This document shows, one piece after another, positions 1 to 64,000 of a DNA stretch of 64,000 nucleotides. The notes beneath the pieces are model-generated. The model was given only the letters and a program-made list of their open reading frames with translations, did no database searches and was not told where the DNA came from. The position numbers were made by a program, and so were the translations under genes. Position 1 is the stretch's first letter; the number at the start of each line of letters is the position of its first letter. Origin of the DNA: an uncultured Rikenellaceae bacterium (GTDB lineage Bacteria > Bacteroidota > Bacteroidia > Bacteroidales > VadinHA17); contig CAWDHN010000012.1 of NCBI GenBank assembly GCA_963802145.1, forward strand, positions 438,721-502,720, written 5' to 3'.

Positions 1-1
1 C

Positions 2-352
2 CTAATCCTGTTTGCGGGTGGTGTGGTGCTGGTGCTCGTCTCATTATGGCTGGGAATTGTGAAGAATTCCCGCAGGGCAGTGTGGTACGCAGGCTTCGGC
101 ACCGTGCCGGTGGTAATGGCACTCTTCTTCTTGGCCGGTTACGGCGAGACGGCCTTCTACCCTTCATCGGCTGAACTGCAGAGCTCCCTGACACTGCAAA
201 GGGCATCATCAAGCCAGTTTACCCTCAGGACTATGTTCTATGTCTCATTTATAATCCCCTTTGTGGTGGCATACATCTGGTATGCCTGGAGATCAATAAA
301 CAGAAAGAATATCACTGCCGAAGAGATGTCGGGAGAGGACCATATGTACTAA
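2..352 (+). CDS. cydB: cytochrome bd ubiquinol oxidase subunit II, C-terminal part (5'-truncated by window)
   Basis: Hydrophobic C-terminus with 'YPSS..LQSSLTL..ASSSQFTLRTM.YVSFIIPFVVAYIWYAW', typical of Bacteroidales CydB. Confidence 0.85.
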   Translation, partial: LILFAGGVVLVLVSLWLGIVKNSRRAVWYAGFGTVPVVMALFFLAGYGETAFYPSSAELQSSLTLQRASSSQFTLRTMFYVSFIIPFVVAYIWYAWRSINRKNITAEEMSGEDHMY

Positions 353-363
353 GCAGCGGGCAG

Positions 364-1080
364 CTACACCCCGGAGGGAGGAGTCTCCCGGCGACCGGCC
401 AGGTTAAAGACCACTGATATGATTATATAGGCTGCCATGATCATCGGCAGCGAGGCGAGCCTGAAGATCAGGAACAGCAGAACAATAACCCCGGCAAAGA
501 GCCACCGCTCCTCGTTACCCTTCCATCCCAGGCTGGAGAACTTGAGCGAAAACATACGCATATTGATCAGCATCATCACGGCAAGGAAGAGTGACATCAG
601 GCCGGCGAACCACGGTGACCCGGTCAGCGTGTCAAAGACGGGATAGCCGGTGTATGCCGAGGCTATTACGACCGATACAACGATGAATGCACTCCCCGGC
701 GTAGCCAGGCCCCTGAAGGAGGTCGACTGGGTGGTGTCATTGTTGAATTTGGCAAGCCGCAAAGCCGAGGCGGCAGGTATAAGGGCAGCAATGGCAAAGG
801 CCGGCACAAATTCCATACCGGCTGAAGAGAGCAGGTTAAGGACGATGGCACCGGGGGCAATGCCGAAGGTGACCACATCAGCAAGGCTGTCGAGGTCTTT
901 CCCAATGTCGGAATATGCCTTCAGCAGTCGCGCCGCAAATCCGTCGGAAAAATCGAGGATCATGCCGGCCATGATGCAGAATGCCGCATAATCATTATAA
1001 CCTTTTATTGCATAGATAGTTGCAGCGAAACCTGAGACCAGGTTCAGCAGTGTAAGGGTATTGGGAATGTGTTTTATCAT
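364..1080 (-). CDS. pssA: CDP-alcohol phosphatidyltransferase (phosphatidylserine synthase-like)
   Basis: IPNTLT start; DFSDG..AR...S.IG..LDSLAD signature; RLAKFN; FRGLATP. Confidence 0.85.
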   Translation of the reverse strand: MIKHIPNTLTLLNLVSGFAATIYAIKGYNDYAAFCIMAGMILDFSDGFAARLLKAYSDIGKDLDSLADVVTFGIAPGAIVLNLLSSAGMEFVPAFAIAALIPAASALRLAKFNNDTTQSTSFRGLATPGSAFIVVSVVIASAYTGYPVFDTLTGSPWFAGLMSLFLAVMMLINMRMFSLKFSSLGWKGNEERWLFAGVIVLLFLIFRLASLPMIMAAYIIISVVFNLAGRRETPPSGV

Positions 1081-1151
1081 GACTCTTTGAGAGGTGGAGC
1101 TAAATTACAATATTCCGGACAACTATATTTGTTTATTTTTGCATCTGGATT

Positions 1152-1574
1152 ATGAGGGATCTGACAAATATAAAGATAGCGGTTGACTTTGACGGTACAG
1201 TTGTTGAGCACGACTACCCTGCCATCGGCAAGGAGATGCTTTTTGCCTTCATCACCCTGAAGGAGCTTCAGAAGAGAGGTGCGCTGCTCATTCTCTGGAC
1301 ATTCCGCACCGGCAGGGAGCTGAAGGAGGCGGTCGACTACTGCAGGCAGAACGGCATTGAGTTCTATGCCGTGAACAAAAACTACCCGGAGGAGCTGTGG
1401 ACAGAAGATACGCCACGCAAGGTAAATGTTGACATTTTCATTGACGACAAGAATGTAGGAGGCTTCCCGGGCTGGGGCGAGGTGCTGAACATGATCGATC
1501 CGTGGTCGGAGAGAGAGGAGCAGGCAATGCGTGCGATCAAGACGCGGCGTTTCAGCCTGTTCGGTAAGAAATAA
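1152..1574 (+). CDS. HAD-superfamily phosphatase (BT0820-like)
   Basis: IAVDFDGTVV motif I, WTFR, FIDDKN. Confidence 0.85.
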   Translation: MRDLTNIKIAVDFDGTVVEHDYPAIGKEMLFAFITLKELQKRGALLILWTFRTGRELKEAVDYCRQNGIEFYAVNKNYPEELWTEDTPRKVNVDIFIDDKNVGGFPGWGEVLNMIDPWSEREEQAMRAIKTRRFSLFGKK

Positions 1575-1615
1575 TATCGCCCCGATGAAGCAGCTATTCA
1601 AACATATCGGCAATT

Positions 1616-1797
1616 CCCATTCGCAAATCGCAAATCGCAAATCGGCAAATCACCGCTTTGCTCAACCCATTCGCAAATCGCAAATCGCAAATCGCAAATC
1701 CCGCTTTGCTCAACCCATTCGCAAATCGCAAATCGCAAATCGCAAATCCCGCTTTGCTCAACCCATTCGCAAATCGCAAATCGCAAATCGCAAATCC
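1616..1797 (+). repeat. tandem repeat of a 48-bp unit CCCAT(TCGCAAA)4TCCCGCTTTGCTCAA, ~3.7 copies
   Basis: Units at 1616-1665 (50 bp, two extra bases), 1666-1713, 1714-1761 and partial 1762-1797. Confidence 0.95.
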
Positions 1798-1817
1798 CTC
1801 TCTTCCTCTTCCTGCTC

Positions 1818-2903
1818 GTGATTATTTCAATGATCTCCTGCTCTGGCTCCCCGGGTAAGGGAATTGATAAGACCGCCGTCACTGCCGGAGATGAGGCCGC
1901 GGCTGACACCCGTCCGTCGAAGAGGCTTATTGAAGTGCTTGCCCCTGCCGATAACTCAATGTTGTCATGCTCTGACAGGATAGTCTTTTCCGTTGCACAG
2001 GCGGCAGGCCAGACAAGGGTTGACTCCGTACAGCTATGGGTCGACGGCTCCCTGAGGAAGACTCTCTTCACCCTGCCGGCTGAGGCAGAGCTCGACCCGG
2101 CAGGCATTCCGGGCAGGATATCCCTGCGGGCCGTGGCATACTCATCATCGTCAAAACCTCAGACAGTGGCACTCTTCGTTACGCTCCTGTCAGATATCAC
2201 CCCGGTGACTTACCGTTACCGCGTTGTCAGGAGCTATCCGCATGACAGGCGGGCCTATACGCAGGGACTGGTTTATGACAGCGGCTTCTTCTATGAAGGC
2301 ACAGGGCAACAGGGTGAATCATCGCTGAGGAAGGTGGAGGCCGTGACAGGCAAGGTGGTGAGCCAGGTCAATCTCGACGGCTCTCTCTTCGGAGAGGGTG
2401 TGGCACTGCTCGGTGACCGCATCTATCAGCTCACATGGACAACCAAAGTGGGCTTTGTATACGACAAATCGACCCTTAAACAGGTCAGCAGGATATATTA
2501 CCAGACCCAGGGATGGGGTCTGACGACCATGGGCGACAGCCTGGTGATGAGTGACGGAACCAATGTGATATGGTTTCTCGATCCGGAGTTCAATGTCCTC
2601 TCTTCGGTTGAAGTATGGGACAATAAGGGGATGGTGGATAACCTTAACGAGCTCGAGATGATTGACGGGGAACTCTGGGCAAACATATGGCAGACAGACA
2701 GGATAGCACGCATTGATCCGCTGTCAGGGAAGGTGCTTGGGTATGTCGAACTTAATAACCTGCTGCCCCGTGAGGAGCGTTCACAGGAGACCGACGTGCT
2801 TAACGGCATCGCCTGGGATGCAGTTAACAGACGCCTCTTCGTCACGGGCAAATACTGGCCCAGGCTCTATGAGATCACTGTCTCTCCGCTGACCCGCAAC
2901 TGA
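1818..2903 (+). CDS. glutaminyl-peptide cyclotransferase (type I, beta-propeller QC), lipoprotein; true start probably ATG 1585 upstream of the repeat
   Basis: YPHD..AYTQGL, FGEG, QLTW, GWGL, NELE, ANIW, LNGIA, TGKYW motifs; lipobox-like MISC. Confidence 0.9.
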   Translation: MIISMISCSGSPGKGIDKTAVTAGDEAAADTRPSKRLIEVLAPADNSMLSCSDRIVFSVAQAAGQTRVDSVQLWVDGSLRKTLFTLPAEAELDPAGIPGRISLRAVAYSSSSKPQTVALFVTLLSDITPVTYRYRVVRSYPHDRRAYTQGLVYDSGFFYEGTGQQGESSLRKVEAVTGKVVSQVNLDGSLFGEGVALLGDRIYQLTWTTKVGFVYDKSTLKQVSRIYYQTQGWGLTTMGDSLVMSDGTNVIWFLDPEFNVLSSVEVWDNKGMVDNLNELEMIDGELWANIWQTDRIARIDPLSGKVLGYVELNNLLPREERSQETDVLNGIAWDAVNRRLFVTGKYWPRLYEITVSPLTRN

Positions 2904-3004
2904 TCGCTTTTGCGGTCTTCCCGCTGTTGAAAACGTGTTAATAAACCCGGGCCAAATGTTTACAAGAACATGCATGGCCGGCTTTCCGGGATAGCCATTA
3001 GTAG

Positions 3005-3012
3005 TAAATTTG
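3005..3012 (+). promoter_or_regulatory. Bacteroidota sigma-A -7 element (TAAATTTG) upstream of parA
   Basis: Matches TAnnTTTG about 30 nt before the ATG. Confidence 0.55.
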
Positions 3013-3044
3013 AAGCTCATTAATTTAAGGAAAAAAGGGATCAT

Positions 3045-3827
3045 ATGTCAAGGATAATAGCACTGGCCAATCAGAAGGGAGGGGTAGGGAAGACGACTAC
3101 GGCAATCAATCTGGCCGCAAGCCTGGCAGCGCTTGAAAAGAAGGTACTTATTGTTGATGCCGACCCGCAGTCGAACGCCACATCAGGCGTGGGCATTGAC
3201 AGCAAGCAGGTGAAGGTCACCATATATGACTGCCTGATTGACGGGGTAAACCCACGCGAGGCGATAATGGCATGCGGCATAGACAACCTGTCGGTCATCC
3301 CTTCAAACATTGACCTGGTGGGAGCCGAGATAGAGATGCTCGAGAGGCCTGAGAGAGAGAAGACCCTTAAGAAGGTTCTCGCGGTTATCTCTGCCGATTA
3401 CGATTATATTCTCATCGATTGCTCCCCGTCGCTCGGTTTGCTGACCGTCAATGCACTCACTGCCGCCGATTCGGTGATTATACCTGTGCAGTGCGAGTAT
3501 TTTGCGCTGGAGGGGCTCGGCAAGCTGCTCAACACCATCAAGATCATTCAGACCAACCTTAACCCGGTCCTTGAGATCGAAGGTTTTCTTCTGACGATGT
3601 ATGACTCGCGTCTCCGACTTGCGAACCAGGTGGTGGATGAGGTCACGCGTCATTTCCAGCAGATGGTCTTCAATACGATCATACAGCGCAATGTTAAGCT
3701 GTCAGAGGCTCCCAGTTACGGGCAGCCCGCCATACTCTACGATGCAGAATCACGGGGTACGGTCAATTATCTCAGCCTGGCCCGCGAGTTGCTCGACAGG
3801 GTAGAGGCCAGGCAGAAGAACCAATAA
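3045..3827 (+). CDS. parA: ParA/Soj chromosome partitioning ATPase
   Basis: NQKGGVGKTT deviant Walker A, DADPQ, IDCSPSLG, QCEYFALEG, EAPSYG. Confidence 0.95.
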   Translation: MSRIIALANQKGGVGKTTTAINLAASLAALEKKVLIVDADPQSNATSGVGIDSKQVKVTIYDCLIDGVNPREAIMACGIDNLSVIPSNIDLVGAEIEMLERPEREKTLKKVLAVISADYDYILIDCSPSLGLLTVNALTAADSVIIPVQCEYFALEGLGKLLNTIKIIQTNLNPVLEIEGFLLTMYDSRLRLANQVVDEVTRHFQQMVFNTIIQRNVKLSEAPSYGQPAILYDAESRGTVNYLSLARELLDRVEARQKNQ

Positions 3828-3843
3828 TACGTTTATCCGCGTT

Positions 3844-4731
3844 ATGAACACAGCCAAAAAGAGCCCCCTGGGCAGAGGCCTCGGCGCCCTGATTGATGGT
3901 GTTGAGAAAGAGGTGCTGGAGAAAAAGGTTGAGGCCAATCTCCAGATAGATATCAACTCCATTGACGGCAACCCTTTTCAGCCGCGCACCCGTTTTGACA
4001 GCCAGTCGCTTGAAGAACTCGCAGCCTCCATACGCCAGGTGGGTATAGTGGTGCCCCTCACCGTCAGGGAGACAGGTGAAGGCCGTTACCAGCTCATCGC
4101 CGGTGAAAGAAGGCTGCGCGCCGCTCGCATGGCCGGCCTGACACACGTTCCGGCATACATCCGCACTGCCGATGACACTGCGATGCTGGAGATGGCCCTG
4201 GTGGAAAATATTCAGAGGGAGGATCTTGATGCCATCGAGGTGGCAATCACCTACCAGCGTCTTATTGAAGAGTGCAGCCTCACCCAGGAGCAGCTCAGCG
4301 ACAGGGTGGGCAAGCAGCGTTCGACGGTGGCGAACTACATGCGCCTGCTGAGGCTTCCAGCGGAGATACAGCTGGGCATACGCAACAGGAATCTCTCCAT
4401 GGGTCATGCTCGTACCCTCGTCAATATCGAGGACCCGGCCAAACAGATTAACGTCTTCTATCATATCATTCAGGAAGACCTCTCCGTAAGGGCTACGGAG
4501 GAGCTGGTACGTCACCTCCAGGGTACACCCTCGAGAGATCCGGTGAAGGTTGAGAAGAGAAAGAGGCTCAGCACCGAATACGAGGAGCTGGCCCGGCAGC
4601 TAAGCACCCTCTTCCGGTCGGAGGTGCAGTTCCGCATCAATGAAAAGGGCCGGGGCAAAATCGTCATCCCGTTCGGTGACAGCGATGAGATGGAACGCAT
4701 AATCGCATTGCTCGATAAACTTAGCAGGTAA
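3844..4731 (+). CDS. parB: ParB/Spo0J partition protein
   Basis: LGRGL, NPFQPR, GERRLRA, ENIQREDL, HTH; directly follows parA. Confidence 0.95.
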   Translation: MNTAKKSPLGRGLGALIDGVEKEVLEKKVEANLQIDINSIDGNPFQPRTRFDSQSLEELAASIRQVGIVVPLTVRETGEGRYQLIAGERRLRAARMAGLTHVPAYIRTADDTAMLEMALVENIQREDLDAIEVAITYQRLIEECSLTQEQLSDRVGKQRSTVANYMRLLRLPAEIQLGIRNRNLSMGHARTLVNIEDPAKQINVFYHIIQEDLSVRATEELVRHLQGTPSRDPVKVEKRKRLSTEYEELARQLSTLFRSEVQFRINEKGRGKIVIPFGDSDEMERIIALLDKLSR

Positions 4732-4769
4732 ATAGTTATATTTGCCGGCAAACGTAAAAGGTTTGCCCT

Positions 4770-5399
4770 TTGGAGCTGTTCAGCAAAATAGCATTCTTCT
4801 TTTTTTTATCATCGGTAATGACCTGCGGCACACAGGCCCAGGACACTATTCCAGTCAGGAAAGAGAGAGTCAGAAGGTATACTATTGAGCCGGTCAGATC
4901 GACCATGTATGCAGCTGCTCTTCCCGGCCTGGGCCAGATATACAACCGCAAGTACTGGAAAGTGCCTATTGTCTATGCCGGGTTTGGAGCGCTGGGTTAT
5001 GCAGTCACCTTCAACACGCAGAACTACAACACATTCATCACCGCTTACCAGGATTTCACGGATATCATACCCGAGACCGACAGTTACCTGGATCTGCTGG
5101 TTAACCAGGATCCCTCAACGTATGACCCCGTCCTCTATCCCGAGACATACGACCCGTCAAACGAGGCGTGGGTGAAGACATCGCTGCTTAACGGCGTGGA
5201 TTACTATCGCAGATACCGCGACCTCTCTTATATTGGCATTGCGGCATGGTACCTGCTGACCATCCTGGATGCCCACGTTGATGCCAGCCTCTTTGACTAC
5301 GATATCAGTGATGACCTGAAGGCATCGTTCCTCCCGGTTACCGCTACCTTTGCCGGCATAACACCCGGAATAATGGTTTCCATTACGAAGAATTTCTAA
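4770..5399 (+). CDS. DUF5683-like membrane protein
   Basis: ALPGLGQIYNRKYWKVPIVY and DAHVDA motifs; usual position after parB in Bacteroidota; TTG start with TATATTTG at 4737-4744. Confidence 0.75.
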   Translation: MELFSKIAFFFFLSSVMTCGTQAQDTIPVRKERVRRYTIEPVRSTMYAAALPGLGQIYNRKYWKVPIVYAGFGALGYAVTFNTQNYNTFITAYQDFTDIIPETDSYLDLLVNQDPSTYDPVLYPETYDPSNEAWVKTSLLNGVDYYRRYRDLSYIGIAAWYLLTILDAHVDASLFDYDISDDLKASFLPVTATFAGITPGIMVSITKNF

Positions 5400-5402
5400 A
5401 AA

Positions 5403-6968
5403 ATGATGAAGATGAATCTTAAAACAATAATCCTGCCTCTTTTTATAACCCTTTTGCCACTTTCTGCTTCTGCTGTCAATGATACCATCATAATAAAAAA
5501 TGACGATTCCACCGAGCGCATTGAGCGTGATCTGGACAGTCTCCTGAATAACTGGTTCATCCAGATGTCAGTTGCCAGGGCCGACACATCTCCGGCTGAC
5601 TCGATCATAACGGAGTTTTCAGACTCTGTTTACAAGGACCGCATCGGCAGGATCAATTCAGTCATACTCCTTCCCTACAACAATATCATCAGAAGCCACA
5701 TCCACGTCTATACCGAGCGTAAGGTCGACAGGTTCCAGGTCATGCTGGGGCTGCAGGATTACTATTTCCCGATGATAGAGGATATTTTTGATTTCTACGG
5801 CCTGCCTGTGGAGCTGAAATATATGGCGGTCATTGAATCCGCCCTCAATCCCAACGCCGTAAGCCGGGTAGGAGCTACGGGTCTCTGGCAGTTCATGTAC
5901 AGCACGGGCCGCATGTACGGTCTTACAATCAACTCGGTGGTAGATGAGCGCCGTGACCCGGTGAAGGCAACCCATGCCGCCGCCAGGTACCTGAAAGACC
6001 TCTATGGCATCTACAACGACTGGATACTGGTTATTGCAGCCTATAACTGCGGCCCGGGAAACGTCAACAAGGCGATACGCCGGTCAGACAACCGGAAGGA
6101 TTACTGGGAGATATACTATCGTCTGCCCCGCGAGACCCGCGGCTATATTCCGCAGTATGTGGCTGCTACCTATGCAATGAACTATTACCGCGAGCACAAT
6201 ATCACTCCGGTTCAGATCGACCTGCCACTGGCAGTAGACACTGTGATGGTCTCGCAGGATATTCACCTTGAGCAGATTGCCGCCGTACTCAGCCTGCCGC
6301 TGGCGGAGATCAGGGCCATGAACCCGCAGTATCGCACCGGGCTGGTTCCCGGAAAGAGCAAGCCCAGTGCCATCACCCTTCCGGTTGACAAACTCGGAGA
6401 ATTCATTGCCATGACTGACACCATCACCGGCTACCGGAAGGAGCAGTACCTCACCAGGGTCAACCAGACCACTGCTACAACACAGTCGGCCTATAGCCCG
6501 CCCGAGGTCAAGGGAAGGACAGCCCTTACCTATGTGGTGAAGGATGGCGATAACCTGGGTTACATCTCCGAATGGTATGATGTAGGCCTGTCGGACCTGC
6601 GATACTGGAACAACATTTACCGTAACACAATAAGGATCGGACAGAAACTCACCATCTATGTCGATCCGGCCAAGGTCGACAGGTACAGTAAAATCAATTC
6701 AATGAGCTTCACCGAAAAGCAGAAGCTGGAGGGGAAGGTTACCGCTGCAGCCACAGGGGTCTCAGTGACCCCTGCCGCAAACACATCCGTATCCTCCTCT
6801 TCCGACGGGGACTTTGAATTATATACCGTCAGAACCGGTGACACGGTATGGGACATCGCCAAGAAGTTTGACGGTGTGACTGCCACTGAGATAATGAAAC
6901 TGAATAACATTTCTGACGCTTCCAGGATTCAGGTTGGCCAGAAGCTGAGGATCAGGAAAAAAAGCTGA
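5403..6968 (+). CDS. mltD: MltD-type lytic transglycosylase with two LysM domains
   Basis: IES catalytic motif, ATGLWQFM, AAYNCG, ETRGY; two LysM repeats (YVVKDGDNL, YTVRTGDTV). Confidence 0.92.
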   Translation: MMKMNLKTIILPLFITLLPLSASAVNDTIIIKNDDSTERIERDLDSLLNNWFIQMSVARADTSPADSIITEFSDSVYKDRIGRINSVILLPYNNIIRSHIHVYTERKVDRFQVMLGLQDYYFPMIEDIFDFYGLPVELKYMAVIESALNPNAVSRVGATGLWQFMYSTGRMYGLTINSVVDERRDPVKATHAAARYLKDLYGIYNDWILVIAAYNCGPGNVNKAIRRSDNRKDYWEIYYRLPRETRGYIPQYVAATYAMNYYREHNITPVQIDLPLAVDTVMVSQDIHLEQIAAVLSLPLAEIRAMNPQYRTGLVPGKSKPSAITLPVDKLGEFIAMTDTITGYRKEQYLTRVNQTTATTQSAYSPPEVKGRTALTYVVKDGDNLGYISEWYDVGLSDLRYWNNIYRNTIRIGQKLTIYVDPAKVDRYSKINSMSFTEKQKLEGKVTAAATGVSVTPAANTSVSSSSDGDFELYTVRTGDTVWDIAKKFDGVTATEIMKLNNISDASRIQVGQKLRIRKKS

Positions 6969-6975
6969 TTAATAA

Positions 6976-9900
6976 TTGAATATGCGCCCCGGCAGAATTC
7001 TGCTTTTTCTGCTTGCCGTCGTTCTGACGCTCTTTGTTCTGAGTCTCGCGATCACTTATCAGAGGTCGGGGAGGGGCACGTTATTTCATGAATCATCCGA
7101 TGATACCCTTGCACATGATACGGTCACTCACGATGAACTCTTCAGTGACACCACTGTAAATGAGACACCGGTGGCTGACACCGCCGCGCATGAAAGTCCG
7201 CCGGCTGTTTCTGACCCGGATTTGCCGGCCGTCACCGTGGCAGCCCCCTATTATCCGGGTGACGCTCTGAGGGACTCGCTGGCAAAGGGCCGCCAGGTGA
7301 GGATACTCTATTACGGCGACTCCCAGGTTGAGGGCGACCGTGTCACTTCTTTGCTCAGGAGGCAGCTCAGGGAGGAGGGAGGCGGGACAGGCCCGGGGCT
7401 TATCTCTCCGGTCATGCCGGTGATGTATACACGCTCCTGGGTTGTCAGGTCGTCATCAAACTGGAAGAGGTATACGCTGCTCGATTACCGGAAAGGCTCG
7501 ATTGCCCATAACAGAATGGGACCGATGCTCGCCATTTCCCGATTCACACCACCCGGCGATTCGCTTGAAACACGCTCTTTTGCCTCGGTAAAGATAAATC
7601 CTGTCCCCGGTGCCGATGCTTCCGTATCGGAATACGATAAGCTGAGGATTTTTTACGGTAACAATTACGATACCATACTTGTCGGTATCAGATCGGGTAG
7701 CAAACTGGTGGATTTCGCGATGTTGCAGATGGGCGAAGGGCCCCTGGAATACACCGTGCCTCTGCCTTCAATATCCGATATCACCGTTGAATTTACCGGC
7801 CGCAACTCCCCGGATATATACGGTCTGAGCCTGGAGAGCGATGAAGGAGTGATCATTGACAATGTCCCGGTACGCGGAAGCGCCGGACTCGAGTTTGTTA
7901 TGACTGACATCAGGGGGATTGAAGGGTGCCTGGAAAAACTTAAACCTGATATAATCTTTCTGCAGTTTGGCCTTAACGTGGTCAGGAATGTAAGAAGCGA
8001 GTATCACTATTATGAGGAGGGCCTGGTCAAGCAGATCGAATACCTTAAGCAAGCCTCCGGAGGCGTTCCGGTGGTGCTGGTTAGTGTGACCGATATGGCA
8101 CTCAGGGTAAGTGACACCATAAGGTACTTCCCTAACATCAGGGCCATAAGGGATGCGCAGATGAAAGCCGCCGCGAGGAGCGGTGCCATTTTCTGGGATG
8201 CATGGGAGTCTATGGGCGGACGCGGCTCGATCCTTAAATGGTTTCAAAAGGTGCCGCCACTGGCCTCCCGTGACCTCACCCACCTCTCCAATGACGGTGC
8301 AGACACATTGGCCGCAAGGATTTACGCTGACCTTCTGATTGCCCGAGCATCGGCGGCCGTTACTCCTGATCAGGCCGCCGCCACCGCCGATACCATTTTT
8401 GACGGAGCGGCGACAGCAGAGTCAGCGGCCGCAGACAGCACCGCTGCCTCGCTGCAGAATATCGCCACGGATGACGATGAGAGCGTTGCCATGTCCGGGC
8501 CGGAAGATGAAGGAGGAGGCTGGCTCCTCTATCTGCTGAAGTACCACCCGCTCCAGACATTCATTTTCACCACAACGGGTTTCTGGATCTTCTTCCTTGT
8601 GGTGATGGCCGGCTTTGCGCTTATGCATAAGAAGAGAGCGATGTGCCATACATGGCTCCTGCTGGTAAGCCTTTACTTCTACTACCGGGTCGGAGGCCTC
8701 TTCATAATACTGCTGCTGCTTACCACTCTCCTGACCTACATGACGGCCCTGATGACCGGCAGGAGTGAGCGCAAATCCGGGAAACGGTTCTGGCTGGTGA
8801 CCAACATCGTACTGCTGCTTGGCTTCCTCTCATACTTCAAGTACGCGGGATTCATCACCGAATCGGTAAACTCACTCTTTGATACGGCATTTGTCGCTCA
8901 TGACATCTTTTCAGCATGGTCTAACAGCCTCTTCGGAACCTCTTTTAATGTCAATACCATTGTGCTGCCGGTGGGCATTTCATTCTTCACCTTTCAGGCA
9001 CTGAGTTACAGTATCGACGTCTATCGCGGGCGAATGGCGCCGGAAAGGAACTTTGTCGACTTTGCCTTTTACCTGACATTCTTTCCCCAGCTTGTTGCCG
9101 GTCCTATCGTGAGAGCCTCCGAATTCATACCCCAGATGAGGGGAGAGTATACGATCAGCCGCAATGAATTCGGGTACGGACTCTTCCTCATACTTCAGGG
9201 CCTGGTAAAGAAGATGCTGATTTCGGACTTCATCTCTGCGGGGTTCATTGACAGGGTGTTTGAGACTCCGGCGATCTTCTCGGGTTTTGAGAACCTCATG
9301 GCCGTTTACGGATACGGGCTTCAGATCTATTGCGACTTCTCGGGATACACCGACATAGCCATCGGCGTGGCGATGCTGATGGGATTCAGGCTTCCCCTCA
9401 ATTTCAACTCACCATACAAGGCTGCCAATATCGCTGATTTCTGGAAGCGATGGCATATATCCCTCTCCCGGTGGCTCAAGGATTATCTCTATATCCCGCT
9501 CGGGGGCAACAGGAAAGGTCCTGTGCGTACGGGCATCAACCTGATGATCACCATGCTGCTCGGGGGGTTGTGGCATGGCGCCGCCATCCGGTTTGTGATA
9601 TGGGGTGGGTTGCACGGAGCCGCTCTCGTGGCAGACAGGATATGGCAGTGGCTCTTCCGTGGTGTAAGGAGAAAGACGCGTGCGGCACGCATAGCAGGCA
9701 TCATTCTCACCTTCAACTTCGTCAGCTTCGCATGGATATTCTTCAGGGCGGGAACCATGGAGGAGGCAGGGATGATGCTGACGCAGATCTTCACATCGTT
9801 CACCCCCGGAGACTACGGGATGGTCATCATGGCCTACCTGCCTGTGATAGTACTGATCGTATCAGGATACATCCTTCACTTCCTTCCGGTAACCACCAAG

Positions 9901-10029
9901 GAGGCATACAGGGGTCTCTTCATCAGGCTCCCGCTGGTTGTCAAGTTCCTGGTTGCTATAGGTGTGGTGCTTCTGCTCCACAAGGTGGGGACGGATGTCG
10001 TGCAGCCGTTTATCTACTTCAGGTTCTGA
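6976..10029 (+). CDS. fused SGNH/GDSL esterase-like domain + MBOAT O-acyltransferase (PatB/AlgJ + PatA/AlgI-like)
   Basis: GDS, GSAG, GLN and DLTH SGNH blocks; MBOAT motifs LPVGISFFTFQ, FFPQLVAGPI, DFSGYTD, FWKRWHISLS, GGLWHG; C-terminal FIYFRF. Confidence 0.9.
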   Translation: MNMRPGRILLFLLAVVLTLFVLSLAITYQRSGRGTLFHESSDDTLAHDTVTHDELFSDTTVNETPVADTAAHESPPAVSDPDLPAVTVAAPYYPGDALRDSLAKGRQVRILYYGDSQVEGDRVTSLLRRQLREEGGGTGPGLISPVMPVMYTRSWVVRSSSNWKRYTLLDYRKGSIAHNRMGPMLAISRFTPPGDSLETRSFASVKINPVPGADASVSEYDKLRIFYGNNYDTILVGIRSGSKLVDFAMLQMGEGPLEYTVPLPSISDITVEFTGRNSPDIYGLSLESDEGVIIDNVPVRGSAGLEFVMTDIRGIEGCLEKLKPDIIFLQFGLNVVRNVRSEYHYYEEGLVKQIEYLKQASGGVPVVLVSVTDMALRVSDTIRYFPNIRAIRDAQMKAAARSGAIFWDAWESMGGRGSILKWFQKVPPLASRDLTHLSNDGADTLAARIYADLLIARASAAVTPDQAAATADTIFDGAATAESAAADSTAASLQNIATDDDESVAMSGPEDEGGGWLLYLLKYHPLQTFIFTTTGFWIFFLVVMAGFALMHKKRAMCHTWLLLVSLYFYYRVGGLFIILLLLTTLLTYMTALMTGRSERKSGKRFWLVTNIVLLLGFLSYFKYAGFITESVNSLFDTAFVAHDIFSAWSNSLFGTSFNVNTIVLPVGISFFTFQALSYSIDVYRGRMAPERNFVDFAFYLTFFPQLVAGPIVRASEFIPQMRGEYTISRNEFGYGLFLILQGLVKKMLISDFISAGFIDRVFETPAIFSGFENLMAVYGYGLQIYCDFSGYTDIAIGVAMLMGFRLPLNFNSPYKAANIADFWKRWHISLSRWLKDYLYIPLGGNRKGPVRTGINLMITMLLGGLWHGAAIRFVIWGGLHGAALVADRIWQWLFRGVRRKTRAARIAGIILTFNFVSFAWIFFRAGTMEEAGMMLTQIFTSFTPGDYGMVIMAYLPVIVLIVSGYILHFLPVTTKEAYRGLFIRLPLVVKFLVAIGVVLLLHKVGTDVVQPFIYFRF

Positions 10030-10104
10030 TCAGCCGGAACATCCCCCGGCATCATCTCCTTTTTAGATTCTGAGCAGCCGGAGCAGATCCGGCGTCATCT
10101 CCTT
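10018..10104. repeat. imperfect direct duplication (44 + 43 bp) of a convergent gene junction
   Basis: TTCAGGTTCTGATCAGCCGGAACATCCCCCGGCATCATCTCCTT followed by TTTAGATTCTGAGCAGCCGGAGCAGATCCGGCGTCATCTCCTT. Confidence 0.8.
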
Positions 10105-12461
10105 GACTCGATCATTATCTCAGCCTCAGCCTTCTCACCCGAGAGTGCCCTGATCATTATTTTCCCGGGGTTGGGGCCGGCCCTTAGCAGTATTGAAGCC
10201 ACTCCGGCTTCAGCTCTCGCGGGGTTATGACCTATCAGCTCTCCGTTTCCCCTTACCGAGAATTCTACCAGTGAGTCGGCATTATGTACCGCATTGCCCA
10301 GGGAGTCAACAATGGTGGCATAGATAAAAATGACATCCGATCCGCCGGCCTTCAGCGTCTTGTTGCTGAAGTCGGCAAAGAGCCGAAGTGCTGCCGGCGG
10401 CCCGGCAGTAGTGACACTGTGCGTGATAACCTCAGCTCCTTTTCTTAGTCCGACTGCCCTCAGGGTGCCGGGCGCATAACCCGGCAGGGTAAAGGTAAAG
10501 GGAGGATGTTTCAGGTTCACCGATGTGGGGTCACTGTCGGGACCCTGTATGGCAATCAGAGTGTCATTACGGAAAAGCTGCACGCTGTCGGCGTTGCTGA
10601 ATACCCTCACCGTGTTGCCTGACGACGGGAGGTTATGATGGGCTATGAAACAAACCGGGCCCACTTCTGTCTGGCTCCGGTAGAACCACCAGGCGAACTT
10701 CGGGATCCTGAAGATATCCATAATGCCCGAGGCTTCTATATCGGGGGCGTTACCCCTGTTGTAGTCGAACATGAGCCAGCTGGCGTCGCCGAAAGCAGGA
10801 CCGTGGAGGTTGTCGTTATGGGCTTCCTGGAAGTTATATGCCTGCTGCAGCATCTGACGGTCTCCTGCACCGCGCATTTGCCTTGAGCTCCTCTCCCCGG
10901 GAGCCAGGTCATTGAACTCCGTCTGGTTGAATCCCGCATTATTTGCATAGTACTCCCAGTCACCGTACTCGGAGATAAAGAGAGGTTTGCTCTTGCTGTA
11001 GCCCTTCCAGTAACCGGGAGCTGTGGCGTGCTGCCTTGCAGGAATAAAGACATCACAAATGGTATCCATCCAGCTGCAGGTATAGTTGTTGCCATAAGGG
11101 AGCTCCTCCTTGACAGTCTCATGGAGGCTGGTGAGGAAGCTGTATGGCATGAGGGTCTCGTCAAGCGACGCTTCCCACATTATTACCGAGGGATGATTGC
11201 GGTCACGGCGGCACATCTGGCGTGTGTTGCGTACCGAGGCCTCCCTGAAGAGCGAATCACCGATGAACTGCCATCCGGGGATGGCATTGATGACCATCAG
11301 TCCGATCTCGTCACAGGCATCGAGAAATGCCGGGGAAGGCGGGTAGTGTGAACAACGGACGAGGTTGAAACCCGCCTCCCTGATCTTGACTGCATCACGG
11401 TAGCTGGCTTCGTCGGAGAGAGCATATCCTATGTACGGATATTCCTGGTGCCTGTTAGTACCAGTAATTGTCACAGGATCTCCGTTCAATACCAGCCCCC
11501 TGTCAGGTGTTATTCTCACCGATCTTATGCCGGTGCGTGTCTCCCTCTTGTCAATGACGCCTTTGTCTGACAGCAGCTCGGTCTGCAATGTATAGAGGAA
11601 CGGCTTGTCAGGCGACCAGAGTGCAGGTTGCATGACGATTATCTTCGTCATCAGGCGCTTGCTCTGCCCCGGTTCCAGCTCCACGAGCTCGGAACGCGAT
11701 GAGGCGACGTCAAGGCCGGCTGCATCAAGCAGTGTATTCTTCATGTGGAATGAACGCGGAATGTGGTCATCATTGCTCACATGAACCGAAACGGTGAGGG
11801 TGGCAGCATCGCGGCTCAGATCACGCACTCCGGTGATTATTCCCCCTCCGAACAGGGCATGAGATTCTACCGGGGAGGTGATGTGAAGCTTGTCAGTCAC
11901 ATAGAGACTCACGTTACGGTAGAGGCCGCTGTAATACAGAAAATCGAGCTCCGCAAGCGGTTTGCCCGGAGGGATGGAAGGATTCTCCCTGTTGTCGAGC
12001 CTGACAAGAATCTCGTTCTCCCTGCCGTAATTAAGGTCATTAGTCAGGCTGACATAGAACGGCAGATAACCCCCGGTGTGCCGGTCGATCTCGACGCCGT
12101 TCAGATAGATGATGGCGTCATTCATTGCACCGTCAAATAACAGACCGGTGTTCCGGTTACGATGCCTCCTGTCTGCCCTGTAAAGCTTCCTGTACCAGCA
12201 GATACCTGTCCACTGGCTGCCTGATACGACAAGGGGCTCAATAAAAGCCGAATGGGGAAGAGTGACCTCCTCCCATTTGTTATTCGGGATGTTACCCGGG
12301 AGGATCTGGTCAGATATGGCGGAGTCCTGCCTGATAAACATCCATCCGTCATTGAATGAGACAGGTATCCCCTCCCTGTCACTCCTGTCACAGCCCGGGG
12401 ATAGGGCAAGTACAAACAACAGTGACAGGGCCGGTATTATTATTCCGTTCCTCTTTCTCAT
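10095..12461 (-). CDS. glycoside hydrolase family 2 (beta-galactosidase-like), lipoprotein
   Basis: GTNRHQ, RCSHYP, RDRNHPS, FISEYG nucleophile; start ATG 12461 overlaps upstream stop (ATGA); lipobox SPGC. Confidence 0.9.
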   Translation of the reverse strand: MRKRNGIIIPALSLLFVLALSPGCDRSDREGIPVSFNDGWMFIRQDSAISDQILPGNIPNNKWEEVTLPHSAFIEPLVVSGSQWTGICWYRKLYRADRRHRNRNTGLLFDGAMNDAIIYLNGVEIDRHTGGYLPFYVSLTNDLNYGRENEILVRLDNRENPSIPPGKPLAELDFLYYSGLYRNVSLYVTDKLHITSPVESHALFGGGIITGVRDLSRDAATLTVSVHVSNDDHIPRSFHMKNTLLDAAGLDVASSRSELVELEPGQSKRLMTKIIVMQPALWSPDKPFLYTLQTELLSDKGVIDKRETRTGIRSVRITPDRGLVLNGDPVTITGTNRHQEYPYIGYALSDEASYRDAVKIREAGFNLVRCSHYPPSPAFLDACDEIGLMVINAIPGWQFIGDSLFREASVRNTRQMCRRDRNHPSVIMWEASLDETLMPYSFLTSLHETVKEELPYGNNYTCSWMDTICDVFIPARQHATAPGYWKGYSKSKPLFISEYGDWEYYANNAGFNQTEFNDLAPGERSSRQMRGAGDRQMLQQAYNFQEAHNDNLHGPAFGDASWLMFDYNRGNAPDIEASGIMDIFRIPKFAWWFYRSQTEVGPVCFIAHHNLPSSGNTVRVFSNADSVQLFRNDTLIAIQGPDSDPTSVNLKHPPFTFTLPGYAPGTLRAVGLRKGAEVITHSVTTAGPPAALRLFADFSNKTLKAGGSDVIFIYATIVDSLGNAVHNADSLVEFSVRGNGELIGHNPARAEAGVASILLRAGPNPGKIMIRALSGEKAEAEIMIESRR

Positions 12462-13636
12462 ATCTCTCCGAATCCTGAGACGGGATGAGCATAAGCCACC
12501 ACATCCCTGCCCGTGATCTCCTCGGGACAGAGGATGATAAGGCGTTCCAGAACATTCCTGAACTCCCTTATGTTGCCGGTCCACTTTATCTTCTGCAACT
12601 CGTTGATGGCATCCGGTTTTATCTTCTTCTTTCCCATGCCGTATTCACCGCAGATGAGGGTGTTGAAGTGGTCGGCCAGGAGAGGGATGTCATCACTTCT
12701 CTCGTTGAGGGTGGGCACATGGATCAGTATGACGCTCAGACGGTGGTAGAGGTCCTCGCGGAAGGTGTTGCGGTCAATCTCATCCCTTATGTTCTTGTTG
12801 GTTGCGGCAATGACCCTGACGTCTACATGAATGTCCTTGTCGGAGCCCACCCGTGTTATCTTGCTCTCCTGCAGCGCCCTCAGCACCTTGGCCTGCGCCG
12901 CCAGGCTCATGTCACCCACCTCGTCGAGGAAGATGGTTCCGCCGGTGGCCTGTTCAAATTTCCCGATGCGCTGTTTGATGGCCGAGGTAAACGATCCCTT
13001 TTCATGCCCGAAGAGCTCACTTTCGATCAGCTCCGAGGGTATGGCGGCGCAGTTGACCTCCACAAAGGGTCCCCTGGAGCGGTTGCTCTTTTCATGTATC
13101 TGGTGGGCGACAAGCTCCTTGCCGGTGCCGTTGGCCCCTGTTATGAGCACACGCGCTTCCGTGGGAGCAACTCTGTCAATCATATCCTTGACAGTCTTAA
13201 TGGCCCTGGAAGAACCTACAATTTCAAATTTCTTGCTTACCTGTTTCTTCAGGACCTTGGTCTGGGAGATGAGCGAACCTCTTTCAAGGGCGTTGCGGAT
13301 GGTGATCAGCAGACGGTTAAGATCAAGCGGCTTCTCCAGGAAATCAAATGCTCCCTTCCTGATGGCGTCAACAGCCGTGTCAATGTTCCCGTGACCTGAG
13401 ATCATTATGACAGGCACATCCGTTGACAGCTCCTGCAGTTTCTGCAGGACTTCAATACCATCCATCTTCGCCATCTTGATGTCACACAGGACAGCATCAT
13501 ATGATCCCTGCGAGAAACGCTCTATGCCTTCAGGTCCCTCCTCTGCGAGATCGACCTCATATTTTTCGTATTCAAGTACATCCTTCAGGGTGTTCCTGAT
13601 TGACCTTTCGTCATCTATGACCAATATCTTCGGCAT
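12458..13636 (-). CDS. NtrC/NtrX-like response regulator (REC + AAA+), no C-terminal HTH
   Basis: VIDDE receiver, GANGTGKE, ESELFGHEKGSFTSA, LDEVGD, FREDLYHRL, WTGNIRE. Confidence 0.9.
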   Translation of the reverse strand: MPKILVIDDERSIRNTLKDVLEYEKYEVDLAEEGPEGIERFSQGSYDAVLCDIKMAKMDGIEVLQKLQELSTDVPVIMISGHGNIDTAVDAIRKGAFDFLEKPLDLNRLLITIRNALERGSLISQTKVLKKQVSKKFEIVGSSRAIKTVKDMIDRVAPTEARVLITGANGTGKELVAHQIHEKSNRSRGPFVEVNCAAIPSELIESELFGHEKGSFTSAIKQRIGKFEQATGGTIFLDEVGDMSLAAQAKVLRALQESKITRVGSDKDIHVDVRVIAATNKNIRDEIDRNTFREDLYHRLSVILIHVPTLNERSDDIPLLADHFNTLICGEYGMGKKKIKPDAINELQKIKWTGNIREFRNVLERLIILCPEEITGRDVVAYAHPVSGFGEI

Positions 13637-13648
13637 GTCAGTTCCTGT

Positions 13649-15004
13649 TTATCCTTTGTATGTCAGCCACTTCCATATTTCCTTGTAGGATGACTTCTTC
13701 CCGTACATCAGAATGCCGGTGCGGTATATCTTTGCTGCCATCCATACGCTTCCGATAATTGTCACTATCATCAGGGCCATCGAAAGCGCTATCTCCCAGG
13801 CCGGGACGTCAAATGGAATACGGGCCACCATCACGATAGGTGAGGTGAGAGGAATTATTGAGAACCAGAATGAGAGAGAGCTCTCGGGGTTCTGCATTGT
13901 TCCCATGGCCACTATCAGTCCGAGTATTATAGGTATGGTTACCGGCAGCATGAACTGCTGTGTCTCCGTCTCGTTGTCGACCGCCGATCCTATCGCTGCA
14001 AAGAGCGAGGCGTAGAGCAGGTACCCGGTGATGAAATAGAAGACGAAACAGAAAATGATCAGTCCCCACGGCTGGTTCATGGCGTTGGCAAACATCGACT
14101 GGAACTCGGTTATCTGTTCTGCCGAAATGGTTGCTGCTTCCGTCCCTTCCAGTGCCGGGTTGCTCCCGGCCATGCTCTGCGGCAACTGCTGTATCTGTTC
14201 CATGGTGGCGTCAGGAAGCACGGTTGTCTTAACCACCGTGACTATGGCCAGGGTGAGAAATATCCAGAGTCCGAACTGGGTGAGCCCGACGAGCGCAACG
14301 CCAATGATTTTTCCAAGCATGAGCTGAACGGGCTTGACCGATGATACTATCACCTCCACAATTCGGTTGGTCTTCTCCTCTATCACGCCGCGCATCACCA
14401 TGGAACCGAACATGAATACCAGCATGTACATCAGGAATCCGCTTATATATGCAAGGGCCATTGATATGCCTGTGCTTGTCTCCCTGGCGCTGCCTGTCTC
14501 ATCAATCTTTATGGTCTGGATCCTGACACTCGTGTTTATTGTTTTGAGGATCTCATCGAGGTTTTCGATGTTGTATGCCAGGAGTTTCTGTTTCTCAATC
14601 TCCTTCTCGAGGGAACCTGAGATATGGTCAAGAAGGCCTATCGGCGGCTGTTGCCTGGATATAAGCTGAATGGCGTTTGGTGTGGTGATTACCTGGGGTG
14701 AAATGTACAGCACGCCGTAATAGCCCAGCTCAGCGAAGTTGTTCTTGATGTCATCTACTTTAACGCCTGTAAGATACTCGAAATCAGTGTCTTTGGTGTC
14801 AGGGATCACGTTGGTGAAGAGGTCGGCTCCGTCCTCGATGACGGCGATCTTCTTGAAATCCTTGTCTTCATTTGACATGACAAGTGCCGGGATAACGAAG
14901 ATCATTGCAAACAGGAACGGTGTCAGCAGGGTCATTACGATGAATGACTTCTTGCGAACCCTGGTTATGTACTCCCTGCGGATTATTAATGATATTTTGT
15001 TCAT
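13649..15004 (-). CDS. ABC-2 type permease (NatB/YhaP-like)
   Basis: REYITRVR start, EEKTNRIVE, GKIIG; multiple TM segments. Confidence 0.88.
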   Translation of the reverse strand: MNKISLIIRREYITRVRKKSFIVMTLLTPFLFAMIFVIPALVMSNEDKDFKKIAVIEDGADLFTNVIPDTKDTDFEYLTGVKVDDIKNNFAELGYYGVLYISPQVITTPNAIQLISRQQPPIGLLDHISGSLEKEIEKQKLLAYNIENLDEILKTINTSVRIQTIKIDETGSARETSTGISMALAYISGFLMYMLVFMFGSMVMRGVIEEKTNRIVEVIVSSVKPVQLMLGKIIGVALVGLTQFGLWIFLTLAIVTVVKTTVLPDATMEQIQQLPQSMAGSNPALEGTEAATISAEQITEFQSMFANAMNQPWGLIIFCFVFYFITGYLLYASLFAAIGSAVDNETETQQFMLPVTIPIILGLIVAMGTMQNPESSLSFWFSIIPLTSPIVMVARIPFDVPAWEIALSMALMIVTIIGSVWMAAKIYRTGILMYGKKSSYKEIWKWLTYKG

Positions 15005-15007
15005 GGC

Positions 15008-15934
15008 TCAGTTTTTTGCAGCTTCCTTGTTCTTTTTTTCCACAACCCTGATGAATATCTCATTCATTGACGGGAGTGACGGATTAAATGATACAACCTT
15101 GCCTGCGGTGGTCATGGCCCCTATTATTCCGTTTGTATCTGCTGATTCCGCAGCCTTGATGCGCACTGCGGTCTTCCCTTCCCCGAAGGTTGTACTCACG
15201 ACGGAGAATTGACCGTTGCCTGACGGTGTTACCTCTCCGGCAAAAACAATGTCGTATTCATTTGCTGCCCATTCGCTGCGTATCTTTTCAACGCTCCCCT
15301 CAAGTATTGTATTAGCCTTGTTGATCAGGGTGATATTGTCACACAGCTCCTCCACAGAGCTCATGTTATGGGTTGAGAAGATGATTGTTGCCCCACGGTC
15401 CCTCAGGAAGAGTATCTCATCCTTTATCTGTTTGACGTTTATCGGGTCAAAACCTGTGAAGGGTTCATCGAAGATGAGCAGCTGCGGCTCATGCAGCACT
15501 GTTGTCACGAACTGCACCTTCTGCTGCATCCCTTTTGACAGCTCCTCCACCTTCTTGTCCCACCAGCCGGTTATCTCCAGTTTTTTGAACCAGTATTTGA
15601 GGCGGCGCATGGCTTCTGCATGGCTGAGCCCCTTTAGCTGGGCCAGGTAAAGGGCCTGTTCGCCCACCTTCATCTTCTTGTAGAGGCCCCGCTCTTCAGG
15701 CAGGTATCCGATGTTATGCACATCGGCAGGCTTGAGCGGGCGGCCGTTGATAAACAGTGAGCCGCTGTCAGGAGCAGTTATCTGGTTGATTATCCTGATC
15801 AGAGTCGTCTTGCCGGCGCCGTTCGGGCCGAGAAGTCCATAGATGCTCTTCTCAGGGACGCTTATGCTGACACCGTCAAGTGCTGTCTGTGTCGCAAAGC
15901 GTTTTGTCACGTTTTGTGCTTCAAATAATATCAT
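15008..15934 (-). CDS. ABC transporter ATP-binding protein (NatA/YhaQ-like)
   Basis: GPNGAGKT, LSKGM, DEPFTG, STH; TATCTTTG promoter element on minus strand at 15971-15978. Confidence 0.92.
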   Translation of the reverse strand: MILFEAQNVTKRFATQTALDGVSISVPEKSIYGLLGPNGAGKTTLIRIINQITAPDSGSLFINGRPLKPADVHNIGYLPEERGLYKKMKVGEQALYLAQLKGLSHAEAMRRLKYWFKKLEITGWWDKKVEELSKGMQQKVQFVTTVLHEPQLLIFDEPFTGFDPINVKQIKDEILFLRDRGATIIFSTHNMSSVEELCDNITLINKANTILEGSVEKIRSEWAANEYDIVFAGEVTPSGNGQFSVVSTTFGEGKTAVRIKAAESADTNGIIGAMTTAGKVVSFNPSLPSMNEIFIRVVEKKNKEAAKN

Positions 15935-15979
15935 TTTCTTTCCACGATTTAGTCTCTAGTCCGGGAAATTCAAAGATAT

Positions 15980-16019
15980 AAAAAAAAGGCTGATACGTAC
16001 CTCCGGTCACGCATCAACC
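15980..16019 (-). terminator. intrinsic terminator after dnaJ
   Basis: Minus strand GGTTGATGCGT...ACGTATCAGCC stem (G-U pairs) followed by a T run. Confidence 0.75.
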
Positions 16020-16041
16020 CTTATATTCAGTGTTTACGTCG

Positions 16042-17190
16042 CTATGAAAAGTAGTTCTTGACCCTGTCGAAGAACCCCTTGTCATCGGCATCGGGTCTGG
16101 GCGTGAAAGTCGCCGAGCTGCGGTACTGTTCAATGGTTTTCTGTTCTTCCCTGCTAAGGTTCTTAGGGATCCAGACGTTCACATTAACGAGCAGGTCTCC
16201 CTTGCCGTAGCCGTTCACGTCAGGCAGGCCCTTGCCTCTGAGGCGCAGGATCTTGCCTCCCTGTGTTCCGGGGTCTATCTTGATTCTCACCTTGCCGTCT
16301 ATGGTGGGCACCTCCACGCTGGAGCCCAGGATGGCATCGGGTATGCTGATGAAAAGATTAAAGATGAGGTCATTGCCCTCGCGTACCAGCTGGTCATGCG
16401 GCTCCTCGTCAATGACCACTATCAGGTCTCCGTTGACGCCGCCACGGCGTGCGGCGTTGCCCTTGCCCGTAACCGACAGTTGCATGCCGGGAGCGAGTCC
16501 TGCAGGTATTGAGAGAGGTATCACCTCCTCCGCCTGGGTTATGCCCTCGCCGTAGCACTTGTGGCATTTTTTCGTTATCACCTTGCCCTCGCCGCCGCAG
16601 ACATTGCAGGCGGCTGTTGTCTGCATCTGTCCGAGGATGGTGTTCATCACCCTGGTGGTATGGCCGGTACCCTTGCATGCGGTGCATGTTGTCACATCGT
16701 TGTCGGTGGCTGCACCGGAGCCGTGACAGGTGTTGCAGGTGACATACTTGCTTACCTTGACTTTCTTCTCCGCACCGTGGGCAAACTCTTCGAGGGTGAG
16801 CCTGACCTTCATCCTCAGGTTCGTCCCCCGGTTGACGTTTCGTGAGCGCCCTCCGCCCCTGCGAGAACCGAAGGCTCCGCCGAAGGCATCGCCAAAGATA
16901 TCGCCGAATGAGGAGAAGATGTCTTCCATGGTCATTCCGCCACCGAAGCCGCCACCCATGTTGTTGCCCATGCCGGCATGCCCGAACTGGTCATACCGGG
17001 CCTTCTTGTCATCATTGCTGAGAACCTCGTAAGCCTCGGCTGCCTCCTTGAATTTCTCCTCGGCATCCTTGTCGCCCGGGTTCTTGTCAGGATGATACTT
17101 GAGTGCCTGCTTGCGGTAGGACTTCTTTATCTCATCCTTCGAGGCTCCCTTGCTGATGCCCAGTACTTCGTAATAGTCTCTTTTCGACAT
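16042..17190 (-). CDS. dnaJ: chaperone DnaJ
   Basis: HPD J-domain, G/F region, four CxxCxGxG zinc-finger repeats. Confidence 0.97.
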
Positions 17191-17212
17191 GTTTGAGTGC
17201 AGAACTATACTG

Positions 17213-17803
17213 TTATTCGCCCACTACCACCTTTGGGAAGCGGATCACTTTCTCATTCAGGGTATATCCCTTCTGTGTCACCTCGATAATCTTTCCTTTC
17301 AGGGCTTCATCCTCAACAGCGAAACTGGTCACGGCTTCATGGAGGTCACTGTTGAAGGGTTCATTAACGGCTTCTATCTCTTTCACTCCGTTCTGCCTCA
17401 GGAAATCATTTATTTTGACATAGATAAGCTCCAGACCCGCTTTCACCGCATTGCAGTCTTCGGTGGCACGCATCGAGATCATGGCCCTGTCAAAGTCGTC
17501 TATTATCGGGAGCAGTTTTTTGATCACCGATTCGCCGCCCGACTGCGAAAGTTCTATCTTTTCACGGAGTGTCCTCTTCCTGTAATTGTCAAACTCGGCT
17601 GAAAGACGGAGATACCTGTCCTGCATTTCTGTCAGTTTTCCCATCATTTCCTCCCCGGCCTGGCTCTTCACTGCAGACTCAGCGTCACCGGGCGGTGTTG
17701 TCTGGCCTGACGTTCCCGTCTCTGCAGTGGTCTGATTTTCATCTGTTTCATTCATGGGCATGGATTCATCATGCCTCTCTTCGTGACTTCTCTTTTTCAC
17801 CAT
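17213..17803 (-). CDS. grpE: nucleotide exchange factor GrpE
   Basis: [19 protein letters not shown]...VIR..KV. Confidence 0.95.
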
Positions 17804-17874
17804 GATAAGAATACTTTAATACTGGCCCATAAGCAAAATGCCGGCCACGATGATAAACATGACAAAGTGGCAAT

Positions 17875-18258
17875 TCAGAGAGTGAAAGCCACTGCCTCGA
17901 TCTCGACCAGGCAACCGCGATGAAGGGCTGCCACGGTGATGATTGATCTCGCCGGTTGTACCGGACCGAAGAAATCGGCATAAACCCTGTTGACCTCTTC
18001 CCAGAACTTTACGTCAGTTGTATAGATGGTTGTCCGTGCAATCGTTGTGATATCTCCGCCGGCAGCCATGACAATGCTGAGCACGTTTTTCAGTGCCTGC
18101 AGCGTCTGGTCGCTGATATCCCCGGCCAGTTTGTCACCGGTCAGAGGAATAACGGGCAGCTGACCGGAGACGAAGATCACATTTCCGGAGACAACAGCCT
18201 GGGAGTAATGGCCTCCCGGAAGAGGGGCGTCATATGTTTTTACAGTGTTGATGCTCAT
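17875..18258 (-). CDS. RidA/YjgF family enamine/imine deaminase
   Basis: GHYSQA, SGQLP, PARS, VEIEA. Confidence 0.9.
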   Translation of the reverse strand: MSINTVKTYDAPLPGGHYSQAVVSGNVIFVSGQLPVIPLTGDKLAGDISDQTLQALKNVLSIVMAAGGDITTIARTTIYTTDVKFWEEVNRVYADFFGPVQPARSIITVAALHRGCLVEIEAVAFTL

Positions 18259-18277
18259 GGCCTCAGGTTTGAAATCG

Positions 18278-18940
18278 TTAATACCCGTTCTTGTGTTTTT
18301 TCTTTCCCTGTTTGTTTGACCGTCCCTGGTATTTGTCCTGGGGTCTTCCCTGGTACCTGCTCTGGGTCTTGCTCTTCGGCTGTGCCAGAAGCTCTTTTAC
18401 GTCGGGCATCTTGAAATTCTCAGGGACCTTCAGCCGGTTGCCTGACATATCCATCAGGTCTCTGATGATCAGGTCGTCAGCCACCTGCGTCTTGTTCCAG
18501 GTGAGATAATCCTTCTTCATCTGATTGAGAATGAGGGATGTCAGATAGTCCTTCTCCTCTCCGTCTTCCATGGCCGAGGCGGCTTCAATCAGGGCAGGAA
18601 CTATCTGTCCGTAATGGGCATATTTGATGTTGCCGTTATGGTATGGCACCTTGTTGGGTTTGGCATCGAGCTTGGCGCGGTCAGGTGCCGGATAGGGAGA
18701 GTCAACATCGAGATCGAAATCGGCGATGATCATAAGATGATCCCAGAGCTTGTGCCTGAAGTCGGTCACCTCCCTCAGGTTCGGATTGAGGTTGCCCATG
18801 ATCTGAATTATGGTTTTGGCAGCCCGGCTCCTCTCTTCCGGATCTTTTATGGTTTTGATATGTTCTATCATTTTAAGAACGTTCCTTCCGTATTCCGGCA
18901 GGGACATTCTTTTTCTCTGTGTGTTGTAGTCGAAACTCAT
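18278..18940 (-). CDS. DUF4290-like conserved Bacteroidota protein
   Basis: YNTQR..M.LPEYGRNV, HKLWDHL, LDVDSPY; start moved to ATG 18940. Confidence 0.8.
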   Translation of the reverse strand: MSFDYNTQRKRMSLPEYGRNVLKMIEHIKTIKDPEERSRAAKTIIQIMGNLNPNLREVTDFRHKLWDHLMIIADFDLDVDSPYPAPDRAKLDAKPNKVPYHNGNIKYAHYGQIVPALIEAASAMEDGEEKDYLTSLILNQMKKDYLTWNKTQVADDLIIRDLMDMSGNRLKVPENFKMPDVKELLAQPKSKTQSRYQGRPQDKYQGRSNKQGKKKHKNGY

Positions 18941-18977
18941 CTGGTAAATTTTGGCAAAACTAACAATAAAAATGATC

Positions 18978-19688
18978 TCAGAGACCAAGAACCTGGATGG
19001 CAAGTCCGGATACTGCAATTGTGGCTCCGGCAATTACATTGACATATCGTTCGAGCGGTCTCAGGTTTATCCGGCTCAGGCCGAGCCTGAAGGCAAGCAC
19101 AACCGTCATCATGGTGGCTATGGTGACAACAGAGAAGAGCAATGAGACGAGGATCACACCGCTTATGTTGTTCTCAGCGGCGGGGTACATCAGGATCGGA
19201 ATGAGCGGTTCGCACGGACCCAGGACGAAAATAAGGAACAGTATCCATGGCGTCATGTTCTTCCTGTCGGCAATGTGAATATGTGAATGGCCGCTGAAGT
19301 GGTCATGTTCATGCTCATGATCCGTACCGTCGGTATGATGATGCTTGTGAAGGTGTTTCTTCTTCCGGTAGAGTGCGCGCAGGCTGATCAGCATATAAAC
19401 GAGGCCGAAAGCAATCAGAAGCCATGCTGCGATGTTCCCCCTGAATGATTCAAAGAACTCAAGTTTTGAAATCGACAGTCCTGCCGCTATGCCTATGAAT
19501 CCAACGACAATCGAACTGAGCACATGTCCCACCCCGCAGAGGAAGGTAATGAACATTGTCTTTTTAATGCTCCATGCGCGCGCCTCTCCCATGACGATGA
19601 AAGGCAGGTAGTGGTCAGGTCCGATGAGGGTATGTATGAACCCGATGGTGACTGCGGTAACTGCAAGAAGTATTGTTGATTCCTCCAT
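18978..19688 (-). CDS. His-rich nickel/cobalt transporter-like membrane protein (RcnA/UreH/NiCoT-like)
   Basis: HTLIGPDH motif, His-rich loop HLHKHHH..HEHEHDH..HSHIH, GPCE, ~6 TM. Confidence 0.75.
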   Translation of the reverse strand: MEESTILLAVTAVTIGFIHTLIGPDHYLPFIVMGEARAWSIKKTMFITFLCGVGHVLSSIVVGFIGIAAGLSISKLEFFESFRGNIAAWLLIAFGLVYMLISLRALYRKKKHLHKHHHTDGTDHEHEHDHFSGHSHIHIADRKNMTPWILFLIFVLGPCEPLIPILMYPAAENNISGVILVSLLFSVVTIATMMTVVLAFRLGLSRINLRPLERYVNVIAGATIAVSGLAIQVLGL

Positions 19689-19715
19689 ATCATGGTATAA
19701 AACAGTGCAAAGATA

Positions 19716-21107
19716 CTAATTAAGCGATACGGGCTCTCTCTCCAGCCTGATCCAGTTTCCCTGTGAGTAAGTCATCTCCCTGAATCCCTTGTTTAAACTG
19801 TCAAGAAGCCTTCTGGCATCCCTTATAAAAACCATCATGGCCTCATACTGTGAGGGAGACTGGAAGAATTCAGGCAGGTTCTCGAAGGCCGCGCAGGGCA
19901 GTATGTAAAACTTCCGTTTGCCCTCTTCGGTGGGGGTATAGACCCATGTCAGGACATAACCGGCATCAGAGATAAAGGCAGTGTCACCCCTTACCTTCAG
20001 ATCAAGCCTGATCATTGCTCCGCCGTCCCTTCTGCGGGTGCGCTGGTTCGAGACGAAGTTCCCCATTGACCATACCACCGGATTTATGTACCCGCATGAA
20101 TCCGTATCTGCGATCATAGGCTGGATCACATGCGGATGAGATCCGATGATGATGTCAGCGCCGCTTCTCAGGAGGGCAGCAGCCGTCTTCTTCTGCTGCA
20201 GGTCGGGGAGGGTGTCATATTCCGTTCCCCAGTGAATGAATATGATTGTCTTGTCAGCACCGGCATCAATTGATCTCTTTATTTCCGCGGCTGCCCTGAC
20301 GGTGTCAATATAGGAGACGATTGCAGGGGGTGGCACCACTATACCATTGGTTCCGTACGTATATCCCAGAAGTGCGAGCTGCATGCTGTCATGGCTTATC
20401 ATCAGGGGTAACAGGCTGTCTCTTGCCTCGCTGCTTATCCATGTGCCTGTATGCCTTATGTCCAGACTGTCAAGTACCCTGATGGTCCGGACAAGACCCT
20501 TTGTTCCGCGGTCAGCCGAATGGTTGTTTGCCGTAACCAGTATGTCAAAACCGGCATTTTTGCATGCCACCGCCAGGGCATCCGGTGAGCTGAAGGCAGG
20601 GTACCCCTTGTAGGGAGCACCCCCGAGGGTGACTTCGAGGTTGCCTATGGCAACGTCAGCGCCGGCAATAAGGGGTGAGATATATTTGAATACACTGTCA
20701 TATTCATAGGTTCCGGTCGAGTCATTCAGGGCCGCTGCTATCTGGCCGTCGTGACCCATGATGTCTCCCGTGAATAAAAGGGTCAGAACCGAATCAGGCT
20801 GGTGACCGGCAATCAGGAACGAATCAGCTTGGTGACCGGAAATGGGAACCGAATCAGGCTGCTGACCTTCAATGAAAACTGAGTCGCGCTCCTGAGCGGC
20901 AACCTGAGCCGTGTCCTGTTGCTGTATTTCAATGAGGATCGAATCGGGACTCTGGCCGGCAACCAGAGCAGAATCCTGCCCCTGACCTGCGTCACGAACC
21001 CTGTCCGCCCGCTTACCTGGTTTGAAAAACGGCTTCTTATCCTGCCCTCCGGCAATGAGAGGCAACATCAGCGATGCAACCAGTGCAAAGATCTTAAGTG
21101 ATTTCAT
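19716..21107 (-). CDS. CapA/PGA_cap family metallophosphoesterase with N-terminal 10-aa repeats
   Basis: GDIMGH, GNLE, ANNHS, IHWG, GSHPH, SMGNF; signal peptide; likely start ATG 21107. Confidence 0.88.
   Translation of the reverse strand: MKSLKIFALVASLMLPLIAGGQDKKPFFKPGKRADRVRDAGQGQDSALVAGQSPDSILIEIQQQDTAQVAAQERDSVFIEGQQPDSVPISGHQADSFLIAGHQPDSVLTLLFTGDIMGHDGQIAAALNDSTGTYEYDSVFKYISPLIAGADVAIGNLEVTLGGAPYKGYPAFSSPDALAVACKNAGFDILVTANNHSADRGTKGLVRTIRVLDSLDIRHTGTWISSEARDSLLPLMISHDSMQLALLGYTYGTNGIVVPPPAIVSYIDTVRAAAEIKRSIDAGADKTIIFIHWGTEYDTLPDLQQKKTAAALLRSGADIIIGSHPHVIQPMIADTDSCGYINPVVWSMGNFVSNQRTRRRDGGAMIRLDLKVRGDTAFISDAGYVLTWVYTPTEEGKRKFYILPCAAFENLPEFFQSPSQYEAMMVFIRDARRLLDSLNKGFREMTYSQGNWIRLEREPVSLN
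20781..20990 (-). repeat. intragenic 30-bp (10-aa) repeat x7, each unit with D-S/T-x
   Basis: GAATC/GAGTC/GTGTC at 20791, 20821, 20851, 20881, 20911, 20941, 20971. Confidence 0.85.
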
Positions 21108-21180
21108 CAGGCTCTGTGTTGGGGCAATCTTTTTCAAAAATAGTCATAACTTAGCAAGTTCAAAAATGTTTGTTAGCATC

Positions 21181-21771
21181 ATGGAAGTACTTAATTCAGA
21201 TGTAGTTACATATATCCTGTTGCCTCTCTTCATCTTTGTGGCCCGAATAATCGATGTTTCTCTCGGCACACTGAGGATCATTTTCGTTACCAAGGGAATG
21301 AAGAGGGTAGCCCCGGTGGTGGGGTTCTTTGAAGTTCTTATCTGGCTCATGGCTATCAGCCGCATCATGCAGGATCTTGACAACTGGGCCTGTTACATCG
21401 CCTATGCGGCAGGTTTCGCCACCGGCAACTTTGTGGGCATGTTCCTTGAGGAAAAGCTGGCCATAGGCCATGAGATGATCAGGGTTATAACCCGCAAGGA
21501 TGCCACGAAGCTTATTGAGGATCTCAGGGCGAAGGGCTACGGTGTCACCTCGGTCAGGGCAGAGGGCATTGAGGGAGAGGTGGCGGTGATATACATCATC
21601 GCTCGCAGAAGCATGATTCAGGAGGTACTTGACCAGATAAACCTGTTCAATCCACGCGCACTTTATACCGTGGAATCGATCAAATACGTCAACAAGGAGA
21701 TATTTCACATAGCCGAGGAGGAGCGTCAGCGAAACTGGCTTACGAACCCGCTCAGGAAAGGCGGCAGGTAG
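21181..21771 (+). CDS. UPF0316/DUF2179 family membrane protein
   Basis: ARIIDVSLGTLRI, GFFEVLIW, YAAGFATGN..G; start ATG 21181. Confidence 0.85.
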   Translation: MEVLNSDVVTYILLPLFIFVARIIDVSLGTLRIIFVTKGMKRVAPVVGFFEVLIWLMAISRIMQDLDNWACYIAYAAGFATGNFVGMFLEEKLAIGHEMIRVITRKDATKLIEDLRAKGYGVTSVRAEGIEGEVAVIYIIARRSMIQEVLDQINLFNPRALYTVESIKYVNKEIFHIAEEERQRNWLTNPLRKGGR

Positions 21772-21800
21772 ATCATTTTTCCGTCATTTCTTCACCAGCC

Positions 21801-22367
21801 TCAATAGGTCTCCCTGCCTTTATAGATCTGTGCCCCGGTACCTGTCCAGGGTACGAGGACACCGCTCATGTCAATCCTGCTTCCATGGTTTGAAGAGACT
21901 GATGCAGTAGCCATATCGCCGGTTTTATTAACCTTGATCACTATTGTGAGATTGCCTCCGTTGCCGACGGTGTTTATCATAATGGTGTATCCACCGTGTT
22001 TCTTTTCCTGGTTCATCTCGAACGAGGTTATCTTGCCCTTCAGTGTCACCCCGCCAAGGCCGTTAAAGCCAACGCCTGACACTGACGCCATCTGGAAATA
22101 TGCCTCTTCTCCCTCTACCGCCACGAAGTTTGTGGTGGGATTGACACTCATCATGTACCCTCCGCGTCCCCTCATCTGGTCGGCCTTCATAACGAACCGG
22201 CCTGATTTGAGTGCTTCAGATGTAGTTCTGGCCATGATTGCTTCATTTTGCTTTTTCTGTTCCTGTCTGAGAGCTTTCTTCTCCTGCTTTGTAAGAGGAA
22301 CATCTTCCTGTGCCGTGGCTGCTATTGTAAATAGCATTATAAGGACTGATATTGCTAAATTTTTCAT
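21801..22367 (-). CDS. DUF4251-like secreted protein
   Basis: Signal peptide ending A-Q, charged helix, TTNFV, G.NGLGGVT.G. Confidence 0.7.
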   Translation of the reverse strand: MKNLAISVLIMLFTIAATAQEDVPLTKQEKKALRQEQKKQNEAIMARTTSEALKSGRFVMKADQMRGRGGYMMSVNPTTNFVAVEGEEAYFQMASVSGVGFNGLGGVTLKGKITSFEMNQEKKHGGYTIMINTVGNGGNLTIVIKVNKTGDMATASVSSNHGSRIDMSGVLVPWTGTGAQIYKGRETY

Positions 22368-22414
22368 ATCTCAACTATTTATTTCATCAGTACAGGAACA
22401 AGAACCGTACCAAT

Positions 22415-23900
22415 TTATTCGGCATTGTACAGTGCGAAAGTACTGATATGCGGGTTTGCCCTGGATGAGACTATTGTGAGCCTGATCTCATCGGCCTTGA
22501 CCTCGGGGAACCGTATAAGACGCTTATAACCAATTGTTGTGCCTGTGGCTATTGTATCCCATTGTGATTCCGACAGGGCTTCTATGACGAACTTCTCAAC
22601 CCTCTGTCCCCTGCTGATATCTTCCTGAAGCATGGCCACATTGAATGTGGCAACTATGGCCGGTACGAAGGAAGCTACGCGTCCGCGCCGGGGGCTCCAT
22701 GAGGTCCGGTTATCACCGTCAATGGCGTAGGAGGCACCACGGCCATACGGCCTGGCACCGTTGAGAAGGTCAGTGTCGTACATACCGTCGATCCACTCCT
22801 TTAAGCCCATCAGACTTTTTATGTCACTATCAGTTATCAGTCCCCTGTTGTCGGGAGGGACGTTCAGCAGGAGCACCGCGTTGCGTCCCACCGAACTGAG
22901 AAAAATTTCCGCCAGCTTGCTGACATCCTTCACCTGGCTGTTTTCACTGGCATGCCAGAACCACCCCGGTCGTATTGAGACATCCACCTCGGCAGGGTAC
23001 CAGAATACATTATCAGCCTTTCGAAGCAGTGTGCTGCTCCCCAGGTCCCCGGACATGGGAGTGAGTCCCAGCGCCTCGTTGATGGCACGGCTTTCCGGTG
23101 TGTCTCCGGGTGCCAGTGCCGTAACGCTCCATTCCGTTTCGCGCCCGTATCCTGTCTCTGTACCCACCCATCTCACATCTTCTCCCATGATTGCCGTGAC
23201 GGCATCAGGCTGCAGTTTCCTGATAAGGTCATAATAAGCCTGCCAGTCATATTCCTGCCGGCGTCCGTCAGGACCTTCGCCATTGGCTCCGTCAAACCAC
23301 ACCTCATCCACCTTGCCGTACCATGTCAGCAGCTCTGTCAGCTGCTCCATGTAAAACACGTTGTAGTGCGGGAGAATCGCCATAACAACCGGCATTGCGG
23401 TCCCATGGCGAGAGGTACACCCCGAACTTCATCCCCTGTTTGTCGCATGCATCCTTCAGCTCCCTTATCACATCACCACCGCCACCCTTCCATGGGCTTG
23501 ATGCCACCGAGTGATCTGTCGTTTTCGTCGGCCACAGGCAGAAGCCGTCATGATGCTTGGCTGTGATGATAACCATCTTCATGCCTGCCTCACCCAGTAC
23601 CTTTACCCACTGTTCAGCGTCAAGGGCTGTGGGATTGAAGAGCTCCGGGGATTCGTCACCGGTGCCCCATTCCCTGTCGGTGAAGGTATTGATGCCGAAG
23701 TGAATGAATGCTGTCATCTCCAGCTTCTGCCAGTCAAGCTGACGGGGATGCGGCACCACACGTGCCGCCATGGCCTCCTTGGCGCCCAGGTTGGGCTGAA
23801 CGGGAAATTTCACCCGGCCGGTGAAGTACTCGGATGCATCTTCACGGTTGCATGAGATGAATAATGCAAGACAGAATCCCGTTAACAGAAGCAGTCTCAT
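22415..23900 (-). pseudogene. alpha-L-fucosidase (GH29) lipoprotein with a +1 frameshift near 23366-23372
   Basis: 5' ORF has [19 protein letters not shown]; 3' ORF has WFDGA, WVGTE and an F5/8-like C-terminus; deleting one C joins them ([14 protein letters not shown]). Confidence 0.85.
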
Positions 23901-23908
23901 TTGCCTTA

Positions 23909-24316
23909 CTATTTCCCTGGCTTCACATACTTGACATTACGGAAACGCAGTGCTGACCAGTCGTTGTCAATTGCCACCTGCCCCACACGCCTGAAGCCGG
24001 TTTCCTCTACAGTATTCCATCCGCGGTCGCGGTTGATGTCACTGACATACTTGCGCGAAGTGCCTTTGGGATAGGCCATCCACAGCTTTCCGTCATCGCT
24101 CAGGTTGTGAATGCATGCCGGTCCGATCTTCTCCACATCCGGGGAGCCGGGTGTAAAGGCAATCATGAAATCATACAGGTACCGGGCATTGATCTCAGTG
24201 TCTATCATTACATCAGGAAGCAAGCCGGAAATCCGCTCCCTGAACTCATCCGGAGCATTCAGAACTGCAATACGCCCCTGGCTGCCATACTTTAGTTTCT
24301 TAAGAATATCATCCAT
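23909..24316 (-). CDS. conserved hypothetical protein
   Basis: [28 protein letters not shown] motifs; start ATG 24316. Confidence 0.7.
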
Positions 24317-24380
24317 TTTCTTCCCTCTTTCCTTCTGACAAATATACAAATATAGAGATAACTGAGCTTTGCTCCGGTTT

Positions 24381-24413
24381 TTTGGCATTTCAGCTGTTTA
24401 TGTCGTATATTTG
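24381..24413 (+). promoter_or_regulatory. Bacteroidota sigma-A promoter (-33 TTTG / -7 TATATTTG)
   Basis: TTTG at 24381-24384 and TATATTTG at 24406-24413, 21-nt spacer, just 5' of the riboswitch. Confidence 0.7.
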
Positions 24414-24422
24414 CAGTGTCAA

Positions 24423-24506
24423 ATTACGGGGTGCCTTACTTAACAGGCTGAGATCATACCCTTAAAACCTGATCCGGGTAATGCCGGCGTAGGGAAAGAG
24501 AGTAAT
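24423..24506 (+). promoter_or_regulatory. TPP (thiamine pyrophosphate) riboswitch
   Basis: GGGGTGC...GGCTGAGA..ATACCC...ACCTGATCCGGGTAATGCCGGCGTAGGGAA core, upstream of thiamine uptake genes. Confidence 0.95.
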
Positions 24507-24554
24507 CATTTCCGGCTTGTTGAAACACCCTCACTTCTGACAGTGAATTATTAA

Positions 24555-26996
24555 ATGGTTAGAGAAATGGTGAGGAAGTTTTTGGTTTTCATTTACCTGA
24601 TACTGACTGCATGCCTGGCGGCCTCGGGCCAGCGCCCCGGCGGCATGATCACCGGCCGCGTAAGTGACGCCGGAGGAGTCCCTATGGCGGGAGCCTCGGT
24701 GGTGATTGACAGTATCAGGGCAGGAGTGGCTACGGGCAACGACGGCAGGTATGCCCTGCGTGGACTGCGTGACGGCACTTATGCACTGCGAATAAGCTTC
24801 ACGGGGTATGATACCTTTGACACGGTGGTGGTCGTCAGAGGCACAGCTGTGGCCGATGCGTCACTTAAGGAGGCTCTTTTCGTAGCTGAGGAGGTGATCG
24901 TCAGGGGCAGTCGCGCAGGTAACCGCACACCCATGGCACACAGCACAGTGGAAGCAGCAGAGCTCAGGGAGCGCGACATGACAAGGGACATGCCCTATCT
25001 TCTGTCGCTGACCCCCTCGGTGGTTGAGACCTCTGATGCGGGGAACGGCATCGGTTACACCTCTCTCAGGATACGCGGCACTGACGCCAGCAGGATAAAC
25101 ATAACGCTTGACGGCATCCCTCTCAATGATGCAGAATCACAGCAGGTGTTCTGGGTCGACCTCCCTGACCTTGCCTCGTCGGCAGGGAGCATTCAGGTTC
25201 AGCGCGGGGTGGGAACCTCCACCAACGGCGCCGGTGCATTCGGGGCGTCAGTGAACATCAGCAGCATGACCCCGCCCGCTGATCCGGGCTTTGTGACTGA
25301 GCTTTCATACGGCTCGTTCAACACCTTCAGGGCCTCGGCAAAGGCGTGGACAGGTATTCTCGGAGAGAGATTCAACATGATGGTGCGGGCATCACATATA
25401 GGCAGTGACGGGTTTATCGACCACAGCGACGCTGACATCAAATCAGCGATGGTCACCGGCATATGGTCAGCTCCTTCGGACAGGATCCGCTTTAACGTGA
25501 TCACCGGGAGCGAGAGAACAGGGATAAGCTGGTGGGGCGTCCCCGCTGAAGTGCTGCCTGAAAACAGGCGCTATAACCCGGCAGGCGAATATACCGACAG
25601 CGAGGGACAGGTGCGCTACTATGAGGACGAGACCGACAACTATGAGCAGAACCATTACCATCTCTTATATACCCATAACTTCCCGCGACACGTCAGCCTG
25701 AATGCCGGCCTGCACCTCACAACGGGGAGAGGGTATTACGAGGAACAGAAGAGCGACCTAGATCCGGCTGAATACGGACTTGACGATATGATGACCTATG
25801 ATCCTGAGGTGACCGCCACTGACATCGTGCAGCAGAAGTGGCTTGGCAACTATTTTTACGGCGCTGTATGGTCTCTGATCAGACAGGGAAAAACCGCCGA
25901 ATGGACCTTTGGCGGAGCATTGAACCGCTATGACGGTGATCACTACGGTAAGGTAAAGTGGATGGAGTTTCCCGGACTGATACCGCCCGGATATGAGTGG
26001 TACAGGAACGAAGGGCTGAAGGATGAATTCAACATCTACGGCAAGGTAAACGCGACGGTGTCGGGCGGTCTCAATGCCTTTGCCGACATGCAGCTGAGAC
26101 ATATCAGCTACCGCTTCACCGGCCCTGACAGTGACATGAAGGATCTCACCGGCAGCTACCGGTTCACCTTCTTCAATCCCAAGGCCGGGCTCTTCTGGAG
26201 CAACGGCAGCGGGAGCGAGGCCTTTGTCTCGGCAGCCGTGGCTCACCGCGAGCCCACGAGGACTGACTACAAGGATGCTGCAGGCGATGAGGAGGCAACC
26301 CCGGCACAGGAACGCCTGACTGACTTCGAAGGAGGTTACAGCTGGAGGAACTCCAGGACTGCCCTGAGTGCCAACCTCTATTACATGCATTATAATGATC
26401 AGCTTGTACCCACGGGAAGGATAAGCAATACCGGTTACCCGATCATGACAAACGTGCCTGTCAGCTACAGGACAGGGGTGGAGCTTGCCGGCAGCTACAG
26501 GCCTTCGCCGGTGGCGGCCCTGAAGATGAACCTCACCCTCAGCCGCAGCAGGATAAAGGACTTCCGGAATTATTACTTCAACTATGATACCGGAGAATGG
26601 AGCGAGGAGTATCTCTATGAGGAGCTCGGCCTGGTTGATATAGCCTATTCGCCCCGTCTGACGGGATCGGCAGAGCTGGAAGTCAACCCGGTGGAACGGC
26701 TTTCATTGAGACTGACAGGAAAATACGTCGGGAAACAGTACTTTGACAATACCATGAGCGAGGAGAGGACCATCAGCCCTTACTTCGTCAGCAACCTCTC
26801 TGCCGGCTACCGGATTGATATAAGAAAGGCGGGAGAACTGACGCTGCGTTTCCTTGTCAACAACCTCTTCAGCGCCACCTACGAGAACAATGCATACGGT
26901 GGTATGTGGACCGAAGACGGAGTGGAAAAGACATGGGCTTACTTTTTTCCGCAGGCCGGGATCAATTACACAGCCGGGATTTCATTATCTTTCTGA
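24555..26996 (+). CDS. TonB-dependent receptor, putative thiamine uptake
   Basis: CarboxypepD-like N-domain, plug (RIRG.DASRIN..LDG, IQVQRGVG), C-terminal F; under TPP riboswitch. Confidence 0.9.
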   Translation: MVREMVRKFLVFIYLILTACLAASGQRPGGMITGRVSDAGGVPMAGASVVIDSIRAGVATGNDGRYALRGLRDGTYALRISFTGYDTFDTVVVVRGTAVADASLKEALFVAEEVIVRGSRAGNRTPMAHSTVEAAELRERDMTRDMPYLLSLTPSVVETSDAGNGIGYTSLRIRGTDASRINITLDGIPLNDAESQQVFWVDLPDLASSAGSIQVQRGVGTSTNGAGAFGASVNISSMTPPADPGFVTELSYGSFNTFRASAKAWTGILGERFNMMVRASHIGSDGFIDHSDADIKSAMVTGIWSAPSDRIRFNVITGSERTGISWWGVPAEVLPENRRYNPAGEYTDSEGQVRYYEDETDNYEQNHYHLLYTHNFPRHVSLNAGLHLTTGRGYYEEQKSDLDPAEYGLDDMMTYDPEVTATDIVQQKWLGNYFYGAVWSLIRQGKTAEWTFGGALNRYDGDHYGKVKWMEFPGLIPPGYEWYRNEGLKDEFNIYGKVNATVSGGLNAFADMQLRHISYRFTGPDSDMKDLTGSYRFTFFNPKAGLFWSNGSGSEAFVSAAVAHREPTRTDYKDAAGDEEATPAQERLTDFEGGYSWRNSRTALSANLYYMHYNDQLVPTGRISNTGYPIMTNVPVSYRTGVELAGSYRPSPVAALKMNLTLSRSRIKDFRNYYFNYDTGEWSEEYLYEELGLVDIAYSPRLTGSAELEVNPVERLSLRLTGKYVGKQYFDNTMSEERTISPYFVSNLSAGYRIDIRKAGELTLRFLVNNLFSATYENNAYGGMWTEDGVEKTWAYFFPQAGINYTAGISLSF

Positions 26997-27000
26997 CACA

Positions 27001-27594
27001 ATGGTAATCAACTGGATAACTGAAAATATTGTCGAGATCTTCGGGGCCGTTGCGGGCATTGCCTACGTGATCCTGGAGATAAAGCGCAACATACTGCTGT
27101 GGCCGCTGGGGATAGTCACCTCCGCGGTGTATATATATGTTTTCGGGCGCAACGGGTTTTATGCCAACATGGGATTGCAGGGATACTATCTTTTCATAAG
27201 CGTTTACGGATGGTACAGGTGGCGCCGGCAGCAGGAGGGTGATCAGAGCGGTGCACGGACCGATGTCAGGCGGATAGACTCCGTCACGGCGTGGGTGTGT
27301 GCACTGGTGTCGGTGGTGCTCTGGGCAGGACTGTGGTTGCTTCTCGACCGGGCGACGGACTCACCGGTGCCACTTTGGGACGGTCTTATAGCCTCCTTCT
27401 CCGTGGTGGCCACATGGATGCTGACCAGGAAATACATTGAGCAATGGTATGTATGGATTGTGGCCAATGCCATTGCCGTGGCTGTCTACCTGGCCTCCGG
27501 CCTTTACCCGACGGCCGTGTTGTTTCTGGTCTATTTTGTGATGGCAATTGTTGGGGTGCGGGAGTGGCGAAAGCAGTCGCCAGTCAGGCAATAG
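27001..27594 (+). CDS. pnuC: PnuC-family transporter (thiamine, PnuT-like)
   Basis: WPLG, LQ.YY..ISVYGW..W, KYIEQW..W..N; start ATG 27001. Confidence 0.9.
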   Translation: MVINWITENIVEIFGAVAGIAYVILEIKRNILLWPLGIVTSAVYIYVFGRNGFYANMGLQGYYLFISVYGWYRWRRQQEGDQSGARTDVRRIDSVTAWVCALVSVVLWAGLWLLLDRATDSPVPLWDGLIASFSVVATWMLTRKYIEQWYVWIVANAIAVAVYLASGLYPTAVLFLVYFVMAIVGVREWRKQSPVRQ

Positions 27595-27597
27595 AGG

Positions 27598-27661
27598 AAT
27601 TTTCGATTTCAGATTTTCGATTGTCGATTTATCGCAAATCGCAAATCGCAAATCGCAAATC
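27598..27661 (+). repeat. inverted pair of heptamer arrays: ATTTTCG/ATTGTCG-type arm then (TCGCAAA)4
   Basis: Read directly; same family as 1616-1797 and 40716-40823. Confidence 0.9.
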
Positions 27662-27666
27662 CTTCA

Positions 27667-27734
27667 GACTTTACAGACTTTTGACTTTATGGACTTTTAA
27701 CTTTAAGGACTTTTGACTTTACAGACTTTCGACT
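27667..27734 (+). repeat. 16-bp (9+7) tandem repeat x4, GACTTTAnn-GACTTTT, abutting the thiN ATG
   Basis: gactttaca gactttt / gactttatg gactttt / aactttaag gactttt / gactttaca gactttc / gact-ATG. Confidence 0.9.
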
Positions 27735-28358
27735 ATGAAAACCGTAATCCTCGCCAACGGCGCTTACCCCATACACCCGGTCCCCCTTGGCCGCCTGCAT
27801 GATGCAGATCTTATCATATGCTGTGACGGGGCGGCGGAAAAGCTTGCAGACCATGGACTTGAACCGGGCATAATAATCGGAGACCTTGACTCCGTCTCTC
27901 CTGCCCTGAAAAAGAGGTATGAAAAGATCCTTGTTCAGGATTCAGACCAGGAGACCAATGACCTCACAAAGGCGGTCAGGTGGTGCGCGGCGCATGGAAT
28001 AGAGGAGGTTGTCATCCTCGGCGCCACAGGCATCCGCGAGGACCATACACTGGGCAATATTTCGCTTCTTGCAGAATACAGCCGCATCATAAAGGCCACC
28101 ATGGTCACTGATACCGGTACATTCAGGGTTTATGACCATAACGCAACAATCAGCTCGCGTCCCGGTCAGCAGGTCTCGCTCTTCAGCCCCGACCCCGGTC
28201 TGGCCGTAACCTCCACCGGTCTTCGCTATCCGCTGGATGATCTTAAACTGTCATCCTGGTGGCGCGGAACCCTCAACGAAGCAGAGGGGGAATCATTCTT
28301 CCTGGAGTTCACAGACGGACAACTTATTGTCTTTATGGAGTTCCCTGACCAGAGCTGA
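27735..28358 (+). CDS. thiN: thiamine diphosphokinase
   Basis: CCDGAA, GDLDS, DQETNDL.KA, GATG.REDH..GN, TGLRYPL. Confidence 0.92.
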   Translation: MKTVILANGAYPIHPVPLGRLHDADLIICCDGAAEKLADHGLEPGIIIGDLDSVSPALKKRYEKILVQDSDQETNDLTKAVRWCAAHGIEEVVILGATGIREDHTLGNISLLAEYSRIIKATMVTDTGTFRVYDHNATISSRPGQQVSLFSPDPGLAVTSTGLRYPLDDLKLSSWWRGTLNEAEGESFFLEFTDGQLIVFMEFPDQS

Positions 28359-28368
28359 TGAATGCCAC

Positions 28369-28543
28369 TGCAATAAATATTCCGGACGCCAATCAATTGC
28401 AAAAAGTCTCCCCTTCACCAATCAAACATAACATAGTCTCGCAGACGCCAATCAATTGCAATAAATCTTCCGGGCGGGCGTCAATTTAAATAATGCCCCC
28501 GGACCCCGTTCAATTGCAACAAGTCTCCCGGCCGCCATTCAAA
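28369..28543 (+). repeat. degenerate 29-bp tandem repeat x6
   Basis: Consensus ~TGCAAnAAnTCTCCGGACGCCAATCAAT; unit lengths 29,29,30,29,29,29. Confidence 0.8.
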
Positions 28544-28592
28544 GGAAAATAATTATAACTTCGTCTGATTGTTAAATTAAACATGCTCCGCT

Positions 28593-30197
28593 ATGAAAAA
28601 AAATCTCCATACCGCCATCGTTGTCTTTTTGGTGCTTGCTGTTGCCTCATGCAGGCAGGATAGCGTCAGGAAAGCAGACGGTACTGCCTCTTTCCGTTTT
28701 GAAGAGTACACCATAGAGCAGTTGCAGCAGGGCTATGTCAACGGTGATTTTACCGTCACCGAGGTTGTGCAGGCCTATCTTGACCGCATTGATGCCATTG
28801 ACGATGCCGGCCCTATGCTCAACGCGGTTATCCAGGTCAATCCTGATGCGATGACAATAGCTGCGCAGCTTGATGCCGAGCTTAAGGAGGGCAAGTCACG
28901 CGGACCCATGCATGGCGTTCCGGTGCTGCTGAAGGATAATATAGATACTCATGACGGAATGGAGACCACTGCAGGCTCACGTGCGTTGCGCGGATCGCAT
29001 CCCCTGAAAGACAGTTTCGTGGCGCAGAAGCTGCGTGAGTCCGGAGCGGTGATACTTGGCAAGGCTAACCTGAGCGAGTGGGCCAACTTCCGCGGGAACC
29101 TCTCATCGAGCGGCTGGAGCGGCGTGGGCGGACAGACAAAGAACCCCTACATCCTTGACCGCAACCCGTGCGGCTCCAGCTCGGGGTCAGGCGTGGCAGT
29201 ATCCGCCAACCTCTGCATGATAGCCATAGGTACAGAGACGAACGGCTCAATAGTGTGCCCATCAACCGCCAACGGCATCGTGGGCATCAAACCTACCGTC
29301 GGCCTCCTTAGCCGCAGCGGAATAGTGCCCATCTCATTCACACAGGACACACCCGGACCCATGGGGCGTACCGTGCGCGACGCAGCCACCGCCCTGGGAG
29401 TGATGACGGGGATAGATCCCGCCGACAGCAGGACGGCAGAATCGGAGGGCAAGTACCTTACTGATTACACACCTTTCCTGAAGGAGGAGGGACTGAAGGG
29501 GAAAAGGATAGGATGGTACACGTCGGCACGCGGACAGCATTACAAGGTTGACACCCTGATGCAGAAGGCCGTTGACCATATCCGAAGCCAGGGAGCCGAG
29601 GTGATAGAGATAGACCAGATCTATGACAGGGAGGTGGGCTCGCTATCTTTCCAGGTGCTGCTCTGGGAGTTCAAGGACGGACTGAACAAGTACTTTGCCT
29701 CCCTCGGTGAGAATGCGCCGGTAAAAAATGTCGAGGAACTGATTGCGTTCAACAGCAGTGACAGTGTGGAGCTCCTCTACTATGACCAGGAGCTTCTTCT
29801 CGAAGCACAGAAGAAAGGCAGTGTGGAGTCTAAGGAGTTCATCGATATCGTGGAAAAGATGAACCGCCTGGTCAGGGAGGAGGGCATTGACCGCGTTATG
29901 ACGGAGAACAGGCTTGACGCCTTTATCGCCCCCACGGGGTCACCCGCATGGAAGACCGACCTGATCAACGGTGACGCTTACCTTGTAAGCAGCTCATCAC
30001 CGGCAGCCATCTCTGGCTATCCCAACATCACCGTGCCAATGGGTTTCATTGAAGGGCTGCCCGTGGGAATATCATTCTTCGGCCGGGCCTGGAGTGAGCC
30101 GGTTCTGATTGAGATGGCATATGCCTACGAGACAGGAACGAAGCACCGCAAAGCACCCGGATTTATTCCTGTGTGGCCTCCTGAGACTGACCGTTGA
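28593..30197 (+). CDS. amidase-signature family lipoprotein
   Basis: LKDN, GKANLSEW, GSSSGS, GTETNGSIVCP; lipobox VASC. Confidence 0.92.
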   Translation: MKKNLHTAIVVFLVLAVASCRQDSVRKADGTASFRFEEYTIEQLQQGYVNGDFTVTEVVQAYLDRIDAIDDAGPMLNAVIQVNPDAMTIAAQLDAELKEGKSRGPMHGVPVLLKDNIDTHDGMETTAGSRALRGSHPLKDSFVAQKLRESGAVILGKANLSEWANFRGNLSSSGWSGVGGQTKNPYILDRNPCGSSSGSGVAVSANLCMIAIGTETNGSIVCPSTANGIVGIKPTVGLLSRSGIVPISFTQDTPGPMGRTVRDAATALGVMTGIDPADSRTAESEGKYLTDYTPFLKEEGLKGKRIGWYTSARGQHYKVDTLMQKAVDHIRSQGAEVIEIDQIYDREVGSLSFQVLLWEFKDGLNKYFASLGENAPVKNVEELIAFNSSDSVELLYYDQELLLEAQKKGSVESKEFIDIVEKMNRLVREEGIDRVMTENRLDAFIAPTGSPAWKTDLINGDAYLVSSSSPAAISGYPNITVPMGFIEGLPVGISFFGRAWSEPVLIEMAYAYETGTKHRKAPGFIPVWPPETDR

Positions 30198-30284
30198 CTT
30201 TTTGGGGTTAGCCGTTGACTTCCTGAGACTGACCGTTGATTTTTTGGGATCAGACGTTGTCTTCCTGAGACAGACCGTTGATTT
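30180..30284. repeat. 21-bp tandem repeat x5 with 42-bp higher-order period, spanning the amidase and ppk1 stop codons
   Basis: CCTGAGACTGACCGTTGACTT units alternate with TTTGGG...GTTG.CTT units. Confidence 0.85.
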
Positions 30285-32319
30285 CCGCCAGGTAACGGTG
30301 GACCTCAATCTGCGAACGCAGGGGATTACTGCCGGATTTGACCAGACGGTTTGAAAGCTCCTCATCGTGGAGCCTCGCTTTCACGTTGTCATTCCACTGA
30401 ATGTCAAATACATCTGTGATCTCCTTTTTCAAAGCCGGATCCCAGATCGGACAGGTAACCTCTATCCTTCTGTCAAGGTTACGTGGCATTATATCTGCCG
30501 AGGTTATATAAACCAGCTCGTCTCCGCCATTGGCGAAAATAAGGAACCTTGAGTGTTCAAGGAACCTGTCAACAATGCCTATCGCCCTGATGTTCTCACT
30601 GACACCCTTGACGCCGGGAACGAGTGACAGCATACCCCTGACAATCAGCCTGATCTCAACCCCGGCATTGCCTGCCTTATACAGTTTGGATATGATCTCC
30701 TCATCTGTGAGGTTGTTGATCTTGATATATATGTAGGCCTCCTTTCCGGCTTTGGCATTCTTCATCTCGTTCTCTATCAGCATCACAAGCCTGTTGCGGA
30801 ACCCGAAGGGAGAAAGGATAAGATGGTAGAACTTGTCTTTCCGGTAGTTGGCTATGAAGAAGTTGAAGGCCTTGAGCACCTCGTTGGTGATCTTCTTTTC
30901 TGAGGTAAGGAGCAGGTGATCTGTGTATACCTTTGCCGTATTCTCATTGAAATTCCCGGTTCCCACGGCTGCGTACCTCTGGGTGACATCACCCTTCACC
31001 CTCGTTATCAGGCACATTTTGGAGTGAACCTTCAATCCGGGTACACCGTATATAACCTTCACCCCTTCGTCAAGCAGCTTGTTTCCCCACAGAATATTGG
31101 CCTCCTCGTCGAAACGCGCCTGCAGCTCAACCACTGTCGTTACGCTCTTTCCGTTCCTTGCCGCATTCATCAGCGCGTTGATTACACTCGAGTTCCTTGC
31201 CAGCCTGTAGAGTGTTATGTGAATGGAGGTCACATACGGGTCAATGGATGCCTCCCTCAGAAGATCAATGAAATGGTCAAAGGTGTTATAAGGGAAATAG
31301 AACATTACATCCTTCTTCTTTATGACAGACAATATGCTTTTGCCGGTCTGGATGTCGCGGTGCCTGATCGGAGGGAGCTTCTGATAACTCAGTCCGTCCT
31401 GCTCAATCTTAATGAACTTCATGAAATCCTTGAAGTTGTGATACCTGTCTCCGGGAATCTGAACATCTTCAGGTCCGAGATTCAATTTCCTGGTAAGTAT
31501 CTTAAGCAGGTCAGGCGGCATGTTCCTGTCATAGACGAACCTGACGGCGGTGCCCTTGCGGCGCTGCTGGAGGCTCCGGGAGAGCTTGTCAATGTAACTC
31601 TCGGATATGTCATCAGCTATCTCAAGCTCGGCATCCTTTGTAAGCTTGATGGTGTATGCCGAGAGCTCGTCAAACTGGAGTATATAAAATATCTCCTTCA
31701 ATCCTGACCTTATCACGTCATCAAGGAAGATCACATTCCTGATCCCGTTCTTTTCAGGCAGCTGGATGAACCTGGGCAGTATGTCCGCCGGAGGAATCTC
31801 GAGAAGAGCGTACCTTTTTTTGTCAGACGCGGAGTTTTTGAGCTGAATGGCAAAATAGATCGCATCGTCGGTGAGATCGGGCAGCTTGATCTCTTTATTG
31901 AGTATCAGGGGCATAAGCCTGGTCCTCACCTCTTTGTGGAAGAAGTTCTGTACATATTCTGCCTGTTCGGCATCAAGCTGCTCCTCATTTATAAAATTGA
32001 TTCTGTGCTTCCTGAGTTCCTTCAGAAGGTCATTATAGGTCTTTTCGAACCTCTCATTCTGTTCCAGGACAATCTCCTGGATCTTTTTCAGGGTGGCCTT
32101 TGGACTGTAACCAAGTATGATCTTTGATTTGCTGCCGAAAAGGGAAAGCCTCTTGAGGGTAGCCACCCTCACCCTGAAATACTCATCCAGGTTATTGGAA
32201 TAAATACCGAGGAAATTGAATCTCTCAAGAAGCGGCACTTCTTTGTTCTCCGCCTCCTGCAGGACCCTCTCGTTGAACGAGAGCCAGCTGATCTCCTTCG
32301 GGATGTAGGCTTTGCTCAT
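30250..32319 (-). CDS. ppk1: polyphosphate kinase 1
   Basis: ISWLSFNERVL, SNNLDEYFRVRVA, ARFDEE, LKVHSK, GTGNFNE, DRFLEHSR. Confidence 0.95.
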   Translation of the reverse strand: MSKAYIPKEISWLSFNERVLQEAENKEVPLLERFNFLGIYSNNLDEYFRVRVATLKRLSLFGSKSKIILGYSPKATLKKIQEIVLEQNERFEKTYNDLLKELRKHRINFINEEQLDAEQAEYVQNFFHKEVRTRLMPLILNKEIKLPDLTDDAIYFAIQLKNSASDKKRYALLEIPPADILPRFIQLPEKNGIRNVIFLDDVIRSGLKEIFYILQFDELSAYTIKLTKDAELEIADDISESYIDKLSRSLQQRRKGTAVRFVYDRNMPPDLLKILTRKLNLGPEDVQIPGDRYHNFKDFMKFIKIEQDGLSYQKLPPIRHRDIQTGKSILSVIKKKDVMFYFPYNTFDHFIDLLREASIDPYVTSIHITLYRLARNSSVINALMNAARNGKSVTTVVELQARFDEEANILWGNKLLDEGVKVIYGVPGLKVHSKMCLITRVKGDVTQRYAAVGTGNFNENTAKVYTDHLLLTSEKKITNEVLKAFNFFIANYRKDKFYHLILSPFGFRNRLVMLIENEMKNAKAGKEAYIYIKINNLTDEEIISKLYKAGNAGVEIRLIVRGMLSLVPGVKGVSENIRAIGIVDRFLEHSRFLIFANGGDELVYITSADIMPRNLDRRIEVTCPIWDPALKKEITDVFDIQWNDNVKARLHDEELSNRLVKSGSNPLRSQIEVHRYLAEINGLSQEDNV

Positions 32320-32843
32320 AAAAGGGATTTTGGTATCAGGAAATACTCGGTATTTCCGCTCTCCGGTTCGATGTCAGACCAGTGTGCGGCATCGAACGAG
32401 ACACAAAAGATGCCAGTCTTGGGCAGCACATCCGGTTCATCGGCGGCATAAAAGGCTCCCATTTCGGTGATCAGGGGGTTATGGCCGAAGATCGTGACGG
32501 TGTGCACATCATCATCCTGTCTTGCAATTAAAGGGCCGAACCCTTCCGGCCCGAAGCCCGAGTAAAGTTCAGAGACTATCTCCATTCCATCGGGACTGAC
32601 TTCATACTCCCTGCAGAAGATAATGGCTGTCTCAATTGCCCTGAAAGCAGGGCTGCTTATTACTGTTCCCGGATTTTTCTCCTTCGATTTAAGGATTCGG
32701 GCCATAAGCCTTGACTCCCGTTTCCCCCTGGTTGTGAGGGAACGTTCGAAGTCGGTTATTTCAGGACCCTGTTCTTCAGCCCTTGCGTGTCTTACGAAAA
32801 TAATCTTCCTTCCCCTTGTCGCACTTTTAACGGTCTTTTTCAT
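32316..32843 (-). CDS. sixA: SixA-like histidine phosphatase
   Basis: RHARA, D.ERSLT.RG, SSPA.RA.ET, GHNP. Confidence 0.85.
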   Translation of the reverse strand: MKKTVKSATRGRKIIFVRHARAEEQGPEITDFERSLTTRGKRESRLMARILKSKEKNPGTVISSPAFRAIETAIIFCREYEVSPDGMEIVSELYSGFGPEGFGPLIARQDDDVHTVTIFGHNPLITEMGAFYAADEPDVLPKTGIFCVSFDAAHWSDIEPESGNTEYFLIPKSLL

Positions 32844-32862
32844 ATAAAGCAGAATTAAATTA

Positions 32863-33915
32863 TCATATCCCGAAGCTGGTTCCCATCTCCCTGGCCTGTC
32901 TGACCATGGGATCGTCAGGACATACCAGCTTCGTCTTGCCTGCCACCTCTGAAAGCTTCACGGAGGTTATCTCCCCGTTGCGGTGTGCAACCATCCTGCC
33001 AAATTCGCCTTTGGCTATAAGGGTTGCTCCGGCAGCTCCAAACCTGGATGCCAGCACCCTGTCCATCGGAGAAGGTGACCCGCCTCTCTGTATATAACCA
33101 AGAACTGTCTCTCTTGTTTCCAGTCCGGTTACTTCCTGTATCCTCCTGGCGAGGTATCTTCCTGCAGAGTCTTCACCCTCAGGTACTTTGATGCCTTCAG
33201 CCACCACTACGATTGTATAGGGTTTATTGTTTTCAGCTCTCTTCCGGAGGTAGTCCATCACAATCTTCTCATTATGGGGTATCTCCGGTATCAGTATGAC
33301 ATCTCCTCCTCCTGCCATGCCGGAGTAGAGGGCGAGCCACCCGGCGTTGTGCCCCATAATCTCTATCACCATGATCCTCTTGTGCGAGTTGGCTGTGGAG
33401 TGCAGCCTGTCAATGGCCTCAGTTGCAATATTCACTGCAGAATCAAACCCGAAGGTTATGTCTGTTCCCCAGATGTCATTGTCTATCGTCTTGGGAATAC
33501 CCACCACGTTGAGTCCCTCCTCCGACAGCATGTAAGCCGTCTTCATGGTGCCGTTGCCGCCGATGCATACGAGGCAGTCGAGCCCCATCTGCTCATAATG
33601 CTCTTTGATGAGCATCGGTTTGCGGAACTCGTCCTTCTTCTTTCCGTTGCTCTTGAAGGGTTTCTCCCGCGAGGTCCCGAGAATGGTGCCTCCAAGGGTC
33701 AGGATACCGGAGAGGTGGTGCTCGGTCAGCTCAAAATACTCTTTGTGTATCAGGCCGGCGAAGCCGTCACTGATACCTATCACCTTCATCCCGTATTTGA
33801 CGATGGCAGTCTTGCCGACACCCCTGATGGCGGCATTGATGCCGGGGCAGTCGCCTCCTGCCGTAAGTATGCCTATAATCTGAGGTTTGATTTGCTTATT
33901 GCTGGATTTAGCCAT
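32863..33915 (-). CDS. pfkA: 6-phosphofructokinase (PfkA family, short form)
   Basis: GGDCPGIN, GGTILGT, GGNGT, PKTIDND, EIMG, LGYIQRGG. Confidence 0.93.
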   Translation of the reverse strand: MAKSSNKQIKPQIIGILTAGGDCPGINAAIRGVGKTAIVKYGMKVIGISDGFAGLIHKEYFELTEHHLSGILTLGGTILGTSREKPFKSNGKKKDEFRKPMLIKEHYEQMGLDCLVCIGGNGTMKTAYMLSEEGLNVVGIPKTIDNDIWGTDITFGFDSAVNIATEAIDRLHSTANSHKRIMVIEIMGHNAGWLALYSGMAGGGDVILIPEIPHNEKIVMDYLRKRAENNKPYTIVVVAEGIKVPEGEDSAGRYLARRIQEVTGLETRETVLGYIQRGGSPSPMDRVLASRFGAAGATLIAKGEFGRMVAHRNGEITSVKLSEVAGKTKLVCPDDPMVRQAREMGTSFGI

Positions 33916-34077
33916 AATCGCGTATGTTTTTCCTTTATCAAATGTATGAAAAAATAGAAGGCAAAAAGTAACCCTCTGTTAACTAATGATCTGGTACAAA
34001 AGTAACTGATCGCCATATTGCTGATGTCAGGGATTCGTTACATTTATGTAATTTTATGACGCGCTAACATTTCCCCA

Positions 34078-34953
34078 ATGCCGGCAAAAGAATCCAGACA
34101 GGCAAAAGATATCAAGGCATCGATTCTGTGTCACATCTCAGACTCGCTTGTTCTGCTGTCGCAACAGCCCCTGCCTGACGATGCCGCCATTCATGATATC
34201 AGGGTGATGATGAAGAAACAGCGTGCTGCAGTCAGGCTGGCAAGACCGCTGCTTGAGGAGGCTGTATACACCAGGGAGTACCTTGCCGGGAGAGAGACGG
34301 GACGGATCCTCTCCACATGGAGGGAGACGGCTGTGCTGCGGAAGACAATAAAGGTGCTGAAGAAGGAGAACCCGGAGCTCTTCCTGAAACTGTGGGATAA
34401 TGAAAAGATCCAGCACCTGCTGCGCAAACCCTATGCAACCTGGGTTGAGGCCGGTGTACAGGCGCAAGCCGTCAGTGAGGTAAACGCACAACTGAATAAA
34501 GCTAAGTACAGGCTGAGGTTTGTAGGTCTGAAGGAGCCTGATATCAGACTCCTGCTTGATGCGCTTGACATGAGCTACCGGTCTGCCACGGCGGCATACC
34601 TCCTCTGCCGGAATAACAGCAAACCCCGCCTCCTTCATGAGTTCCGGAAAAAATCCAAGACATTCATGTTCCAGCTCTGTTATTTCAGGCACCTGAACCC
34701 CTCTGTCACGAAGTCGCTGGAGAAGAAGCTCGACAACATGACTCAGAACCTGGGGAAGTACAATGACCTGGAGCAGGTAAAAGCCATGACCGGATACAAA
34801 TATGGCGCCCCTGACAACAGTGATGTGGCCAACGAACTAGCCATAGTGATAAGGGACAAGCAGGACAGGTACCTGGCGAAGGTGTGGCCCGTTGCTTACC
34901 GGATTTTCACTCCGGGGAAGAAACTGCAGGATCTGCTGGATTTGGCCTTTTAA
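34078..34953 (+). CDS. CHAD domain protein (polyphosphate-binding)
   Basis: IHDIRV..KK.RA, LHEFRKK.K, LG.YND motifs; next to the ppk1 operon. Confidence 0.8.
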   Translation: MPAKESRQAKDIKASILCHISDSLVLLSQQPLPDDAAIHDIRVMMKKQRAAVRLARPLLEEAVYTREYLAGRETGRILSTWRETAVLRKTIKVLKKENPELFLKLWDNEKIQHLLRKPYATWVEAGVQAQAVSEVNAQLNKAKYRLRFVGLKEPDIRLLLDALDMSYRSATAAYLLCRNNSKPRLLHEFRKKSKTFMFQLCYFRHLNPSVTKSLEKKLDNMTQNLGKYNDLEQVKAMTGYKYGAPDNSDVANELAIVIRDKQDRYLAKVWPVAYRIFTPGKKLQDLLDLAF

Positions 34954-34954
34954 A

Positions 34955-35066
34955 GACTGGTATCATTCAGAGAGTGGCATCATTCAGTGACTGGCGTCAT
35001 TCAGAGACTGGCATCATTCAGTGCCGGGGATCATTTAGTGCCAGGCGTCATTTACTGTCTGGCGTC
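34955..35066. repeat. 17-bp tandem repeat x6.5 at a convergent junction
   Basis: GACTGGCATCATTCAG(A/T) units at 34955, 34972, 34989, 35006, 35023, 35040 and partial 35057. Confidence 0.9.
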
Positions 35067-35984
35067 GAGACCCTGAACCATTGCCATGAGCTGCATCCTG
35101 TTTTTCACATTGGTTTTGGAATAGATGCGCGAGGTGTGGTCCTTCACCGTCTGAAGGCTTATGAACAGCTTATCGGCTATCTCCTGGTTACTCAGTCCGT
35201 TGCATATCTCCGCAATGATATCGGCCTCCCTTGGTGAGATCTCATGTTTCCTGATGAACTCCGCTATGCCCTGCGGAAGCTGAAGCGAAACAGGAGGAAA
35301 GCATGGCCTGAGGTCCGCCTCGTAGGTGAGGTAGAGTGGCAGAAGCGTTATCGAGGCAAACAGCAGGAAAGCGAAGATAAGTGCCATCCAGACCGAATAG
35401 GGCAGAAGGAGAAGAACGGCGGCCTGAAGTATCGCCCCTGCCGCAACCAGTGCAGCAAGGTAAATCCGGTCGCGCTTCCCGGGCAAATCCGACTTGCCCC
35501 TTATTAGGATGAAGGCGGCTGCTACTGAAAAGAGAACCGCAGCGGCCGCATAATAATATTTGAAAAGAGGAAGAGCCTCGCTGAAATCCATTTCCCTGAT
35601 GACAAAACTCAATGTGATGATAATTCCGAAATTAACCATCAGAAATAACAGCGTCAAGTAATTCCTGAATTGAAATCCTGCTGCCTCTGCTCCAAACTTA
35701 AGCAGCATCATCCAGCCGAACACAAGAAACGGCAGTCCAAGCAAAAGAGAGATGACCGACACTGTCGAGAAGGTCTCCGGGGCAATCCTGCTGCCGGCAA
35801 AGAAGACAATGATGAACTGTCCCCAAATACCGTAAAAGCCGAAAGCAGAGATGAAAATATTGTGATAGAAGAGTGATCTGACAAAAGGCGCAGGGCGTTC
35901 TTCAAGCAGCCTTGTGAGCAGCAGAATGCTTCCGGCAGCCATTGCTGCGCAGAAAATAAATATGACCAGGCTTATAAGCTCCAT
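35052..35984 (-). CDS. membrane-anchored LuxR-family regulator (multi-TM sensor + HTH)
   Basis: ~7 hydrophobic segments; C-terminal ISPRE..I...ICNGLSNQEIADKLFISLQTVKDH. Confidence 0.88.
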   Translation of the reverse strand: MELISLVIFIFCAAMAAGSILLLTRLLEERPAPFVRSLFYHNIFISAFGFYGIWGQFIIVFFAGSRIAPETFSTVSVISLLLGLPFLVFGWMMLLKFGAEAAGFQFRNYLTLLFLMVNFGIIITLSFVIREMDFSEALPLFKYYYAAAAVLFSVAAAFILIRGKSDLPGKRDRIYLAALVAAGAILQAAVLLLLPYSVWMALIFAFLLFASITLLPLYLTYEADLRPCFPPVSLQLPQGIAEFIRKHEISPREADIIAEICNGLSNQEIADKLFISLQTVKDHTSRIYSKTNVKNRMQLMAMVQGLDARQ

Positions 35985-36016
35985 TTCCCGATTTACGTAA
36001 TAATCTGACAAACAGT

Positions 36017-36078
36017 CACTACCAAAGTAGTGCAGGGCATACTTAAGTAGTATTTTAAAAAATCACTACTAAGGTATG
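36017..36078. promoter_or_regulatory. three TAC-N4-GTA palindromic boxes (candidate LuxR operators)
   Basis: TACCAAAGTA 36020, TACTTAAGTA 36040, TACTAAGGTA 36067; -7 element TAGATTTG at 36102. Confidence 0.5.
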
Positions 36079-36153
36079 AAATCCGTGTCACCATCCCGGC
36101 ATAGATTTGCTTCAACAAACAAAATTTTTCTGAACAGTAAAAAGCAAATAAAA

Positions 36154-36936
36154 ATGGAAACGAAAAGAATTTACCGCTTTGTCCCGTCATTCAGCGGCTC
36201 GTATGGTACCGGATGGAAAGTCATGACTGACAATTTCCTGAGGTTATTCCTGGTAGTTATTGTACTCGCCATTATTTCAGGCCCTATGTCATTCTTCGGG
36301 CACAGTAACTGGAAGGTTGATTCATTTGATTTTGACAGCATACCATTTAATATGGATGACTTTTTCAAGATCAGTGCCATTGGCATTGCAGCCGCCTTCA
36401 TGGGGTTGCTGGCCCTGCTCTATGCCTTCCTGCTCAGGCCTGTTTTCAAATACGGTGCGAAAATGATGTTCGTGCAGGCCGTACGTCAGATAACACCCGA
36501 CTTTGAAATGCTTATCCAGGGTTTTCGCAAGAACTATCTGAACATCGTGCTTGCCAACCTGCTCGTAACCGCCCTTGTTGGCATAGGTCTGATCTGCCTG
36601 TTCATCCCCGGGATAATCATCGGATGCCGCCTGGCATTCACCGCCTACCTGGTCATGGACAAAGGACTTGACCCGATAAGGGCTGCCGAGGAGAGCTGGA
36701 GGCTCACACGCGGACACGGATGGAGAATCTTCCTGATGGGCTTTATAGCTTTCTTCATCTATATCGCAGGCTTCATCTGCTTCTTCATAGGGGTGTTCAT
36801 CTCAGACATGTGGATCAAGAGTGCATATGCAACCCTCTACCAGTCGGTGCTCATTGAAAAAGGACTTTACCAGGCTGAACCGGTTCCGGTAGCCGATACC
36901 GTTACTTCCGGAGCACCTGAGACGGAAAACCAGTAA
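36154..36936 (+). CDS. integral membrane protein (DUF975-like)
   Basis: IPGII...RL.F..YL, SW.LTRGHGW..F; start ATG 36154. Confidence 0.7.
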   Translation: METKRIYRFVPSFSGSYGTGWKVMTDNFLRLFLVVIVLAIISGPMSFFGHSNWKVDSFDFDSIPFNMDDFFKISAIGIAAAFMGLLALLYAFLLRPVFKYGAKMMFVQAVRQITPDFEMLIQGFRKNYLNIVLANLLVTALVGIGLICLFIPGIIIGCRLAFTAYLVMDKGLDPIRAAEESWRLTRGHGWRIFLMGFIAFFIYIAGFICFFIGVFISDMWIKSAYATLYQSVLIEKGLYQAEPVPVADTVTSGAPETENQ

Positions 36937-36977
36937 ATTATTGCACCTGTATATTTGAACTTCAAAATCTAATGTGG

Positions 36978-37004
36978 GGGAGCCGGTGATGAGCCGGCTC
37001 TCTT
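36978..37004 (+). terminator. putative terminator hairpin
   Basis: GGGAGCCGG...CCGGCTCTC stem; weak U tract. Confidence 0.5.
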
Positions 37005-37139
37005 GATTACCAGGAGCTCCCTGCGGTGACTGCTCCGGTCCGAGGTCTCCGGATCCGGTCTCCGGTCTGAGGGTTCGGCGGCTGGTGTCTGGCGGATATG
37101 ACTTGCCGGATGGTTCCCGGAATCCAGATACTCTGTGTC

Positions 37140-39410
37140 CTAAACCTTCGTAAGCTTTGCGAACCGCAGCAGCAGTTTCTTTGTGCCTGCGGTTTTGAAT
37201 TCAATTACGGCGGTGGTGTTGGGTGCCTCACCCTCGACGGTTACCACCTCACCCTCCCCGAACCTTTCATGGGTCACCCTGTCACCCGGCTCCAGTCCGG
37301 CATTGTCTCCCGGCATCGCAGGAGCGTGGGCGTCACGCACTCTCGTCATGTTCCTCGCAGGAGGGGTTGGCCTGAAGGTCTCTTTTTTGTCACCCAGGGG
37401 CTGGGGTTCATATCCCGCCCTCTGGCCGAAGGGCTTTCCACCCGTCTGCGGATACCACAGGTACTCGCTTTCGATCTCGCCGATAAAGCGGCTTGGAGAG
37501 CTTCTCTCAAGTGTGCCCCACTTGTACCTGTTCAGCGCGTAACTCAGCGTGACACGCCTGCAGGCCCTGGTCAGGGCCACATAGAACAGCCTCCGTTCCT
37601 CCTCCAGCTCACGGGGATTATACAGGTTCATGTTTGACGGGAAGAGGTTTTCCTCAAGTCCCACAATATATACATACTTGAACTCCAGTCCTTTTGCCGA
37701 ATGTATGGTCATCAGCGTGACCTTGTCCCTGTCCTCCGGCTTTTCCCTGTCCTGGTCGGTTAGAAGTGAGACGGACTGCAGCCAGGTTGCTATGTCTGCA
37801 GGGTCACCGTTGGTAACTGCCGCCTCGGTGAATTCCTTGATGCCGTTGAGCAGTTCCTGAACGTTCTCCAGCCTGTCTATCTCCTCGGGCACCTGTCCCT
37901 GCCTGAGCTCGGTGATGATGCCGCTTGCCGAGGCAATGCCGCTGGCCACATCCCAGGCCGTCGCCGTCTCCGCCACAGCCATGACAGGCCGCAGCAGCCC
38001 CGTGAAGAGAGCCACCTTGGTCCGCAGGGCAGCGGTAAGATATTGTGCACTCAGCTCAGGGGAGGTAATGATTGACCATATACTTACATTAAGGCTCATG
38101 GCAAGCTCCATGAGCTTCTGAACCGTGGTGTCACCGATGCCTCTCCGGGGATAATTGATGACACGCCGGAGGGCCTCTTCGTCGTCAGGATTGACTACAA
38201 GGCGCATGTAGGCTATAAGGTCACGTATCTCCTTCCGTTCATAGAATGACTTGCCGCCGTAGATCTTGTATGGTATGTTCCGCTTGCGAAGCATCTCTTC
38301 GAAGATGCGCGACTGTGCGTTGGTGCGGTACAGGACCGCAAAATCCTTCCACTCGAGCCTCTCACGCATACGCGTATCGAGGATGTCTGAGGCGGTGACG
38401 ATACCCTCCTCACTGTCGATGGTTGTCTGTACCACCCTTATTTTCTCGCCCTCGTCGTTCTTTGAATATACAGTCTTTTTAATCTGCCCGATGTTCTTTT
38501 CAATGACACTGTTGGCGGCATTGACAATGGTCTGGGTTGAGCGGTAGTTCTGTTCAAGCTTGAAGAGACGGTAGTCGGGATAGTCGTTCTTGAAGTTTAG
38601 GATGTTCTCTATGCGTGCCCCTCGGAATGAGTAGATGCTCTGCGCATCATCCCCCACCACACAGAGGTTGCGGTGCTTCTCGGAGAGCTTGTGAACGATG
38701 ATGTACTGGGCATAGTTGGTGTCCTGGTATTCATCCACGAGAACATAATCGAACCGGTTGCGGTACTCCTCGAGAACGGCCGGGAAATCGCGGAAGAGGA
38801 TATTGATATTCATCAGAAGGTCATCAAAATCCATCGCATTGGCCTTGAAGCACCTGGCTGCATAATGCTTGTAAATGGCTGCAGCCTCGGGCACCCGTGA
38901 GGCCTTGTCAGATTCGGTTATCTGCGATACCGAACCGTATTGCTGTGCCGTGATGAGGTTGTTCTTGGCATGCGATATCCTGCCAGCTATTGAGGCCGGT
39001 TTATAGACAGAGTCATCGAGGTTCATCTCCTTGATGATCGTCCGCACCAGGCTCCTGGTATTATCCTGATCGTAGATGGTGAAGTTGTTATTATAGCCGA
39101 GGTAATGACCATCACGCCTGAGGAAACGGGCAAAGATGGAATGGAAGGTCCCCATCCAGAGACTGCGTGCTGCATCGGCACCCACTATCCGGCTGATCCT
39201 CTCCTTCATCTCTCCTGCCGCCTTGTTGGTGAATGTAAGGGCGAGGATTCGATGAGCAGGAACACCCTTCTGCAGGAGGTAAGCAACGCGGTAGGTCAGC
39301 ACCCGTGTCTTTCCCGAGCCGGCGCCGGCAATGACCAGGGCCGGCCCCTCAGTGTTGACAACGGCAGCCTGCTGTGCCTCGTTAAGCTCTTTCAGATAGT
39401 CGCGAAACAT
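37140..39410 (-). CDS. pcrA: UvrD/PcrA ATP-dependent DNA helicase
   Basis: AGAGSGKT, TFTNKAA, DEYQD, GDDAQSIYSFRGA, QNYRS, HSAKGLEF, EERRLFYVA.TRA, C-terminal Tudor-like domain; start ATG 39410. Confidence 0.95.
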   Translation of the reverse strand: MFRDYLKELNEAQQAAVVNTEGPALVIAGAGSGKTRVLTYRVAYLLQKGVPAHRILALTFTNKAAGEMKERISRIVGADAARSLWMGTFHSIFARFLRRDGHYLGYNNNFTIYDQDNTRSLVRTIIKEMNLDDSVYKPASIAGRISHAKNNLITAQQYGSVSQITESDKASRVPEAAAIYKHYAARCFKANAMDFDDLLMNINILFRDFPAVLEEYRNRFDYVLVDEYQDTNYAQYIIVHKLSEKHRNLCVVGDDAQSIYSFRGARIENILNFKNDYPDYRLFKLEQNYRSTQTIVNAANSVIEKNIGQIKKTVYSKNDEGEKIRVVQTTIDSEEGIVTASDILDTRMRERLEWKDFAVLYRTNAQSRIFEEMLRKRNIPYKIYGGKSFYERKEIRDLIAYMRLVVNPDDEEALRRVINYPRRGIGDTTVQKLMELAMSLNVSIWSIITSPELSAQYLTAALRTKVALFTGLLRPVMAVAETATAWDVASGIASASGIITELRQGQVPEEIDRLENVQELLNGIKEFTEAAVTNGDPADIATWLQSVSLLTDQDREKPEDRDKVTLMTIHSAKGLEFKYVYIVGLEENLFPSNMNLYNPRELEEERRLFYVALTRACRRVTLSYALNRYKWGTLERSSPSRFIGEIESEYLWYPQTGGKPFGQRAGYEPQPLGDKKETFRPTPPARNMTRVRDAHAPAMPGDNAGLEPGDRVTHERFGEGEVVTVEGEAPNTTAVIEFKTAGTKKLLLRFAKLTKV

Positions 39411-39479
39411 GAATGAGAAAGCAGATTTTAATGCCCCAAAGAACGGCATTTTTTTATTAGGTTTGCATATCATTTTGGT

Positions 39480-40715
39480 GTGTTAATCCGTTTATCAGGT
39501 GTGTCAAGATACCTTGCCTTCATAATCATCCTCTTACCGCTGGCACTGCAGGCGCAGATCACCGCCCCCGGCAGTCGCACCGTGCGTATGACCAACTACC
39601 CGGCCACAGCCAGGCAAGACCCTGTCTTCATCTTCTGTGTTCCTGATGCCTCGGCTACAGGCACCCTCGTTGCCGCCAGCCCGGGAGGGACGGCGCCGTA
39701 CACCTTTGTCTGGACCAGGTATGACCAGACCGGAGGCGGCTATTCGATAGCGGTGAAGACTGAGTCGGGAGTGACCTCCACTGCCAGCGGACTTGCCGAG
39801 GGGGGATACAGGGTCAGAATAACCGACGGAGGCGGGTACAGCACCGACCTCTATGCCTGGGTCAACCTTGACAAACCGGTGTCTGGTGCGGCGCTGCTTC
39901 ACTTTACATGCGACTACGTGGCACTTGACGGCACGGCAGCCCCTGACAACTTCGTCTATTACGACCCCTCAACCAATGCCTCACGGCAGCTGCCCAACGG
40001 TGTGAAACACCTGTGGTCATCAACACCGGCGTCGGCAATACCTTTCCCCGATCTGGTTCTGGATCCCATTACCTTCTCTCCTCCGCTGACCGATGTACGG
40101 TACATGCTTGAGGTCACTGACAGCTTCACCTGCTCATCCACATCGTCATTCGACTATACTTCGATTCACGTCAAGGCGGAGTTTACGGCTGATCCCATGG
40201 AAGGAGAGGCACCTCTGGAGGTGACATTCACAGATAATTCCATACGTGGAATGAAGTACCTGTGGAAGTTCGGTGACGATTCGATATCGTCACTGCCTGA
40301 CCCGGGCACACATAAATATTATATCCCCGGTGAGTACACCGTGACACTGACCATTGAGAGCGAGCTGACCTGCCGCGATTCCGCCACGGTGAAGATTAAG
40401 GTCCTGCCCTCGATGCTGCAGATTCCCAACGTCTTTACACCCAATGATGACGGCATCAATGATTTCTTCATCCCCGACAAGAAGTCGTTGAAATACCTGA
40501 ACCTTCAGATCTTTGCCAAGAGCGGGCAGAGGGTTTACAAATACGAGGGTGACGGTGATGACCTGCAGGGCTGGCAGGGGTGGGACGGCAAGGTCAACAA
40601 CTCCGAGCGACGGGCCGTTCCCGGTGCATACTACTACATATTGCGTGCCTATGGTTATGACGATGTGGAGTATGAGGGCCAGGAATATAGGGGGACGGTC
40701 TATCTTTACAGGTAG
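39480..40715 (+). CDS. T9SS substrate with type-B CTD (gliding-motility-associated C-terminal domain), SprB-like and PKD domains
   Basis: GGTAPYTF.W, W.FGDD PKD, IPNVFTPNDDGINDFF...GWDG...G.YYY; TAGGTTTG at 39458. Confidence 0.88.
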   Translation: MLIRLSGVSRYLAFIIILLPLALQAQITAPGSRTVRMTNYPATARQDPVFIFCVPDASATGTLVAASPGGTAPYTFVWTRYDQTGGGYSIAVKTESGVTSTASGLAEGGYRVRITDGGGYSTDLYAWVNLDKPVSGAALLHFTCDYVALDGTAAPDNFVYYDPSTNASRQLPNGVKHLWSSTPASAIPFPDLVLDPITFSPPLTDVRYMLEVTDSFTCSSTSSFDYTSIHVKAEFTADPMEGEAPLEVTFTDNSIRGMKYLWKFGDDSISSLPDPGTHKYYIPGEYTVTLTIESELTCRDSATVKIKVLPSMLQIPNVFTPNDDGINDFFIPDKKSLKYLNLQIFAKSGQRVYKYEGDGDDLQGWQGWDGKVNNSERRAVPGAYYYILRAYGYDDVEYEGQEYRGTVYLYR

Positions 40716-40823
40716 AATTTTCGATTGTCGATTTTCGATTGTCGAATGATTGGGTAAATCTGATATCGCAAACTGACAATTCTTTACGGGATCTGCAATC
40801 GCAAATCGCAAGTCGCAAATCGC
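40716..40823 (+). repeat. inverted pair of heptamer arrays: (ATTTTCG ATTGTCG)2 ... AAATCGC-type x4
   Basis: Shares the exact 18-mer ATTTTCGATTGTCGATTT with 27613-27630. Confidence 0.85.
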
Positions 40824-40917
40824 ATATTTCTCCACTTTCTGCTGCCTGATCCGCCATTCACCGCCACTTTCTGACGGCCCGCCGGTATTTAACAATTATT
40901 TGACTTAAAAAACTTGC

Positions 40918-40934
40918 AAAACTAAAAAAGTTTT
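40918..40934. promoter_or_regulatory. inverted repeat AAAACT-N5-AGTTTT, candidate TetR operator
   Basis: Palindrome ~30 nt upstream of the tetR ATG. Confidence 0.5.
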
Positions 40935-40965
40935 CTGATTATTGCACCCGAATTACCAGAGCAGG

Positions 40966-41583
40966 ATGAATCCAGCAGAAGATTATGATGACAGAATAGT
41001 AGCCGGAGCGGCAGAATTGTTTCGCACCTACGGAATCAGAGCCGTCACAATGGATGCAATAGCAGCTCATCTCGGTATGTCGAAGAGAACCATTTATGAA
41101 AGGTTCCGCGACAAGGATGAACTGCTTTTTGCCGTGATGTCTGAAATGATCCGCAAACAGAAGGAGATGCTGGAGAAAATCCTCAGCTCTTCATCAAACG
41201 TGATGGAGGCCATCTTTACCATGCTGAGGATAAACCGGGAGCATATGGCTGCAATGAATCCGCTGATAGGTTACGATCTGCGAAAGTACCATGATGCGGT
41301 ACTAAAGCGGATAAAGGCCACCTGTGACAATCCCGATTATGAGGGAGCGAGGAAAATGCTCAGGTCCGGGATAGAACAGGGAGTTTTCAGGGCTGAAATT
41401 GACATTGAAATCATCAGCAGGGCAGTGTCGGGATTTGGAGGAATGACAGGTGACACGAACCTCTTCCCGCCTGAGCAATTCTCACAGCGTGATGTAATCA
41501 AAAATATCGTGATCAACTTCCTGCGGGGTATTTCAACAACCAGGGGTATCAGCCTGATTGATGAACTGGAACCCGGATTTTGA
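40966..41583 (+). CDS. TetR/AcrR family regulator
   Basis: LF..YGIRAVTMD.IA..LGMSKRTIY..F.DKDEL HTH. Confidence 0.92.
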   Translation: MNPAEDYDDRIVAGAAELFRTYGIRAVTMDAIAAHLGMSKRTIYERFRDKDELLFAVMSEMIRKQKEMLEKILSSSSNVMEAIFTMLRINREHMAAMNPLIGYDLRKYHDAVLKRIKATCDNPDYEGARKMLRSGIEQGVFRAEIDIEIISRAVSGFGGMTGDTNLFPPEQFSQRDVIKNIVINFLRGISTTRGISLIDELEPGF

Positions 41584-41615
41584 GTATTGGTTGAACAACA
41601 GTAAAACTTATATAT

Positions 41616-42971
41616 ATGAAAAGAATGATTGCTTTTATTTTGCCTCTTCTGGCAGCTGCCTCACTCAGCCTGTCGGCACAGGAGGAACCAGCCACACCGG
41701 CAGCACCGGCAGCACCGGCAGCACCGGCAACACTTTCACTGACCATTGACCAGGCAGTGGATTACGCATTGGACAACAACAGGAATGTAGCCTCCGCCAG
41801 ATATGATGTGCTGGCATCCGAGAAGGGAGTTTGGGAAGCGGTAGCATCGGGCCTGCCTGCAGTAGGAGGAAGCGCTTCGATAACCGACAACCTTGAAGTC
41901 ATGACAAGGATAATCGACTTTGGCGGTACGCCCACCGCATTCAAGTTCGGAACTCAATACGATGCATCCATCGGCGTTTCAGCTTCCACGCTGATCTATA
42001 ACGCCTCCTGGCTTGTGGGAATCCAGACGGCAAAACTGGCAGCCACAATGGCAGGCCAGGGACTGACGCTGACCACAATTGAGACAAAGGAGAATGTGAT
42101 CAATATCTACCACCTTATCCTCACTCTCAAAGAGACACTGAGTATTATTGATCAGAACCTTGAAAACCTGAATGAGATCCTGGCTTCCACCAGGGCCATG
42201 TTCAGCGTCGGGATGGCAGAGGCAACCGATGTAGACCAGATGCAGTCGAATGTTACGATGCTCGTTAACTCCAGGTCCTCCATGCTGAGATCGCTTGAGG
42301 TGAATTACAATATGCTGAGATTCATGCTGGGGGTAAGCATTGATACGGAGATCAACCTGACTAACACACTCGATGATGTTCTTGAAAAGATAAATGTCGA
42401 AACCCTTGTATCTGAAGAGTTCAAAATAGAGGATAACATAAACTACAAGCTCATCGAGAGCCAGCTGATGATGTCAGAGCTGTCGCTCAAGAGTGCCAGG
42501 GTCACCACACTGCCCAGTCTGGCCGGTACCTATTACTATAACAGCAATGGCATGGGCGACGAGATTGCGCATATGCAATACTTCCCCAACTCAGCTGTTG
42601 CACTGCAGTTGCAGGTCCCTATTTTCGCTTCAGGACTGAGGAGTGCCCAGATCAACAGGGCGAAGATCAATCTTGAGAAGGCTCAGAATGAGAAGTCAAT
42701 GATTTCTGAACAGCTTCTCCTGCAGGAGCGTCAGCTGAGATACAACCTGCTCAACGCCAATGAGCAGTTTAAAAGTCAGAAATCGAATATTGAAATAGCA
42801 CGCAGGGTGGTTGAAAGCTTTGAAAACAAGTACAGCCAGGGGGTGGCTTCAAGCCTTGACCTGACACAGGCTAACAACAACTACCTGACCGCTCAGAACA
42901 ACTATATTTCTGCCCTCATAAACCTCCTTCAGACAAAGGTGGCATTTGACAAACTCATGAACAAACTATAA
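41616..42971 (+). CDS. TolC-family outer membrane efflux protein
   Basis: Signal peptide, AL.NN, L.VPIF.SG, OEP-type helices; first structural gene of RND operon. Confidence 0.9.
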   Translation: MKRMIAFILPLLAAASLSLSAQEEPATPAAPAAPAAPATLSLTIDQAVDYALDNNRNVASARYDVLASEKGVWEAVASGLPAVGGSASITDNLEVMTRIIDFGGTPTAFKFGTQYDASIGVSASTLIYNASWLVGIQTAKLAATMAGQGLTLTTIETKENVINIYHLILTLKETLSIIDQNLENLNEILASTRAMFSVGMAEATDVDQMQSNVTMLVNSRSSMLRSLEVNYNMLRFMLGVSIDTEINLTNTLDDVLEKINVETLVSEEFKIEDNINYKLIESQLMMSELSLKSARVTTLPSLAGTYYYNSNGMGDEIAHMQYFPNSAVALQLQVPIFASGLRSAQINRAKINLEKAQNEKSMISEQLLLQERQLRYNLLNANEQFKSQKSNIEIARRVVESFENKYSQGVASSLDLTQANNNYLTAQNNYISALINLLQTKVAFDKLMNKL

Positions 42972-42998
42972 AAAAATAACAATTCAAATCTGCATACA

Positions 42999-44051
42999 AT
43001 GAACCGTAACTTATTCTTAATGATCTTCGCCGGCAGTCTGCTGCTGGCATCCTGCGGACAGAAGGGGAAACCTTCAGACTCGACGGCCACAGACACATCG
43101 GCAGTTGCCGCGGCAATACCCGTAAGGGTCATGCCGGTAACCATGACAACCATTGCCCGCACCATCGATTATACGGGAACCATCCTGGCTTATGAGGAGG
43201 TCAACCTGGCTCCCTCAACACCGGGGCGGGTAGACAAGATATATGTTGAAGTTGGTGACCGGGTTCAGAAGGGGCAGCAGCTCTTCCTGATGGACCGCAC
43301 GCAATACTATGCCAACAAGATTCAACTTGCCAGTCTCGAGAAGGACATGGCCAGGATGGACACCCTGCTGAAGGTAGGGAGTATCATGGCCCAGACCTAT
43401 GACCAGACAAAGGCTCAGTATGATGTCATGAAGACCAATGTCGAATTCATGGAGCAGAACACTCTTCTTGAAGCCCCCTTCAGCGGACTCATCACCGGAA
43501 AATATCTCGAGGATGGCGAGCTCTATTCAGGTGCTCCCGGCATGTCAGGCAAGGCGGCCGTGGTCACCCTCATGCAGATCAATCCCGTGAAAATCATCGT
43601 CAGCATCTCCGAACAGTTTTTCCCCCTCATAAAGAACGGGATGAAAGTTCGGGTTATGGCTGATGTTTATCCCGACAAAAACTTCGAGGGAACCATCTTC
43701 AGGGTTCATCCGACAATAGATGCCATGTCGCGTTCTTTCCGCGCTGAGGTACGCATCAGCAATGGCAGCGAGCTGCTTCGTCCGGGGATGTTCGCAAGGG
43801 CATTCATCGACATGGGGCGTGAGGATGCCTTCGTGGTCCCGGCCAATGCCGTAATGATGCAGGAGGGCACCAACGAGAGGTTTGTCTTCGTGGTGGAGAA
43901 TGGCGTCGCTGTAAGAAAAACAGTGCTTCTGGGACAGAGGTTCGATGACCGCTTCGAGATCACCGGTGGCGTCCTGAAGGAGGGAGACAGCCTCGTCATT
44001 GACGGTCAGGCACGCCTCAACAACGGCCAGAAAATCGAAATATCCAGGTAA
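42999..44051 (+). CDS. RND efflux membrane fusion protein (lipoprotein)
   Basis: LASC lipobox, GRVDKIYVEVGDRVQKGQ, APFSG, LRPGMF. Confidence 0.92.
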   Translation: MNRNLFLMIFAGSLLLASCGQKGKPSDSTATDTSAVAAAIPVRVMPVTMTTIARTIDYTGTILAYEEVNLAPSTPGRVDKIYVEVGDRVQKGQQLFLMDRTQYYANKIQLASLEKDMARMDTLLKVGSIMAQTYDQTKAQYDVMKTNVEFMEQNTLLEAPFSGLITGKYLEDGELYSGAPGMSGKAAVVTLMQINPVKIIVSISEQFFPLIKNGMKVRVMADVYPDKNFEGTIFRVHPTIDAMSRSFRAEVRISNGSELLRPGMFARAFIDMGREDAFVVPANAVMMQEGTNERFVFVVENGVAVRKTVLLGQRFDDRFEITGGVLKEGDSLVIDGQARLNNGQKIEISR

Positions 44052-44077
44052 CAACAAACAAGAGACAACACCAGATT

Positions 44078-47000
44078 ATGAGCATATATGCCAGTGCAGT
44101 AAAGAAGCCCGTAACCACCATCCTGATCTTCGTCATCACGATGGTCATGGGGCTTTATTCCCTGACGCAGCTGCCAATCGACCTCTACCCTGAGATCGAG
44201 CTCCCCTTCCTGTCGGTTTACACGACATACGCCGGAGCCAGTGCGGCGGATATAGAAACGAACATAACGCGTCCCATAGAGGACGCCCTCAACTCAGTCT
44301 CCGGGCTGAAGGAGATGACATCCACCTCAAGTGACAACGTCTCGGTGATATTCATGGAGTTCGAATACGAGACGAACCTCGATGAGGCATCTAATGACGT
44401 GCGAAGCTCCATGGCCTTCATCGAGAGTTTCCTTCCCGAAGACGCCGAAGCCCCTACCATCTTCAAGTTCAATTCCAGCATGATGCCCATCATCTTCTAC
44501 GCCATCACTGCCAAGGAGAGCTACATGGGACTTGAAAAGATACTTGACGAGAAAATTGTCAACCCGCTGAACCGTATTGACGGGGTGGGTAACGTCGGCC
44601 TCGCCGGGGTGCCCGGCAGGGAGATCTACGTTGAGGTGGATCCGAGGCGAATGGAAGCCTACAACCTCACCATCGAGCAGATTGGCAACGTACTCCGCGC
44701 CGAAAACATGAACATGCCCGCGGGATACCTCGAGATGGGCAGGATGGACTACCCGATCAGGATCCAGGGCGAGTTTGCGGAAAGTTCCATTATCTCCAAC
44801 CTGATTGTGGGCAATTATAACGGTAATAACGTCTATCTGAGAGACGTCGCCACGGTAAACGACACCATCCGTGAGACCAAGCTGGTTGCGAAGATCGACG
44901 GTAAGCAGGGCATGACACTCTTCGTTCAGAAGATGTCAGGCGCAAACAGCGTGCAGATCTGCCGCGAGGTTGACAAGGAGATAATGAAGCTTCAGAAGGA
45001 CCTGCCCCCGGATATCCGCATCGATAAGATAATGGATACCTCGGAATTCATCCAGGGATCGATCAACAACCTGACGGAGACACTCATGTATGCCGCTCTC
45101 TTCGTGGTGCTGGTGGTGCTCTTCTTCCTCGGAAGGTGGCGTGCTACCCTGATAATCATCCTGACGATCCCCATCTCACTGCTTGTGGCATTCATCTATA
45201 TCTTCCTGACGGGAAGCTCCATTAACATTATTTCGCTCTCGTCACTCTCAATTGCCATTGGTATGGTGGTTGATGATGCCATCGTGGTGCTTGAGAACAT
45301 CACCAAACATATCGAACGCGGCAGCCGGCCCCGCGAGGCAGCCATTTATGCCACCAACGAGGTGTGGCTGGCGGTCATCGTCACCACCCTGACGGTTGTG
45401 GCAGTGTTCCTTCCCCTGACATTCGTCCAGGGACTGACGGGAGTTCTCTTTGCACAACTTGGCTGGATCGTTTCCATAACGATTATCATGTCAACCCTGG
45501 CTGCAATCACCCTTACCCCGACTCTCAGCGCACTGCTGCTCAGAGTCAGGCCGTTGAAGAAGGATGCCCCGTTCTGGACATGGGATGGTTCCATTCATAA
45601 GTTCCTGGAGTGGTTTGACGGGTTCTATGTCAAAACCCTCTCCTGGGTGCTCCATCACAAGAAATTCGTGATTGCCGCAGCCATTATCCTGTTCGCCGGA
45701 TCAATGTACCTGTTCAAGCTTGTAGGCACGGAGTTCATGCCTGCTGCCGATGAGTCGAGAATAACGGCTACCGTCGAGCTGCAGACCGGAACCAGGGTGA
45801 CGGAGACGGAAAAGGTTGCAGACCGTATCGATTCAATCGTACGGAAGCAGATTCCGGAGGTCAAGCTTATTTCGATGTCTGCGGGTACTGATGACAGCGG
45901 GGGTTTCAGCTCGCTCTTCGGCGAGAGCGGGACCCACGTGGTGACCTTCACCGTTGCTCTGGTTGATGTGGAGGATAGACAAAGGTCGTCTGAGGAGGTG
46001 GCTGAGGAGATACGAAGCATTATTGCCCCGATGCCCGAGGTGACCAACTTCTCCGTGCTGGCAGAGTCCGGCGGCATGGGCGCCATGGGCGGCGGAAACA
46101 CCGTTGACATAGAGATATACGGTTTCGACATTACCCAGACAAATATGCTGGCTGAGCAGCTGGCTGAGAGGGCCAGGAAGATACCCGGGGCCACAAACGT
46201 GGATATCAGCCGCGACAAGTCCAAGCCGGAGCTTCAGATCATCATTGACCAGGACAAACTCCTGAGGTACGGCCTGACCACAGCCCAGGTATCGCAGATG
46301 ATCAGGAACCGCGTCGACGGACTTACCGCCACCCGTCTCCGCCAGTACGGCGATGAGTATGACGTCATCGTAAGGTACAAGGAGTCGGCACGCAACTCCA
46401 TCACCGAGCTGCAGAACGTAGGAGTGGCGCTTCCTTCAGGTCAGATCATAAGGCTGGGCGAGATTGCCCAGGTTAAGGAATACTGGTCGCCACCCAACAT
46501 TGAAAGAAAACGCAAGGAACGCATTGTCACCGTATCCGTGACCCCCTATAAGAGGGCGCTTAACCTTATTGTGGCTGACATCCAGAAGGAGCTTGACAGC
46601 ATGGTCATCCCCTCCGGCGTGATGGTGGAGATTTCAGGAGCCTTCGAAGACATGACTGAATCATTTATGGATATAGGTTTGCTGATGGTTATCTCGCTGG
46701 TCCTGGTATACCTGGTCATGGCATCGCAGTTTGAGTCGCTGAAGATGCCGGTCATCATCATGCTCTCGATACCGTTTGCCTTCTCGGGGGTTGCCATGGC
46801 CCTCTTCCTGACCGGCACCAAGCTCAGTCTTATCGCCGGCATAGGAGCCATAATGCTGATAGGTATCGTTGTCAAGAACGCCATCGTGCTGGTCGACTTC
46901 ATCAACCTGACGCGCGACAGGGGAGTGGAGCTCTACCAGGCTGTTCTGATCTCGGGGCGTTCAAGGTTAAGGCCCGTGCTGATGACCTCGATGACCACCA

Positions 47001-47233
47001 TCCTTGCCATGCTCCCGCTGGCCATTAACCCTGGTGAGGGTTCTGAGCTGTGGCAGCCGATGGGGATAGCTGTTATCGGTGGACTGATCTTCTCAACCAT
47101 CGTGACAATGGTACTGGTGCCCGTGGGCTACGTGCTCATTGCACGCCGGGGTGACAGGGACAAGAAGCATAAGATGGCATTCAGGGACATGAAGTTCCTG
47201 GATGACATAAAGGCAAACAATGAAAATCAATAG
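44078..47233 (+). CDS. RND efflux transporter permease (AcrB family)
   Basis: GMVVDDAIVVLENI, GIVVKNAIVLVD, RLRPVLMT. Confidence 0.95.
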   Translation: MSIYASAVKKPVTTILIFVITMVMGLYSLTQLPIDLYPEIELPFLSVYTTYAGASAADIETNITRPIEDALNSVSGLKEMTSTSSDNVSVIFMEFEYETNLDEASNDVRSSMAFIESFLPEDAEAPTIFKFNSSMMPIIFYAITAKESYMGLEKILDEKIVNPLNRIDGVGNVGLAGVPGREIYVEVDPRRMEAYNLTIEQIGNVLRAENMNMPAGYLEMGRMDYPIRIQGEFAESSIISNLIVGNYNGNNVYLRDVATVNDTIRETKLVAKIDGKQGMTLFVQKMSGANSVQICREVDKEIMKLQKDLPPDIRIDKIMDTSEFIQGSINNLTETLMYAALFVVLVVLFFLGRWRATLIIILTIPISLLVAFIYIFLTGSSINIISLSSLSIAIGMVVDDAIVVLENITKHIERGSRPREAAIYATNEVWLAVIVTTLTVVAVFLPLTFVQGLTGVLFAQLGWIVSITIIMSTLAAITLTPTLSALLLRVRPLKKDAPFWTWDGSIHKFLEWFDGFYVKTLSWVLHHKKFVIAAAIILFAGSMYLFKLVGTEFMPAADESRITATVELQTGTRVTETEKVADRIDSIVRKQIPEVKLISMSAGTDDSGGFSSLFGESGTHVVTFTVALVDVEDRQRSSEEVAEEIRSIIAPMPEVTNFSVLAESGGMGAMGGGNTVDIEIYGFDITQTNMLAEQLAERARKIPGATNVDISRDKSKPELQIIIDQDKLLRYGLTTAQVSQMIRNRVDGLTATRLRQYGDEYDVIVRYKESARNSITELQNVGVALPSGQIIRLGEIAQVKEYWSPPNIERKRKERIVTVSVTPYKRALNLIVADIQKELDSMVIPSGVMVEISGAFEDMTESFMDIGLLMVISLVLVYLVMASQFESLKMPVIIMLSIPFAFSGVAMALFLTGTKLSLIAGIGAIMLIGIVVKNAIVLVDFINLTRDRGVELYQAVLISGRSRLRPVLMTSMTTILAMLPLAINPGEGSELWQPMGIAVIGGLIFSTIVTMVLVPVGYVLIARRGDRDKKHKMAFRDMKFLDDIKANNENQ

Positions 47234-47235
47234 TT

Positions 47236-47529
47236 ATGAAAGCAGTAATGATAATCTATAACCTCGCCCTGACCGAAAAGATCGAATACACACTTGAACA
47301 TTTCGGTATCAGGGGATACACCCAGTGGGACAATGTTGAAGGAGTGGGATCATTCACCGGGGTGCCTCACCTTGGCACACATACCTGGCCCGAGATCAAT
47401 GGCGTCACACTGACCTTCCTGGAGGAGGAGAAGGTGCCGCTTCTGCTCGAGGCCGTCAAGCGCATCGATGCCATCAACAAAGAGGTTGGCATCAGGGCCT
47501 TTGTCTGGAACATAGAGCAGGCGGTATAA
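47236..47529 (+). CDS. PII-like transporter-associated protein (PG0541-like)
   Basis: 97 aa; RGYTQW..V.G.GS..G.PHLGTHTWP..N; directly after the RND gene. Confidence 0.75.
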   Translation: MKAVMIIYNLALTEKIEYTLEHFGIRGYTQWDNVEGVGSFTGVPHLGTHTWPEINGVTLTFLEEEKVPLLLEAVKRIDAINKEVGIRAFVWNIEQAV

Positions 47530-47556
47530 CAACATTATGCCGTATCTCTTGAATTT

Positions 47557-47592
47557 AAGCGACGCTCCTCACGGACGTCGCTTTCTCTTTTT
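47557..47592 (+). terminator. intrinsic terminator of the RND operon
   Basis: AAGCGACG(C)TCC-TCAC-GGACGTCGCTT stem then a T-rich tract. Confidence 0.8.
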
Positions 47593-47689
47593 ATTCGCGA
47601 AATAGTGCGTCCTGTGCATGTAATTTTAATTCGTTAATAAAAATTTTTATTTTTACGCTGGAAGAATCACTAACCTTAACCAGAATGTC

Positions 47690-48130
47690 ATGACCAGATT
47701 AATTTGTTTTTGTGCAGTCTTAATTTTACTGTTTTCAGTCTCATGCGGCAACACCCAGAGTGATCAGCCCGTGAAAGCTTCAGGAACCTCAGCCCTTGTA
47801 TCCCCGGAGGTTAAACTTAACTCCGATCTGCAGGCCAAATTAGGATCATGGCTGGAGAAAGATGCTGAATGCTATGGAATAGTAGTAGGTTATTTTGCCG
47901 ATGGAAGTACCCTCGGCAAATCGGTCAAATGCAGGGTTGTCGCAATCAAGCCTGACAAAATAAAGATGAAGACCATTGAGAGTGTCAGTCTGCTTCCGGG
48001 AGAGGGATGCGATAAGATGGGACTGGCCTATGGTGACACATGGTGGGAGGAAGAGGGAGACATCTTCAGAACCCGTGAAGAGGCTGAAGCCTACATCATT
48101 GCGAAGGGCTGGACAAGAAAGCAGCCATAA
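47690..48130 (+). CDS. hypothetical lipoprotein
   Basis: Lipobox SVSC; no recognisable domain. Confidence 0.65.
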   Translation: MTRLICFCAVLILLFSVSCGNTQSDQPVKASGTSALVSPEVKLNSDLQAKLGSWLEKDAECYGIVVGYFADGSTLGKSVKCRVVAIKPDKIKMKTIESVSLLPGEGCDKMGLAYGDTWWEEEGDIFRTREEAEAYIIAKGWTRKQP

Positions 48131-48185
48131 ATCCCTTCTTCAATGAACTGGATAATCCCACTTATTTTTCTGTTTACGGTCTGGG

Positions 48186-48797
48186 ATGAATGATCAGGAA
48201 CTGGTAAAGGCCATTATCAGAGGGGATAATTGTGCCATGCGCGACCTGATATCGAAGTATCAGGATCTTGTGCTTAATACCTGCTATAAGGTTTTGCATT
48301 CGAGGGAAGACGCACAAGACATTGCCCAGGAGGTCTTTATAGAAACATACCGGTCTGCAGCGAGCCTGCGAAACGAAGAGAATATTTCATTCTGGCTCTA
48401 TCGTATTTCACTTAACAAGTCGATCAATCACCTTAAACGTTCCCAGAACATTCTTTTCCGGACAGTCCACCAGCTGGAATCAGTATTCCGTCCTGATATG
48501 ACCGGTAGTTCATCACCCGTTCCCCATTCCGATGATCATCCCGGTGAAATTCTTGAGGCTGCCGAGAGGCAACAGATGCTGTCGGCAGCAGTCGGTTCCC
48601 TGCCACCAAGGCAGCAAAAAGCCTTTATACTTTATTATTATGAGGAACTGGCCTATAAAGAGATCAGCGCCATTCTCGGGCTCTCGGGCTCTTCTGTTGA
48701 ATCACTTCTTTTCCGTGCCCGGGAGAATGTGAGGAAAAGATGCTGCCCGGACTTCCCGGTTAATAAGGAAATTAAAACTTTCAATCATGATACCTGA
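48186..48797 (+). CDS. ECF RNA polymerase sigma factor
   Basis: DAQDIAQEVF, WLYRI..N region 2; LP..Q...F.L...EEL.YKEI..ILG.S...VESLLFRAR region 4. Confidence 0.92.
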   Translation: MNDQELVKAIIRGDNCAMRDLISKYQDLVLNTCYKVLHSREDAQDIAQEVFIETYRSAASLRNEENISFWLYRISLNKSINHLKRSQNILFRTVHQLESVFRPDMTGSSSPVPHSDDHPGEILEAAERQQMLSAAVGSLPPRQQKAFILYYYEELAYKEISAILGLSGSSVESLLFRARENVRKRCCPDFPVNKEIKTFNHDT

Positions 48798-49311
48798 AAA
48801 GACAAACAGGATTTTGCTATGGCTTAACCTGGTTCTGCTCCTGGTTATCGCCTCTGCAGCCGTGACTTTTTTTGTAATGAAAAGTACAAATGAAAAGGTC
48901 AAGGCTGATACCGGCGTGATTAACTCCATGGACCTCCTTCGTAAGGAGCTTGGCCTGACTGATGACCAGTACAGAAAGGTTCTCGTGGAAAATGACCGTA
49001 CCACACGGACCTATAACATTGTCTTCGACATGTTGTGTGAAACAAATGTCGCAATGATTGAGGAACTGGCAAAAACCAACAGTGACCCTGCGGTACTCGA
49101 TAGCTTATCCAGAAAGGTGGGAACCCTGAGCACATCACTCCGGAGACACACAACTGACTATTTCATGAATCTTAAGGGGATATGCAATGAGGAGCAGCAA
49201 CAGAGGCTTACTCTCATCTTCAAGAGTATGATGCAGCTCGACGAGCAGTGCAAGACCTGCAACAAGAAGGACTGCCCGAGAAAGGAGCGCATCAATAACA
49301 TTGGAAAATAA
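48787..49311 (+). CDS. membrane-anchored periplasmic Spy/CpxP/CnrX-like sensor with Cys-rich tail
   Basis: One N-terminal TM; ELGLTDDQ and ICNEEQQQ (LTxxQ-like) motifs; C-terminal CKTCNKKDCP. Confidence 0.65.
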   Translation: MIPEKTNRILLWLNLVLLLVIASAAVTFFVMKSTNEKVKADTGVINSMDLLRKELGLTDDQYRKVLVENDRTTRTYNIVFDMLCETNVAMIEELAKTNSDPAVLDSLSRKVGTLSTSLRRHTTDYFMNLKGICNEEQQQRLTLIFKSMMQLDEQCKTCNKKDCPRKERINNIGK

Positions 49312-49375
49312 ATTTTTGCATTGACCGCAGGTTTTTGGTAAATGAGTTGTCTTTTTAACAGAAAGGAATAAACAG

Positions 49376-49711
49376 ATGACAGACCAGATCAGTGATCTTG
49401 CAGGAGGATTGAAAGGTATGCTTATCACAGCACCCGAATCATTCGCTGACGATGTGATGCATAAGATAGAATTGCAGAAAGAGGGTAGCTTCAGGTCGAT
49501 GCCGGTAGCTTCCCGGATTCTTGTATCAGTCATCATGATAGCCCTTTACTGCTCCCTCGGCATACTTCTCGGAGCAAAAGGTTATGAGGGTCTCAGGCCT
49601 GAAGAAGAGGCATCGTCCCATAAGGCACTTGTGGAACTTATGGAGTCACACCATATGAATTCTGACTTCCTCCATGACCAGTTATTTAAAAACCTGACCT
49701 CAACGAACTAA
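49376..49711 (+). CDS. small single-TM protein, putative anti-sigma factor
   Basis: AP.SFADDVM..I motif typical of anti-sigma N-domains, one TM, His-containing C-tail; in the sigma operon. Confidence 0.5.
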   Translation: MTDQISDLAGGLKGMLITAPESFADDVMHKIELQKEGSFRSMPVASRILVSVIMIALYCSLGILLGAKGYEGLRPEEEASSHKALVELMESHHMNSDFLHDQLFKNLTSTN

Positions 49712-49732
49712 CTTTTTACTATACCTGACCTT

Positions 49733-51649
49733 ATGAAAAAGCAAAACTGGTACAAATTACTTTATCAATTTGCAATTATCGGGATCCTTACGTTCATGGG
49801 TTTCCGACTGATATTCGATAAAGCCTATGCGCCTGATTTCGAGGCATACTGTCCATTTGGCGGACTGCAGGCACTTGGAAGCTACCTCACCATGGACTCA
49901 CTGTCATGCTCGATGACAAGCACACAGATAATGATGGGGGTGGTCCTGTTTATTGGCATTGTTCTTTTTTCCCGACTGTTCTGCGGGTACATATGTCCGC
50001 TGGGGACAATAGGGGAATGGATTGGTAAACTGGGCGACAGGCTTAAGGTAAGGTATACTCCCACAGGATTCGCCGACTATGCTCTCCGGCTGCCGAAGTA
50101 TGTCCTGCTCTTTGTGACATTTTATTTCACGCTTAAGTCGAGCGAGCTGTTCTGCAAGAAGTTCGATCCTTATTATGCCGTTGCTTCGGGATTTGATTCC
50201 GATGTTGCGCTGATGTGGGCCCTGCTCGCAATAGCTGCCCTCCTCATAGGATCGCTTTTCATCAGACTCTTTTGGTGCAGGTATCTTTGCCCCCTTGGAG
50301 CACTGTCAGCAATATTCAAATTCTCATGGTGGTTCCTGGGTGTGATGGGGCTATACGTGATCCTGATTTTGGTCGGGATTGATATATCATATATATATCC
50401 GCTTGTGGTGATCACAACCGGGGGATATATCCTTGAGGTGGCACGGATGAAAAAGGTATGGCCCGATCCGGTTCATATAACCCGTAATACATCAACCTGT
50501 ATTGACTGTGGTCTCTGCTCGGAAAAATGCCCCCAGGGTATTGACGTCGCTTCAATGAAGAAGGTAACTCATACTGACTGCACCCTGTGTGGCGATTGCC
50601 TCTATGTTTGCCCTGAGAAAAATACTCTTCAGATAAACAAAAGGAACATGAAGTGGCTCCCCGCAGCTGTGCTCGGCGCCCTGATAATAATCGGGATTTC
50701 GGCAGGTACATTTTTTGAACTGCCCACCATCGATCAGAAATGGGGTACTCCTGAGCAACTGAAGAGCGCAGGCGTCTTTGAGATGGAAGGACTGAAGAAC
50801 ATCAAGTGCTTCGGCAGTTCAACGGCTTTTGCAAACCAGATGAGAAGAGTGGAAGGCATCTACGGTGTTTCCACCTACGTGGCCAGCCATTCGGTGCATA
50901 TTCTTTATGATACCACCAGATACAACGAGGAGAAGCTGCAGCAGCTTCTTTTCGTGCCGGTCAAGAGAATTATTGAGCCTGTGGCAAGAGATGTTGACTC
51001 GGTGGTCTACTATACACTCACAATCGACAAGTTCTTCGATCCGCTTGATGCCACATACCTTCAGCATCTTCTTGACCAGAAGACAGATGCATGCGGCTAT
51101 CAGAGCGACTTTGCATGCCCGGTGATAGTACGCATTTACTTCCCGCAAGGCAAGGAGCCCGGTAAAGAGTCCCTGGTCCAGGCCATCGAATCAAAAAATC
51201 TGACCTTTACGGCCAATGACAATGAATTCAATGTCAAGCTGCCTTATAAGGTAATCACCTTCGAAGAACAGCCCGGAAAACTTTCAAAAGCTGATTATGC
51301 CTCGGCAATGTTCGTTCCCACAAGCTCACGGTTCAACGGCTTCTCAAACTTCTCCGATGACGTGGTCTCTCAGTACATACTAACTATGGGTCCGAATACG
51401 GCCCACAAAGCCAGGTACAGCTACCTTGTCAGCCATCTCTCCAATGACAGCGGGGTGATTGCCTTTGAGACAATGCTTGATTCAGTCGGGGCCGAACTGG
51501 GGGTGATCCATTTCGTTGACACGGTCACAGTGCCGGAAAACATCTTCTCAGCCGTAAACGCCGATACACTCGTATTCCATTACTCCGACGGCCGAACCGG
51601 TAAGCTTGCCAATCCTTTCCGATTCCCCGACCGTGGCACAGTGAAATAA
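49733..51649 (+). CDS. 4Fe-4S binding membrane protein (NapH/YccM-like) with C-terminal HMA-like domains
   Basis: CPFGG, FCGYICPLG, WCRYLCPLG, CIDCGLCSEKCP, CTLCGDCLYVCP; HMA-like EGLKNIKCFGS. Confidence 0.85.
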   Translation: MKKQNWYKLLYQFAIIGILTFMGFRLIFDKAYAPDFEAYCPFGGLQALGSYLTMDSLSCSMTSTQIMMGVVLFIGIVLFSRLFCGYICPLGTIGEWIGKLGDRLKVRYTPTGFADYALRLPKYVLLFVTFYFTLKSSELFCKKFDPYYAVASGFDSDVALMWALLAIAALLIGSLFIRLFWCRYLCPLGALSAIFKFSWWFLGVMGLYVILILVGIDISYIYPLVVITTGGYILEVARMKKVWPDPVHITRNTSTCIDCGLCSEKCPQGIDVASMKKVTHTDCTLCGDCLYVCPEKNTLQINKRNMKWLPAAVLGALIIIGISAGTFFELPTIDQKWGTPEQLKSAGVFEMEGLKNIKCFGSSTAFANQMRRVEGIYGVSTYVASHSVHILYDTTRYNEEKLQQLLFVPVKRIIEPVARDVDSVVYYTLTIDKFFDPLDATYLQHLLDQKTDACGYQSDFACPVIVRIYFPQGKEPGKESLVQAIESKNLTFTANDNEFNVKLPYKVITFEEQPGKLSKADYASAMFVPTSSRFNGFSNFSDDVVSQYILTMGPNTAHKARYSYLVSHLSNDSGVIAFETMLDSVGAELGVIHFVDTVTVPENIFSAVNADTLVFHYSDGRTGKLANPFRFPDRGTVK

Positions 51650-51677
51650 ATAGTAACCGATAACTGAAAGCAATCAT

Positions 51678-52562
51678 ATGTATGCAATAGAGTGCAAAAA
51701 CCTCACCCATTATTACGGACGTAAGCTTGTCTATGAGAACCTGAGCTTCAACGTGGAGGAGGGAAAGATACTGGGCCTCCTTGGCAAGAACGGCACAGGC
51801 AAATCGACGACCATCAATATTCTTAACGGCTTTTTACAACCGAACTCCGGCGAGTGCCTTATCTACGGAGAGAACACCCAGCTTCTCACTCCTGAAACAA
51901 AGAGAAGGATTGGCTTCCTGATCGAAGGCCATGTGCAGTATTCGTTTATGAATATCCATCAGATTGAAAAGTTCTATTCAGGCTTTTATCCCAACTGGAA
52001 CAGTGCCCCTTACTGGGAGCTTATGTCAAAGCTCAAGGTAACTCCGAAACAGAAAATCTCAACGATGTCATGTGGCCAGCGATCACAGGTGGCTTTGGGG
52101 CTTATTCTTGCACAGGACCCCGACCTGCTGATCCTTGACGACTTCTCCATGGGACTGGATCCGGGTTACAGGAGACTCTTCATTGACTATATGCGTGAGT
52201 ACGCCAAGGCCGAACACAAAACCGTCTTTGTTACTTCCCACATCATCCAGGACATGGAGAGGCTGATAGACGACGTCATGATAATGGATTACAACAAGAT
52301 ACTTGCCCAGCAGCCTATAGACCAGTTCATGTCCAGCTTCAGGCAGTTCAATATCACGCTGGCTTCACCTGAAGAAGAAATTGATATGGACGGAATTGCG
52401 GTTAACATCGATAAGGTGAAGGACAAAATTGAGTTCTACACCTACTCAAAGGAAGATGAAGTAAAAGGATACCTCAATGCAAAGGGGATAGCCTATACCT
52501 CATTCGACGAGAAAAAGATGTCACTTGAGGATGCATTTATCGGACTGACCCGTAAGTATTAA
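51678..52562 (+). CDS. ABC ATP-binding protein with variant motifs
   Basis: GKNGTGKST Walker A; signature MSCGQ; Walker B LLILDD; TSH. Confidence 0.9.
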   Translation: MYAIECKNLTHYYGRKLVYENLSFNVEEGKILGLLGKNGTGKSTTINILNGFLQPNSGECLIYGENTQLLTPETKRRIGFLIEGHVQYSFMNIHQIEKFYSGFYPNWNSAPYWELMSKLKVTPKQKISTMSCGQRSQVALGLILAQDPDLLILDDFSMGLDPGYRRLFIDYMREYAKAEHKTVFVTSHIIQDMERLIDDVMIMDYNKILAQQPIDQFMSSFRQFNITLASPEEEIDMDGIAVNIDKVKDKIEFYTYSKEDEVKGYLNAKGIAYTSFDEKKMSLEDAFIGLTRKY

Positions 52563-52579
52563 CCCTGAATTTTACCTCT

Positions 52580-53248
52580 ATGCTGAAATCATTAATATAC
52601 AAAGAATGGATCAAGATCAGGCTTGTAGTCTGGATTGCTTTGGGACTGAGTCTCGTGGCACTGATCAACATATTCCTCAAGGTACGTCATGATATTCTGT
52701 TTGTTGACGCTGCCAATTACTGGTACTCATTCCTTTTCAGGGGAGTTACTTTTTTCAGTATCCTCAAGTTCCTCCCATTTATAATAGGACTGGCCATTGC
52801 AATAGCCCAGTATTTCCCCGAAACGGTCAACAAGCGGATCAAGCTTACTTTCCATTTGCCGGTATCTGAGAACGGTGTTCTGATATGGATGCACACATTT
52901 GGAGCGCTTGTCATTTTAACAGTGTTTCTGGTGGTCCTCGCATTGTTCACCGCCGGCAGCGCCATCTTCTTTCCCTCAAACATCATCAGGGCCTCCCTGC
53001 TGACCATGATGCCATGGTTCCTTGGAGGGATGGCAACATACTTCCTTGTTGCCCTGATTCTGCTTGAACCGATGTGGATCTTCAGGGGGTTATACACCGC
53101 AGTGGCGGCAGGTTTTGTCACAGTCTTCTACACCAGTGCATCGATAGGTGCGTTCAAACCGGTACTTATGCCACTGGCACTCATCACACTGCTGTTAAGT
53201 TTAGTTGTGTTGTTTTCAGGTTACAGATTCAGGAAAGGAGAGATGTAA
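52580..53248 (+). CDS. ABC-2-like permease
   Basis: KEW.K start, AQYFPE..NKRIKLTFHLP, ~6 TM. Confidence 0.75.
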   Translation: MLKSLIYKEWIKIRLVVWIALGLSLVALINIFLKVRHDILFVDAANYWYSFLFRGVTFFSILKFLPFIIGLAIAIAQYFPETVNKRIKLTFHLPVSENGVLIWMHTFGALVILTVFLVVLALFTAGSAIFFPSNIIRASLLTMMPWFLGGMATYFLVALILLEPMWIFRGLYTAVAAGFVTVFYTSASIGAFKPVLMPLALITLLLSLVVLFSGYRFRKGEM

Positions 53249-53249
53249 G

Positions 53250-54497
53250 ATGATAAAGTTCAGCAGATACATACTTGTGGCTATTGGCATACTGGTTGCC
53301 TCCATCGTGTTGCCCTCATTGTTCTGGACAATCTTTGAAAAGGTGCCCAGATCACCCAATATATTTTATAGTTGCATTACCGAAGACTTTATCGTTGTCG
53401 ACGGTAGCATCAGGAAATCTCCTGAAGGAAGGGAATATACCTCTGACGAATACGAACAGGCACTTCCCTTCATGTTCTACCGGCAGCTTATGGCTGACGA
53501 TACAATGCCCGATACCATCAAAGGAGTGAAGATGGAGACACCCTCGATAGCCAGGGCTTCATCGTTCTACCGCTATACTCCCAAGAGGCTGGATGCTCCT
53601 GCACCAACGCTTTGGCCCTTGCTGGAATCTCAGAGCGGTAAGGTGAACCTGGCCATGCCCGAGGATTATTTCCGCATTGAAAAACGAATGGAATTCATCG
53701 TTGCCAGAACCAATGAGATCAATGAGGAAAAGAGCAGGCTCTTTACCGAAGCGCTCACGGCTGAAGGATTTATCTTTCCGGCAAATCTCATCGCCGGATT
53801 ACCGACAACAAGAAAGTCATGCGATGAGGGTTACTTTATCACTGATAACGAGGGGTCGCTCTTCCATGTGAAAATGATAAAGGGAGAACCTTACGTGGTT
53901 AGAATTGAAACCCCGGAAAAGCTTGACATTGTTTATATTGAAGCGGTTGACCTCAGAAGCAAAGAGTACTATTGTTATGTTTTTACAAGAAATCAGGGTA
54001 TATTTGTGATAATGGATGAGGTTTATGATCTTCAGCGGCTGCCCGTTGACGGTTTTGATCCTGCCATTCACACATTCAGGCTGAGCGCAGACCTGTTCAA
54101 CAAATGTATCACCATTCTTGGTGAAAACTGGTACGAGGCAATAGCTGTTGACGAAATGTATCAGGTAGTGGGAACACACGGGGAGAAATGGGAAGGCCTC
54201 TATGAGAGACCGGAGGGGAAAATGCTTGCCACATTATTTCCTTTCGAGATAAGAATGAAGGATGAAGATTCCTCCTTTGTGAGGTTCTACTTCAAACCTT
54301 CACCCGGCTTCATGTGGCTGATCTTCAACCTTATTGCTCTCATAGCTGTTATGCTGCTAATAACGAGGCGGGGGTGGTCACTGAAGGCAAACATTCCTGA
54401 TCTCCTGATAACCGCGGCGACTGGTATTTACGGACTGATAGCCACCCAGTTCTTTCCGAATAAGTTCAGCAAGGTGAAACCACCAACAAAAAAATGA
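53250..54497 (+). CDS. DUF4857-like membrane protein with large periplasmic domain
   Basis: N- and C-terminal TMs; LP..FYRQL, PL.ES.SG, DEGYF..D..G.LFH.KM..G; likely start ATG 53250. Confidence 0.7.
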   Translation: MIKFSRYILVAIGILVASIVLPSLFWTIFEKVPRSPNIFYSCITEDFIVVDGSIRKSPEGREYTSDEYEQALPFMFYRQLMADDTMPDTIKGVKMETPSIARASSFYRYTPKRLDAPAPTLWPLLESQSGKVNLAMPEDYFRIEKRMEFIVARTNEINEEKSRLFTEALTAEGFIFPANLIAGLPTTRKSCDEGYFITDNEGSLFHVKMIKGEPYVVRIETPEKLDIVYIEAVDLRSKEYYCYVFTRNQGIFVIMDEVYDLQRLPVDGFDPAIHTFRLSADLFNKCITILGENWYEAIAVDEMYQVVGTHGEKWEGLYERPEGKMLATLFPFEIRMKDEDSSFVRFYFKPSPGFMWLIFNLIALIAVMLLITRRGWSLKANIPDLLITAATGIYGLIATQFFPNKFSKVKPPTKK

Positions 54498-54501
54498 TGC
54501 C

Positions 54502-57391
54502 TTGAAAAAGCTTCTTTCCATCCTGGTATTGGTTTTTGCGGCCCTGACACTATCGGCCCAGACAAAGCCTTCGATGCAGGGAAAGATCATCTGCCGGACC
54601 ACCGGGGAACCGGTAACAATGGCTACCGTCGTTGTGAAAGAGCTTAATATCTGGGCAACGACAACAGATAACGGAGATTTTGTTCTGAAGACTGTCCCTC
54701 CGGGGAACTATACCCTGGTGGTCTCATGTCTGGGGTTTATACAGCATGAGCACAGTGTCATCTTCCCTTTGAGCGAGGAAAAGGTGACCATCATGATTGA
54801 TGAAGCCACCCTGGCAATAGAAGATGTCGTTGTCACGGCAAAGGAGGGACGGCGCATCGCTTCCGGGTCAGTGATAGAGCAGGCTGCCATTCAGCATGTT
54901 CAGCCTACCGACCTCTCCGATGTGCTTCAGCTGCTGCCCGGACAGACGGCGCTGAATCCTGACCTTTCAAAGCCGAAGCAGCTGACTGTCAGGGAGATCA
55001 TTCGCAAGGACGGTTATGTAAGTGATAATATGGCCAGCCTCGGGACACTGCTCGTTGTTGACGGTGCACCGGTATCAAACGACGCCAATATGCAGTTCCT
55101 TAAAACCACCGGTGCCTCAACGGGTGTTACGGCCGGGTTTGCCACCTCGGCATCCGGCGGAACTGATGTACGCCAGATTTCCGTTGACAACATCGAAACC
55201 ATAGAGGTTGTGAGAGGCATTGCAGGTGTTGAAAACGGTGACATGCTTAGCGGTGCGGTCAAGGTAACCATGAAGAAGGGAAAGACACCATTCACCGCAA
55301 AGATTAAAACTGACCCGGGCATTAAGCAGTTCTATGCAGGGAAAGGACTGTCACTTGGGGAGAAGGCAGGAACCCTTAATCTCGATTTTGACTATACCCA
55401 GTCATTTGACGACATCAGGTTAAAATACAAGACATTCAACAGACTGAACGGTGGCATCATTTACAACAATACCCTTTTCCGGGATTCAAAGCCCCTTACA
55501 TTAAGTCTTTCCGCAAGAGGGTACCAGACGGTTGATATGAACAAGAAAGATCCTGATATGCTTGATATTGAGGATTATGAAGCAAGAGACAAGGGGATAT
55601 CATTCAATCTGAATACCAAGTGGGCACTCAACTCACTGCTACTGACAAACCTCAATCTTATGGTCTCGGGAGACCTCCAGCATCAGGTGGGCCATGAGGT
55701 GACGCTTGAGGAGATACCTTCAGGTGCACAGCCTCAGCCTGTGGCTCTTGAGCCGGGAGAGAACCAGGTACCTATCCTTCCTTCATCATACATCAGCGAT
55801 CTTACGATTGACGGCAAACCATATTATTATAATGCCAGGCTCTCCGGCAACCGTTCCTTTAACATCGGTCATGTGCTCAGCAACGTTGTGGCAGGTGTTG
55901 AATGGAAGTTATATGGCAACGACGGGCTTGGCAGGGTTTATGATCTGTCACGGCCACCGGTGCCCACCGGAGGAACGGATGCCAGGCCAAGGTCATACAA
56001 GGACATCCCCTCGCTGGGCCAGCTGGCCTATTATGCCGAGGAGAACCTGGCTATACCCATCGGAAAAACAAGGCTGGACCTGCAGGCAGGAATAAGGTTC
56101 ACCAATGTTCAGCCTGACGGACTATTCAGCTCAAAGGAAGAGACAACTATGCTGGACCCGAGGTTCAATGCAAGATATACCGTTATTGACAAGGGGAAAA
56201 ATGCTATATCGCACCTGGCAATAAGAGGAGGGTACGGCCTCTTCTCAAAAGCCCCTTCACTTCTCTATCTCTATCCGGATAAAGCTTACTGGGACAAGAC
56301 AGGACTAAGCTATTATGACCCTGTTGCCCAGAGCGGCCTGTTCGTGGTGACTACAAAGATTTTCGAAGATCCACGCAACGAGAGCCTTGCGCCTGCAGTC
56401 AACAGGAAACTGGAAGCCGGTTTTGATATGACTGTCAGTGATATTGACATCAATGTCACCCTCTACTCCGAGAAGATGGAGAATGGATTTCAGCTTTGAG
56501 TCTTACTATGAGAATTTCATCTTTAACCGCTATACACAGCCTACTCAGAATGGCCTTGATCTCTATTTTGTGCCCGGATCCGGAGTATTCTATACCGACC
56601 CTGTAAGCGGAACGGAAATACAGCTTCCGGTCACGAATGATACAGTCTTCGTCAGTTTTACCTATCCGCAGAACGGAACCATGACAACGAAAAAGGGAGT
56701 TGAGTTTACCCTTGATCTGGGGACGGTGCAGGCGCTCAGGACATCCTTTATTGTTGACGGAGCATGGATGATGGTAAGAAGACAGGCAATAGTGGAGGAC
56801 TTAACAAAGCCTTCCTCGGGAAGCATCGGCGGAAAGGAGTACCCTCTGGTGGCTGTTTATCCTGCGGGCTACGGAAGCATAGACAAGCGTTTCAATACAA
56901 ATATCAGAACCATTACCCACATCAGGGAGCTTCGGATGGTTGCAACCATCACAACCCAGATAATATGGTTGGACCGTGACCAGAATGTCTGGGATGATCC
57001 TGATGGCAATCCCCTGTTCTATACCACTACTCCTGTTGATGATGTTTATGCGGACAAGATCTATCCGAAATACGTTGACCCGGTTGGCTATTATGACAGG
57101 CAGATGGTATATCATGACTTCGAACGTGAACTAGCGGTATCAAAACCCTATTCGGACTTGATAAAGCGTTATAATACACCCTGGTATTTTGCGGAAACGG
57201 GCTATCCGCCCTATTTTGTCATAAACTTCAAGCTTACCAAGGAGATAACAGATTACGTCAATATTTCTTTCTATGCAAATAACATTACCAACCATAATCC
57301 ACTGCTGAAACAGAGCGGCGGAGCGCCGGAAGTATATGCACGCAGGAATCCGCCGCTCTATTTCGGGGCAGAGTTGAAAATTAAGTTCTAA
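54502..57391 (+). pseudogene. TonB-dependent receptor with a +1 frameshift at ~56488-56490 (possibly an assembly error)
   Basis: Plug motifs (DVRQI..DNIE.IEVVRG) in 5' ORF; barrel end YFGAELKIKF in 3' ORF; GGATTTCAGC minus one T restores ENG-FSFESYY. Confidence 0.85.
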
Positions 57392-57407
57392 CCAATAATT
57401 ACAGAGT

Positions 57408-58613
57408 ATGAAAAAGTTTCCGTTATTATTAGTCATGATGATTGCAGGCGTGATGGCACTCACCTCCTGCGAAAAGGGCGCCGAGCTCTATGATGTGTCC
57501 ATAACAGCCTTCTATCCTGAAGGATACGGGACAGAAAAAGTAGCCAGTCAGGAGATCAAAGTCAAGAATACCCTGACAGGGATCGAAATCACTGCAACAA
57601 CTGACGCAACCGGTGTTGCGCAGACAGAACTGGAGGAGGGGATGTACACCATACAGGCCACCCTGGAGACAGATGATTTCTACTTCAACGGTATAACCGA
57701 GAACCTTACCGTCAGTACCAGTGCCGTAAACAACTGGGAGATCCATATGATTGCCTCCTCCAAAGCGGGCGGACTGGTGCTCAAGGAGATCTATTACACA
57801 GGCTCCAAGACTGAGGCAGGGAGTAATTACTATTCGGATCAGTTCCACGAGATCTACAACAACAGTGACGAAGTTATCTATCTTGACGGCCTGTGTATCG
57901 GCCTGCTTGAGCCGATTGGCACTTCTCCTACCGTGTGGGTCAATCAGGATGGATCAATAATGGACAGGCTGCCGATAGCTTACCATGCGTTGATGTTTCC
58001 CGGCACCGGCCAGCAGTACCCGATACAGCCCAGGACAAGTGTGGTCCTCGCAATGGATGCAATCGACCATAAGACAGACCCTCTGGGTAACCCACTCTCC
58101 CCTGTGAACATGGCAAGCGCACAGTTTGAGGCTTTCATTGAAGCTCCGGGTAAGGACACTGATTCTCCGCAGGCTGCTAACCTGATCGTAATGTATACAA
58201 CCTCTGCTTCAATGTATGACTGGCTCCATTCAGTGAATGGCGCTGCAGTTGTGCTGTTCAGACTCCCTACCGGTCTTAACTATGCGAGTTTTGCCGCCAA
58301 TCCGGATAATTTTATGACGAAACCGGGCACAACATCAGCCACTCAATACTTTATGGTACATAAAGACTGGGTGATCGACGGTGTTGAATGCAACCGTCCG
58401 GAGGAGGACAAGAGATTCAAGCGTCTTCCTACATCGGTTGACGCAGGCTGGACATGGAGCCTTGCCACCTACAACAGCAAGAGCGTGAGAAGGAAAGTTG
58501 AGAAGATTCTCGATGGAAAGGTATTCTACAAGGATACAAATAACTCGACCAACGACTTCCTCATCGATCAGACTCCGACTCCTTTTGTCCATCCAACTTC
58601 TGTGGATCTGTAG
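57408..58613 (+). CDS. DUF4876-like surface lipoprotein
   Basis: LTSC lipobox; GLVLKEIYYTGS..YYSDQF.EIYNNSDE.IYLDGL; DTNNSTNDF. Confidence 0.8.
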   Translation: MKKFPLLLVMMIAGVMALTSCEKGAELYDVSITAFYPEGYGTEKVASQEIKVKNTLTGIEITATTDATGVAQTELEEGMYTIQATLETDDFYFNGITENLTVSTSAVNNWEIHMIASSKAGGLVLKEIYYTGSKTEAGSNYYSDQFHEIYNNSDEVIYLDGLCIGLLEPIGTSPTVWVNQDGSIMDRLPIAYHALMFPGTGQQYPIQPRTSVVLAMDAIDHKTDPLGNPLSPVNMASAQFEAFIEAPGKDTDSPQAANLIVMYTTSASMYDWLHSVNGAAVVLFRLPTGLNYASFAANPDNFMTKPGTTSATQYFMVHKDWVIDGVECNRPEEDKRFKRLPTSVDAGWTWSLATYNSKSVRRKVEKILDGKVFYKDTNNSTNDFLIDQTPTPFVHPTSVDL

Positions 58614-58625
58614 TTTACACCAGGT

Positions 58626-58668
58626 GCAGTGTGCCGGAAACCGGTAAACCGCATGTCCGGCACACTGC
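58626..58668 (+). promoter_or_regulatory. intra-operon stem-loop (13-bp perfect stem, no long U tract)
   Basis: GCAGTGTGCCGGA-N17-TCCGGCACACTGC. Confidence 0.7.
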
Positions 58669-58695
58669 CTTAAAACAATTGAACTGATCCGGCTG

Positions 58696-60264
58696 ATGAA
58701 TAAATTAACCTCAATAATTATTGTGACCTCTTTGTTAGCCGCAGGGATGGGCTCAGGCGCGGCTGCCCAGGATAATGAAACGGCAGGCAGCAGTCTGTTT
58801 GAGACATTGCCGGTAGTTCTTCCCTGGACAGGCACATCGAATCCGGCAGCACTGGCTGATTATGACTTCGGCAACCATAGCCTTGTCCAGGCAGGGTATA
58901 ACTGGCAGAAGAGCGAAATCAGATTCATTCAGCAGCCTGATCTTACATCGGCCTACAATGTTGCCATAAAGGGATACAAACAGCTGGAAAAGATCATACT
59001 CTCCGGGTCATTCGGATACTCCAACTCCGCTTATGAAGGGGTAAACTATAACGGAACCATGATGTTCAACACTCTGAACCCTTATCTCCTCGGAGATACG
59101 GTGTCAGCCAGGCAGTCCATGGAAAGCTTTGACATGGAGGGGAAGATGAGCTACATTATGAACGATCGCATCAGCCTTGCTATTGGCGTTGAGTATCTGA
59201 CAGCTGTTGGTGCCAAACAGAAGGACCCTCGAAACAAGAATACGATTTCCTTGCTTAAAGTCACTCCTGGGGTGACCTATAATTTCGGAAAAACAAAAGT
59301 CGGACTTTCAGGGTCAGTTTATAACACCAGTGATGAGCTGTCTTACACGGTTGAAGGTAACTGGAACCAGAGCCTCTTTACCTTCCTGGGGCTGGGTTAC
59401 TACAGGCAGGAGCCAAATATCTCATCCTATACGCAATGGTATACAGGAAGGGGTTATGCCGGTTCGCTTCAGGCTTCGCACGATGGCGGCGATATATATC
59501 TGATTGGTGAACTCAGCTATGACCACTTCTCTGAGGAGGCCAGAACCGGCAGTTCATTGAGGCTCATCAACGGTATAGCCTCAACAAATGACATCTCTCT
59601 ATCAGGATTACTGAGAATTTCCGGCGAAAAGGCACAACACATTTTCTCCGTTACAGGTTCCTATCTGTCGGTCAGCGGCGACGAGATCCTCCAGCGGTCA
59701 TACACCGTCAACAAGGGCACCTATTCCTATGACTCGCTCGCAACTGTCAGCTGGATCGAGAACAAGCACATGATAAATGATATAGCAGGTGAACTGACTT
59801 ACTCTTACCTGGTCTTTGACAGCGACCGCAATATCGACCTGAAAGTGGGTGGAGCGCTTGATGCGAAATATTTTTCAACCGAACATTTCCCGGTTCAGAG
59901 CTACGGTTTTTATAACGTATTCAATATCGGTGTAAACATCTTTGCACGCAAGCTTTTCAGGTTTGGTACCCTGATGGTGACACCAGGGCTGGATGCAGGT
60001 TACCGTATGAACCTGGGCAGCGACATTTCATATGTGGTACAACCGTTGAGTGTACCGGATATGGTTTACCATGATTATTTTATCTCAAAGGCGGACGTAA
60101 TAAGTGCGGCAGTTTCTGTCAGGCTTGAGAAGCCCGTCATCGGCAACAAATTTATAAACTCATTGTTTCTATTGCCACAGGGCCGGTGGGCTGCGGCTCC
60201 CGGTTCCGAAGCCGGAAACCTGTCAGGTTACATGGTAAATGTTGTGGCCGGACTTACATTCTGA
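58696..60264 (+). CDS. outer membrane beta-barrel protein (DUF6850-like)
   Basis: Signal peptide, SNPAAL, GAKQKDPR..N motif, amphipathic strands, C-terminal F. Confidence 0.7.
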   Translation: MNKLTSIIIVTSLLAAGMGSGAAAQDNETAGSSLFETLPVVLPWTGTSNPAALADYDFGNHSLVQAGYNWQKSEIRFIQQPDLTSAYNVAIKGYKQLEKIILSGSFGYSNSAYEGVNYNGTMMFNTLNPYLLGDTVSARQSMESFDMEGKMSYIMNDRISLAIGVEYLTAVGAKQKDPRNKNTISLLKVTPGVTYNFGKTKVGLSGSVYNTSDELSYTVEGNWNQSLFTFLGLGYYRQEPNISSYTQWYTGRGYAGSLQASHDGGDIYLIGELSYDHFSEEARTGSSLRLINGIASTNDISLSGLLRISGEKAQHIFSVTGSYLSVSGDEILQRSYTVNKGTYSYDSLATVSWIENKHMINDIAGELTYSYLVFDSDRNIDLKVGGALDAKYFSTEHFPVQSYGFYNVFNIGVNIFARKLFRFGTLMVTPGLDAGYRMNLGSDISYVVQPLSVPDMVYHDYFISKADVISAAVSVRLEKPVIGNKFINSLFLLPQGRWAAAPGSEAGNLSGYMVNVVAGLTF

Positions 60265-60268
60265 AATT

Positions 60269-62419
60269 ATGAAGAACTTAATTGTTACAGCAGTGATGGC
60301 GTTGACCCTGTTAACGCCATCACTTTCTCAGCCCCTTAAAGGGGAATTTGCGATAATCGTTGACAGCCATTCTCTGAATACAGCAGGCGATGAAATAAAA
60401 CAATATGCCGCCGTCCTTCAGTCAGAAGGCCTGGATGCAGTGATCATTGAAGACCGCTGGCAACACCCTGACTCAATTAGGCTGCTTCTGCGCGAGATGT
60501 ACACCTCCAACAAAGGATTCGAGGGTGCTGTCTTTATCGGAGATATCCCGGTGCCTATGCTCCGTGATGCCCAGCATCTCACATCGGCATTTAAGATGGA
60601 CCAGGAGAGGTATCCATGGCACAGGTCGTCAATAGCATCTGACCGCTTCTATGAGGATTTTGACCTGCAGTTTGATTTTCTCAGGGCAGACACCAACGGG
60701 CTCTATTACTATTACAGTTTGAATCCGTCATCGGTACAGGTACTCACCCCGGATATCTACAGCGGCCGCATACGGATACCGGGTGACAGTGACGGCTCGA
60801 AGCTCAGGGCCTACATGACCAAGGTGGTTGAGGCACACAGAAACCCCGATAGGGTTGATGAGGTTCTGTTCTTTGCCGGTCATGGCTATAACTCCGAATC
60901 GATGACTGCCAGGATGGATGAGAAGGCTGCACTGCTTCAGCAGTTTCCGCAGCTGAACAGGCAGGACAACGGTCTCGAGTATATTGATTACACCTTTGAT
61001 GAGCATATCAAGAACCGCCTTCTGTCAGCCATGACCATTGAGCAGACTGACATAGCTCTTCTGCATCACCATGGGTCAACCGACGCTCAGCTGGCCGGTT
61101 CTGAGGCGGCTGCAAACGGTGTCCAGCAGAATATTGAAAGCATTAAATTTTACCTCCGCTCAAAGGTAAGGGGTGCCAAAGATACAACAGATGCCAAGAA
61201 GCGGTATATGGAGTGGCTGGATGTCCCTGATTTATGGTTTAAGGGGGCAAACGAGAAAATTCAGTCGGAAAAGGATTCGGCATGGTTTGCCGACATGGAT
61301 ATTATCTCTGCAGATTTGGTGAAATATGATGTCAAGACACGGTTCATCATGTTCGACGCCTGCTTCAACGGTTCCTTCCATGTGGATGAGTTTATCTCCG
61401 GCGCTTATGTGTTTGGTCCCGGACGTACTGTGGCTGCACAGGCAAACACCGTTAACTCGCTGCAGGATAAATTCCCGGATGAGATGGTGGGCTTACTCTC
61501 CTACGGTATGAGGGTGGGAGAGTGGAACCGCATGGTCTGTCTCCTTGAATCACATATAATTGGGGACCCCGCATTCAGGTTTGCCTCATCATACCCGAAA
61601 CTTGATGCAGACAAAATGATGCAGATCGCAGGCAACAATTCCAGGTTGGTTAAACTGGTCTCCTATCCTCATCCTGACGTTCAGAGCTGGGCACTCTGGC
61701 ACCTTAAGCGGAACGGTTACCCCGGCATCAGCAACATGTTGGCCGATAAGTACTTCAGCTCTCCATATGCCACTACCCGTGTTTCTGCCATGAAGCTGCT
61801 GGCGCAACTGCGTGATGACAACTTTGTACGAGTGACCTCTGCCGCACTTGATGATTTATATGAGCTTGCAAGGCGTTTTGCCGCGGTCTACTGCCAGGAG
61901 TCAGGCGACCCCCGCCTGGTGCCGGCACTCATCAGGTCAGTGACTGATCCCAATGTATCAAAAAGGGTGAATTATCAGGCTGCTGATGCACTGGCCTATT
62001 TTGACAGGGATTTGCTGATGCAGGAACTTGATAAAAGGTTTGCAGGCCTTGATACCTCAAATTATCTCGGAACTATTTACCGGCAGACAGCAGCAAATAT
62101 TGAAAAGAGGGCAAAGTCGTGCCGCGAGACCCTTGAGACCATAACGGGGTCTGACGTGACCGAAAAGAACAGGATTTTTGATATCAGGGCACTCCGGAAC
62201 CTGACCTATCACCCGCTTGTTGAGCCACTGTGCGACTACCTGCTCACAGCCCCCGGAGAAAAGCTGGAGGTAACGCTTGTGGAGGCCCTGGGCTGGTTCA
62301 GCCACAGTTACAAGAGACAGCATATAGTTGATACATGCAACAGGATCATCTCAGACACTGATAAGTTTGCGGAATCCGTCAGGCAGGAGGCTGTCAGGAC
62401 AATAAGACGCCTGCAATAA
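60269..62419 (+). CDS. gingipain (C25)-like cysteine peptidase domain + HEAT-like repeats, secreted
   Basis: AVFIGDIP, SDRFY, PDIYSGRI, HHHGS, FIMFDACFNGSF, IIGDP; helical repeat C-terminus; start ATG 60269. Confidence 0.75.
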   Translation: MKNLIVTAVMALTLLTPSLSQPLKGEFAIIVDSHSLNTAGDEIKQYAAVLQSEGLDAVIIEDRWQHPDSIRLLLREMYTSNKGFEGAVFIGDIPVPMLRDAQHLTSAFKMDQERYPWHRSSIASDRFYEDFDLQFDFLRADTNGLYYYYSLNPSSVQVLTPDIYSGRIRIPGDSDGSKLRAYMTKVVEAHRNPDRVDEVLFFAGHGYNSESMTARMDEKAALLQQFPQLNRQDNGLEYIDYTFDEHIKNRLLSAMTIEQTDIALLHHHGSTDAQLAGSEAAANGVQQNIESIKFYLRSKVRGAKDTTDAKKRYMEWLDVPDLWFKGANEKIQSEKDSAWFADMDIISADLVKYDVKTRFIMFDACFNGSFHVDEFISGAYVFGPGRTVAAQANTVNSLQDKFPDEMVGLLSYGMRVGEWNRMVCLLESHIIGDPAFRFASSYPKLDADKMMQIAGNNSRLVKLVSYPHPDVQSWALWHLKRNGYPGISNMLADKYFSSPYATTRVSAMKLLAQLRDDNFVRVTSAALDDLYELARRFAAVYCQESGDPRLVPALIRSVTDPNVSKRVNYQAADALAYFDRDLLMQELDKRFAGLDTSNYLGTIYRQTAANIEKRAKSCRETLETITGSDVTEKNRIFDIRALRNLTYHPLVEPLCDYLLTAPGEKLEVTLVEALGWFSHSYKRQHIVDTCNRIISDTDKFAESVRQEAVRTIRRLQ

Positions 62420-62471
62420 TATACCGGATAAGAGGGGCAGGCCAATTCCTCAGGCATAGTCCCTAATAACA

Positions 62472-62502
62472 GCAAAGACAGGCCACACGGGCCTGTCTTT
62501 GC
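62472..62502. terminator. bidirectional terminator hairpin
   Basis: GCAAAGACAGGCC-ACACG-GGCCTGTCTTTGC between convergent genes. Confidence 0.8.
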
Positions 62503-62528
62503 GTACAAAACATATTGATTTCGGATGT

Positions 62529-64000
62529 CTATTCTTCTTCCTCTTCTCCGGCGTAAGCCTTGATGACTGCATCCTGGACCTCTCCGGGAACCGGTGAATA
62601 CTCCGAGAACCTCATCGTGAACATCGCGCGGCCGCCGGTGAGCGAGCTGAGAGCCGTCGAGTACTTGTTCATCTCTGCCAGGGGAACCCTTGCCTTGATA
62701 ATCTCAAAACCCTTTTCGCTTGCCATGCCCAGAACCATTCCGCGGCGCCCCTGCAGGTCGCTGATCACATCACCCATGCGGTCGGAGGGAACCCATATCT
62801 CAACCTCATAGACCGGCTCAAGGATCTTCGGACCGGCGTTCTTGAAGGCGGTGCTGAAGGCATTACGGCCTGCCAGACGGAATGATATTTCGTTTGAATC
62901 AACCGGGTGCATCTTGCCGTCATAGACATAGACCCTGATGTCACGTGCATAGGAGCCGGTGAGCGGACCTACCTCCATCTTTTCCATTATGCCCTTGAGG
63001 ATTGCGGGCATGAAGCGTGCGTCAATGGAGCCGCCGACGATACAGTTCATGTATACAAGCTTGCCACCCCACGGAAGGTCAATCTCCTCCTTGTCGCGGT
63101 TGGCCAGCTTGATCTCCTTGCCGGCGATCTTCATCATCGACTTGGCTTCCGAACCCTCTTCAAAGGGCTCGATGATCATGTGAACCTCACCGAACTGACC
63201 TGCGCCGCCCGACTGCTTCTTGTGACGGTAGTCGGCCTGTGCCGTCTTGGTAATGGTCTCCCGGTATGGGATCTTCGGTGCGATATACTGGGTCTCGATC
63301 TTAAAGATATTGTCAAGATGCCATTTCAGTATATTGAGATGATATTCGCCCTGGCCGTGGATGATGATCTGCTTGAGCTCCTTGGAGTACTCGACGATGA
63401 TCGTCGGGTCTTCCTGGTGCATACGGTTGAGAGACTCGCCCATCTTCTCCTCGTCACTCTCGCTGAGAGGCTTGATGGCAGCGCGGTACTTGGGCTCGGG
63501 AAACTTCATGTTCTCATATGTCCAGTCGTTGCCCGGAGCATTGAGAGTATGATTTGTCTTGGTGTTCTTCAGCTTGACAAAGCCGCCTATGTCACCTGCA
63601 TGAATCTCGGGTACGCGTGTACGGTTCTTGCCTGCGCAGACGAAGATCTGCGAGAGTCGTTCCTTGGTTCCGTTGCTGGTGTTGATGACATCGAGGTTCT
63701 CACCTATCTTGCCTGACATCACCCTGAAGTAGTTGATCTCGCCTATGTGCTCCTCGAGTGTTGTCTTGAAGACGAAGACTGAGGCAGGTGCGGCAGGATT
63801 GCATTTCACCTCGGTGCCCTTCGAGTTCTTCGGGGCCGGCATGTCAGAAGGTGCGGGAGCGGACACAGCCGTGAAATCGAGCAGCCTGTCAACGCCTATA
63901 TTGCCTTTTGATGATACGCAGAAAACGGGAAACACACCCCTCTTCAGCAGTCCCTGGCTAAGACCGCGTCCAATCTCCTGCTCGGTGAGCTTGTCGTTGG
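62529..64000 (-). CDS. fusA2: elongation factor G paralog (EF-G2 type), 5'-truncated by window
   Basis: YRETI, HKKQSGGAGQFGEV, DGKMHPVDSNEISF, ILEP, DL..RRG; long insertion in domain IV; frame open to window end. Confidence 0.9.
   Translation of the reverse strand, partial: NDKLTEQEIGRGLSQGLLKRGVFPVFCVSSKGNIGVDRLLDFTAVSAPAPSDMPAPKNSKGTEVKCNPAAPASVFVFKTTLEEHIGEINYFRVMSGKIGENLDVINTSNGTKERLSQIFVCAGKNRTRVPEIHAGDIGGFVKLKNTKTNHTLNAPGNDWTYENMKFPEPKYRAAIKPLSESDEEKMGESLNRMHQEDPTIIVEYSKELKQIIIHGQGEYHLNILKWHLDNIFKIETQYIAPKIPYRETITKTAQADYRHKKQSGGAGQFGEVHMIIEPFEEGSEAKSMMKIAGKEIKLANRDKEEIDLPWGGKLVYMNCIVGGSIDARFMPAILKGIMEKMEVGPLTGSYARDIRVYVYDGKMHPVDSNEISFRLAGRNAFSTAFKNAGPKILEPVYEVEIWVPSDRMGDVISDLQGRRGMVLGMASEKGFEIIKARVPLAEMNKYSTALSSLTGGRAMFTMRFSEYSPVPGEVQDAVIKAYAGEEEEE

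Follow-up and report, generated by a model that had tools for sequence, protein, structure and literature searches.

The window, a 64,000-nt stretch of the genome of an uncultured Rikenellaceae bacterium (G000), carries a glutaminyl cyclase (QC) gene whose signal-peptide region holds a heptamer-built tandem array. On balance we lean toward the explanation that an inserted repeat has become a translated, fast-mutating extension of the signal-peptide n-region, and that the allele assembled in G000 is frame-broken. Under this explanation, ATG1585 would be the true start of the only type I QC, a lipoprotein, and the ancestral one, and a member of the TCGCAAA repeat family would have inserted between the n-region and the hydrophobic (h-) region of its signal peptide and then been enlarged by duplication of 48-bp units. 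Whenever its length leaves the ATG in frame, the array would be translated as a long n-region, and it would mutate fast, with 48-bp steps neutral to the frame and heptamer steps or single-base indels breaking or restoring it. The G000 allele, with 2 additional nucleotides in unit 1, would then give little or no exported QC, barring rare slippage or weak non-AUG initiation. Translation of the repeat, the cellular reality of the G000 allele and recurrent frame changes by slippage are what we infer from the evidence below, and we read the toggling of the frame as a by-product of a hypermutable repeat rather than as a proven regulatory switch.

Table 1. Features of the QC locus, in window coordinates
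Feature	Position	Strand	Basis
HAD-type phosphatase, BT0820-family, upstream gene	1152..1574	+	NCBIfam NF046079, E 4.5e-52, above cut-off; ORF list
Predicted original n-region and ancestral start of the QC lipoprotein signal peptide (MKQLFKHIGNSH)	1585..1620	+	Translation, relatives, P0002
Tandem array, 48-bp units x 3.8	1616..1798	+	Tandem Repeats Finder, translations
Irregular stretch of unit 1: TCGGCAAA (extra G1645), TCACCG (extra A1652)	1642..1655	+	Scripted deletion, X8 contig
h-region and lipobox codons in the QC frame, I-P-LFLFLLVIISMIS-C; Cys codon 1839-1841	1794..1841	+	Translation, relatives
QC ORF as callable from GTG1818, 361 aa: N-terminal Ig-like part and five-bladed propeller	1818..2903	+	PF05096, PDB matches

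A predicted type I glutaminyl cyclase under purifying selection

The QC gene follows a HAD-type phosphatase gene, an order kept across the genus (Table 1). Its product matches PF05096 (Glu_cyclase_2) over residues 127-354 (E 3e-93, 312 bits vs a cut-off of 22.3) and, in the PDB, 3nol, 3mbr and 2faw at E 1e-67 to 5e-62; it is the single PF05096 match in G000. We predict it to be a type I (plant-type, beta-propeller) glutaminyl cyclase, and it resembles the enzymes of this type in its family, in these nearest structures, in the lipoprotein signal of its relatives and in the many AxA-Q sites of its genome. The experimentally studied Bacteroidetes QCs covered by the sources cited here are type II (M28-like), whereas the window QC is type I. 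The cited passages include no test of a type I QC from Bacteroidota and describe none whose signal peptide is extended by a repeat or broken in frame. Between G000 and its sister species G005, the QC body has a dN/dS of 0.087 at a dS of 0.18, with neighboring genes at 0-0.08, and neither body contains internal stops. The QC body is under purifying selection.

The first-pass annotation had suggested looking for a second, M28-type QC, and this search returned nine M28 ORFs in G000, for which NCBIfam gave sub-threshold aminopeptidase matches only. The two ORFs of QC-like size had leucyl aminopeptidases as their top PDB matches, and one ORF weakly and partially matched the QC of B. thetaiotaomicron (4fuu, E 1.6e-6, ~100 residues) and was called a generic M28 peptidase by the protein atlas. 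No type II QC was recognized among the nine with NCBIfam, the PDB and the protein atlas, which marks a limit of recognition rather than absence. The Q-rule and the essentiality of QC are treated, as far as the cited portions go, in PMC10653852 and PMC5837995, with deletion of the P. gingivalis QC given as lethal in PMC10653852. A side remark of the annotation, that Gln follows the signal peptidase sites of secreted proteins here, extends to the genome: by a crude count, an AxA-Q site is present in 350 of the 815 candidate signal peptides of G000 (E 6%, N 5%), and by these predicted sites the Q-rule holds in G000.

A heptamer array between the start codon and the lipobox

The earlier annotation placed a repeat after ATG1585 and ahead of the hydrophobic core and lipobox of the QC, and Tandem Repeats Finder and motif counts recover it there. 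The array was called at a period of 48 (3.8 copies, 98% matches) and also at a period of 7 with the unit TCGCAAA. One 48-bp unit consists of (TCGCAAA)4 and the spacer CCCGCTTTGCTCAACCCAT, which occurs three times by motif count, and the 14-mer TCGCAAATCGCAAA has 17 matches in the window vs 0.02 expected, 11 of the 17 lying inside 1621-1794. These heptamers sit between ATG1585 and the h-region and lipobox, and their unit length is not a multiple of 3. The units measure 50, 48, 48 and 37 bp, the first being the longest by 2 bp through the extra G and A that had already been noted, which are G1645 and A1652. The longest perfect heptamer run at the locus is four, and the maximum across G000 is six.

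All three forward frames across the array are stop-free, and in each of them the heptamers code for one basic peptide, SQIANRK, in cyclic permutations. The element may have been tolerated because it is free of stops in every frame and supplies a basic, n-region-like peptide in each. In a search for the opposed arm (TTTTCGA/TTGTCGA) of an imperfect hairpin, no left arm was found at the QC locus, and the RNA of 1560-1860 folds at -45.9 kcal/mol vs a shuffle mean of -51.2 (z +1.29), less stably than shuffled sequence. Reverse-strand ORFs at 1594-1779 and 1598-2107 were rejected as genes, being made of repeat sequence and overlapping both the HAD and the QC gene.

ATG1585 lies 10 nt downstream of the stop of the HAD ORF, reads MKQLFKHIGNSHSQIANRKS... 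and ends at TGA 1819-1821, which overlaps GTG1818 (GTGA). Its offset from the QC frame is 233 nt (2 mod 3). From 1575 on, the QC frame is open, with ATC at codon 1794-1796 and with GTG1818 as its first ATG, GTG or TTG, giving MIISMISC. G1645 and A1652 are the bases that place ATG1585 at +2 relative to this frame, and their scripted removal yields exactly the single stop-free ORF written in the first-pass annotation, whose frame arithmetic is thereby borne out. Assembled G000 does not have start, charged n-region, h-region and lipobox Cys in one frame, its sole canonical in-frame start being GTG1818, 7 residues before the Cys; this predicted layout of a lipoprotein precursor is present in 37 of 40 relatives, in the public protein P0002 and in G000 after scripted correction of the frame. 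It had also been proposed that whole-unit steps keep the frame and heptamer steps shift it. In script, the frame is indeed repaired by one more heptamer in tract 1 or 4, the only tracts tried for this, or by the loss of two from tract 4, but the break in G000 consists of two point insertions and no heptamer step, which also weighs on the explanation we lean toward.

The ancestral start and further inserts in relatives

The QC N-termini of relatives, whose alignment had been proposed in the earlier annotation, were compared across 41 loci of the genus, 40 of them informative (L024 ends at a contig border). An ATG lies 10-20 nt past the HAD stop and in frame with the lipobox in 37 of the 40, and this comparison shows ATG1585 to be the conserved and, by prediction, ancestral start of the QC. 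Relatives also carry inserts at this site. G019 has a signal-peptide insert that reads MKQGDVHIAKPKQQIP..., and G041, G057 and G058 have an insert of ~20 aa, with 40-41 aa from ATG to Cys; over the same 189 nt upstream, these three loci are all open in frame and show no length change. P0004 and P0006 likewise read through repeat-derived inserts, and a degenerate DNA motif for the P0006 insert has 11 copies. Inserts at the signal-peptide site thus appear to be translated in relatives.

In the sister species G005, which has five heptamers, the ATG is out of frame (1 mod 3). Its QC frame contains no ATG, GTG or TTG upstream of the h-region, and ATC stands where G000 has GTG1818; the h-region is still hydrophobic, with V changed to I by two base changes. 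G012 has CAA ATG CCG where G000 and G005 have CAA ATC CCT, which gives MPVFLFLLVIISMISC and an in-frame ATG directly upstream of the h-region, a hint that in this small clade translation may begin there instead of at the ancestral ATG. The G012 QC further contains an internal net +5 frameshift near the site that matches window positions 2113-2126. All three genomes lack frame continuity to the ancestral ATG, by differing amounts.

In-frame alleles of the QC gene

P0002 (406 aa) is 100% identical to all 361 QC residues, and its N-terminus, MKQLFKHIGNSH-LQIANRKSQIPLCSTH-SQIANRKSQIPLFLFLLVIISMISC, runs in frame through 1.8 units into PLFLFLLVIISMISC; its 90% cluster has 15 further members. The origin of the P0002 DNA tempers the explanation we lean toward, as it may be a different assembly of the same sample, and 48-bp repeats can be collapsed by short-read assemblers. 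A 445-bp contig of run X8, which spans 1300-1685, lacks exactly G1645 and A1652. These records indicate, at the level of predicted reading frames, that in-frame alleles of the QC gene exist in nature, and together with the conserved ATG1585 they strongly support the earlier suggestion that a repeat element lengthened the signal peptide. The allele states are 3.8 units plus 2 nt, out of frame (G000); 1.8 units, in frame (P0002); a clean unit 1 (X8); and five heptamers, out of frame (G005). None of the differences among them is a pure change in heptamer count. The public proteins P0003 and P0021 start at MISC; gene callers shorten the QC to MIISMISC or MISC, so that localization predictions based on the signal peptide will be wrong.

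Logan contigs (k=31) aligned to the locus break inside the repeat, where the uncovered parts are uninformative, and none of them spans the whole array. No independent support for A1652 was found in the metagenome contigs. Several candidates were set aside: a joint 1642>1681 in X6, which skips 38 to an in-frame length and whose side of 21 is too short for trust; a joint 1703>1896 in X8, probably from another organism; 55 loci from a scan of the metagenome contigs with the lipobox 19-mer, none of them QC-like (24-35 of 60 downstream bases identical); and an exact match of this 19-mer in G043 (L089), which we attribute to chance.

A genus-wide, hypervariable repeat family

By its sequence, the QC repeat belongs to a TCGCAAA family that is genus-wide, mostly intergenic and hypervariable. 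G000 contains 78 perfect TCGCAAA tracts of 2-6 heptamers each, 74 of them outside ORFs of at least 150 aa, and the family is present in 49 of 65 genomes of the genus. The spacer CCCGCTTTGCTCAACCCAT is found also at C10:1233342, and elsewhere in G000 a tract usually forms one arm of an imperfect palindrome. All 13 orthologous tracts compared between G000 and G005 differ in copy number, unit number, orientation or content, within flanks that are ~94-96% identical, and tracts at other loci (L138, L148, L153) have likewise grown by composite units of 46-64 bp.

The family resembles abundant intergenic heptamer repeats of a REP/BIME-like kind, with dozens of sets per genome, mostly between genes. 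As far as such repeats are described in PMC4679880, which summarizes the LSSRs of Mrazek et al. 2007, and for the TAACTGA repeats of Beggiatoaceae, Cyanobacteria and some Bacteroidetes, the shared traits are a location near start codons or just past stops, a patchy phylogeny and fast turnover. Unlike those heptamers, the unit here is TCGCAAA, and the QC array lies inside a coding region, with neither an opposing arm nor a stable fold.

Alternative explanations

The real G000 allele could be in frame, with G1645, A1652 and perhaps the unit number being assembly or consensus artefacts of a 183-bp repeat. We consider this possible but on the whole doubtful. Both extra bases fall within one unit, 7 nt apart, the units are clean in the X8 contig and in P0002, the QC is constrained and single-copy, and there is strain-level redundancy that can confuse a consensus (C11 is ~97% identical to part of C7). 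However, the 50.9-kb alignment of G000 and G005 has essentially no frameshifting gaps in ORFs, with one uncompensated non-multiple-of-three gap in ORF bodies outside the QC 5′ region, and G005, separately assembled, is likewise out of frame. The motifs TCGGCAA and AATCACC are present in other G000 copies of the family (C12:242621, C9:54113, C10:453351) and therefore look like natural variants, and depth at 1645 without a deletion in X1 and X6, which may come from other repeat copies, argues weakly in the same direction. The annotation's own alternative of two errors in the signal peptide agrees with the X8 contig, which is without both bases, but less well with the near absence of frameshift noise over 50.9 kb.

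Alternatively, the array could be a contingency locus, in which slipped-strand mispairing of heptamers toggles QC export ON/OFF or between high and low and is maintained by selection, with subpopulations that carry free N-terminal Gln on secreted proteins as the consequence. We regard this as rather unlikely, and would hesitate further over its extension to a clade of sediment Bacteroidales that expresses its sole QC stochastically through heptamer slippage in its own signal peptide. A unit length indivisible by 3 does lie between the start and the functional body, near-identical QCs appear in both frame states (G000 out, P0002 in), G005 is a single heptamer step away from the right frame and has no alternative start, purifying selection on the body is strong although the 5′ ends are broken, and the orthologous tracts all differ. 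A precedent is neuO of E. coli K1, where, in the portions of PMC13001214 used here, a heptanucleotide (AAGACTC) in the 5′ coding region undergoes slipped-strand phase variation over 3-53 repeats, 65.6% of 64 genomes, or about two thirds, are phase-OFF, and known systems of this kind commonly have ~20 repeats per tract. The QC is like neuO in having a 7-nt unit in the 5′ coding sequence that would be translated as a peptide extension, with the frame set by repeat length. But neuO has one long pure tract whose switching was measured by fragment analysis, whereas the QC has 3-4-unit tracts, 20-nt spacers and 48-bp super-units, and the neuO target is a phage-borne surface modifier, whereas QC is a housekeeping periplasmic enzyme whose frame in G000 is broken by two point insertions. 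The arrangement is similarly like that of opa and oipA, where a simple-sequence repeat in the signal-peptide coding part sets the frame of the mature protein. In Neisseria opa, CTCTT repeats are located in the leader. In H. pylori oipA, CT repeats are placed in the ‘5′ region’ by the part of PMC10564699 cited here. Both are surface proteins by which pathogens interact with their hosts, and their tracts are long and pure, whereas the QC array is a repeat of a genome-wide intergenic family in the n-region of an environmental Bacteroidales protein.

Several further points stand against a selected switch. Gain or loss of one heptamer can mend any frameshift, so that being one step from ON carries no weight, and the G000 break is of another kind. 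The perfect tracts have only 3-5 units, with no long uninterrupted tract, and low slippage rates in known systems make this shortness a difficulty for the explanation we lean toward as well. The family is overwhelmingly intergenic, and the QC case resembles an accidental insertion. QC is, moreover, essential in P. gingivalis, as noted above (PMC10653852). The slippage-driven ON/OFF switch of the first-pass annotation is therefore possible in light of the out-of-frame G005 allele and the hypervariable tracts, but is set back by the short tracts, the point insertions and the essential nature of QC.

It is improbable, in our view, that G000, G005 and G012 use a different start just before the h-region (the ATG in G012; AUC 1794 or GTG1818 in G000), with the repeat serving as an unstructured 5′ leader or uORF. 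The ATG that yields MPVFLFLLVIISMISC in G012, the disconnection of all three clade members from the ancestral frame by unlike amounts and the GTGA overlap, which would permit termination-reinitiation, are consistent with such a start, as is a region that folds worse than shuffled sequence. Weak folding is expected at initiation regions in bacteria that do not use Shine-Dalgarno sequences. AUC starts, however, are very weak in the bacteria studied, the QC frame of G005 offers neither ATG nor GTG nor TTG ahead of the M of MISC, and P0002, with an identical QC body, uses the ATG1585 frame or at least keeps it intact. The localization switch through GTG1818 that had been envisaged is likewise unlikely, as this codon leaves 7 residues and no charged n-region before the Cys and is ATC in G005.

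Early pseudogenization of a QC on its way out in a small clade would fit the missing in-frame starts of G000 and G005, the G012 frameshift and the MISC starts of P0003 and P0021, but is very hard to reconcile with a dN/dS that is not above that of its neighbors, stop-free bodies in G000 and G005, an in-frame allele with an identical body (P0002) and its being the only QC found in a Q-rule genome. Programmed ribosomal frameshifting was rejected, as it would need -1 in G000 and +1 in G005 and no slippery site is apparent by eye, and read-through of the HAD stop codon (HAD is in the QC frame) was dismissed as far-fetched.

Implications

New here are the family membership of the repeat, the ancestral ATG1585, the in-frame P0002 protein, the X8 contig without the two extra bases, the out-of-frame state of G005, the purifying selection on the QC body, its place as the sole PF05096 gene and the Q-rule pattern of the genome. 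Given the lethal QC deletion in P. gingivalis, it is hard to accept, without leaky expression, that the consensus allele of two or three species is null. If the frame-broken allele is real, at least two related species would carry, in their consensus genomes, a null or very leaky version of a gene essential in P. gingivalis, and QC would either be dispensable in these organisms or suffice in tiny amounts, which matters for the biology of the Q-rule and for QC as a drug target. If QC were expressed stochastically, the affected enzyme would be one that caps hundreds of secreted proteins with pyroglutamate, and sister cells would vary across their whole periplasmic and surface proteome in N-terminal chemistry and in stability. 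Regardless of which of these applies, it appears that dispersed REP-like heptamers can be taken up into the n-region of a signal peptide and translated, and sister lineages carry several different inserts at this one spot.

Reading frames across a heptamer array in the QC signal peptide

The first-pass annotation had described a repeat within the signal peptide of the type I glutaminyl cyclase (QC; PF05096) lipoprotein gene, and Tandem Repeats Finder recovered it at the same place, calling it also at period 7 with the unit TCGCAAA. By chance, 0.02 occurrences of the double heptamer would be expected in the window; there are 17, 11 of them within 1621–1794, and the 19-nt spacer of the array occurs three times. 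An ATG at 1585, 10 nt past the stop codon of a HAD phosphatase (BT0820-family) gene, reads MKQLFKHIGNSH and then enters the repeat to end at a TGA (1819–1821); from 1575 onwards no stop interrupts the QC frame, whose first ATG, GTG or TTG is GTG1818 (MIISMISC-SG). The TGA and GTG1818 overlap as GTGA (1818–1821), the classic arrangement for termination-reinitiation, and this overlap is not kept in G005, the sister species. The array contains no stop in any of the three forward frames, and because a 7-nt unit regains frame after 21 nt, the heptamer part yields one basic heptapeptide (SQIANRK, in cyclic permutation) whichever frame is read, and the frames differ only in the spacer. Unit 1 is 50 bp long because of G1645 and A1652, and the stop-free ORF predicted upon deleting these two bases was reproduced exactly by script. 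In the two heptamer tracts tried, the frame was also restored by one additional heptamer in tract 1 or tract 4, or by two fewer in tract 4.

QC is present in 62 of 65 genomes of the genus and lies downstream of the HAD gene in every locus examined. We surveyed the start at 41 loci, of which all but L024, truncated where its contig ends, are informative; at 37 of these 40, an ATG 10–20 nt past the HAD stop leads in frame into a lipoprotein signal like MKRSAVYISLLSLVLVAVISC, which marks ATG1585 as the ancestral start. At L026 (genome G002), HAD and QC share one open frame of 571 aa, and a long Thr/Gly-rich repeat of GGTACCACC-like units follows the lipobox. The closest relatives carry in-frame inserts at the junction of the n-region and h-region, reading MKQGDVHIAKPKQQIP- in G019 and spanning ~20 aa in G041, G057 and G058, where ATG and Cys are 40–41 aa apart and the same 189 nt upstream are open in frame and unchanged in length. 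Public proteins P0004 and P0006 have inserts as well; the one in the n-region of P0006 (QC 84% identical), with RINPVHEVSG twice, matches a second dispersed element (…CTCAATCCCGACCACGAAGTGCGTCGGGAC…) with at least 11 copies in G000, the genome under study, by degenerate motif (e.g. C12:579774). Inserts in several relatives thus point to the n-region of the QC signal peptide as a recurrent landing place for the dispersed repeats of the genus, probably owing to the very short HAD–QC spacer. We consider it very likely that the repeat belongs to a dispersed family and invaded this n-region, and that ATG1585 is the proper start.

In-frame and out-of-frame alleles

Judged by sequence, in-frame alleles of the QC gene exist. 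A protein search found P0002 (406 aa), which matches the QC body at 100% identity over its full 361 residues and whose N-terminus, MKQLFKHIGNSH-LQIANRKSQIPLCSTH-SQIANRKSQIPLFLFLLVIISMISC, has the ancestral start in frame across 1.8 clean units. Four metagenome runs were compared as contigs, which cannot count repeat units; a 445-bp contig of run X8 (depth 5.09, six substitutions) spans 1300–1685 and omits exactly 1645 and 1652. With G000 included, these sequences show unit 1 in no fewer than three versions, two of them clean.

A broken start frame is not unique to G000. In G005 (QC protein 97% identical), five heptamers stand between the ATG (ATG...CATATCC) and the same h-region, and the ATG is off by 1 mod 3 relative to the QC frame; the codon matching GTG1818 is ATC, leaving no canonical start ahead of the h-region. 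G012 carries another insert, of 60 nt, with the ancestral ATG also out of frame and a new ATG immediately upstream of the h-region (MPVFLFLLVIISMISC). A QC start downstream of the repeat, at a G012-like ATG, AUC1794 or GTG1818, is a minor alternative to ATG1585. The G012 gene (L027) further contains −1, +5 and +1 indels (net +5), matching window 2113–2126, that shift the frame within the N-terminal Ig-like part of QC; the gene may be a pseudogene, the other possibility being a local misassembly in this 75%-complete genome. Proteins P0003 (89% identical) and P0021 (84%) are called from MISC, three residues ahead of the lipobox Cys, which would be gene-caller output if their upstream signal peptides were out of frame.

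Across 50.9 kb aligned between G000 and G005, 24 gaps fall within ORF bodies: two in the QC 5′ region, one uncompensated (22381), and 21 that cancel in pairs or add up to a multiple of three. Both assemblies are clean. Much of C11, a 35-kb G000 contig, is 96–99% identical to C7:198163–225599, including a duplicated M28 peptidase (L171, L172), explained either by redundant strains in the assembly or by recent duplication. We lean towards the frame-broken G000 allele being real: the assemblies are clean, other copies carry variant motifs that look natural, and G005 is broken independently. Pulling the other way are the closeness of the two insertions (7 nt) and the essentiality of QC.

A dispersed heptamer family

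The heptamer repeat is not confined to the QC gene: perfect tracts of 2–6 TCGCAAA units number 78 in G000, 74 of them outside ORFs of ≥150 aa, and a 21-mer of the heptamer finds 112 matches at ≤1 mismatch, against 0 for the reversed control. Typically, a tract makes up the right-hand half of an imperfect palindrome, TTTTCGATTGTCGATTTAATC...AATCGCAAATCGCAAATCC, placed just after a stop codon or just before a start; the QC-locus region lacks structure as RNA (z +1.29) and is not such a hairpin. Of the 65 genus genomes, 49 carry the family, which is most abundant in G000 and G005. We compared 15 G005 loci with G000, setting aside the QC locus and one without orthologous flanks, and all 13 remaining tracts differ in heptamer number, composite-unit number, orientation or content, within flanks ~94–96% identical. 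Growth by composite units (46–64 bp, tract plus spacer) is seen at further loci (L138, L148, L153, C7:91328 and C10:1233342). The G005 gap L138, orthologous to window 40716–40830, measures 321 vs 228 nt and holds additional composite units with their own heptamer tracts, indicating that arrays at this gap likewise grow by composite units. At three orthologous gaps (L148, L151 and L160 against G000 contig C6), the palindrome is reversed, as if the element had inverted or been re-inserted.

Heptamer arrays in the window and on other G000 contigs
Feature	Position	Description	Source
Tandem array, QC locus	1616–1798	48-bp unit, 3.8 copies, 98% matches	Tandem Repeats Finder
Three-family intergenic gap	27590–27740	TTTTCGA-type units, (TCGCAAA)4, then GACTTTn units; ends at ATG near 27736	
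Degenerate TCGCAAA tract	40716–40830	follows TTTTCGATTGTCGA arm	
Composite array	C10:1233342–1233403	spacer nearly that of QC locus (CCCGCTTTGCTCAAGCCAT); between convergent genes	
Composite array	C7:91328–91448	units ~50 bp containing GGCCTACGGCC hairpin	

Constraint on QC and meaning of the frame variation

QC matters to the cell. The G000–G005 comparison gives it a dN/dS of 0.087 with dS 0.18 (0–0.08 for four neighbour genes), and G000 has no other PF05096 gene; the first-pass annotation had also suggested looking for a second, M28-type QC, and among the nine M28 ORFs of G000 we recognised no type II QC. In a crude scan, an AxA-Q site is present in 350 of 815 signal-peptide candidates, whereas the corresponding figures for E and N are 6% and 5%. 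The P. gingivalis QC is described as essential, yet rescued by orthologues of much lower activity (PMC10653852).

The frame variation was initially read as a possible phase switch. A selected ON/OFF switch would have precedent in opa, where a repeat in the 5′ coding region, in the signal peptide, controls frame, and in neuO, where a heptanucleotide repeat in the 5′ coding region does so (PMC13001214), but we find it unlikely at QC. The tracts are short, the G000 frame is broken by point insertions, and the TCGCAAA family is overwhelmingly intergenic, as a result of which the variation is better read as a non-adaptive by-product of hypermutability. Abundant intergenic heptamers are themselves described in bacteria (PMC4679880). 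The QC locus is thus of known kinds, frame control by a 5′ coding or signal-peptide repeat included, and what it adds is an unusual target gene and phylum.

Follow-up and report, generated by a model that had tools for sequence, protein, structure and literature searches.

The true relatives of the locus described here, as judged by Pfam family and gene neighborhood, are BT1933-39 and BT3625-33 of Bacteroides thetaiotaomicron and PG1019-22 of Porphyromonas gingivalis, all of which are still uncharacterized. In the expression data given in PMC10434189, iron depletion raised BT3625-33 (encoding DUF4857, ABC, two PepSY_TM, DUF4876, and TonB-dependent receptor (TBDR) proteins) 37- to 128-fold, PG1019-22 21- to 214-fold, and BT1933-39 (HEAT, DUF4876, and TBDR) 3.5- to 7.4-fold. 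PG1019/1020 were also reported as upregulated in a heme-limited hemH mutant (PMC13096392), while the fitness of BT1938/39 and BT3632/33 mutants was not clearly affected under the conditions of bioRxiv 10.1101/2023.03.17.533168. Protease-associated import clusters have been described in Proteobacteria, and the text of that description does not mention Bacteroidetes (PMC6793856).

The present locus, found in a 64,000-nt stretch of DNA that was analyzed as a whole (the window), is a twelve-gene operon that is conserved widely among environmental Bacteroidota, is so far uncharacterized, and probably serves the uptake of protein-bound iron or another metal. With BT1933-39 it shares the TBDR, the DUF4876 protein, and a HEAT-repeat protein, and with BT3625-33 the TBDR, DUF4876, DUF4857, ABC ATPase, and a hypothetical permease, whereas BT3625-33 carries two PepSY_TM genes where the window locus has a NapH-like Fe-S gene. 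Compared with the B. thetaiotaomicron and P. gingivalis loci, it adds a DUF6850 barrel, the lipoprotein g00, and a sigma/sensor/anti-sigma cassette; its HEAT protein has an additional gingipain-fold domain, and it has no fimbrillin gene. A link of the locus to iron is suggested by the expression of these family-level homologs in other species.

The original prediction had described eleven tightly packed, co-directional genes ending at a hairpin. In the window ORF map, the row at 48186 to 62419 proved to be real, with all genes on the + strand and neighboring genes overlapping by up to 11 nt or lying up to 82 nt apart, and a hairpin with a 13-bp stem was located at 62472 to 62502, between the last operon gene and a convergent EF-G-like gene. 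All of the listed genes exist, but a lipoprotein gene at the 5' side (47690 to 48130) had been missed, and the conserved unit is therefore a twelve-gene one spanning 47690 to 62419. The upstream neighbor, a TetR-TolC-MFP-RND-PG0541 operon, is closed by a terminator-like hairpin on the + strand at 47558 to 47595, which was read directly from the sequence (7-bp stem AGCGACG/CGTCGCT, 11-nt loop, T-rich tail) and was not listed by the consensus hairpin scan. A promoter-like element, TTATTTTT-ACGCTGGAAGAATCA, lies at 47647 to 47669 (+ strand), approximately 20 to 45 nt 5' of the first ATG, with TTAT.T.T kept in 10/10 aligned upstream regions. The Bacteroidota -7 element is TAnnTTTG, which this putative promoter resembles. 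The Pfam scan agreed with the predicted labels of ECF sigma, 4Fe-4S, ABC ATPase, DUF4857, TonB, DUF4876, and HEAT, and, also as predicted, the 16 scanned ORFs included no SusD, glycoside hydrolase, or solute-binding protein. Elsewhere, the genome carries FeoB (190 bits) and two genes of the Fur family.

Conservation was surveyed in 47 DUF4876-anchored loci with full flanks, many of which, being from closely related organisms, do not count as independent. The core of TonB receptor and DUF4876 lipoprotein was found in all 47, and the whole gene set recurred in 20 of them in two different gene orders, so that the gene row is beyond chance. The expected co-occurrence of the four upstream genes with the rest was borne out: the Fe-S protein (g04) was present in all 22 loci that had the sigma factor, and the 27 loci with the Fe-S protein contained DUF4857 in 26 cases and the C25-HEAT protein and g00 in 25 cases each. 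Similarly, DUF4857 accompanied g00 in 29/29 full-flank loci. The protease was absent from 10 and the Fe-S protein from 20 of the 47 loci; both are accessory to the TBDR-DUF4876 core. Judged by record titles and run labels, the carriers were MAGs from sediment, hydrocarbon, and aquatic settings and not animal commensals.

In the reverse test, only 11 of 400 other Bacteroidota genomes contained the g04 C-terminal domain. DUF4876 occurred in 10 of these 11, on the same contig within 16 kb in 8 (background, 30/400), and DUF4857 in 7, always within 12 kb (background, 18/400). At the 11 distant loci, M16 peptidases were encoded directly upstream of the g04 homolog in seven cases and M28 peptidases in four. 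Since these distant Fe-S protein clusters of like kind adjoin peptidases, proteolysis seems integral to the system, as it is to the Fus systems by which Proteobacteria import ferredoxin. PepSY_TM_like_2 and DUF4920 followed the g04 homolog in 3/11 distant loci, and T9SS-secreted beta-propeller proteins accompanied 6/11. At one distant locus, L099, the g04 homolog was paired with a multiheme cytochrome c.

The TonB-dependent receptor g08 (54502 to 57391, + strand; ∼962 residues) was recognized by its CarboxypepD_reg, Plug, and barrel matches in Pfam and is of a non-SusC type, scoring 58 bits against the SusC/RagA model (cutoff, 368). While the predicted receptor was thus upheld, its gene is not continuous in the assembly but is read as two ORFs (54502 to 56499 and 56438 to 57391), split by a 1-nt insertion at ∼56488. 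An undivided ORF of 962 to 963 residues was observed in five of six relatives checked (L002, L003, L004, L006, and L012), a 1-nt gap was visible in the alignments displayed, and the extra base at 56488 was absent from the contigs of all three covering metagenome runs (X2, X4, and X6). The adjacent lipoprotein g09 (57408 to 58613, +; lipobox LTSC) matched DUF4876 at 4.7e-46 and, in a profile search, PDB entry 4q1z at an E value of 2.2e-40, with 973 homologs found. According to bioRxiv 10.1101/2023.03.17.533168, AlphaFold-Multimer models of BT1938 and BT3632 assign DUF4876 the role of a lid, and DUF4876 stays close to its receptor in 59 to 81 genera; by analogy, g09 is the putative surface lid of g08. 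The third member, g10 (58696 to 60264, +), has a signal peptide and matched DUF6850 at 5.1e-68. Its distant homologs weakly matched OMP_b-brl, FadL/Toluene_X, and BBP2_2, and it is a probable outer-membrane beta-barrel, present in 43 of the 47 full-flank loci.

The last gene, g11 (60269 to 62419, +), encodes a secreted or periplasmic cysteine peptidase of gingipain fold (clan CD, C25-like) with a peptidase domain at approximately residues 22 to 449 and a HEAT/ARM repeat domain at approximately 442 to 716 (HEAT_2). The longest ORF starts at 60239. The Peptidase_C25 match in Pfam was weak (E 0.0023; 17.7 to 19 bits against a cutoff of 23). The predicted C25-like label was nevertheless confirmed much more strongly by the fold (Z 21 to 23): the model (pLDDT 80) aligned with RgpB (4ief_B) at Z 22.9 and an rmsd of 3.1 over 283 residues, with Kgp at Z 21.0, and with PorU at Z 12.9. 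His268-Gly269 and Cys365 were invariant in 20 orthologs and Ala364 was kept in at least 90%, with both the His-Gly and the Ala-Cys sites preceded by a hydrophobic strand. Hence g11 shares the catalytic-domain fold and the His-Gly...Ala-Cys dyad pattern of RgpB, Kgp, and PorU, but its identity to them is 13 to 17%, and it has fused HEAT repeats and neither a T9SS C-terminal domain nor adhesin domains.

In the inner membrane, g04 (49733 to 51649, +) is a polyferredoxin of the NapH/NosR/CcoG type (Fer4_5, 45.4 bits; cutoff, 22) with two CX3CP motifs, two 4Fe-4S motifs, a transmembrane (TM) helix, and three periplasmic ferredoxin-fold (HMA-like) domains. The napH, NosR, and CcoG models all matched it far below their cutoffs. 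It shares Fer4_5 and both pairs of motifs with that family, but lacks the FMN-binding domain and adds the C-terminal triple HMA-like domain. The motif Cys residues were invariant, as were Cys359, Cys462, and His568 in the C-terminal part, for which the model was of higher quality (pLDDT ∼85 to 92, against 75 overall). The HMA label given originally stands at the level of fold (Z 7.2 to 7.4, best to Cu and Zn HMA domains) but not of sequence, the domains having neither a CxxC motif nor a Pfam HMA match. The HMA-like fold is a very common one. In PMC8238504, NapH-like proteins are proposed to be transmembrane electron transfer modules serving many extracytosolic redox enzymes, and PepSY-like proteins to be such modules tied to iron reduction.

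The three genes that follow g04 form an ABC module with DUF4857. The ATPase g05 (51678 to 52562, +; ABC_tran 1.7e-22) is ABC-2/DrrA/GldA/PmtA-like, its best NCBIfam models being PmtA, GldA, and DrrA, each under the cutoff. The permease g06 (52580 to 53248, +; 222 residues, approximately five to six TM segments by hydropathy) had no Pfam, NCBIfam, or PDB-profile match and was invariably placed between g05 and g07 in related loci. The membrane protein g07 (53250 to 54497, +; DUF4857 3.8e-82) has, by hydropathy, one TM segment at the N terminus and one or more at the C terminus, flanking a periplasmic domain of ∼300 residues; no relative was found in PDB, and ESM Atlas returned DUF4857 clusters only. 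An alternative TTG start of g07 is present at 53205. The module g05-g06 is of exporter type and has no binding protein.

At the 5' end, the 146-residue lipoprotein g00 (47690 to 48130, +; lipobox ...SVSC) had no match in Pfam, NCBIfam, ESM Atlas, or PDB profiles; Cys19, Trp54, Cys61, Gly63, Glu97, Gly115, Trp118, and Glu120 were invariant in 21 orthologs. It is followed by g01 (48186 to 48797, +), an ECF-type sigma-70 factor (Sigma70_r2 1e-14, r4_2 1.3e-16; 103 bits against TIGR02937, cutoff 42.9), and by g02 (48787 to 49311, +), a periplasmic sensor of the Spy/CpxP/CnrX-like ("Metal_resist," LTXXQ) type anchored by a single N-terminal TM segment (hydropathy). PF13801 was matched by 13/16 g02 orthologs (best 4.7e-6) and LTXXQ by 7/16, while the window copy by itself reached only an E value of 0.11; in the PDB profile search, g02 matched 5ihf at 0.0026 and NccX (4clv) at 0.34. 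Cys84, Cys133, Cys155, Cys158, and Cys163 were conserved in the ortholog alignment. The 111-residue single-pass protein g03 (49376 to 49711, +) was predicted to form a complex with g01, contacting sigma residues 15 to 56 and 125 to 186 (ipSAE 0.75; best control 0.00; partner pLDDT at least 74; at least 96% of contacts agreeing between runs). The mark that it passed was reached by 116/157 solved and 2/215 mismatched pairs, and the pass may reflect likeness, since solved sigma/anti-sigma complexes exist. On this modeling, g03 is the probable anti-sigma factor of g01. In rearranged relatives, the g03 slot was occupied by a one-TM protein of 75 to 133 residues in 15/16 loci, 11 of these 15 proteins having an HxxxCxxC motif; the sixteenth locus, L018, is a frameshift-ridden assembly. 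The cassette resembles CnrYXH/NccYXH in combining an ECF sigma factor, a short single-pass anti-sigma factor, and a membrane-anchored four-helix LTXXQ/Metal_resist periplasmic sensor. However, the gene order is not the same, g02 has five conserved cysteines and only weak resemblance to NccX, and the window cassette is joined to an uptake rather than an efflux operon.

Sequence or fold supports the outer-membrane set, the peptidase-HEAT protein, the Fe-S protein, the ABC-2/DUF4857 module, and the regulatory cassette. With a probability of roughly 0.5, we consider positions 47690 to 62419 to be a single operon encoding a TonB-dependent, non-Sus import system that obtains metal, most likely iron, from a protein or peptide carrier, and we infer an order of import, proteolysis, and reductive metal release. 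The lidded receptor would import the protein- or peptide-bound metal, candidate cargoes being iron proteins, with or without Fe-S clusters, and peptide metallophores. The periplasmic peptidase would then cut the carrier while the HEAT domain holds the cargo, and the Fe-S membrane protein may send electrons outward to its periplasmic Cys/Cys/His-bearing domains, where the metal would be reduced or released. Fe(II) could enter through a transporter encoded elsewhere, such as the FeoB of this genome. The ABC-2/DUF4857 module would more likely power the periplasmic step or export leftovers than import metal, and the sensor, anti-sigma, and sigma proteins may adjust expression in response to a metal or redox cue in the periplasm. 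The envelope-spanning, self-regulated machine of the original prediction, uniting TonB import with a protease and redox chemistry, can likewise be inferred from the co-occurrence, the gingipain fold, and the distant M16/M28 peptidases. Some features speak against parts of this picture: Cu, Ni, Co, and Zn are more usual than iron for HMA-like folds and for sensors resembling CnrX/NccX, and an exporter-type ABC module lacking a binding protein does not account for passage across the inner membrane.

Alternatively, the same machine could be one for Cu, Ni, Co, or Zn or for a corresponding metallophore; its Fe-S protein would then be a metallochaperone relay or a reductase of the cupric type, and that metal would be sensed by the CnrX-like ECF cassette. 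CcoG, a Fer4_5 relative, has been called a cupric reductase, and the Fer4_5 plus ABC-2 sets of the NosR and NosDFY type function in copper-center assembly. The membership of g02 in the "Heavy-metal resistance"/LTXXQ family (13/16 orthologs), its faint similarity to NccX, and the Cu and Zn domains that best match g04 point the same way. The HMA-like domains lack CxxC and their fold matches are weak, however, while homologous modules respond strongly to iron depletion in the data of PMC10434189 and the PepSY_TM partners point to iron reduction as proposed in PMC8238504, so that another metal is possible but rather doubtful. A system unrelated to metal supply, devoted either to the uptake of protein or peptide nutrients or to redox chemistry or quality control in the envelope, appears unlikely. 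There, the receptor would feed peptides or proteins to the peptidase, and the Fe-S protein would drive disulfide or sulfoxide reduction of the cargo, which would suit the recurrent peptidase partners (C25-like, M16, and M28), the beta-propeller proteins at 6/11 distant loci, and the many different extracytosolic redox enzymes served by NapH-like proteins in the account of PMC8238504. It leaves unexplained the iron-starvation induction of homologous modules (PMC10434189), the metal-sensor-type regulator, and the PepSY_TM partners.

An export or assembly machine seems quite improbable to us. In that scheme, a lipid, peptide, or surface protein would be exported or inserted by the ABC-2/DUF4857 module together with the DUF6850 barrel, g11 being a PorU-like processing enzyme, or else the genes would aid extracellular electron transfer. 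PorU is among the g11 fold matches (Z 12.9), g05 is closest to exporter-type ABC proteins (PmtA, GldA, and DrrA), and L099 has its multiheme cytochrome c, but the window's proteins contain no T9SS C-terminal domain in the domain scan, and the invariant core in 47/47 loci is a plug-bearing receptor with a lid lipoprotein, which argues for import. Finally, the original prediction had the last seven genes as orthologs of the Capnocytophaga canimorsus iron capture system (ICS, PUL3), making the locus an extended, self-regulated version of a system that takes iron from transferrin. Both are multigene outer-membrane systems of Bacteroidota linked to iron from a protein source, each with several functionally unassigned proteins besides a TonB receptor. 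Compared by descriptions in papers that cite the original study, though, the ICS is a SusC/SusD-based, Sus-like complex from a typical PUL (PMC4576167), and its Riemerella anatipestifer homologs are listed as SusC/RagA, RagB/SusD, a zinc metallohydrolase, and hypotheticals (PMC5429918). The window locus has no SusD, SusC-class receptor, or metallohydrolase, and its carriers are not animal commensals; the claimed orthology did not hold and is scarcely credible.

The metal import reading has its closest functional parallel in the Fus (Pectobacterium; ferredoxin uptake) and YddB-PqqL systems, described as a TonB receptor that imports a protein and a dedicated periplasmic protease that processes it. 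As given in PMC6793856, these clusters show iron-dependent expression and encode an ABC protein. YddB-PqqL gave no growth support under iron limitation in LB in the same account, so this analogue is only partly validated. Distant versions of the window cluster carry an M16 peptidase in 7/11 loci, whereas the window protease, which carries HEAT repeats, belongs to the C25-like enzymes of clan CD and not to M16. The window locus further differs in having no FusB-like TonB gene, in the lipoprotein that lids its receptor, and in its additional ECF cassette and membrane-spanning Fe-S redox protein. In working terms, it may be viewed as a Bacteroidota counterpart of the proteobacterial Fus/YddB-PqqL systems, made from unrelated parts.

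The row of tightly packed, co-directional genes at 48186 to 62419 on the + strand was confirmed in the ORF listing and in the Pfam and NCBIfam scans. The eleven-gene extent given in the original prediction stood for the row itself but not for its start, where one more gene, g00 (47690 to 48130, +), encoding a 146-aa lipoprotein, lies directly upstream of the sigma factor. Since g00 travels with the cluster in other genomes, the unit was taken to be twelve genes. All are on the + strand and closely spaced, the widest gap being 82 nt and the tightest junction an overlap of 11 nt. Those following g00 encode an ECF sigma factor (g01, 48186 to 48797; ORF listing and Pfam/NCBIfam), a 174-aa protein bearing a single membrane segment at its N terminus (g02, 48787 to 49311), a 111-aa single-pass protein (g03, 49376 to 49711), and a 638-aa Fer4_5/4Fe-4S membrane protein (g04, 49733 to 51649; Pfam/NCBIfam). 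An ABC ATPase (g05, 51678 to 52562; Pfam/NCBIfam), a 222-aa polytopic protein (g06, 52580 to 53248), and a DUF4857 protein (g07, 53250 to 54497; Pfam) lead to the TonB receptor (g08, 54502 to 57391; Pfam/NCBIfam). The row is completed by a DUF4876 lipoprotein (g09, 57408 to 58613), a DUF6850 protein (g10, 58696 to 60264), and a HEAT protein that matches C25 weakly (g11, 60269 to 62419), the last three identified with Pfam. SusD, glycoside hydrolases, and binding proteins were absent from the Pfam scan of the locus ORFs, as had been stated previously.

A hairpin with a 13-bp stem (62472 to 62502) lies between the row and a convergent EF-G-like gene and is common to both. The EF-G-like gene (62529 to 63998, − strand), which covers domains II to V, is truncated by the end of the window. 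At the other border, g00 is preceded by a terminator-like hairpin that closes a separate upstream operon (40942 to 47529) encoding a TetR regulator, a TolC-like channel, an RND adaptor (MFP), an MdtC-like RND pump, and a PG0541-family protein, the last being transporter-associated with a P-II-like fold. This operon was considered as a part of the system and rejected, because the hairpin ends it and because it is absent beside the rearranged loci; only close relatives (L015, L021, and L022) have RND and PG0541 genes next to the cluster. The element TTATTTTT is located 5' of g00 and was kept in 10/10 relatives. A sigma-70 promoter scan gave no excess of sites (16, versus 20.0 ± 4.4 in shuffles). 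The G+C content was 0.45 to 0.51 in the locus (window 48000 to 62000) and 0.52 to 0.55 in the flanking RND and EF-G-like genes, which may reflect horizontal acquisition or merely the composition of membrane and secreted proteins.

To place the locus among its relatives, 76 loci from species-representative genomes were taken from the DUF4876 alignment, and the window proteins were mapped onto them by tblastn and blastp. Presence was counted in 47 loci whose flanks reach 9.9 kb or more on the upstream side and 8 kb or more on the downstream side, the other 29 having short flanks; many of these loci are close kin, and the counts therefore overstate independence. The carriers were Bacteroidales, Prolixibacteraceae, Marinilabiliales, and other environmental Bacteroidota, and the closest locus, L002 from a Bacteroidales MAG, has all twelve genes at 72 to 97% identity. 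Among the cultured carriers are Maribellus sp. YY47 (L061, with g00, the Fe-S protein, the receptor, the lid, the barrel, and the ABC set), Draconibacterium orientale DSM 25947 (L060), and Proteiniphilum acetatigenes DSM 18083 (L063). The receptor and DUF4876 were present in 47/47 full-flank loci and constitute the core. DUF6850 was found in 43/47, the C25-HEAT protein in 37/47, the ABC ATPase, permease, and DUF4857 in 31 to 32 of 47, the g00 lipoprotein in 29/47, the Fe-S protein in 27/47, and the sigma factor with the g02 sensor in 22/47. Two sets were observed to travel together, namely, g00 with the ABC and DUF4857 genes (DUF4857 present in 29/29 full-flank loci with g00) and the sigma factor and sensor with the Fe-S protein. 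Whether the upstream genes co-occur with the rest had been raised as a point for checking, and they do: all 22 loci with the sigma factor have the Fe-S protein (the reverse holding in 22/27), and 26 of the 27 full-flank loci with the Fe-S protein have DUF4857. Of loci with the HEAT protein, 25/37 also have the Fe-S protein. In the cross-genome comparison, the protease and the transmembrane redox protein are recurrent, exchangeable modules. The whole set was present in 20/47 full-flank loci in two gene orders, that of the window and that of Prolixibacteraceae, in which the ABC/permease/DUF4857 trio follows the HEAT gene. The persistence of the same content through rearrangement argues for a functional unit.

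DUF4857 was also found apart from DUF4876. In seven genomes of one Bacteroidota family within a 400-genome sample (G011, G050, G098, G226, G294, G302, and G398), DUF4857 was present in all and DUF4876 in none, and in 6/7 of them DUF4857 lies within a much longer ORF (660 to 713 aa). They form a distinct subfamily, probably fused, in another context.

The receptor gene g08 reads as two ORFs of 665 and 317 aa in the window, the second with a C-terminal ...LKIKF typical of a barrel end. In five of the six relatives examined (L002, L003, L004, L006, and L012), it is a single ORF of 962 to 963 aa. The alignments inspected located one extra base in the window at GGATTTC (56486 to 56489), and contigs of three further metagenome runs, each from a different study, lack the letter at 56488; the position was covered by 3/4 runs compared, the most similar run, X1, having no coverage there. 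Since the relatives and the three other metagenomes are without the extra base, a programmed frameshift was rejected, and the split therefore either comes from an error in the assembly or is a recent break specific to the strain, a pseudogene in this population. The sixth locus, L018, is fragmented throughout: at 86% identity in DUF4876, nearly every gene of its cluster is in pieces. The assembly appears to be a long-read one rich in indel errors and is unfit for gene-integrity arguments.

By class, the receptor is not of the SusC type. The SusC/RagA model TIGR04056 scored 58 bits against a cut-off of 368.25, with the match limited to the N-terminal 212 residues, and no SusD-family Pfam match was found in any ORF from 47236 to 63935. 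The receptor's neighbor is instead the DUF4876 protein g09 (4.7e-46), which carries the lipobox LTSC and begins 16 nt after the receptor in the same direction. DUF4876 lies directly downstream of a non-SusC TonB receptor in all 47 full-flank loci. Passages of bioRxiv 10.1101/2023.03.17.533168 describe DUF4876 proteins as predicted receptor lids, with proximity conserved in 59 to 81 genera, and report no clear fitness phenotype for mutants of DUF4876 loci.

The protein g04 had been described as a 4Fe-4S/HMA membrane protein. The 4Fe-4S part held: PF12801 (Fer4_5) scored 45.4 bits (cut-off, 22), and the eight cluster cysteines of both 4Fe-4S motifs are invariant, as are C84/C88 and C182/C186 in two CX3CP motifs. 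Conserved residues C359 (KCFGSS), C462 (CPV), and H568 follow a further membrane helix. The equivalog models all scored below their cut-offs (NapH, 52.5/213; NosR, 46.1/1000; CcoG, 23.5/316.7 bits). The structural model of g04 had a pLDDT of 75, rising to 85 to 92 in the C-terminal 300 residues, which were modeled as three beta-alpha-beta-beta-alpha-beta units. Their best matches were the HMA domains of ATP7B, Ccc2a, HAH1, CCS, and ZntA over the whole target (Z, 6.4 to 7.4), those of ATP7B (Z, 7.4) and Ccc2a (Z, 7.2) being full-length; all Z values are below 8, and the fold is very common. The MxCxxC motif and Pfam HMA matches are absent from these domains, so that the HMA assignment did not extend beyond the fold, and "HMA-like fold" is therefore the furthest supported label. 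Low-stringency Pfam searches gave no match for the C-terminal part of g04 or for g00, g03, and g06. Passages of PMC8238504 treat NapH-like (PF12801) proteins and PepSY-like proteins alike as modules that transfer electrons across the membrane, and they link the PepSY-like ones to iron reduction.

The association was also examined in reverse, using the C-terminal 298 residues of g04 as a query against 400 other Bacteroidota genomes. Matches were found in 11/400 genomes, always within an ORF of 638 to 674 aa, and spanned 10/180 genera with the window's own genome included; in family searches of these genomes, DUF4857 occurred in 18/400 and DUF4876 in 30/400. When the tables were intersected, 10 of the 11 genomes had DUF4876, 8 of them on the same contig within 16 kb, and 7 had DUF4857, in each case no more than 12 kb away on the shared contig. 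The g04 Fe-S family is therefore tied to such clusters. The neighborhoods of the eleven distant homologs (36 to 37% identity) were then scanned for domains. An M16 peptidase of about 921 to 961 aa lies directly upstream of the g04 homolog in 7/11, an M28 peptidase is present in 4/11, DUF6850 in 5/11, and DUF4876 inside the retrieved stretch in 3/11. Hence, clusters of the g04 type nearly always bring a peptidase, its family varying. In three loci (L096:10560-11700, L097:8486-9497, and L098:8232-9321), PepSY_TM_like_2 and DUF4920 directly follow the g04 homolog, and both putative kinds of transmembrane redox module can therefore share a cluster. A multiheme cytochrome c and a TonB-like barrel are encoded in one distant locus. 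In 6/11 loci (L092, L093, L094, L095, L096, and L100), BNR/Ycf48/sortilin-like beta-propeller proteins carrying a C-terminal T9SS sorting domain are encoded between the DUF6850 gene and the peptidase genes, and they might act in capture at the cell surface.

The peptidase of the window, g11, was modeled from a 20-sequence alignment (pLDDT, 80; pTM, 0.78). Foldseek with the whole model returned HEAT/armadillo repeats only, and the protease fold was seen only in the wider all-against-representatives search, in which residues 25 to 449 aligned with RgpB (4ief_B) at Z 22.9 (rmsd, 3.1 over 283 residues), followed by Kgp (4rbm_A; Z, 21.0), PorU (Z, 12.9), and separases (Z, 9.5 to 11.5). The label "C25-like" was thus upheld at the level of fold but not by Pfam, PF01364 scoring 17.7 to 19.0 bits, below the gathering score of 23. 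Clan CD peptidases carry His-Gly and an Ala-Cys dyad, each after a hydrophobic strand. In the g11 model, H268-G269 follow strand 262 to 266 and A364-C365 follow strand 359 to 362, and no variation occurs among the 20 orthologs at H268, G269, or C365, A364 being conserved in at least 90%, which fits that pattern for a putative catalytic dyad. The histidine of the GHGY motif, H205, was rejected as catalytic, being Tyr or Ser in 5/20 orthologs. Unlike the window copy, with its ordinary signal peptide, several orthologs carry a lipobox cysteine at this point.

The description of g02 as a Cys-rich periplasmic sensor agreed with its family, the sensor role being a candidate one based on sequence. 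Metal_resist (PF13801) matched 13/16 orthologs and LTXXQ 7/16. Of five conserved cysteines, among them those of a C-terminal QCxxCNKxxC motif, four are invariant and one is almost invariant. The family profile matched a VirG-like Spy-type protein (E, 0.0026) and, weakly, NccX (E, 0.34, nearly full length). For g03, residues 1 to 45 were predicted in complex with the sigma factor at an ipSAE of 0.75 (best control, 0.00; partner pLDDT at least 74; at least 96% of contacts shared between runs), with contacts on sigma regions 2 and 4. This score mark was reached by 116/157 solved pairs and 2/215 mismatched pairs, but since solved sigma/anti-sigma complexes exist, the pass may partly reflect likeness to them. 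Independently of this prediction, in the 16 loci where BLAST had missed g03, its slot held a one-TM protein of 75 to 133 aa in 15, of which 11 have an HxxxCxxC motif; the 16th is L018, whose ORFs at this slot look like artifacts of its frameshift-ridden assembly. On these predictions, g03 would be a short single-pass anti-sigma factor acting on the ECF sigma in a CnrYXH-like arrangement. In the ABC module, g05 is nearest to exporter-type ABC-2 proteins, every NCBIfam model being below its cut-off; g06 has about 5 to 6 hydrophobic segments, and g07 has one N-terminal and at least one C-terminal segment flanking a domain of about 300 residues. We take this layout to be reminiscent of GldAFG or NosDFY. 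PDB sequence and profile searches found no relatives of g07, g06, or g00, and the ESM Atlas gave no usable match for g00 and DUF4857 clusters only for g07.

The last seven genes had been proposed as orthologs of the Capnocytophaga canimorsus iron capture system (ICS). Its composition was taken from passages of PMC5429918 and PMC4576167 and compared with the locus by description. PMC4576167, from the laboratory that described the ICS, presents it as a third Sus-like complex and its genes as a typical PUL, and the Riemerella anatipestifer homologs of icsC to icsH are listed as SusC/RagA, RagB, a zinc metallohydrolase, and hypothetical proteins (PMC5429918). Since g08 fails the SusC/RagA model and the locus has no SusD, the orthology claim was not supported. 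By domain content, the real relatives are BT3625-33, PG1019-22, and BT1933-39, for which passages of PMC10434189 report induction upon iron depletion. BT3625-33 (DUF4857, a hypothetical protein, an ABC ATPase, two PepSY_TM, a fimbrillin, two DUF4876, and a TBDR) is upregulated 37- to 128-fold, PG1019-22 (DUF4876, a TBDR, and hypothetical proteins) 21- to 214-fold, and BT1933-39 (HEAT, DUF4876, and a TBDR) 3.5- to 7.4-fold. Loci of a TonB receptor with DUF4876 are among the most strongly iron-starvation-induced genes of Bacteroides thetaiotaomicron and Porphyromonas gingivalis, and the window holds the fullest form of this system. A passage in PMC13096392 still called PG1019/1020 an uncharacterized transport system in 2026, and the matching passages of PMC10434189 and bioRxiv 10.1101/2023.03.17.533168 assign no function to DUF4876, DUF4857, or DUF6850.

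Taken together, the locus is very likely (probability about 0.9) a conserved, dedicated, TonB-dependent multi-module system. The invariant core, a plug-bearing receptor with its predicted lid, is an importer. To this core the version in the window adds a protease, a transmembrane Fe-S protein whose external part is a metal-domain-like triplet, an ABC set of exporter type accompanied by two accessory proteins, and an ECF cassette of the metal-sensor type. Three observations, namely, the replacement of C25-HEAT by M16/M28, that of NapH-like proteins by PepSY_TM between related clusters, and the iron-starvation response of the homologous modules, suggest that a metal would be imported on a carrier, the carrier cleaved, and the metal released by reduction, a mechanism for which we judge the odds to be about even. 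Iron is the likeliest metal; it could also be another metal. FeoB and Fur-family genes are located elsewhere in the genome. The cross-genome comparison places four domains of unknown function in a testable model of protease- and redox-coupled import.

A wider and rather doubtful proposal is that such loci represent a class, particular to Bacteroidota, of machines that pirate metal from whole proteins (or peptide-metallophores). The lidded non-Sus TonB receptor and the DUF6850 barrel would make up its outer membrane part, and interchangeable dedicated proteases, gingipain-fold with HEAT here and M16/M28 elsewhere, would cut the cargo. A previously unrecognized transmembrane Fe-S reductase would then reduce and release the metal, with the three periplasmic HMA-like domains as the acceptor site, and the Cys-rich CnrX-like sensor would switch the whole via the ECF sigma. 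If this is true, DUF4857, DUF4876, DUF6850, and the g00 family would gain a function, and the orphan loci with the strongest iron induction in B. thetaiotaomicron and P. gingivalis would be explained.

To our knowledge, no protein-import system of the Fus kind has been reported from Bacteroidota. According to PMC6793856, the TonB receptor of Fus imports ferredoxin, which an M16 protease cleaves, and related clusters are widespread in Proteobacteria. The periplasmic protease of Fus and YddB-PqqL is of the M16 (FusC/PqqL) type, as is that of the seven distant g04-type loci, whereas the window has a C25-like peptidase instead. The locus is a variation on known kinds of system, lidded non-Sus TonB transporters and protease-associated import, and is not a categorically new one.
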